A DNA stretch of 23,472 nucleotides from Bacillota bacterium (GCA_963666425.2 CAXXTX010000006.1:1-23472), one strand, 5' to 3'. Shown: positions 1 through 23,472, numbered from the stretch's first letter. The notes: generated by a model from the letters alone, not told the origin. Made by a program: numbers and translations.

Positions 1-551
1 AGGACGGCCAGCATCGCCACCAGCACGGGCACCATCAGCAGCCCCCATGTCGGCGTGGCACCGTACCAAACCATCATGCCGAGCAGCACCACCACGCCCA
101 CCCCCAGATTCACCAGCGCCCCCCCTACGACCGATGCCGGCATGAACAGCCGGGGCATGTAGATCTTGTTCAACAGCGCCGCTTGCCCCGCGAGGCTGGC
201 GGCTCCGCTCCCCACAGCCGTTGAGAAGAACGTCCAGACCCAGATTCCCACGTACACGGCCAGCGGATATGGCACTCCCTCGAAATCGATCCTGGCCATC
301 GCCTGGAACAGGAATGTGAACACGACGGCCGTGAACAGCGGTTGGAGCAGTGCCCAAGCCACTCCCAGGACGGTCTGCTTGTACTTGACCTTCACATCCC
401 GCCAGATCAGGAAATACAGCAGTTCCCGCTGGTGCCAAAGCTCGGCCCAGTTCACGGCGATCCATCCGCGCCGGGGCTCGATAATCACCTCGGGCAAATC
501 CTCGCCGCCCGCCGCGGGCAGCGCCACCTCAGCCATCACCACGTCCGTCAT
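1..551 (-). CDS. wzm: ABC-2 type polysaccharide export permease (Wzm/RfbA-like), runs off the left edge of the window
   Basis: Not in the ORF track. Manual minus-strand translation from ATG at 551 gives MTDVVMAEVALP...IIEPRRGWIAVNWAELWHQRELLYFLIWRDVKVKYKQTVLGVAWALLQPLFTAVVFTFLF...LLNKIYMPR, the typical Wzm N-terminal motifs. It starts 1 nt after the GT4 stop. Confidence 0.92.
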   Translation of the reverse strand, partial: MTDVVMAEVALPAAGGEDLPEVIIEPRRGWIAVNWAELWHQRELLYFLIWRDVKVKYKQTVLGVAWALLQPLFTAVVFTFLFQAMARIDFEGVPYPLAVYVGIWVWTFFSTAVGSGAASLAGQAALLNKIYMPRLFMPASVVGGALVNLGVGVVVLLGMMVWYGATPTWGLLMVPVLVAMLAV

Positions 552-552
552 G

Positions 553-1635
553 TCAACGACCCTTCATGCTGCCTGCAGCCGCCAACTCGCCCAACACCGC
601 CTCCATCCGATCGGCGGCCGCCTTCCATGTGTATTGCCTGGCCGTTTCCCGGCCCCCCGCCACCAGGCGCTGCCTCAGCCCATCGTCGCCCAGCACGCGC
701 TCGATCTCCCGCATGAACCCTTCCGCGTCCCCCACCGGCACCACCAGACCATTAACTTCGTGCTCGATGCGGTCCTGTCCGCCGAGCGTCGCGGTGCTGA
801 TCACCGCGCAGCCGCACGCCATTGCCTCCAGGATAGGAAGCGCAAAACCCTCGTTGTGGCTTGTCACCAGCCAGATCAAGCAGCGGTTGTACAACTCCCG
901 CGCCTCCGCCACGGACGGCGCCCTCCAGTAAAGGCCGCGCGGAACTGCCGCCGGCCTCGCCTCCGCCCCGAACACGTACTGCCGCATGTCCGGCCATCGT
1001 TGACGGATCTGCTTGAGCAGGTCGACGGTGAACTGCGGTGCCTTGGCCGAGTGGCTCCCGTAGATCGTCCCGATGCCCGTGCGAGGCCGTTCTTCCACGA
1101 AGTATTGTTCCGCGTCGATCGCATTGGGGACGACGCCCAGGATGGGCCCGCCACCGTATCCAACGATCCGCGGAATCAGCGACTGGGTCACCGCGATCGT
1201 CGGCATCTCGCCCGACCAGACCCTCTTCATCCATTCCTGTTCATGCTCCTGGAATCCGTGGCAAAACCGCAATTTCACCACGTCCGCAGCCAGCGATCGA
1301 ACACCCTCCACCGTGAAACTTCCGACGGCGATGACAACCTCGCCCTCCGCGAACTCCATTTTGTCGAGGTCGTGGTAAGCCTCAACCCCTCCGGCAAACT
1401 GCTGGACCCAGTCGCCATTGGCACGGCCGCAAAGCCGTGATGCCCACCGCCCCACTTTGTCCAGTGGATGACGCACAGCCTCCCGCCAGTTCGTCGTTTC
1501 CGAAGGGAACGGATGCGCGATGCGCACCTGATATCCACCGGCCAGCAGTTCATTGGCCAGACCCACCGTGACCCGGCAGCCCCCGGACAGGTTCCTGCCC
1601 GGCAGCACAAAAGTGAATTTGCCTCTTGCTGTCAT
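553..1635 (-). CDS. Glycosyltransferase family 4 (GT-B fold)
   Basis: N-terminal FVLPGRNLSGGCRV and C-terminal SHNEGFALPILEAMACGCAVIST (E-x7-E motif) plus HEVNGLVVP. Start set to ATG 1635 (GAGGG immediately upstream). Confidence 0.92.
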   Translation of the reverse strand: MTARGKFTFVLPGRNLSGGCRVTVGLANELLAGGYQVRIAHPFPSETTNWREAVRHPLDKVGRWASRLCGRANGDWVQQFAGGVEAYHDLDKMEFAEGEVVIAVGSFTVEGVRSLAADVVKLRFCHGFQEHEQEWMKRVWSGEMPTIAVTQSLIPRIVGYGGGPILGVVPNAIDAEQYFVEERPRTGIGTIYGSHSAKAPQFTVDLLKQIRQRWPDMRQYVFGAEARPAAVPRGLYWRAPSVAEARELYNRCLIWLVTSHNEGFALPILEAMACGCAVISTATLGGQDRIEHEVNGLVVPVGDAEGFMREIERVLGDDGLRQRLVAGGRETARQYTWKAAADRMEAVLGELAAAGSMKGR

Positions 1636-1662
1636 CCCTCGATTTGTCCGGCCGGCTCTCAC

Positions 1663-3228
1663 TCAGCGTCGCCGGCGCCCCAACGCCATCCCTAGACCGG
1701 CCGCCACCAGCAGCATTGACGCGGGTTCCGGTACCGCGCTCGTCTCGCCCGAATCAAGCAGGCCCATTGCGGCCACAGAAGCCGCCGCTCTGGCCCCGCC
1801 AAAGTCCACGGCCGCGCCGGACGGCCGGGCCAGCATCGCCACCTCGGACGGCAGTATCACATGCCCGGGCTCCTGTGCCGGCGCCAACGGAGCGCCCTTC
1901 TGGCGGCCGCTGGCCAGCACCTGGCCCAGCACGTTGAACTTGAATTTCTTCGTGTCCGGATCGTCGCTGGCAATCGTGACCAGGCCTGACTGCTTGCCGG
2001 CCTGTTTCGTGATCATTCTCAGTTTGAACGTATCTGTGTCACCCGGCAGCAACTCGGGGCTGAGCTGGCCCAGCAGCTTGAAGCCAGCCGGCACGGTCAT
2101 GCTGGTCAGCGACATTGAATCAAAGCCGTCATTGTGAATGTTGAAAATCTGGACCGGCCCCGTCGCCCCCTGCCGAACCGACGTGAACTTCACCGGCGGC
2201 TTCTGCCCGCTCTGCAGGTTCTTTTCCTTCGTCCCCACCTTATTCGCCACCCGGATATTGGGCACATCCTTGGGCGCCGCGGCATAACCGTCCACCGGAC
2301 CTAGTTCCAGGCGCAGGTCATCGAATGAAAAGCCTCCGGAGTCCTGGAAGCCGTTCGAGTGTAGCTGCACGCCCACTGCCTTGACATTGTTGAACTCATG
2401 CGGCTCAAAATCCGCCGTCTGCTCATCGAAGTTGATCGCAAAAGGTGCCTTGGGTTTGTATAGCGCCCACCTGGTCGCTGAGGCGTCCAAGTCCGTGTAC
2501 AGACCATACCCACTGGGGTCGTAGCCCTCAAACGTCGTTTCGGAGATGTAGAAGTTCTGCCCATCCATCACAACGAAGCGGCCGGGGGCCATCCCATACC
2601 AGCCACGCGTGATCGCCACGGAGAGATGCGCGCGGGAATCAAGAACGATCTGACGCTGGTTGTACCCGTTCTTGAAGTCGTTTCGCTTCCAGAGAAAAAT
2701 GGAGTCGAAGGCCGCGGGGCCTACGTCTATTGGTCGCAGCGCCATGTCGCTGTAGTTCAGTTCCGCATGCGTGTAGTCGCCGCCGCGAAGAAAGCGGCCG
2801 TCTGGCGCAACATGGTACGGCACCGCGCCATCGTCGATCGGCATGTACATTTGGCCCCACGTCGGACTGAGCGTATTGAGGTTGAAACTGACGAGTCCGC
2901 CATAGAAACGCCCACCGCTCTTGTCGGGCAGGTAGTATTCGTTGAACGTGTTAAGAGGCGTCTTAAGACTGAACGTCAAGTAGCGAATGCTGTCGTTCGC
3001 CTGTCCATTGCCATCTGCGTCTACACCAGCAAGAATGTGATAGTCGTCGCTTCGTAGGTCACCGTTGATGCCAGGCGTCGGAATGGGCACATTATAATAC
3101 CGGTCAAAAAAGCGCGTCGCCGTCTGTGGCGTCGACGCCGACCACGGAATGTAATCGGCTCGCAGCCGCTCGGCGCCGAGTGCAACGGCAACGAGCGCAA
3201 CCCCAGCTAGAATTCGTCTCTGGTGCAT
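1663..3228 (-). CDS. Secreted PEP-CTERM protein with an ASH/choice-of-anchor-D-like Ig domain
   Basis: AGGAGG RBS before ATG 3228. Signal peptide MHQRRILAGVALVAVALGAERLRA. C-terminal VPEPASMLLVAAGLGMALGRRRR. Ig-like segment FNIHNDGFDSMSLTSMTVPAGF...LLPGDTDTFKL...SGLVTIASDDPD. Confidence 0.88.
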   Translation of the reverse strand: MHQRRILAGVALVAVALGAERLRADYIPWSASTPQTATRFFDRYYNVPIPTPGINGDLRSDDYHILAGVDADGNGQANDSIRYLTFSLKTPLNTFNEYYLPDKSGGRFYGGLVSFNLNTLSPTWGQMYMPIDDGAVPYHVAPDGRFLRGGDYTHAELNYSDMALRPIDVGPAAFDSIFLWKRNDFKNGYNQRQIVLDSRAHLSVAITRGWYGMAPGRFVVMDGQNFYISETTFEGYDPSGYGLYTDLDASATRWALYKPKAPFAINFDEQTADFEPHEFNNVKAVGVQLHSNGFQDSGGFSFDDLRLELGPVDGYAAAPKDVPNIRVANKVGTKEKNLQSGQKPPVKFTSVRQGATGPVQIFNIHNDGFDSMSLTSMTVPAGFKLLGQLSPELLPGDTDTFKLRMITKQAGKQSGLVTIASDDPDTKKFKFNVLGQVLASGRQKGAPLAPAQEPGHVILPSEVAMLARPSGAAVDFGGARAAASVAAMGLLDSGETSAVPEPASMLLVAAGLGMALGRRRR

Positions 3229-3292
3229 GACATGCCTCCTGACGCCTGCCGCGCTCTCCAGTGCCAGATCGGACAACCGGCGTCTGCCTCCA

Positions 3293-4105
3293 TCATACGC
3301 GCCCCACGCCACCGGCGACAACAGAACTCTCCGCCGCGCCCGACTTCTCCCAGGCCGCCCGGTAAAGTGTCGGCACAGACAGGTCGCCATCGCGCTGCGT
3401 CTTCTTGGCCAGAAACACCGCCGATTCTCCAAAAACCCGCCGGCCGCCCACGATGCGTATCGGCAGCCACAGCGGGGAGAAGATGACCCACCGTAAGGAC
3501 GACGCAAACCCGGCCGCTGTTGTGCTTTCGATCACGGAAAACCCCAATTCCTGCATCGTGAGTCGCATCATGTCCACAGTCATCGGCGAGACGTGTCGCA
3601 GCGTCCGATAAGTGTTCTCTCCAAAGCCCCAAAGCTCACCGGTCAGCAGGAACTTGATGCGCCCCTCCCAGTACGCGATATTCGGCAGCGAAAGTGCCAG
3701 ATACCCGTCCTCAGCCAGCAGTCCGTGAGCCTGCTCCAGAAAATGTCGCGGCGAATCCAAGTGCTCGATCACCTCGGTCAGGCAGATCAGCTTGAACCTT
3801 CTCGTGAATCCGGCGGCAAACTCGCCATTCAGATCGACCCTCGTAAAGGGCACATTCGGCAGCGAGAACTCCGTGCCATCCAGGTCCGCCGCATGCAGGT
3901 CCTGCCACCCCTGGTCGCGCAACCGCAACAGCAACGCGCCCGTGCTCGCCCCCAGATCCAGCACGCCGCTTCTGTGCGGCACGTGTTTCCCAATCAGTCG
4001 CACAGCCGCCTGGTGCGTGCCCGGCGCGCAACCATTGGACAAACCCTTGTACGATTCCGCTGGGCGCCGCATCCACCTGCTGTTCAACAACCGCGCCAGC
4101 CCCAT
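3293..4105 (-). CDS. Class I SAM-dependent methyltransferase (polysaccharide-locus type)
   Basis: Motif I VLDLGASTG, then EVIEHLDSPRHFL and GYLALSLPN. GAAGGAG RBS upstream of ATG 4105 (GTG 4108 is an alternative start). Confidence 0.9.
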   Translation of the reverse strand: MGLARLLNSRWMRRPAESYKGLSNGCAPGTHQAAVRLIGKHVPHRSGVLDLGASTGALLLRLRDQGWQDLHAADLDGTEFSLPNVPFTRVDLNGEFAAGFTRRFKLICLTEVIEHLDSPRHFLEQAHGLLAEDGYLALSLPNIAYWEGRIKFLLTGELWGFGENTYRTLRHVSPMTVDMMRLTMQELGFSVIESTTAAGFASSLRWVIFSPLWLPIRIVGGRRVFGESAVFLAKKTQRDGDLSVPTLYRAAWEKSGAAESSVVAGGVGRV

Positions 4106-4249
4106 CACATGGACTCCTTCCGTCCGAACAGATGCAAAACCTGGCGAGTGGTGTCTAGGCTCCGCCCCTGTCAACTGCGCCGCCGGGGCGAACAGTCGAT
4201 TGGCCGTGCGCAACTTGACCGATCAGTCGCGTCATCCGCTTGAAGAACT

Positions 4250-4810
4250 CTACTCCAGCCGTTCAAGCAGCGCGCCGTCGATCTCCAGACTCACCGACCG
4301 GCCGAGGATATCCACGCTCAAGATCAGGCGGTCCGTTCCCGTCCGATCTTCAATAATGCCTTGGAGGCCACGAAATGGCCCCGACCGTATCTCAACTCTA
4401 ACGCCCTTTTTCAAGTAAGGGTAGGGAATCAAGGGTGCTTGCCGCGTTAACGCAAGATGCAGATTCCTCAACTCCCAGTCCAGGGCCTCCTGGGCGGCCA
4501 CTCGAATTACGTTTGCGATCCGCTTGGTTCTATCGGCCTGATAGGCCTGCTCGATTGATCCGCGCAAGAAAACGTAGCCGGGAAACAGCGGTGCACTCAC
4601 CCGAGCCTTGCGCCTCCCGTAATATCGGACCTGATCCACCAGCGGCAGGAAATGTGCTATGCCCATCGCCGCCAGATCCGCAGCGACGATCTTCTCCTGG
4701 CGGCTCCTGGTGTGCAGCACGTGCCATTCGCCCACAATCGCATCCGGAAACGGCACGGCGGCGTCGTCCGTCCCACTCATCCCCGCGAATCCCGACGCTG
4801 TACCGCTCAT
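4250..4810 (-). CDS. UpxY/RfaH-like NusG-paralog transcription antiterminator
   Basis: NGN domain WHVLHTRSRQEK...PLFPGYVFL and KOW motif GVRVEIRSGPFRGLQGII. First gene of a polysaccharide operon. GAAGGAAGGAG RBS before ATG 4810. Confidence 0.9.
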   Translation of the reverse strand: MSGTASGFAGMSGTDDAAVPFPDAIVGEWHVLHTRSRQEKIVAADLAAMGIAHFLPLVDQVRYYGRRKARVSAPLFPGYVFLRGSIEQAYQADRTKRIANVIRVAAQEALDWELRNLHLALTRQAPLIPYPYLKKGVRVEIRSGPFRGLQGIIEDRTGTDRLILSVDILGRSVSLEIDGALLERLE

Positions 4811-5197
4811 GCGATCTCTCCTTCCTTCACGTACAACATCGTGCCGATGCCGGCAAGTTCTGAGCACAATATCGCCTCAGCGGCGCGAAGCAATCCAGCG
4901 CCGCCATCAACTCCTGCCCAGCGGGCGGGCGTCGTCCACAAGCAACATCAGGATGATAACTCATCGAGATTCCCACGATCTAGAACGCCGCATCATGAGG
5001 ATCCCAGCGCGACCGAGACCGGTCCAAGGCGCAGCATGTTAAGATAGGCAACCAATGCGGTTTCGATCTGGCATGCAGCCTAATCGATATTATCGCACCC
5101 ATTGCCCTCCCGCCAGCGGGTGGTGTTCCCGTAAGACTCATACAGACAATATGATACGCGTTTCCTACCATCGACAGCCCGTCCACAGCACTCCGAC

Positions 5198-5236
5198 AAA
5201 AAAACGGCTTGCCCCACCCCGATCATCGGGTATACT
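5198..5236 (+). promoter_or_regulatory. Candidate sigma70-type promoter for the 5418 gene
   Basis: A-tract 5198-5204 (UP-like), TTGCCC 5209-5214, 16-nt spacer, TATACT 5231-5236. Confidence 0.5.
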
Positions 5237-5417
5237 AGCAGCGTCCTCGCATTGGAGCGGGAAGATATTGTGCGTTTGGGTTTGCGGGTCATGTCATTGC
5301 CCGTGGGTGCGAGTGGTGAGAGTGGGATGGCTGGCAACCTAGTGGGCCATCTCCGAACGGTAACGTCAGTTTGTGGGTGTCCTGTCTGGATACACCTCAG
5401 TTTGAAGGAGGTCGGGT

Positions 5418-6431
5418 ATGAATGCGACGAAAATGGTTTTGGCTGCGGCCGTTGCAGCGTTTGGATTTGCAGGCGCGGCCAATGCGTTGACAGTGAACGG
5501 AGTCGTGGATGACATCCTGACGGGCAAGTATCGGGCCGTTGGAGCAGTCCCGTTTGCGACTCCGTACCTCGGTCCCATTGTAGCGAAGTACATTAACTAC
5601 GATGTGGGAAGGCTTTACGGCCCTGCCGATGGCACGTACGGTCGCGCGGTTCCAGCCAACGCAGGCGAATCAAATGCACTGGCTATTGGCCAGATGGATT
5701 TGGTGGCTAATGCTACACCGGCGGATTACAAGTTGGGTGCCTTCGGTGGCGCTGCCTATGCCAGTGAGGATAGCTGGGGTATTGATAGAATCACAGAGAT
5801 CTACGATGAGACTCAGAGCGTGCTGCTCTGGAGCGCGGTTCTGGCGCCGTACGAAATGACAGGCATGTTTTGGGGCGAAACGGACACCTACTTGGACGTG
5901 TCGGGTACTGGAACGGTTCAGAAGATCCATGGAGTCGGCTTCGAGACTAGCCTTTATGTCGATGATACGCCCGACTTCTCCCAGTTGGGCGGGCCGGTTG
6001 CCCGCACGGGGTTAGACAGCTATCCGACGGCTACTGATGGTCTCTTGTTCTGGTCGATGAATGGCCTTGCTGGTGCCGCCGACACTACCTTCCCGCTCGA
6101 TGAGTTCCTGACGACCTTTAACCCAGGCGTTGGCCCAGGAACTCCCAACGTGGGCGATGGTAAAGTCCATGGTACATTCGGTCCGAATGCTTCTGGCGTC
6201 GGTGGTGCCAACGGCACATTTGATGTGCCTACTGGACCCGATTGGAGCCTCCGTTTTACCGGCATCAGCCCGCCTACGGCGGCAGTGTCGGCAGGGCTGG
6301 TCAACTGGACAGTTCAGAGCAATGACCCGCTCGTAACGACGGCGATCCCCACCCCTGCGGCTATCTATGGTGGCCTGCTCGGGCTGGGCATGTTGGTGGG
6401 CCGCAAGACTTGGCGAATGGCTCGCGCATAA
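5418..6431 (+). CDS. Secreted PEP-CTERM-like surface protein (IPTPAA variant sorting signal)
   Basis: GAAGGAGG RBS. Signal peptide ending AGAANA. C-terminal IPTPAAIYGGLLGLGMLVGRKTWRMARA (motif + TM helix + basic tail). Confidence 0.85.
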   Translation: MNATKMVLAAAVAAFGFAGAANALTVNGVVDDILTGKYRAVGAVPFATPYLGPIVAKYINYDVGRLYGPADGTYGRAVPANAGESNALAIGQMDLVANATPADYKLGAFGGAAYASEDSWGIDRITEIYDETQSVLLWSAVLAPYEMTGMFWGETDTYLDVSGTGTVQKIHGVGFETSLYVDDTPDFSQLGGPVARTGLDSYPTATDGLLFWSMNGLAGAADTTFPLDEFLTTFNPGVGPGTPNVGDGKVHGTFGPNASGVGGANGTFDVPTGPDWSLRFTGISPPTAAVSAGLVNWTVQSNDPLVTTAIPTPAAIYGGLLGLGMLVGRKTWRMARA

Positions 6432-6464
6432 CCGCCCTGCGAGCTTGAAATCTTGTTATCTCTT

Positions 6465-6500
6465 GCAGAGGCGGCCCGAATGGCCGCCTCTGCTCTTTCC
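6465..6500 (+). terminator. Rho-independent terminator
   Basis: Perfect 12-bp stem GCAGAGGCGGCC / GGCCGCCTCTGC with a 5-nt loop, followed by TCTTT, 34 nt after the stop and between convergent genes. Confidence 0.8.
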
Positions 6501-6590
6501 TGCTCGCCGTCAGCCGCCTTGCTTCGCGAGAAGCGCACGGATCAGCCGCCTCGCCGGTCAGAGATATGGCGATCCGCCAACGAACCACGA

Positions 6591-7955
6591 CTACATGTAT
6601 TGGAATTTCCGCTGATAGCTCAGTTCCAGGCGCGGCCACTGCTCGTACGGGACGCACGTAACCGCTGCCTCAACGCCGGCAGTCAGATGGATCGCTGCGG
6701 CCAGACCCTGCACCACGACGAATGAGCCACCGGCATTGGGCTTCATCTGCAGGTCCACGTGCAGCCGCGCCCCATGGGTCCGCATCCGAAAGCTTGCCGT
6801 CGTGGCCGCCGCTACACCCGGATCACTGTAGATCGCTTCCTTGACGTGCTCGGGAAATACCTTCGCGGTCGCCACCGTCAAGCTCTGGCCGCGGCCCCAC
6901 ATGCACAGGAACGGGCTTGGCAACTCGCTCTTGCCTACCTCGCCCCGTAGGCCCACGTGTTCCATGACCTCGTTGGCCGTCATCACCTGCGCCCAGTCCC
7001 CGGTCGCATAACGGATCAGCGGGATCCGCCGACCGGGATCCAGCGAGGTTACCACCAGTCGAGGCTTCCCATCTTCGGCCATTGGCGTCTCGATGAAGTA
7101 GTCCATCGGCGACCACTGCACAAAGGTCGGCAGAAATGGCGACTCGCCGAACATCTGCCGTCGAAACTGCTCATCTCTGTGGGCCAGCCGGCGCACCCGC
7201 CGGCAGAAGGGGGTTTCCTGCCCAAGGCTCAGCCCCACCTCCGAAATCCCCAAGCTCACCATCACGTCGCCTCGTTCGGGATGTGCTGTGTCATGGCCCA
7301 GGATTCCGCCGGCATAAGTGCGGAACGCCTCCGGCATCACTTCCGCGCCTGTGATCAGATGGACTCGCCGGTTCGGCCAGCCGATGCCGGCGGCCTCACC
7401 TTCCTCCAGTACCTTCTTCAGAAACGGGTGCTCCGCGATGATGATGATCTGCTCGCACGCTGGCCCCAGTTTCCGCGCCGCCGCCAGGATCGCATCCGAC
7501 CGCAGCCCCGTATCGATGGTCAGTGCCACGCTGGCCGGCACTCGCACCCCCATCGGCAACCCGTTAATGAGCAACGTGCGATGCTTGTCGGCATGAAAGA
7601 AGAATCCCAGCATCTGATCGATCCGTCCGCGCAGCCGCTCGGCGTCCCGCGCGCTTTCCAAACCAAATGAAAAGTCACCCGAATACCCAGAACTCGTGTA
7701 GGCCCCCGTTGCGTCCCCCAACTGACCATCCAGGCACAAGTCGGCCAGTTCGTGATCAACGAAGAGGGCCCGCTTGTTCACCAGCGGCACTCTCCGGCTG
7801 AAGTCCTCGATGGTAGTAACTGAATCCGCCCTGACTCCGCGTTGGCCCAAGATACGCTGATAGGCCGAAACACGCTGGGCAGCTTGATGGAAGGCGCGAA
7901 GTGCTGCCTGCTCGCAAAGACGCCGGACCTCGGTCGAAGATGCCTGCATAGACAT
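6591..7955 (-). CDS. Phenylacetate-CoA ligase-like (PaaK/CapK-type ANL adenylating enzyme)
   Basis: AFHQAAQRVSAY, RRVPLVNK, P-loop-like YTSSGYSG, ITGAE, PLIRYATGDW, KVFPEHVKEAI. AAAGGAG RBS before ATG 7955. Confidence 0.82.
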   Translation of the reverse strand: MSMQASSTEVRRLCEQAALRAFHQAAQRVSAYQRILGQRGVRADSVTTIEDFSRRVPLVNKRALFVDHELADLCLDGQLGDATGAYTSSGYSGDFSFGLESARDAERLRGRIDQMLGFFFHADKHRTLLINGLPMGVRVPASVALTIDTGLRSDAILAAARKLGPACEQIIIIAEHPFLKKVLEEGEAAGIGWPNRRVHLITGAEVMPEAFRTYAGGILGHDTAHPERGDVMVSLGISEVGLSLGQETPFCRRVRRLAHRDEQFRRQMFGESPFLPTFVQWSPMDYFIETPMAEDGKPRLVVTSLDPGRRIPLIRYATGDWAQVMTANEVMEHVGLRGEVGKSELPSPFLCMWGRGQSLTVATAKVFPEHVKEAIYSDPGVAAATTASFRMRTHGARLHVDLQMKPNAGGSFVVVQGLAAAIHLTAGVEAAVTCVPYEQWPRLELSYQRKFQYM

Positions 7956-8099
7956 CGTACGGGTCTCCTTTCCGCGCAGCCCCGACGCTTCGGAGGCGTC
8001 CGGCCCATATCCACCGGCCACTATAGCATCTGGTCGGCCTCATTCCAGCCGCATGCGGCCGACTCGGTTTCTGGACTTCTGGCAACCCGCCGGATGTCG

Positions 8100-8108
8100 T
8101 GCTAGAAT
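8100..8108 (+). promoter_or_regulatory. Candidate extended -10 element for the STAS gene
   Basis: TGCTAGAAT (TGn-TAGAAT) about 100 nt upstream of ATG 8210 in a divergent intergenic region. Confidence 0.4.
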
Positions 8109-8209
8109 GGCGATTCCGAATGGGCCGAAAGGCGAGGCATCACCTTGGTCCGACAGCGAGCACGGGCGGGACAGCGGCCCTCCGCTCTGTGCCCAGCGAG
8201 GAGGCACCC

Positions 8210-8596
8210 ATGCCACAGACACCACAGTTCCTGGATGTTTCCCAGTACAGGGGCGTGACCATCGCGCAGTTGCTGGAAGAGCGTCTGCTTGAGCCACCCA
8301 CCATCGCGGATACTTCCACAGCCTTGCGTGCACTGGTCGACAACCAAGGCACCCCCCTGATACTCCTGGACTTCTCCAGGGTGACGCGCTTCAGCTCGGC
8401 TGCCCTCGGCATGGTGGTCGAGTTGCACCAGCATGTTCGCAACCGTGGTGGCCACCTGTGCCTGGCCAACATCACGCCCCAGATTGGAGAAGTCTTCAGG
8501 ATCACTCGCCTGGATGAAGTGCTCAACATGGCCGCCTCGAACCCCGAAGGTGTAGCACTCCTCAAGCGGCTGGCTGAGGCAGACAGCCGGCCGTAG
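8210..8596 (+). CDS. STAS-domain anti-sigma factor antagonist (SpoIIAA/RsbV-like)
   Basis: LLDFSRVTRFSSAALGMVV...GGHLCLANITPQIGEVFRITRLDEVL. GAGGAGG RBS before ATG 8210. Confidence 0.9.
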   Translation: MPQTPQFLDVSQYRGVTIAQLLEERLLEPPTIADTSTALRALVDNQGTPLILLDFSRVTRFSSAALGMVVELHQHVRNRGGHLCLANITPQIGEVFRITRLDEVLNMAASNPEGVALLKRLAEADSRP

Positions 8597-8621
8597 ATTG
8601 ATCGCAGCGACGCGATGGAAA

Positions 8622-9653
8622 TCAGAGAGCAAAGCTCATCGAAATCGTAAGGGTCTGCGAGTGACCCAGTTCGGGGGAAAGTTCCGGGAAGAAGTCATGC
8701 TGATAGGCCAAGTCGATGGACATCCACTTGGCTGGTGAGACGGCCGCGCCGCACGACCATGAGAAGTGACCCGTCGTATCAACCAGAGAGCCCGCGCGGA
8801 TGAAGATCCCCCGAAACAACTGGTGGTCCACGCCCGCTGAAAAGCGATGAAAATCGGCGTGGCCGGCGTCGGTGTCGGAGATCAGCACCATCTGGTAATC
8901 CGCAAAGATGGTCGAGTCGGGGGCATATTCATAACTGAGGCCCGGCCGAAGGATGAACTGCTCAGTTGTGGACTCCCCCGAGACTTGTTGAAAAGCGGAG
9001 CCGGCGAATACCAGTTGGCGATTGTCATTGAGACTGGCACCGTAGTCAGCAACGATGCCGGTGCGGAGCTTGGGATTGAGCTGATAGAGCACCCCCGCGC
9101 GGAAGTCGATGCCCTCGCTGTCCGTGTGCGCCAAGTCCAGCCCGCTCTGGGCGAAGTTGACTGCGGAGTCCGTGTAGTTGAGGTTAAGGCCAATAGCGAT
9201 GTCAGGCGAGACGCGGATGCCCCATTGAAGTTGGGTAACGTCAGCCTCGAAGTCGAACTCCGGGCCAAGGGCAATCGATGCCTCATTGGACCACACCTGC
9301 GCGGCGGCGGCGAGAAAAGTCCCGGATCGCGGCGACTCCCACGTCAAGGCCTCGCTTGCAATGTAGATGCGGCTGCCCTCGTCGAAGGCGATGGCCGAGA
9401 ACTGCGGAGTGAGGCCGAGCTTCCACTGGCTGGACGCCAGTAGGAACCCCGTGGACGCCGGGTTGACAGAAGTAGCCCACTTGCTGCCGGCTGATGTGTT
9501 GGCCACAGCAGCGACGTCAGCGTAGCCCGCGAACCGTGTAAGTGCGGCCGGCAATCGCAGAGCAAAGTCGGCGTCGTACGAGTCGGCTGCCGCGGATTGA
9601 GATAGTATGCCTGAAGCGATGACACAGATGAAGACGGCGGACCTTGTGAACAT
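8622..9653 (-). CDS. Outer-membrane beta-barrel protein (FadL/PorV-like, family uncertain)
   Basis: Signal peptide ending SAAA, an SVNPA motif in the N-terminal plug-like region, many alternating amphipathic strands (IGLNLNY, FRAGVLYQL, IDLAYQ) and terminal strand LTISMSFAL. AAGGGAG RBS before ATG 9653. Confidence 0.7.
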   Translation of the reverse strand: MFTRSAVFICVIASGILSQSAAADSYDADFALRLPAALTRFAGYADVAAVANTSAGSKWATSVNPASTGFLLASSQWKLGLTPQFSAIAFDEGSRIYIASEALTWESPRSGTFLAAAAQVWSNEASIALGPEFDFEADVTQLQWGIRVSPDIAIGLNLNYTDSAVNFAQSGLDLAHTDSEGIDFRAGVLYQLNPKLRTGIVADYGASLNDNRQLVFAGSAFQQVSGESTTEQFILRPGLSYEYAPDSTIFADYQMVLISDTDAGHADFHRFSAGVDHQLFRGIFIRAGSLVDTTGHFSWSCGAAVSPAKWMSIDLAYQHDFFPELSPELGHSQTLTISMSFAL

Positions 9654-9938
9654 GCGCACTCCCTTCTGATCCGAAGATGCTACAAGTATGCTACCCGCAC
9701 TGCAATCGGGCGCTGCGGGTCTGGATCAGGTCTGTCGCCTCTCCGTCGCCAGTCGCCGGAGGCGGCGCCACTTTGCTTGACAGCCGGCAGCCTCGGCGAT
9801 TACCGTTAATGCAACGGGAATCCAAGGTGTGCCTCTGTTGTCCAATCTGATTGGCTGCCGCGACGATGTTGTTGTGGCCGCCCCGAACGACTCTGAGGAT
9901 GCAACGAAGCTCGCCTTTCAGGTCAACGGGTGACTTCC

Positions 9939-11555
9939 ATGTGGATCGCTCTCCTGGCCGTTGTGGACGCAACCGACGCAACTGGGCTCATTCCGTTTCG
10001 TGCAGTTCCCTTTAATCTGTACTCGATTCCAGACTTGGCAGGCTTTCTGATTAGCGCGGCCGTGGCGATTGTATTCTACCTCCGTCACTTCTTCTTGGGA
10101 CGGCGAAGACTCGACTTCGTATTTGCGACTTGCGTCGCAGGCTCGGCAGGGACATGTCTTGCGATCTTTCTGGCTGACAACGTAGTCCCGGCAAACGTGC
10201 TGTCGAGTCGAGTGCCCCATGCTGCGGAGCTGACCCTGTCGTACGCGCGCGCAACAACGCTTCTCGCACTTGCCTCTCTTACAGGCTTCGTGCATTTCAC
10301 TGAGTGGTATTGGCGTGGCCGGGGCCCATCGTCATGGTTAGTAAACACGACCTACGCCGTCTGCATTGCCTTGTCGCCTCTCATCTGGTCGAACCTGTTT
10401 TTTCTGCGCAAGACGGAACCGGCCAGCCAGTATGGTTCATGGAGTTCCACGGCACCCTGGTGGCCCGACGGTGGCCCGCTGCTCCTTTGTTTTCTCGTGG
10501 AGTCATTGCTGTTTGCGGTGTATTGCCTGTGGCTGCTTTTCAAGAAGGGCGAGCCCCGCCGCGAGAGCGCGTCGCCCAGCCGCTCACGCGCAATCCCTTG
10601 GGCCCTGTTTGTGCTCGTCTGTGGGGGCATCATCGACATCTCGCTCAACAGCGGCGGGTGGACAGGGATCGCGGTGTTCCCTTTTTCGACTGTCGCTTCA
10701 AACCTCATGATCGCGACGGGCTTAACATTGGAGCGACGAGTGATTGACGGGCAACAGCATCAGATGCAAAGAGAGCTATCGCTTGCGGCGAGCATTCAGG
10801 AGCGTCTTCTGAGCCGAGCCCGTCCGGCGATTGCCGGATTCGAGATCTGCGCCTGGAGCAAGCCGGCATCAAAGGTCGGCGGCGATACGTACGATATCTT
10901 TCCCTTGCCGGATGGACGATCGATGATCATGTTGGCCGACGCCAGCGGCCACGGGTTGGCGGCTGCCTTGGTAATCGCCGAGACAAGAGCGTATATCCGC
11001 GCAGTGGCAGTCCATGAGACTGACCCGTCAGGGATCCTGACTCATGTGCAGGAACTGCTCGCGCCAACACTCTCGGGCGCCCAACTCGTGACATGCTTCG
11101 TCGGATTGCTCGATCCGGCCACCGGCGAGTTGACCTACGCGGCGGCCGGCCAGGGGCCAATCCTCTTCGTTGACGGCGCGACGGGCACCGTTGAGCGTGA
11201 GGATGCAGATCGTGTGCCTCTGCTCAATTTCGTCCCAGACCCTCAGGGAGAAACTCGCATCCGGCAGTTGCGCGCGGGTGAAATTCTGTTCGTCCCCAGC
11301 GACGGCTTTTGGGAGGCCCGGAACCACCGTGGGGAGCAGTTCGGCATCGCGCGCCTCACGTGCTTTCTCGAGACAGTGCGCACGGAAGGGGCCGGCATTG
11401 TCGGCGAGCGTGCCCAAGCGGAACTCGGACGTTTTCTCCTGAAACTTGACGCGACCGATGATGTGACCGTCATCGTTGTGCGCCGGATGCCCCAACCTGC
11501 CGCATCAACAGAGGCTGTCGCGCGCCAGTTGAGCACGTCGCCTTCACTGAAGTAA
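9939..11555 (+). CDS. Membrane sensor PP2C/SpoIIE (RsbU-like) serine phosphatase with about 7 N-terminal TM helices
   Basis: RELSLAASIQERLL, VGGDTYD, LADASGHG, AAAGQ, SDGFWEARN, DDVTVIVV: catalytic Asp motifs are present. The N-terminal ~270 aa are hydrophobic. Start uncertain (GTG 9930 or ATG 9939). Confidence 0.88.
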   Translation: MWIALLAVVDATDATGLIPFRAVPFNLYSIPDLAGFLISAAVAIVFYLRHFFLGRRRLDFVFATCVAGSAGTCLAIFLADNVVPANVLSSRVPHAAELTLSYARATTLLALASLTGFVHFTEWYWRGRGPSSWLVNTTYAVCIALSPLIWSNLFFLRKTEPASQYGSWSSTAPWWPDGGPLLLCFLVESLLFAVYCLWLLFKKGEPRRESASPSRSRAIPWALFVLVCGGIIDISLNSGGWTGIAVFPFSTVASNLMIATGLTLERRVIDGQQHQMQRELSLAASIQERLLSRARPAIAGFEICAWSKPASKVGGDTYDIFPLPDGRSMIMLADASGHGLAAALVIAETRAYIRAVAVHETDPSGILTHVQELLAPTLSGAQLVTCFVGLLDPATGELTYAAAGQGPILFVDGATGTVEREDADRVPLLNFVPDPQGETRIRQLRAGEILFVPSDGFWEARNHRGEQFGIARLTCFLETVRTEGAGIVGERAQAELGRFLLKLDATDDVTVIVVRRMPQPAASTEAVARQLSTSPSLK

Positions 11556-11562
11556 TTGAATT

Positions 11563-13251
11563 GGGTGTAACCGGTAGCCCTCGCTGCCTCGCGGGGCACT
11601 GATCCGTGCTTTCTCTGGGGGTTTTCGCGTTGCCGCGCGTCGACAAAATCGCCTCCTTGGGCAAAATCATCGGTCGTCTTGTCAAACTTCCGATGGTTTT
11701 ACGGCAAGGAGGCTCAACCATGTTCCCCACCGCACACCCCGAATGCAACGTCGAATCGGCGTTGAAGCAACTGATCGCACTGGGTCAGTAGCTTACCGCG
11801 GCCGCGGCGGCCGGGACCGCGGAACACCAGGTCGAACGACACCTGTTCAGGCAAATGCTCGCGATGGGAGCTACGCTGCTGGGCGAGTTCTTCAAATCGG
11901 TCGGGCCCGGGGATCTGGGCCCGACGGTGGAACTGAAAAACGGCGACGTGCTCAGGCGGTTGCCGGAGCAGCCCCCGCGGCGGCTGGTCACGGTGTTCGG
12001 CGCGTTTTCCATCCCGCGGTCCGTCTATGGCTCTCGGCCCGGGCAGAAGATCGAGTTGGTTCCGACGGATCAGCGATTGCAGCTTCCCGAGGGCGAGATG
12101 TCATATCTGCTGCAGGACTGGAACCAGATGATGAGCGTGGAACAGCCCTTCGGCACGGTGGCCAAGTCGCTGCAGACGATCCTGGGGCTGAAGCAGTCGG
12201 TCGACACGCTGGAACAGGGCAACCAGCAGATGGCCGGGACGGCCGCTGCTTTTCGAGCCGCACAACCGCCTCCGGGCCCCCAGGCCGAGGGGGAATTGCT
12301 GGTCGTCAGCGAGGACAACAAGGGGATTCCGATGGTCCGTCCGGTGGAGGCCACGCCGGTCGGCGCCCATCTGAAGAAGGGTGAGAAGGCCAACAAGAAG
12401 CAGATGGCGTGCATCGGCGTGGTCTACACGGTGGACCGGCAGGTTCGCACGCCCGAGGAACTGGTGGCGGCGTTGTTCCGCGACCCGGGAAACAAGCGTG
12501 AAAGCCCGACCGAAGCATGCCAGAAGCGCTATTGGGCGGAACTGACGCGCGAGGTGGCCGGCGAGGGGGTGCGTGCTCAGGACGAGGTCTTCAAACACCT
12601 GCGTGAGGAGGTGAAGCAGCGGCGGAAGGAGGGCCAGATCCTGGTGCATCTGAGCGATGGCCAGGCGTCGCTGGAGGAGGACCGCGGGAAGTATCTGCCG
12701 CGGGACCGGAAAACGGTGGACATCCTGGACCTGTTGCACGTGAACCCGCGTCTGTGGGAGGCGGCCCACCTGTTCCACGCCGAAGGCAGCGACGAGGCGA
12801 CCGCGTTCGTCCGCAGGCAAATGCTCCTGGTGCTCAAGGGCAAGGCGAAGCAGGTCATCGACGACCTGCGGCAGGCCGGGGCAAAGCTGCAGGGGGCCAG
12901 GGCCACGCGGCTGAGGAAGCTATGCAAGTTCCTGGAGAAGAACCTGCACCGGATGCGCTATGGCAGGTACCTGCGTGCGGGGTATCCGATCGCCACGGGC
13001 GTGATCGAGGGGGCGTGCCGGCACGTGATCAAGGACCGGATGGAACGAGCGGGGATGCGTTGGAAGATCCCGGGAGCGGAGGCGATGCTGGAACTGCGGA
13101 CGATCCACACGAACGGCGACTGGGACGCATTCCAGAAATACAGGATCGACTCCGAGACCAAGCGTCTGTACCTTCACCCGGAAATCACCCACCCGGAGAT
13201 CACCGCTTGGGCCGCGTGAGGCGTTGAGGCAGCGCGCGAGCGGTTACACCC
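11563..13251 (+). mobile_element. Insertion sequence, ISKra4-like family, 1689 bp
   Basis: Terminal inverted repeats GGGTGTAACCG (11563-11573) / CGGTTACACCC (13241-13251), plus an inner match CGCTGCCTC / GAGGCAGCG, flanking one transposase. Confidence 0.88.
11720..13219 (+). pseudogene. ISKra4-like DDE transposase with an in-frame TAG at codon 24 (11789-11791); downstream ORF 11855-13219 is intact
   Basis: AAGGAGG RBS + ATG 11720 is in the same frame as the 11855 ORF. Motifs SEDNKGIPM, LSDGQ, ILDLLHV and YPIATGVIEGACRHVIKDRMERAGMRW are present. Confidence 0.8.
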
Positions 13252-13312
13252 GTTTTGATATCAGGCCGATTCGCGTCGTGCAGGAAGCCATGCCATCTTC
13301 CGTGGAGATGGC

Positions 13313-14170
13313 ATGAGGACGAGCGTGGAATGCTTCCCCTGTTTCCTGCGTCAGGCATTTGAGGCGATCCGGCAGGTATCGGAGGATCAGGCGCTTCAGG
13401 AACAACTCCTCAGGCAGGTGTGCTATGAGGCTGCCTCCATGGACCTGCGCACCTCGCCGCCCGCCATGGGGCGGTGGATTCATCAGCGGGTTCGAGCGCT
13501 GACAGGCAATGATGATCCGTATGCCGCTATCAAGGAACGGTTCAATCGGCACGCGATGAACCTCTATCCGAATCTCAGAGTACAGGTGGAGAACTCGCCC
13601 GATCCCTTTGCCATGGCGGTGCGGCTGGCGATTGCCGGCAACCGCATCGACTTTGGCATCAACGGCGGCACGACGGAGCAGGAGGTGGCCCGAGTGCTTC
13701 AACAGGCCGTAGCCTGCCCCATTGCCGGTTCGATCGATGCCCTGCGGCGGGCCGTCCAGCAGGCCAGGCGGATTCTGTACCTGGCAGACAATGCCGGCGA
13801 GATCGTCTTCGATCGCCTCTTGCTTGAGCGGTTGCCCCGGCAGAAAGTGACGTTGGCGGTCCGTGGCCGGCCGATCATCAACGACGCGCTGCGCGAAGAT
13901 GCCGTGGCGGCAGGGCTGGAAGGCCTCGTGGAGATCATCGACAACGGGTGTGATGCCCCCGGCACCACCCTGGACGAATGCTCGCCGGCTTTCCGGGAGT
14001 ATTTCGCCGCCGCCGATCTGATCATTGCCAAGGGCCAGGGCAATTACGAGACGCTGGATGAGTTCGCGAGCAAGCGAATCTTCTTCCTGCTGATGGTGAA
14101 ATGCCCGAGGGTCTCCGAAGCCCTAGGCCAGCCGGTGGGGACCTTCGTCGTGCACTGCGCCCGGCAATGA
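13313..14170 (+). CDS. DUF89/ARMT1-like damage-control metal-dependent phosphatase
   Basis: ECFPCFLRQ, DPYAAIK, AIAGNRIDFG, YLADNAGEIVFD, PIINDA, IIAKGQGNYETL, LLMVKC. Confidence 0.92.
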   Translation: MRTSVECFPCFLRQAFEAIRQVSEDQALQEQLLRQVCYEAASMDLRTSPPAMGRWIHQRVRALTGNDDPYAAIKERFNRHAMNLYPNLRVQVENSPDPFAMAVRLAIAGNRIDFGINGGTTEQEVARVLQQAVACPIAGSIDALRRAVQQARRILYLADNAGEIVFDRLLLERLPRQKVTLAVRGRPIINDALREDAVAAGLEGLVEIIDNGCDAPGTTLDECSPAFREYFAAADLIIAKGQGNYETLDEFASKRIFFLLMVKCPRVSEALGQPVGTFVVHCARQ

Positions 14171-14196
14171 AAGGCGGCAGAGCAGGAGAATAGGCG

Positions 14197-14367
14197 ATGG
14201 CACATTGCGAAACGTGCATATTGCGGCGGTATTCCGAGAGGAAGCCGCGGTCAATCCTGTCCAGGCTCTGGCGCTGGCACACCCGCTGGTGCCCCGGATG
14301 GAAAGCCTATCAGCGGCAGTTGGCACAGCAGGCAACGCCGCCACGCGAACAGGATCTGCATCAGTAG
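14197..14367 (+). CDS. Small hypothetical protein, 56 aa, with CxxC and WRWHxxWCPGWKAY motifs
   Basis: Below the ORF-track cutoff. AGGAGA RBS, ATG 14197, TAG 14367: MAHCETCILRRYSERKPRSILSRLWRWHTRWCPGWKAYQRQLAQQATPPREQDLHQ. It fills the gap between two same-strand genes. Confidence 0.75.
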   Translation: MAHCETCILRRYSERKPRSILSRLWRWHTRWCPGWKAYQRQLAQQATPPREQDLHQ

Positions 14368-14381
14368 CACGGGAGGCTGCG

Positions 14382-15335
14382 GTGAATCACCAGTACTCGG
14401 TGGCCATCATCGGGCTCGGCGCATTTTCGCTGGTGCATGCCCGCGCATACTCGATGATACCGCAAGTCAAAGTAGTGGCGGCCCGCGATATCGATCCTGA
14501 ACGCCAGAAGTCGTGGGCGGAGCAGGTGTGCCAGTTCATGCCCGTCGATCGCATGCGCTTCTATGACAGCGCCGAGCGGTTGCTGGATGAGCAACGGCCG
14601 GACCTGGTCTCCATCGTGACTAAACACGATCAGCATGCCCCGCTGACAATCTTGTGCGCCCGGGCGGGAGTCAAAGGGATCCTGTGCGAGAAGCCCATCT
14701 CCACAGACCTGGCCAGCGCCGATGCCGTCATCAAAGCTTGTTCGGCATCGGGGGCCAGGCTGGCCATCGGGCATCAGCGCCGCTTCGATCCGGAATGGCA
14801 GGCGGGGTTGGATCTGATTCGTGCGGGTACGATCGGCAAGGTGTTGTTTACCGTCAGCCGCTGGCCGGACAATAAGAAGGTTCGCCAGTATCGAGTGGCG
14901 GAGTTGGGCGGCGGAGCCCTGATGTGGCTTTCGGTACACTCAGTTGATTTGCTCCCGGAACACTCGATCGTGTTCTACGGCGAAAAAGGCACGGTGCATG
15001 TCTGCGATGGCTATGGCACGCGCTACCGCACCGCATCTCAGCCACGGTGGCAGGAGGTGCCGCTGGATCCGTTGCTGCTGCCTTGGCCGCAGCGATCACT
15101 CAACTCCTGCGTGGCGGAGATTCGCGACCTCATCCAGTGCGTCGAGACCGGCGGCCAGCCACGCTGCTCCGGCGAGGATGGACGGGCCGCCCTGGAAATC
15201 ATCATGGCCATTTACGAGTCCGAGCGCACGGGCGGACCCGTTCAGCTTCCGCTGATCAACCGGCAATCCCCGCTGGCCCAGATGAACCGTGAAGGCGGAT
15301 TTTGGATGATGACTTGGCAGTCCAAGCCAACTTGA
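14382..15335 (+). CDS. Gfo/Idh/MocA family oxidoreductase, probably with an in-frame internal deletion
   Basis: VAIIGLG, ILCEKP, IGHQRRF, GGGALMWLSVHSVDL, SGEDGRAALEIIMAIYES. GGGAGG RBS before GTG 14382. Confidence 0.82.
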   Translation: MNHQYSVAIIGLGAFSLVHARAYSMIPQVKVVAARDIDPERQKSWAEQVCQFMPVDRMRFYDSAERLLDEQRPDLVSIVTKHDQHAPLTILCARAGVKGILCEKPISTDLASADAVIKACSASGARLAIGHQRRFDPEWQAGLDLIRAGTIGKVLFTVSRWPDNKKVRQYRVAELGGGALMWLSVHSVDLLPEHSIVFYGEKGTVHVCDGYGTRYRTASQPRWQEVPLDPLLLPWPQRSLNSCVAEIRDLIQCVETGGQPRCSGEDGRAALEIIMAIYESERTGGPVQLPLINRQSPLAQMNREGGFWMMTWQSKPT

Positions 15336-15539
15336 ACAGCACGACGGGCTTGATCGCGATGACCCGTTTTCGATGGGGCTGGAAGCATCGGCGTTCGATT
15401 TGCCTTGGAGTCGTCCATACGATTTGTCTGTCTGCCTGGCCTGTGCGCGCTGCGCGCCGCAAATCCGCCGCCGGGAACCGGCCCTCGCCCGCGAGCAGCA
15501 TCTCGCGTCAGACCTGGGTGGAACCGGAGGATCGTCACG

Positions 15540-18044
15540 ATGCAAACCGTTCCGAAGGAATCCAGCCCGAAGATTTCTGGCTCGACGCCATCAACCGCGA
15601 AGGAACCCGACATCGCGTCCTCGCCCGTTCCGGACACGCTCGCGGCGCTTCACGTGAACCCCGATACGGGTCTGACGCGCGCCGACGTGGACGTCCGCCG
15701 GAAGGAGCACGGCTACAACGAGGTGGCCGAGCAGAAAGGGCACCCGGTCCTCAAGTTCCTCAGCAAGTTCTGGGGTCTGTCGGCGTGGATGCTCGAACTG
15801 ATCATGCTTTTATCGCTGGTGCTGCGGAAATACTCCGATCTGATCGTGGTGGGCACGCTGTTGCTGGTCAATGCCGTGTTGAGCTTCATGCAGGAGCGCC
15901 GGGCAGCCGGCGTCGTCGAGACACTGCGGCGGCGGCTGCAGGTCAGCACGCGCGTCTTGCGCGATGCGAGCTGGCAGGTCATTCCCGCCCACGAACTGGT
16001 CCCCGGCGACATCGTCCGGGTGCGCCAGGGTGACATCATTCCCGCAGATGTGAAGCTCCTGACCGGAACGATGAGCGTTGACCAATCGGCCCTCACCGGT
16101 GAGTCAAAGGACGCCGACAAGGGGCCCGGCGGCGTGCTCTCCTCTGGGTCGGTCGTCCGACGAGGCGAGGGCAACGGCGTGGTGATGCTGACGGGGGCGA
16201 AGACCTACTTCGGCCGCACCACGCAACTGGTGCAGGCGGCGCGGCCCAAGCTCCACATTGAAGCAGTGGTTGCCAAGGTCGTCCGCTGGCTGTTTGTCAT
16301 CGTCGGCGCGCTGTTGGGCGTGGTGGTGGTGATGTCACTGATTCGTGGGGCACCGCTCCTTGAGATGGTTTCGCTCATGCTCGTTCTATTGATGAGCGCG
16401 GTGCCGGTTGCTCTCCCCGTTATGTTCACGGTAAGTATGGCCGTCGGGTCGAAGGAACTGGCCAAGCGCGGCGTGCTGGTCACGCGACTGAGCGCCTCGG
16501 AAGATGCCGCCACGATGGACGTCCTCTGCGTGGACAAGACGGGGACAATCACGATGAACCAACTGGCCATTACTGGCGTGATCCCACTGGACCACTCGAC
16601 GGAATCCGACGTGCTGTTCGCCGGAGCGATGGCGTCTCAAGAGGCCAACCAGGATCCAATCGACCTGGCGTTTCTGGCCGCGGCGAAAGCGCGACATCTC
16701 TTGGAAGGACTGCCTGCAGTCACGCCAGTCTCCTTCAAGCCGTTCGATGCGCAGAATCGGCGGACGGAGGCCGTGGTCGAACAGAACGGGCAGCGGCTGC
16801 GGGTCATGAAAGGGGCCGTGCGGACGGTCGCTGAAGCGTGCGGGCTCCACCCGCCGGCCATTGAGGCGCTGGAAGCTCGCGTCAGCGAATCGGCCCTGAA
16901 AGGGTATCGGACGCTGGCGGTAGGGCGCGGCCCCGAAACGGGCACCCCTGCATTGCTCGGGTTGGTGACGTTGTACGACCCGCCCCGGCCGGACGCCAGA
17001 CAACTCATCGACACGCTTCGCGACCTGGGCGTGAGCGTGAAGATGCTCACCGGCGACGCCTTGGCGGTCGCCTCCGAAATCGCTCAGGGAGTTGGGCTGG
17101 CCAGTATCCGTCGGGTTGCGGACCTGAAGGCTGCCAGCGCTCAGCCGAGCAACGCGGCGGTCGATCTCCTGGCGGACGCCGATGGTTTCGCCGAGGTGTA
17201 CCCGGAAGACAAGTACATCGTTGTGCAGCACTTGCAGGCGGCGGGTCACGTCACCGGCATGACGGGCGACGGGGTCAATGATGCTCCCGCTCTACGCCAG
17301 GCCGAGGTGGGGATCGCGGTCAGCAACGCCACGGACGTCGCCAAGGGCGCTGCCAGCGTCGTTCTGACCGAACCGGGGCTCACCAACATCGTGGCGTTGG
17401 TCGAGCAGGGGCGGACCATCTACCAGCGGGTCCTGACCTGGATCATCAACAAGATCAGCCGGACGATCCTGAAGGCTGCCTTCGTGGCCATCGCGTTCGT
17501 GGCAACCGGCAAGTTCGTCGTCTCCGCCTTTGCCATGCTGTTGCTGGTTTTCATGACCGACTTCGCCAAGATCGCCCTGGCCACCGACCACGTTCGACCC
17601 TCCAGGAAGCCCGAGACGTGGAACATCGGGGGCTTCATCACGGTGTCCGTGGTGCTGGGCGTCGCGATGGTCCTGGAAACCCTGTTCCTCTTGTGGATCG
17701 CCTGGTCGCGATTCGGCCTGGTGGGCAACGATAATGCTCTCTACACCTTCAGCTTCCTGACGCTGCTCTACTTTGCGGTGTTTTCCATCGTGTCCGCGCG
17801 GGAGCGTCGCGTGTTCTGGGCGACAATGCCAGGCAGGAGCCTCGTGGCCGCCCTGGCGCTCAACGCGTTGGCGGGCACGGCGCTGACGCTCGTGGGCCTG
17901 CCCGACCTGATGCCCTTGCCTTGGTGGCAGACGCTGGCCATTCTTGGCTACGCCCTGGTCGCGTGCCTCGGCGTCAACGACGCCGTTAAGGTCGCGATGA
18001 TCAAGTGGCGCGTCCCGGCAGCAGTGGCGTCGGAGGCGGATTGA
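15540..18044 (+). CDS. Plasma-membrane proton-efflux P-type ATPase (P3A-like)
   Basis: DQSALTGES, VPVALPVMFTVSMAVG, LCVDKTGTIT, KGA, DPPR, MLTGD, MTGDGVNDAPAL, TM6 TDF. GGAGG RBS before ATG 15540. Confidence 0.93.
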   Translation: MQTVPKESSPKISGSTPSTAKEPDIASSPVPDTLAALHVNPDTGLTRADVDVRRKEHGYNEVAEQKGHPVLKFLSKFWGLSAWMLELIMLLSLVLRKYSDLIVVGTLLLVNAVLSFMQERRAAGVVETLRRRLQVSTRVLRDASWQVIPAHELVPGDIVRVRQGDIIPADVKLLTGTMSVDQSALTGESKDADKGPGGVLSSGSVVRRGEGNGVVMLTGAKTYFGRTTQLVQAARPKLHIEAVVAKVVRWLFVIVGALLGVVVVMSLIRGAPLLEMVSLMLVLLMSAVPVALPVMFTVSMAVGSKELAKRGVLVTRLSASEDAATMDVLCVDKTGTITMNQLAITGVIPLDHSTESDVLFAGAMASQEANQDPIDLAFLAAAKARHLLEGLPAVTPVSFKPFDAQNRRTEAVVEQNGQRLRVMKGAVRTVAEACGLHPPAIEALEARVSESALKGYRTLAVGRGPETGTPALLGLVTLYDPPRPDARQLIDTLRDLGVSVKMLTGDALAVASEIAQGVGLASIRRVADLKAASAQPSNAAVDLLADADGFAEVYPEDKYIVVQHLQAAGHVTGMTGDGVNDAPALRQAEVGIAVSNATDVAKGAASVVLTEPGLTNIVALVEQGRTIYQRVLTWIINKISRTILKAAFVAIAFVATGKFVVSAFAMLLLVFMTDFAKIALATDHVRPSRKPETWNIGGFITVSVVLGVAMVLETLFLLWIAWSRFGLVGNDNALYTFSFLTLLYFAVFSIVSARERRVFWATMPGRSLVAALALNALAGTALTLVGLPDLMPLPWWQTLAILGYALVACLGVNDAVKVAMIKWRVPAAVASEAD

Positions 18045-18193
18045 AGACCCCCAAGCCCGCCAACGCACGAGCGTCGCATCAAGGGAACCCATGAGAGTCG
18101 CTGGCGGTATTGGCGCGCGATCCGATGCCATCGGGGTCCAGCAGGAGTCTCACGACCTTCATTGCATACCTCGCCGACATCCCCTCGCAGCGC

Positions 18194-18595
18194 TCACATC
18201 AACAGGTTGAAAACGTAGCCCACGATCAGGATACCCACAGCCACCACGCTTACGAAGATGGCGATCAAGCGGGGCTTGAGCACCCTACATGAATGCGAGC
18301 ACGGTGCCCAGCGCAGCGCCCTTTTCGAGCGGGGCTTTGATGATGGGGATGATCCCGGCGGCGTTGGAGTACATCGGGACGCCGATCAGCACCGACAGGG
18401 GTACGCTCCACCACGCTCCTTTGCCCATGAGCGAGGCCATGGCGTTCGTCGGCACGTAGCCGTGGATGCCCGCGCCAACCGCGATGCCGATCATGATATA
18501 AAGCCACACCTTGCTCACAATATCGCGGACGGATTGGATGGCCAGGCGGATGCGGGCGGGAAAGTCGAGCGACTCTTCCGCGACGCCGTCGACCC
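18194..18595 (-). pseudogene. C-terminal remnant of a DUF318/ArsP-like permease
   Basis: KVWLYIMIGIAVGAGIHGYVP...VLIGVPMYSNAAGIIP...LGTVLAFM followed by a stop. VLKPRLIAIFVSVVAVGILIVGYVFNLLM* continues in another frame, ending at 18194. The N-terminal half is absent. Confidence 0.8.
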
Positions 18596-19170
18596 GCGGG
18601 TTCTTCGTGGATGATCTGCAGGCCGGTCCCGGCGAGAGGCGAGCCCAGCTTCCGCGTGACCTCGGTGCCAAAGACACTTGTCAGAGGATTAAGCAGGCGA
18701 AGGACAAGGGGCGGGCGCGCGTCGTCGGGGACGAACTTGTCGAAGATGACGGCTCGGCCGCCCGGACGTAGCACGCGGGCCACTTCCTTGAGACACTTCG
18801 CCGGATCGGGGATCACGGCGACGATCAGATGCAGGATGGCAGCATCGAACGAACCATCAGGGAACTCCAGTGCTTGTCCATCCATCACCCGCGCATCGAC
18901 GCTCAACCCCAAGCGCTCGGCCCTGGTTCGCAGCCGCGCGATCATCGCAGGTGTTAGGTCGGTGGCCACAATGGTTGCCCCAACTCGCAAGAAGGCGAGA
19001 CCCAATCCAGTGCCGGCACCGACCAGCAGCACACGCTCTTGTGGCCCAAGATCCAGAAGTTCGATGGAACGCCGCCGTTTTCGGTTGAAGAGCGGAGTTA
19101 CCACCCAGTCGTAAATCGGTGCCCATAGGGTGTAGCTGATGCGCTTCCACGTGTTGGTATTTGCGATCAT
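18596..19170 (-). pseudogene. Class I SAM methyltransferase (PmtA/UbiE-like), 3'-truncated and fused out of frame into permease DNA
   Basis: YTLWAPIYD, VLLVGAGTG, MDGQALEFPDGSFDA, RVLRPGGRAVIFDKF. Plausible sequence ends at HEEPAG, and the ORF then reads through permease sequence to 18265. Confidence 0.75.
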
Positions 19171-19224
19171 CACACCCTCAACTGATCAGATCCGGCGCCA
19201 GGCCGTCCACTGCCCACGGGCAGT

Positions 19225-19870
19225 CTATGATGGGATTCGATGGGCAACCAGGAGGAATATGTCGTAGAGCCGGCCGTTCTTCCCAAGGTGGTGAACGACC
19301 TGCCAGCGGCAGTCTGCGTGGCCAAGAGACCGGGTCATCGTGTTGGCGAGAGACTCGGGCGCAAAACCATTGTGGGGGACCTTCCTCGGCTCGTGGAAGG
19401 ACCCGTCTTCCAAGCACAGGTCAGCCATAACCAGCCATCCACATTCGGACAGCATGCCTCCGAGTTGCGAAAGCAGCAGGCTCACATCGTCCACGTGATG
19501 CAAGGCCATGGCGGTGACGATGAGATCGAAGTCCTCCCCGAGCGTTGGATCGCGCGTCAGGTCGAGCAGCAGTGGCGTCATCCGGGCGTCCGGATAGAGG
19601 GTCAGTTTTCCGACGCACCTGCTCGATCATCCCCGGAGAGGCATCGGCGGCGATGACCTCGCGCACAGCCGGAGCCAAAAGGAACCCTAGGGCTCCCGTT
19701 CCACAGCCGTATTCAAGCACGTGCCAATCGCTGCGGAGAGGCACTGTGTCGCCAATGCTCTTGGCGATGGCCTCCGTCATGGCACGCCGGCGCGGATTGT
19801 CATCCCACGTTATCGCGGCCTCATCGAAGTGACTCGGATTCTGCTGCCGTTTGTCTGCCGGAGATGTCAT
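19225..19870 (-). pseudogene. Class I SAM methyltransferase split by a +1 frameshift near 19606-19609
   Basis: N-part FDEAAITWD...VLEYGCGTG...DASPGMIEQVRRK and C-part FDLIVTAMALHHVDD...ADLCLEDGSFH...HNGF join in frame if one A is removed from CGGAAAACTG. Confidence 0.8.
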
Positions 19871-21447
19871 TTATGCCTTTCGGCCGAGAGCGTAGTCCGC
19901 TGCGTGGCGGAAAGCGAGTGTGGATGTCCAGGCACTCCTGCCCCCTCCCAACTCATTTGATACTGACCTTTTCCCACGTTCTCTACGGTGATCCCGGCGT
20001 CGTCGAGACCCGTTCGGACTCGGCCGCCGATGCTCAGGTTCTCGATCAGCAGCTCCTTGATCTTCCGCTGCGGATCGCCCTGGATAATCGACGGCTTCTC
20101 GTGGGCGAAGCTGACGTTGACCAACTCCAGGCGATCCATGCGAGCGCCGCCAAACTCTCCCACGCGAATCAGGCACCCCTTCGGGTCGGCCTCGAAGCTG
20201 CAGTCAACCAGACGGATCCTCCCGTACGTGGGGGCCTTGCTGCGGAAGCCCCGGCCGTGGATGTACAGGCCGTGGTCTCGGTAACCCAGGAAGTCGCAGC
20301 TCTCGAAGGTGATGTCGCCCAGGTTGTGCTCGGTGAAGAACCCCAGGCGGATGCCGTGGGCGACCGGATTCCACGCCACCAGCCCGCGGATGACGTAGTC
20401 CTTCTGGTCGCGCGTGTCACCCTCCCAGTAGTGTCCTGAGGCGAAGCTGTCGTCGGTGCAGTAGGCGAAGCAGTTCTCGATGAGCAGCGTCTGGCAGGCC
20501 GAGAAGTTGTACCCGTCGGTCCAGATCGGGTTGCACTCCGGCGGCGAAAGGGCCTTGCAGTACCGCAGCGTGACGCGGTCCGACATGCTGCCCCAATAGT
20601 TCCAATTGCGGGCGTTGCGGACGGTGATCCCTTCCACCGTGATGTCGCTGGACCGAATGATCTTGACGGGTTGGTCTCCGCGGCCCTCGGTATCCACCTT
20701 GTTGATCACGAACGATTCGTACGCGCCGTTGTCGATTACGCCCCGGCCGGCGACGACGATGTTCTGGCAGTCCACAAGCTCAAGTCCTTTGCTTGGCTGG
20801 CGGGTGTCGCGTGTGACGGGGACGCTGCGGATCAGGCACCCCGGCGCCAGGTAGAGCCGGCAGTTGCTCACCTTGTTGAAGATCAGCCCGTCCACCAGAT
20901 AGCAGCCGGGCCCGACGTACAGCGTCTTATTCGCGCCGTTGACGGCGGCGATGGCCTGGTCGAACCCCTTGGTGACGTTTGTCTGTCCCGTCGCGTCGCT
21001 GACGAACCGGGAGGCGTCGATCACGTTCGCGTCGGTGGGCCCGGGCGCATCGCGCTCCGGTGGGTCGATGAGGATGGCCAGGTGCGGGAGCTTGTTGACG
21101 GCCAGGAGCAGGTAACGCGGCTCACCGGGGTCCACCACAAATTGGAGCGTATTCCCCTCGGTCTTGGCGGCAATCTTTCGGCGCAACGGGCTGATGGTGA
21201 AGGTGGCGACTGGCTCGGAGACGTTGACGATGACCTTGGCCTCGCCATCGCACGAGAGGTGCGCATAGTGCAGACCGTGGAATTCAGCTACGAATACCGT
21301 TGTCCCGTTAACCTCAGCCTTATACGCCTGGCTGGCCCGGTCCCCGGAGCTCTGATACGGGGCCACCGCCATCGACTGCGCTGAACCGCGGCCTGCGCCC
21401 GCCAGCAGCAAACATCCAAGCAGGGCCATCGCCTGTGCTCTGATCAT
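19867..21447 (-). CDS. Secreted glycoside hydrolase with pectin-lyase-like beta-helix (GH28/GH49-like)
   Basis: Signal peptide MIRAQAMALLGCLLLAGAGRGSA, TLYVGPGCY, LYLAPG, GRGVIDNG, GITVRNARNW, WTDG and TDD acidic motifs. GAGGAG RBS before ATG 21447. Confidence 0.78.
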   Translation of the reverse strand: MIRAQAMALLGCLLLAGAGRGSAQSMAVAPYQSSGDRASQAYKAEVNGTTVFVAEFHGLHYAHLSCDGEAKVIVNVSEPVATFTISPLRRKIAAKTEGNTLQFVVDPGEPRYLLLAVNKLPHLAILIDPPERDAPGPTDANVIDASRFVSDATGQTNVTKGFDQAIAAVNGANKTLYVGPGCYLVDGLIFNKVSNCRLYLAPGCLIRSVPVTRDTRQPSKGLELVDCQNIVVAGRGVIDNGAYESFVINKVDTEGRGDQPVKIIRSSDITVEGITVRNARNWNYWGSMSDRVTLRYCKALSPPECNPIWTDGYNFSACQTLLIENCFAYCTDDSFASGHYWEGDTRDQKDYVIRGLVAWNPVAHGIRLGFFTEHNLGDITFESCDFLGYRDHGLYIHGRGFRSKAPTYGRIRLVDCSFEADPKGCLIRVGEFGGARMDRLELVNVSFAHEKPSIIQGDPQRKIKELLIENLSIGGRVRTGLDDAGITVENVGKGQYQMSWEGAGVPGHPHSLSATQRTTLSAERHK

Positions 21448-21457
21448 GTCTCGCTCC

Positions 21458-23302
21458 TCAGTGGCCCGTGGGCGACGCGGGGTCTGTCGTCGCCGGCTGG
21501 CGGGCGAGGGTGGAATGCGTGTCCTGGCCGGTGCGCTGCCGCCACTCGTCCAGGGACATCGGCGTGGTGCCGTCGAAGTCAAGGAAGGGCTTGGCCTCGG
21601 TGGGGTGGCGCCAGGTGTTGTTATCGCTGTGGAGCGTTTGGGCAAAGTCTTTCCAATACTGCGGCCAGAAGGGATGAAGCAGCGGCTGGGCGGGAGAGCG
21701 GCGGCTGTCCTTCAGCCCGATCCAGCCGCTGGTGGCGGCGATGGCCGCCGCCTGCCACGCCGGTCGATCCTCCGAGGTGATAGTGCAGCCGGTGATGGTC
21801 CAGTTTTTCGACTGGCATTTCCAGGTCCCGGCCTCAGGGCGCTCCCAGTCGCCGACTGTCCGCGTGTCGATGAAGACGCCGATCTGTGCGGCGTTGCCCA
21901 TGAGGGTGCAATCCTGGAGCGTGCCGTTCGAGGTGCTGTGGATCATCACGCCCATCTCGCCATTGCGTCGGAGGAGGCAATGGCTCAGGCGCACCGGTCC
22001 CTTGCTGGCTTCGAAGTCCACCCCCGCCCGTTGGTTCTCGGCCAGCAGGCAGTCCTCCAGCGTCACGCGCTGGGAGTCCCAGTCAAACCACAACCCGTGC
22101 GACTCGTTGCTCAGGGCCTTGCAGCGCCGCAGGAGCATGTCGTGCGGATTCGCCAGTTTCATCCCCGCCGACGACCAGTTGTTAAAGCCGGCGCTGTTGC
22201 CCCGCCAGTTGTTGAAGGACCATTCGCAGTCCTCGAACAGGGCGTTCTTCATGTTGCTCCCGCTGGCGCCGTTGCCACCGTTGTGATTCATCACGGTCCG
22301 GCGGAAGGTGAAATCGTGTACGCTCGTCCAGCCGATGCGGATGCCCGTCCAGCCGTTCCACTCAAAGAGACAGTCTTCGACCAGGACATCGTTGCAGTAC
22401 CAGAGTTCGGCCGCCGCGTCGTCCATCCCCGTAGCGGCGCGGTCGAAGACCAGACCCCGCAGCACCAGGTGGTCGATCTTGTCGGCCGACAGAAGTTTGC
22501 CGCGCATTCCCACTTCCACGGTCGCCTGGGCCATATCCGTGCCTGCGGGCGGGATGAGGTAGATTTTCTTCTCGCTCTCAGCGACGTAGAAGCTCCCCTC
22601 CTTGAGTTGGCGCGGGTCGAGAGTCTGCCGGAGGCATTGGCCGTTGACGAACACGATCTCCCGCCGCAGGGCCAAGGGGCCGACCTCGATGTTGTAACCC
22701 TTCCACGGGTTGTCCGCGGGTGCCCAGGGACGCGGCCAGGCGTGAACGAAGACGGGGCCGTTGTAGGCGCTGGGCGCGGTCGCTGGGGCCGTCGTCGAAG
22801 CGGCAGGTGCCGTCGTCGGGGGGACGGTTCCCTTCTCCCAGCCGGTCCACACATCGGAGCCGCGGAGGATGGTCTTGCCCTTCTCCCGAGCCTCCAGAAC
22901 GATGGGGGCGGTGGCGGGACGAGGATTGGCCTTGACTTCCTCCAGTGTCCGCATGTCGCGCAGCTCCACACTCTCACGGTAGATCCCCGGCACGATGATG
23001 ACCTTCGTGCCCAGGCCTTTGGCCTGGTTGTCCACGGCCAGTTTGGCGGCCGCGGCGATGGTCTTGAGCGGCCGCTCAACTGAGCCGTCATTGCGGTCGG
23101 ATGCACCGGGGTGCGTAGGGTCAACGTACAGCGTGCGGGGAAGAGTCTGCAACGTCTCAACGATGACGGCGCCGGTGACGCCCGGCGGGGCGGGGCTGCT
23201 GGCCGGGCCGGCCACGAGGGTCCCGGCCGGGCGCGCGGAAAGCCCGGCCATGAGCATCGTGATCATCAACGCCACTTGAAGCTGCGCAAATGACATGCTC
23301 AT
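21458..23302 (-). CDS. Secreted right-handed parallel beta-helix protein (DUF1565-like N-terminus), putative polysaccharide lyase/hydrolase
   Basis: Signal peptide, LYVDP...ASDRNDGSVERPLKTIAAAA, IIVPGIYRE, repeated beta-helix turns (EDCLFEWN, GLWFDWDS, GVDFEAS). AGGAG RBS before ATG 23302. Confidence 0.85.
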   Translation of the reverse strand: MSMSFAQLQVALMITMLMAGLSARPAGTLVAGPASSPAPPGVTGAVIVETLQTLPRTLYVDPTHPGASDRNDGSVERPLKTIAAAAKLAVDNQAKGLGTKVIIVPGIYRESVELRDMRTLEEVKANPRPATAPIVLEAREKGKTILRGSDVWTGWEKGTVPPTTAPAASTTAPATAPSAYNGPVFVHAWPRPWAPADNPWKGYNIEVGPLALRREIVFVNGQCLRQTLDPRQLKEGSFYVAESEKKIYLIPPAGTDMAQATVEVGMRGKLLSADKIDHLVLRGLVFDRAATGMDDAAAELWYCNDVLVEDCLFEWNGWTGIRIGWTSVHDFTFRRTVMNHNGGNGASGSNMKNALFEDCEWSFNNWRGNSAGFNNWSSAGMKLANPHDMLLRRCKALSNESHGLWFDWDSQRVTLEDCLLAENQRAGVDFEASKGPVRLSHCLLRRNGEMGVMIHSTSNGTLQDCTLMGNAAQIGVFIDTRTVGDWERPEAGTWKCQSKNWTITGCTITSEDRPAWQAAAIAATSGWIGLKDSRRSPAQPLLHPFWPQYWKDFAQTLHSDNNTWRHPTEAKPFLDFDGTTPMSLDEWRQRTGQDTHSTLARQPATTDPASPTGH

Positions 23303-23472
23303 ATCGGCTCCTACGTGACGGCGCCCATCGACCCGGGAACATCGACCGGCGCCCGTGCTTCAACTCACGGGACGCTCCCCGGCCATCGGACAAACCATTC
23401 GTTCACCATTGGCCGGCTGGAGGCGGCCGTCATACTCGACACGTTTGACATTGCTCTCGAAGGACCGGAGAG

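Follow-up and report, generated by a model that had tools for sequence, protein, structure and literature searches.

Genes for a highly diverged FadL-like outer-membrane barrel and a polytopic membrane receptor lie directly beside each other in the window (the whole analysed stretch of 23,472 nucleotides) and in related loci, where the receptor domain carries swapped outputs, while a PaaK-family ligase recurs next to such barrels as well as next to FeeM-type synthase and PEP-CTERM genes. It is an evenly poised proposition that a circuit for hydrophobic signals, connected with PEP-CTERM/exopolysaccharide (EPS) loci, has its receiver half and a single biosynthetic enzyme encoded in the window. 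An earlier reading made from the sequence only had described four intact genes in two divergent pairs, bounded by a terminator and an insertion sequence (IS), and a scan of the window for open reading frames (ORFs) and profiles recovered this layout: the genes for the ligase, a STAS protein, the barrel and a membrane SpoIIE/PP2C protein are all intact, with ligase and STAS divergent (254 bp apart), STAS and barrel convergent (25 bp) and barrel and PP2C divergent (276 bp). On the left, where the PEP2 and ligase genes converge, this set is bounded by a terminator-like GC-rich hairpin (6465-6493, plus strand; 12-bp stem with 10 of 12 pairs G-C, then a T-rich tail). On the right lies an ISKra4-family element (11563-13251, plus strand) that starts 7 bp past the PP2C stop codon and has 16-nt terminal inverted repeats (11563-11578 and 13236-13251) and a transposase gene (11855-13219; NF033572, E 2.6e-73). 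The earlier boundary requires one correction, as PEP2 (5418-6431, plus strand), to the left of the four described genes, belongs to the same conserved neighbourhood. Its product, which is secreted, has a signal peptide and, at the C-terminus, a PEP-CTERM-like tail (…IPTPAAIYGGLLGLGMLVGRK…); in the profile scan it had no Pfam match itself. PEP2 homologues adjoin the ligase in L006, L007, L008 and L009 and, according to a search with their own HMM, also in L012, L029, L032, L044 and L065; those of L008, L029, L044 and L065 match PEP-CTERM models. The window holds a further PEP-CTERM protein at 1663-3507 besides the one at 5418-6431, plus EPS genes, and the suggested PEP-CTERM/EPS association is conserved in related loci. 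The 23-kb contig looks planctomycete-like and foreign to its assembly.

The barrel gene (8622-9653, minus strand; ORF 8622-9659, likely start ATG 9653) encodes a protein with a signal peptide, for which the AF2 model (pLDDT 87.8) shows 14 strands and N-terminal helices in the DSSP assignment. Foldseek matched this model to TbuX (3bry, E 3.9e-13). In VIA alignments, the Z score was 27.8 with CymD and 25.8 with FadL, residues 33-343 of the model being placed on FadL 2-421; no structures matched better than TodX, TbuX and CymD (Z 27-28, rmsd 3.0-3.5 Å, about 292 residues). The plug-less OmpG aligns to the model only from residue 77 (Z 19). Residues N64, P65 and A66 of the N-terminal segment are invariant in 43 family sequences, and they are a candidate counterpart of the N33-P34-A35 motif of FadL, known from PDB entry titles. 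In the available portion of PMC7728783, members of the FadL family are described as 14-stranded barrels in which about 40 N-terminal residues form an occluding plug, with TodX, TbuX and CymD as channels for aromatic hydrocarbons. As modelled, the window barrel has both the 14 strands and the plug and is FadL/TodX-like by structure, in agreement with the earlier assignment, though neither Toluene_X (PF03349) nor FadL Pfam models matched at E up to 10; weak matches were obtained to Phenol_MetA_deg (E 4.5e-4, 20.8 bits versus a cut-off of 22) and DUF2490. Two differences set it apart from TodX, TbuX and CymD: it is shorter (about 320 mature residues versus about 390-420), and its family is encoded by sensors and biosynthetic genes, whereas theirs sit in catabolic operons.

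The neighbouring membrane protein (9930-11555, plus strand) consists of an N-terminal multi-pass domain, termed type A (9930-10829), and a SpoIIE/PP2C phosphatase output domain (10830-11555). Six hydrophobic segments were detected within residues 33-265 of the former by a Kyte-Doolittle scan. The sequence-only reading had proposed HMM tests of this N-terminus and of the barrel, and the outcome is divided: like the barrel with Toluene_X, the window N-terminus itself has no Pfam match at E up to 10, PF16927 (HisKA_7TM) included, while its homologue in L033 scores 47.4 bits against the PF16927 cut-off of 28.6 and 12 of 56 sensor-family relatives pass this threshold. ESM Atlas neighbours belong to HisKA_7TM or 7TMR-DISM clusters, though with scores under 0.9. 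The family comprises 126 representatives, and the outputs of 56 relatives include histidine kinases (17), SpoIIE domains (16), cyclases (10), Ser/Thr kinases (8) and TIR domains (3); the N-termini of cyclases, kinases and PP2Cs encoded beside barrel homologues are homologous to the window domain. By homology, the membrane domain is predicted to be what the earlier reading had proposed, a sensor, and specifically the module of a small HisKA_7TM-like receptor family with interchangeable outputs. The phosphatase domain matches PF07228 (E 7.5e-37, residues 327-519, profile positions 1-191 of 192) and has intact metal-binding motifs, with D319, D337/G340/H341/G342, D458/G459 and D510/D511 invariant (alignment A8; GGD, DASGHG, SDG and DD motifs).

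Direct adjacency of barrel and sensor recurs with different outputs, as the sensor homologue beside the barrel homologue is fused to PP2C in L020, L034 and L040, to a cyclase in L009 and L033 and to a Ser/Thr kinase in L036 and L042. A second multi-pass domain, unrelated to the window sensor (hhalign probability 0.7%) and 47-89% identical across HD-GYP, GGDEF and histidine-kinase proteins, is likewise encoded directly downstream of barrels in four of four cases (L047, L048, L052, L056). In the window, barrel and PP2C are divergent; elsewhere both genes of a pair run in the same direction, -4 to 322 bp apart, except for the convergent pair of L042. Overall, a signalling protein is the immediate barrel neighbour in 17 of 42 non-redundant barrel loci (hand count), with 25 loci having no adjacent signalling gene; in a diverged barrel subclade (L019/L068, L070, L071, L073), the barrel lies beside sugar-metabolism genes and a signalling neighbour is absent. 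Among 401 sampled Planctomycetota genomes, eight contain the barrel and three the type-A domain, in all three cases beside the barrel (hypergeometric p 5e-6 for the co-occurrence, uncorrected for phylogeny). Because of this recurrent direct adjacency, in loci and genomes, barrel and receptor are regarded as a conserved perception pair. It is improbable that the barrel instead forms the outer-membrane exit for a lipid made by FeeM and the ligase, with sensors giving no more than an indirect reading of envelope load or of the exported product. Such a role would fit L029, where biosynthetic genes flank the barrel, and L044, L065 and L067, where it directly follows the ligase, as well as the MMPL transporters that adjoin it in L055 and L069, but these are 2 of the 42 loci and the commonest direct neighbour is a membrane sensor rather than a transporter. 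Moreover, barrel-sensor pairs exist without any synthase, and FadL-family channels are documented for uptake in the portions available of PMC5977203 and PMC7728783.

The ligase gene (6591-7955, minus strand; ORF 6591-8021, likely start ATG 7955 preceded by the Shine-Dalgarno sequence AAGGAGA) encodes a 454-residue adenylate-forming enzyme of the PaaK family (ANL superfamily) that falls into a rare clade associated with PEP-CTERM genes and with genes for synthases of N-acyl amino acids (NAS). Its AF2 model (pLDDT 90, pTM 0.89) has the two-domain adenylate-forming fold; Foldseek matched it to PaaK1 (2y27, E 1.9e-22, query-normalised TM 0.70), and about 30 top matches are all PaaK-family entries, with 16-18% identity to solved PaaKs. 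A search of PDB sequences with the family profile found PaaK 4r1l (E 5.1e-12), pairing ytSSGysG with SSGtTG, GaE with GAE, RYaTgD with RYrTrD and wGrg with kGrs. Across 24 sequences, the residues S88, S89, G90, E205, Y316, T318, D320, G354 and K450 do not vary, K450 being the probable equivalent of the catalytic lysine. With PaaK1/2, NatL2, AjiA1 and ClxA the enzyme shares the two-domain fold (TM about 0.7) and aligned P-loop, Y-x-T-x-D and hinge motifs; it differs from them in its P-loop, TSSGYSG, in passing no family threshold and in a NAS/PEP-CTERM context instead of paa catabolism or benzoxazole clusters. No Pfam match was found, AMP-binding being absent even at E up to 10.

Fold and motifs thus agree with the PaaK-like ANL ligase proposed earlier. 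Identity as the phenylacetate-CoA ligase PaaK itself was rejected, as the scores lie far below the equivalog cut-offs (TIGR02155, 17.9 versus 646.3 bits; NF041878, 18.2 versus 700) and a paa operon context is absent. The profile scan found no paa catabolic family among the 18 large ORFs of the window, as had been claimed, and none in any of the related loci scanned, which argues against a catabolic role. It is accordingly very improbable that the genes are chance or IS-mediated neighbours, namely an ordinary catabolic phenylacetate-CoA ligase and a generic PP2C/STAS stress partner switch. In favour of this, some source databases name relatives 'phenylacetate-CoA ligase', the IS abuts the PP2C gene and STAS adjoins the module nowhere but in the window. 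The scores, the identities and the missing paa genes speak against it, as does the recurrence, in different phyla, of ligase next to barrel and of barrel next to sensor.

The ligase family is very rare, with 43 clusters in an index of 5.8 billion proteins and occurrence in 9 of the 401 Planctomycetota genomes. Of 13 loci anchored on the ligase, 8 have a FeeM-type NAS beside it, often with PEP-CTERM proteins, and FeeM was found in all five ligase-bearing genomes tested; ThiF-like, tryptophanase-like or amidohydrolase enzymes accompany ligase and FeeM in some related loci, the Amidohydro_2 neighbour in L007-L009 not being NatAM-like by sequence. The association of N-acyl amino acid synthases with PEP-CTERM/exosortase loci has been on record since 2011. 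Relatives have the ligase as part of a FeeM cassette with an already published PEP-CTERM link, and the barrel and receptor pair is linked to this known pathway. In Planctomycetota, NAS clusters with FeeM-type NAS, ThiF/TcdA-like and PEP-CTERM genes beside EPS genes have been described, and their products, the stieleriacines (N-acyl tyrosines), alter biofilm composition, according to the part of the study available (PMC7293339). The word 'ligase' does not occur in the main text of PMC7293339, and the published NAS descriptions, as far as available, include neither a PaaK-like ligase, a FadL-like barrel nor a dedicated membrane receptor, and name no receptor or uptake route for N-acyl amino acid products. 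Unlike these clusters, the window has no NAS gene; an HMM search found no FeeM in the window, the contig or the rest of the assembly. 

The ligase lies within 5 kb of the barrel in 7 of the 42 non-redundant barrel loci, directly adjoining it on the same strand in L029, L044, L065 and L067 and at some remove in the window, L009 and L038/L039. The L029 genes for FeeM, barrel and ligase point the same way, with the barrel in the middle. Ligase and barrel occur together in 3 of the 401 genomes (p 4e-4), leaving six of nine ligase genomes without the barrel and five of eight barrel genomes without the ligase. Rather unlikely, and still the strongest competitor of a circuit with its own ligase, is that barrel and sensor detect exogenous hydrophobics (foreign lipids, aromatics, surfactants or signals of other species) by a mechanism unconnected with the product of the ligase, whose proximity would reflect only shared residence in PEP-CTERM/EPS islands. 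This would account for the ligase genomes without a barrel, for the scarcity of loci that combine a barrel-side sensor with a ligase within 5 kb (only the window, L009 and L038/L039), for the import of aromatic hydrocarbons by the structural relatives TodX, TbuX and CymD and for the barrel-sensor pairs of G197 and G329, where the barrel precedes a 7TM-PP2C and a 7TM-cyclase, respectively, and where neither ligase nor FeeM was found; a carrier therefore need not make the sensed molecule itself, or else parts of the two MAGs are missing. However, co-location in islands alone is hard to reconcile with a very rare ligase directly beside an equally rare barrel, and with the barrel intervening between FeeM and ligase in L029. 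The co-occurrence expected by the sequence-only reading was thus found for barrel, sensor and ligase, whereas none of the related loci repeats the full set of four genes; what recurs is the barrel with the sensor and, as a second unit, the ligase with FeeM and a PEP-CTERM protein, the two being joined in some loci only.

The missing member is STAS (8210-8596, plus strand; ORF 8099-8596, likely start ATG 8210 preceded by GGAGG), a single-domain protein of 128 residues of the anti-sigma-factor-antagonist type. It matches PF01740 (E 4.6e-11, 42.9 bits versus a cut-off of 22.6) and, under the cut-off of 53.45, TIGR00377 (E 5.3e-11, 42.4 bits). It also matched the SpoIIAA structures 1th8 and 1tid, and alignment to SpoIIAA 1th8 and 4hyl places S63 at the SpoIIAA phospho-serine position; this residue is invariant among 11 STAS paralogue sequences. 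RsbU/RsbP with RsbV and SpoIIE with SpoIIAA represent partner switching, and the window resembles these systems in that a SpoIIE-family PP2C with intact motifs adjoins a single-domain STAS keeping the phospho-serine. It differs in its input, where an outer-membrane channel accompanies a HisKA_7TM-like membrane domain, and in lacking an RsbW/SpoIIAB-like kinase and a sigma factor, neither of which was found in the window by profile scans, as the earlier reading had stated. No HATPase_c_2 domain above cut-off was found in the assembly, to which the contig looks foreign. The closest STAS homologues sit in STAS-HATPase_c_2-STAS (STAS-RsbW-like-STAS) triads (G002, G374, G197), and in L040 a sigma-70 family gene follows the barrel-PP2C pair. 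Membership of STAS in the module was not supported by the relatives: a single-sequence STAS HMM found none in other ligase or barrel loci, so that only one of four barrel/7TM-PP2C loci, the window, has the adjacency and the other three do not. Taken as a whole, the earlier reading is partly supported.

In the proposed circuit, the FadL-like channel would let in, or possibly release, a greasy small molecule, which the HisKA_7TM-like inner-membrane receptor domain would sense to control the fused SpoIIE/PP2C phosphatase. The latter would most likely dephosphorylate the neighbouring STAS at Ser63, and STAS would feed a partner switch, with an RsbW-like kinase and a sigma factor or other target, encoded off the contig. 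The PaaK-family ligase probably activates a carboxylate and thereby makes or tailors what we infer to be the sensed molecule, of the N-acyl-(aromatic)-amino-acid type. Against this circuit stand the FeeM gene missing from the window, a STAS adjacency peculiar to the window, the divergent orientation of its barrel and PP2C genes, the genomes with only one of ligase and barrel, the barrel-sensor pairs without ligase and FeeM, the barrel loci that lack an adjacent signalling gene and the subclade beside sugar-metabolism genes. A precedent is found in Sinorhizobium meliloti, where FadL facilitates the perception of long-chain AHLs (PMC5977203). According to the part of that source available, a FadL-family channel brings a hydrophobic acylated signal, made by a synthase of the LuxI/FeeM GNAT-like kind, to its receptor, with a sharper response as the result; the FadL of that system, a general fatty-acid channel homologue, is not encoded with the receptor, a cytoplasmic LuxR. 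By contrast, the window-type barrel is highly diverged (12-19% identity to solved members) and lies directly beside a polytopic receptor with outputs swapped between genomes, and the presumed signal is of the N-acyl amino acid type rather than an AHL.

More tentatively, and with the odds against it as a whole, Planctomycetota and some Verrucomicrobiota may possess an unrecognised cell-to-cell signalling system with N-acyl amino acid lipids as autoinducers and a two-membrane receiver. Stieleriacine-like lipids may be made by FeeM synthases, tailored by the PaaK-like ligase and perceived by a dedicated FadL-like channel and its cognate polytopic receptor, with outputs that may comprise PP2C partner switches, cNMP, c-di-GMP, Ser/Thr or His kinases and TIR domains. 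This host-dependent output network may control PEP-CTERM/EPS floc formation, and genomes with the receiver and without the synthase may be eavesdroppers, comparable to LuxR solos. Barrel-receptor coupling and its recurrent attachment to the ligase/NAS cassette provide concrete candidates for an N-acyl amino acid receptor. If true, a reliance of hydrophobic signals on dedicated outer-membrane channels would be known not just from one rhizobial example but also from a pair hard-wired in the genome, and the related genomes suggest a little-known sensing of fatty amino-acid signals that governs slime and clumping.

The window, a complete contig of 23,472 bp, has 62% GC compared with 47% in the 2.9-Mb main contig of its assembly, for which contamination is estimated at 6.85%; the contig is therefore probably a mis-binned planctomycete-like fragment that is foreign to this assembly. 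The names on its best protein matches are planctomycetotal (Tepidisphaeraceae, Phycisphaerae, Planctomycetales). Its own genome is therefore unusable for finding partner genes, and a search of the assembly for six families returned none outside the window contig. The gene map is based on an ORF listing, with 18 large ORFs compared against the Pfam and NCBIfam models. A polysaccharide locus comprises genes for a Wzm-like permease, a GT4 glycosyltransferase, a PEP-CTERM protein (614-aa ORF, 1663-3507, minus strand), a methyltransferase (3293-4213, minus strand) and an UpxY/NusG-like antiterminator (4250-4867, minus strand). The PEP-CTERM and methyltransferase ORFs share approximately 215 bp, and the real start of the former is probably located further downstream. 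PEP2, a secreted PEP-CTERM-like protein (5418-6431, plus strand), and a strong hairpin (6465-6493) lie next to the four-gene module. Here, the ligase (6591-7955, minus strand) and the STAS protein (8210-8596, plus strand) each have a likely start codon with a Shine-Dalgarno sequence, the barrel (8622-9653, minus strand) has a likely start codon, and the membrane SpoIIE/PP2C phosphatase (9930-11555, plus strand) is defined by its ORF and Pfam match. The scans thus bear out the four genes and the layout described in the sequence-only reading, as well as its observation that no phenylacetate catabolic (paa) family is present among the 18 large ORFs. Rfam returned no match across 4800-12000. An insertion sequence of the ISKra4 family (11563-13251) begins 7 bp past the PP2C stop codon; its terminal inverted repeats are imperfect and 16 nt long, and no clear target-site duplication was seen in its flanking sequence. 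This element may have separated a gene originally located 3' of the phosphatase, e.g. a sigma factor as in the related locus L040, where a sigma-70-family gene lies 3' of the PP2C gene. Directly 3' of the element, an ARMT1-like damage-control phosphatase is encoded (13313-14170, plus strand; PF01937, E 1.9e-69). A P-type ATPase (15405-18044, plus strand) scores above the curated cut-off of TIGR01647 for the plasma-membrane proton-efflux type IIIA (E 4e-212, 706 bits vs 615), a type known best from fungi and plants.

The barrel had been proposed to be a FadL-type channel, and this assignment is supported by its predicted structure although no sequence match to Toluene_X was obtained. The model generated from a 43-member alignment (pLDDT 87.8) has 14 strands, with helices in its N-terminal segment, and its top Foldseek matches are all FadL-family channels (TbuX at E 3.9e-13, followed by CymD, FadL and TodX), with Z scores of 25.8-27.8 in VIA-align over approximately 292 residues. 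The match includes the plug, because residue 33 of the model is aligned to residue 2 of FadL; the plug-less OmpG aligns from residue 77 only. N64-P65-A66 is invariant among the 43 family members and may correspond to the NPA motif carried by the plug of FadL.

The N-terminal 290 residues of the phosphatase contain six hydrophobic segments and define a sensor domain termed type A. A word-index search with this region returned only the window's own protein, and the family was found by an exhaustive profile search with the type-A alignment over 1.84 billion representatives, which identified 126 proteins with E of 1e-3 or lower, including 66 with E of 1e-30 or lower. The HisKA_7TM threshold was passed by 12 of 56 relatives; the window protein itself did not reach it. 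These 56 longer type-A proteins (at least 361 aa, window protein excluded) carry histidine kinase (17), SpoIIE/PP2C (16), adenylate/guanylate cyclase (10), Ser/Thr kinase (8, one with an additional cyclase domain) and TIR (3) output domains, and two have no recognised output. The TIR fusions (P0054, P0090 and P0102) are unusual, as TIR is not a common output of 7TM receptors. A second multi-pass sensor domain, type B, has no Pfam match (L047:3085-3879, L048:1435-2334, L052:1476-2345, L056:11124-11888) and is 47-89% identical across HD-GYP, GGDEF and PAS-histidine-kinase proteins, always directly 3' of a barrel homologue. No relationship between types A and B was detected (hhalign probability 0.7%).

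The barrel is rare and was detected in eight of 401 sampled Planctomycetota genomes and in one of 251 sampled Verrucomicrobiota genomes. This single Verrucomicrobiota genome is the one that served as seed and provides no replicate of the co-occurrence test. The type-A domain occurs in three of the 401 Planctomycetota genomes, each time beside a barrel (hypergeometric p 5e-6, uncorrected for ancestry). A metagenome scan yielded 46 barrel loci; after removal of duplicates (L037=L036, L077=L076, L038/L041=L039, L046=L045, L068=L019) and of loci with unreadable neighbours (L043, L057, L059, L072, L074, L078-L081), 42 loci, including the window and 10 genome loci, were counted by hand. The immediate neighbour of the barrel is a signal-transduction protein in 17 of these. 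Type-A domains are found in eight, fused to PP2C (window, L020, L034, L040), cyclase (L009, L033) or Ser/Thr kinase (L036, L042) outputs, and type-B domains in four, fused to HD-GYP (L048, L056), GGDEF (L052) or PAS-histidine kinase (L047) outputs; five loci contain other signalling proteins (L039, L050, L058, L060, L076). Nine of the 12 type-A and type-B sensor genes are located downstream of the barrel in the same orientation, separated from it by -4 to 322 bp. Exceptions to this order are the window (divergent) and L042 (convergent), and other cases concern orientation or an unlisted gap. The remaining 25 loci have no adjacent signalling gene, among them a diverged barrel subclade (L019, L070, L071, L073) that adjoins sugar-metabolism genes. 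An export function of the barrel is a live alternative, for which MMPL neighbours in L055 and L069 speak. The pairing of barrel and membrane receptor is one of the two best-supported units of this analysis; its input is constant and its output variable, the hallmark of a module for ligand perception.

The metal-binding motifs of the window SpoIIE domain are intact, and the STAS protein matches PF01740, with Ser63 aligned to the phospho-serine of SpoIIAA and invariant in 11 paralogues. Its closest homologues are each encoded in a triad of STAS, HATPase_c_2 (RsbW-like) and STAS genes (G002:C157:11175-12427, G374:C34:33711-34907 and G197:C249 at ~10030-11166). By analogy with these triads, the window STAS is predicted to be of the partner-switching type, and its kinase must be encoded off the contig. 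Predicted complexes between STAS and residues 290-541 of the phosphatase (PP2C domain) scored 0.18 and 0.08, values under the mark of 0.32 that count neither for nor against an interaction. A single-sequence HMM that picks up STAS paralogues at 21-34% identity found none in other ligase or barrel loci, and only one of the four loci combining barrel and 7TM-PP2C, the window itself, has an adjacent STAS gene. STAS adjacency is thus specific to the window, so that of the proposed co-occurrence of all four families, the barrel-sensor and barrel-ligase pairs recur elsewhere and the STAS association does not.

No Pfam match was obtained for the ligase even at E up to 10, and NCBIfam PaaK models matched its N-terminal part alone, at 17.9 bits vs a cut-off of 646. 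The profile of its 24-member family matches solved PaaKs (4r1l, E 5.1e-12) in an alignment that pairs the P-loop, GAE, RY-T-D and hinge motifs, and its AlphaFold model (pLDDT 90) resembles PaaK1 (E 1.9e-22, TM 0.70), NatL2, AjiA1 and ClxA. By its motifs and modelled fold, the ligase is a PaaK-like ANL enzyme, as first suggested, but it is no PaaK equivalog. With 43 clusters among 5.8 billion indexed proteins, the family is rare.

A ligase-anchored scan of the genome collection provided 15 loci, of which 13 are true members and two marginal ones (L014, L015) were left out. A FeeM-type synthase of N-acyl amino acids (NAS; PF21926) adjoins the ligase in eight of the 13 (L001, L002, L004, L005, L006, L007, L012 and, weakly, L011), and all five ligase-bearing genomes tested for FeeM were positive, with FeeM adjoining the ligase. 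PEP2 homologues are present in L006-L009 and weakly in L012, and the surroundings include PrsT-like TPR proteins, an XrtA-type deacetylase, Wza, a sugar transferase and GT4. No paa, STAS or PP2C genes were found in the 13 loci, and an ECF sigma/FecR pair is located 1.5 kb from the ligase in L005. An Amidohydro_2 gene lies immediately 5' of the ligase in L007-L009, with a ThiF-like gene close by, which is fused to a tryptophanase-like part in L007 and L009 and stands alone in L008; an analogy of these pairs to NatL2/NatAM was rejected, as the best solved relatives of the amidohydrolase are 3irs and LigW-type decarboxylases. Proteins in which a ThiF-like adenylyltransferase is fused to a tryptophanase/tyrosine-phenol-lyase-like domain are encoded repeatedly near ligase or barrel genes (L007:4994-7171, L009:6459-8642, L055:13020-15359), and the NCBIfam model PRK14852 describes a 989-aa FeeM-ThiF fusion. 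These fusions may be connected with the proposed dehydrotyrosine chemistry of stieleriacines. The association of NAS with PEP-CTERM proteins is already published (PMC7293339, citing Craig et al., 2011), and the stieleriacine paper proposes a single cluster in which NAS is joined by a TcdA/ThiF-like enzyme and by a PEP-CTERM protein. The ligase-FeeM-PEP-CTERM loci correspond to this association; a ligase, however, is nowhere mentioned in the main text of that paper (PMC7293339). Ligase, FeeM and PEP-CTERM protein constitute the other of the two best-supported units, a cassette for the biosynthesis of N-acyl amino acid-type lipids.

In a minority of loci, among them the window, both units stand physically together. 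A ligase is found at most 5 kb from the barrel in seven of the 42 barrel loci: it directly adjoins the barrel co-directionally in L029 (FeeM, barrel, ligase), L044, L065 and L067, and lies close by in L009, L038/L039 and the window. FeeM-like genes occur near barrels in L053, L054, L058 and, weakly, L062. Barrel and ligase share three of the 401 Planctomycetota genomes vs 0.18 expected (p 4e-4, uncorrected for ancestry), and the joining is more frequent than chance given the rarity of each family. Several observations count against a common signalling function: the window contig encodes no synthase, barrel and PP2C genes are divergent in the window only, neither ligase nor FeeM was found in the receiver-bearing genomes G197 and G329, and the majority of ligase genomes have no barrel. 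Detection of foreign compounds by the barrel-sensor pair, which G197 and G329 favor, therefore stays a live rival, as does export.

Taken singly, the components are known: the NAS/PEP-CTERM association, channels of the FadL family, PP2C-STAS switches, and 7TM receptors whose outputs vary. Literature searches for FadL in combination with exosortase, or for SpoIIE in combination with PEP-CTERM, found no paper, and those for PEP-CTERM with phenylacetate only unrelated work; publications that mention both NAS and FadL are apparently unrelated to the module by title and opening of the abstract. Homologues of the ligase or barrel may already be present in the supplements to Craig et al. (2011) or among the hypothetical proteins of the stieleriacine cluster. 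In S. meliloti, perception of long-chain AHLs is facilitated by FadL (review PMC5977203), a precedent for a FadL-family channel aiding perception of a hydrophobic acylated signal. In the proposed signalling function of the window module, the FadL-like channel and the HisKA_7TM-like receptor-phosphatase would likewise perceive a hydrophobic acylated molecule, which would be related to the ligase/NAS pathway, and the output of the receptor-phosphatase would be directed to the STAS partner switch.
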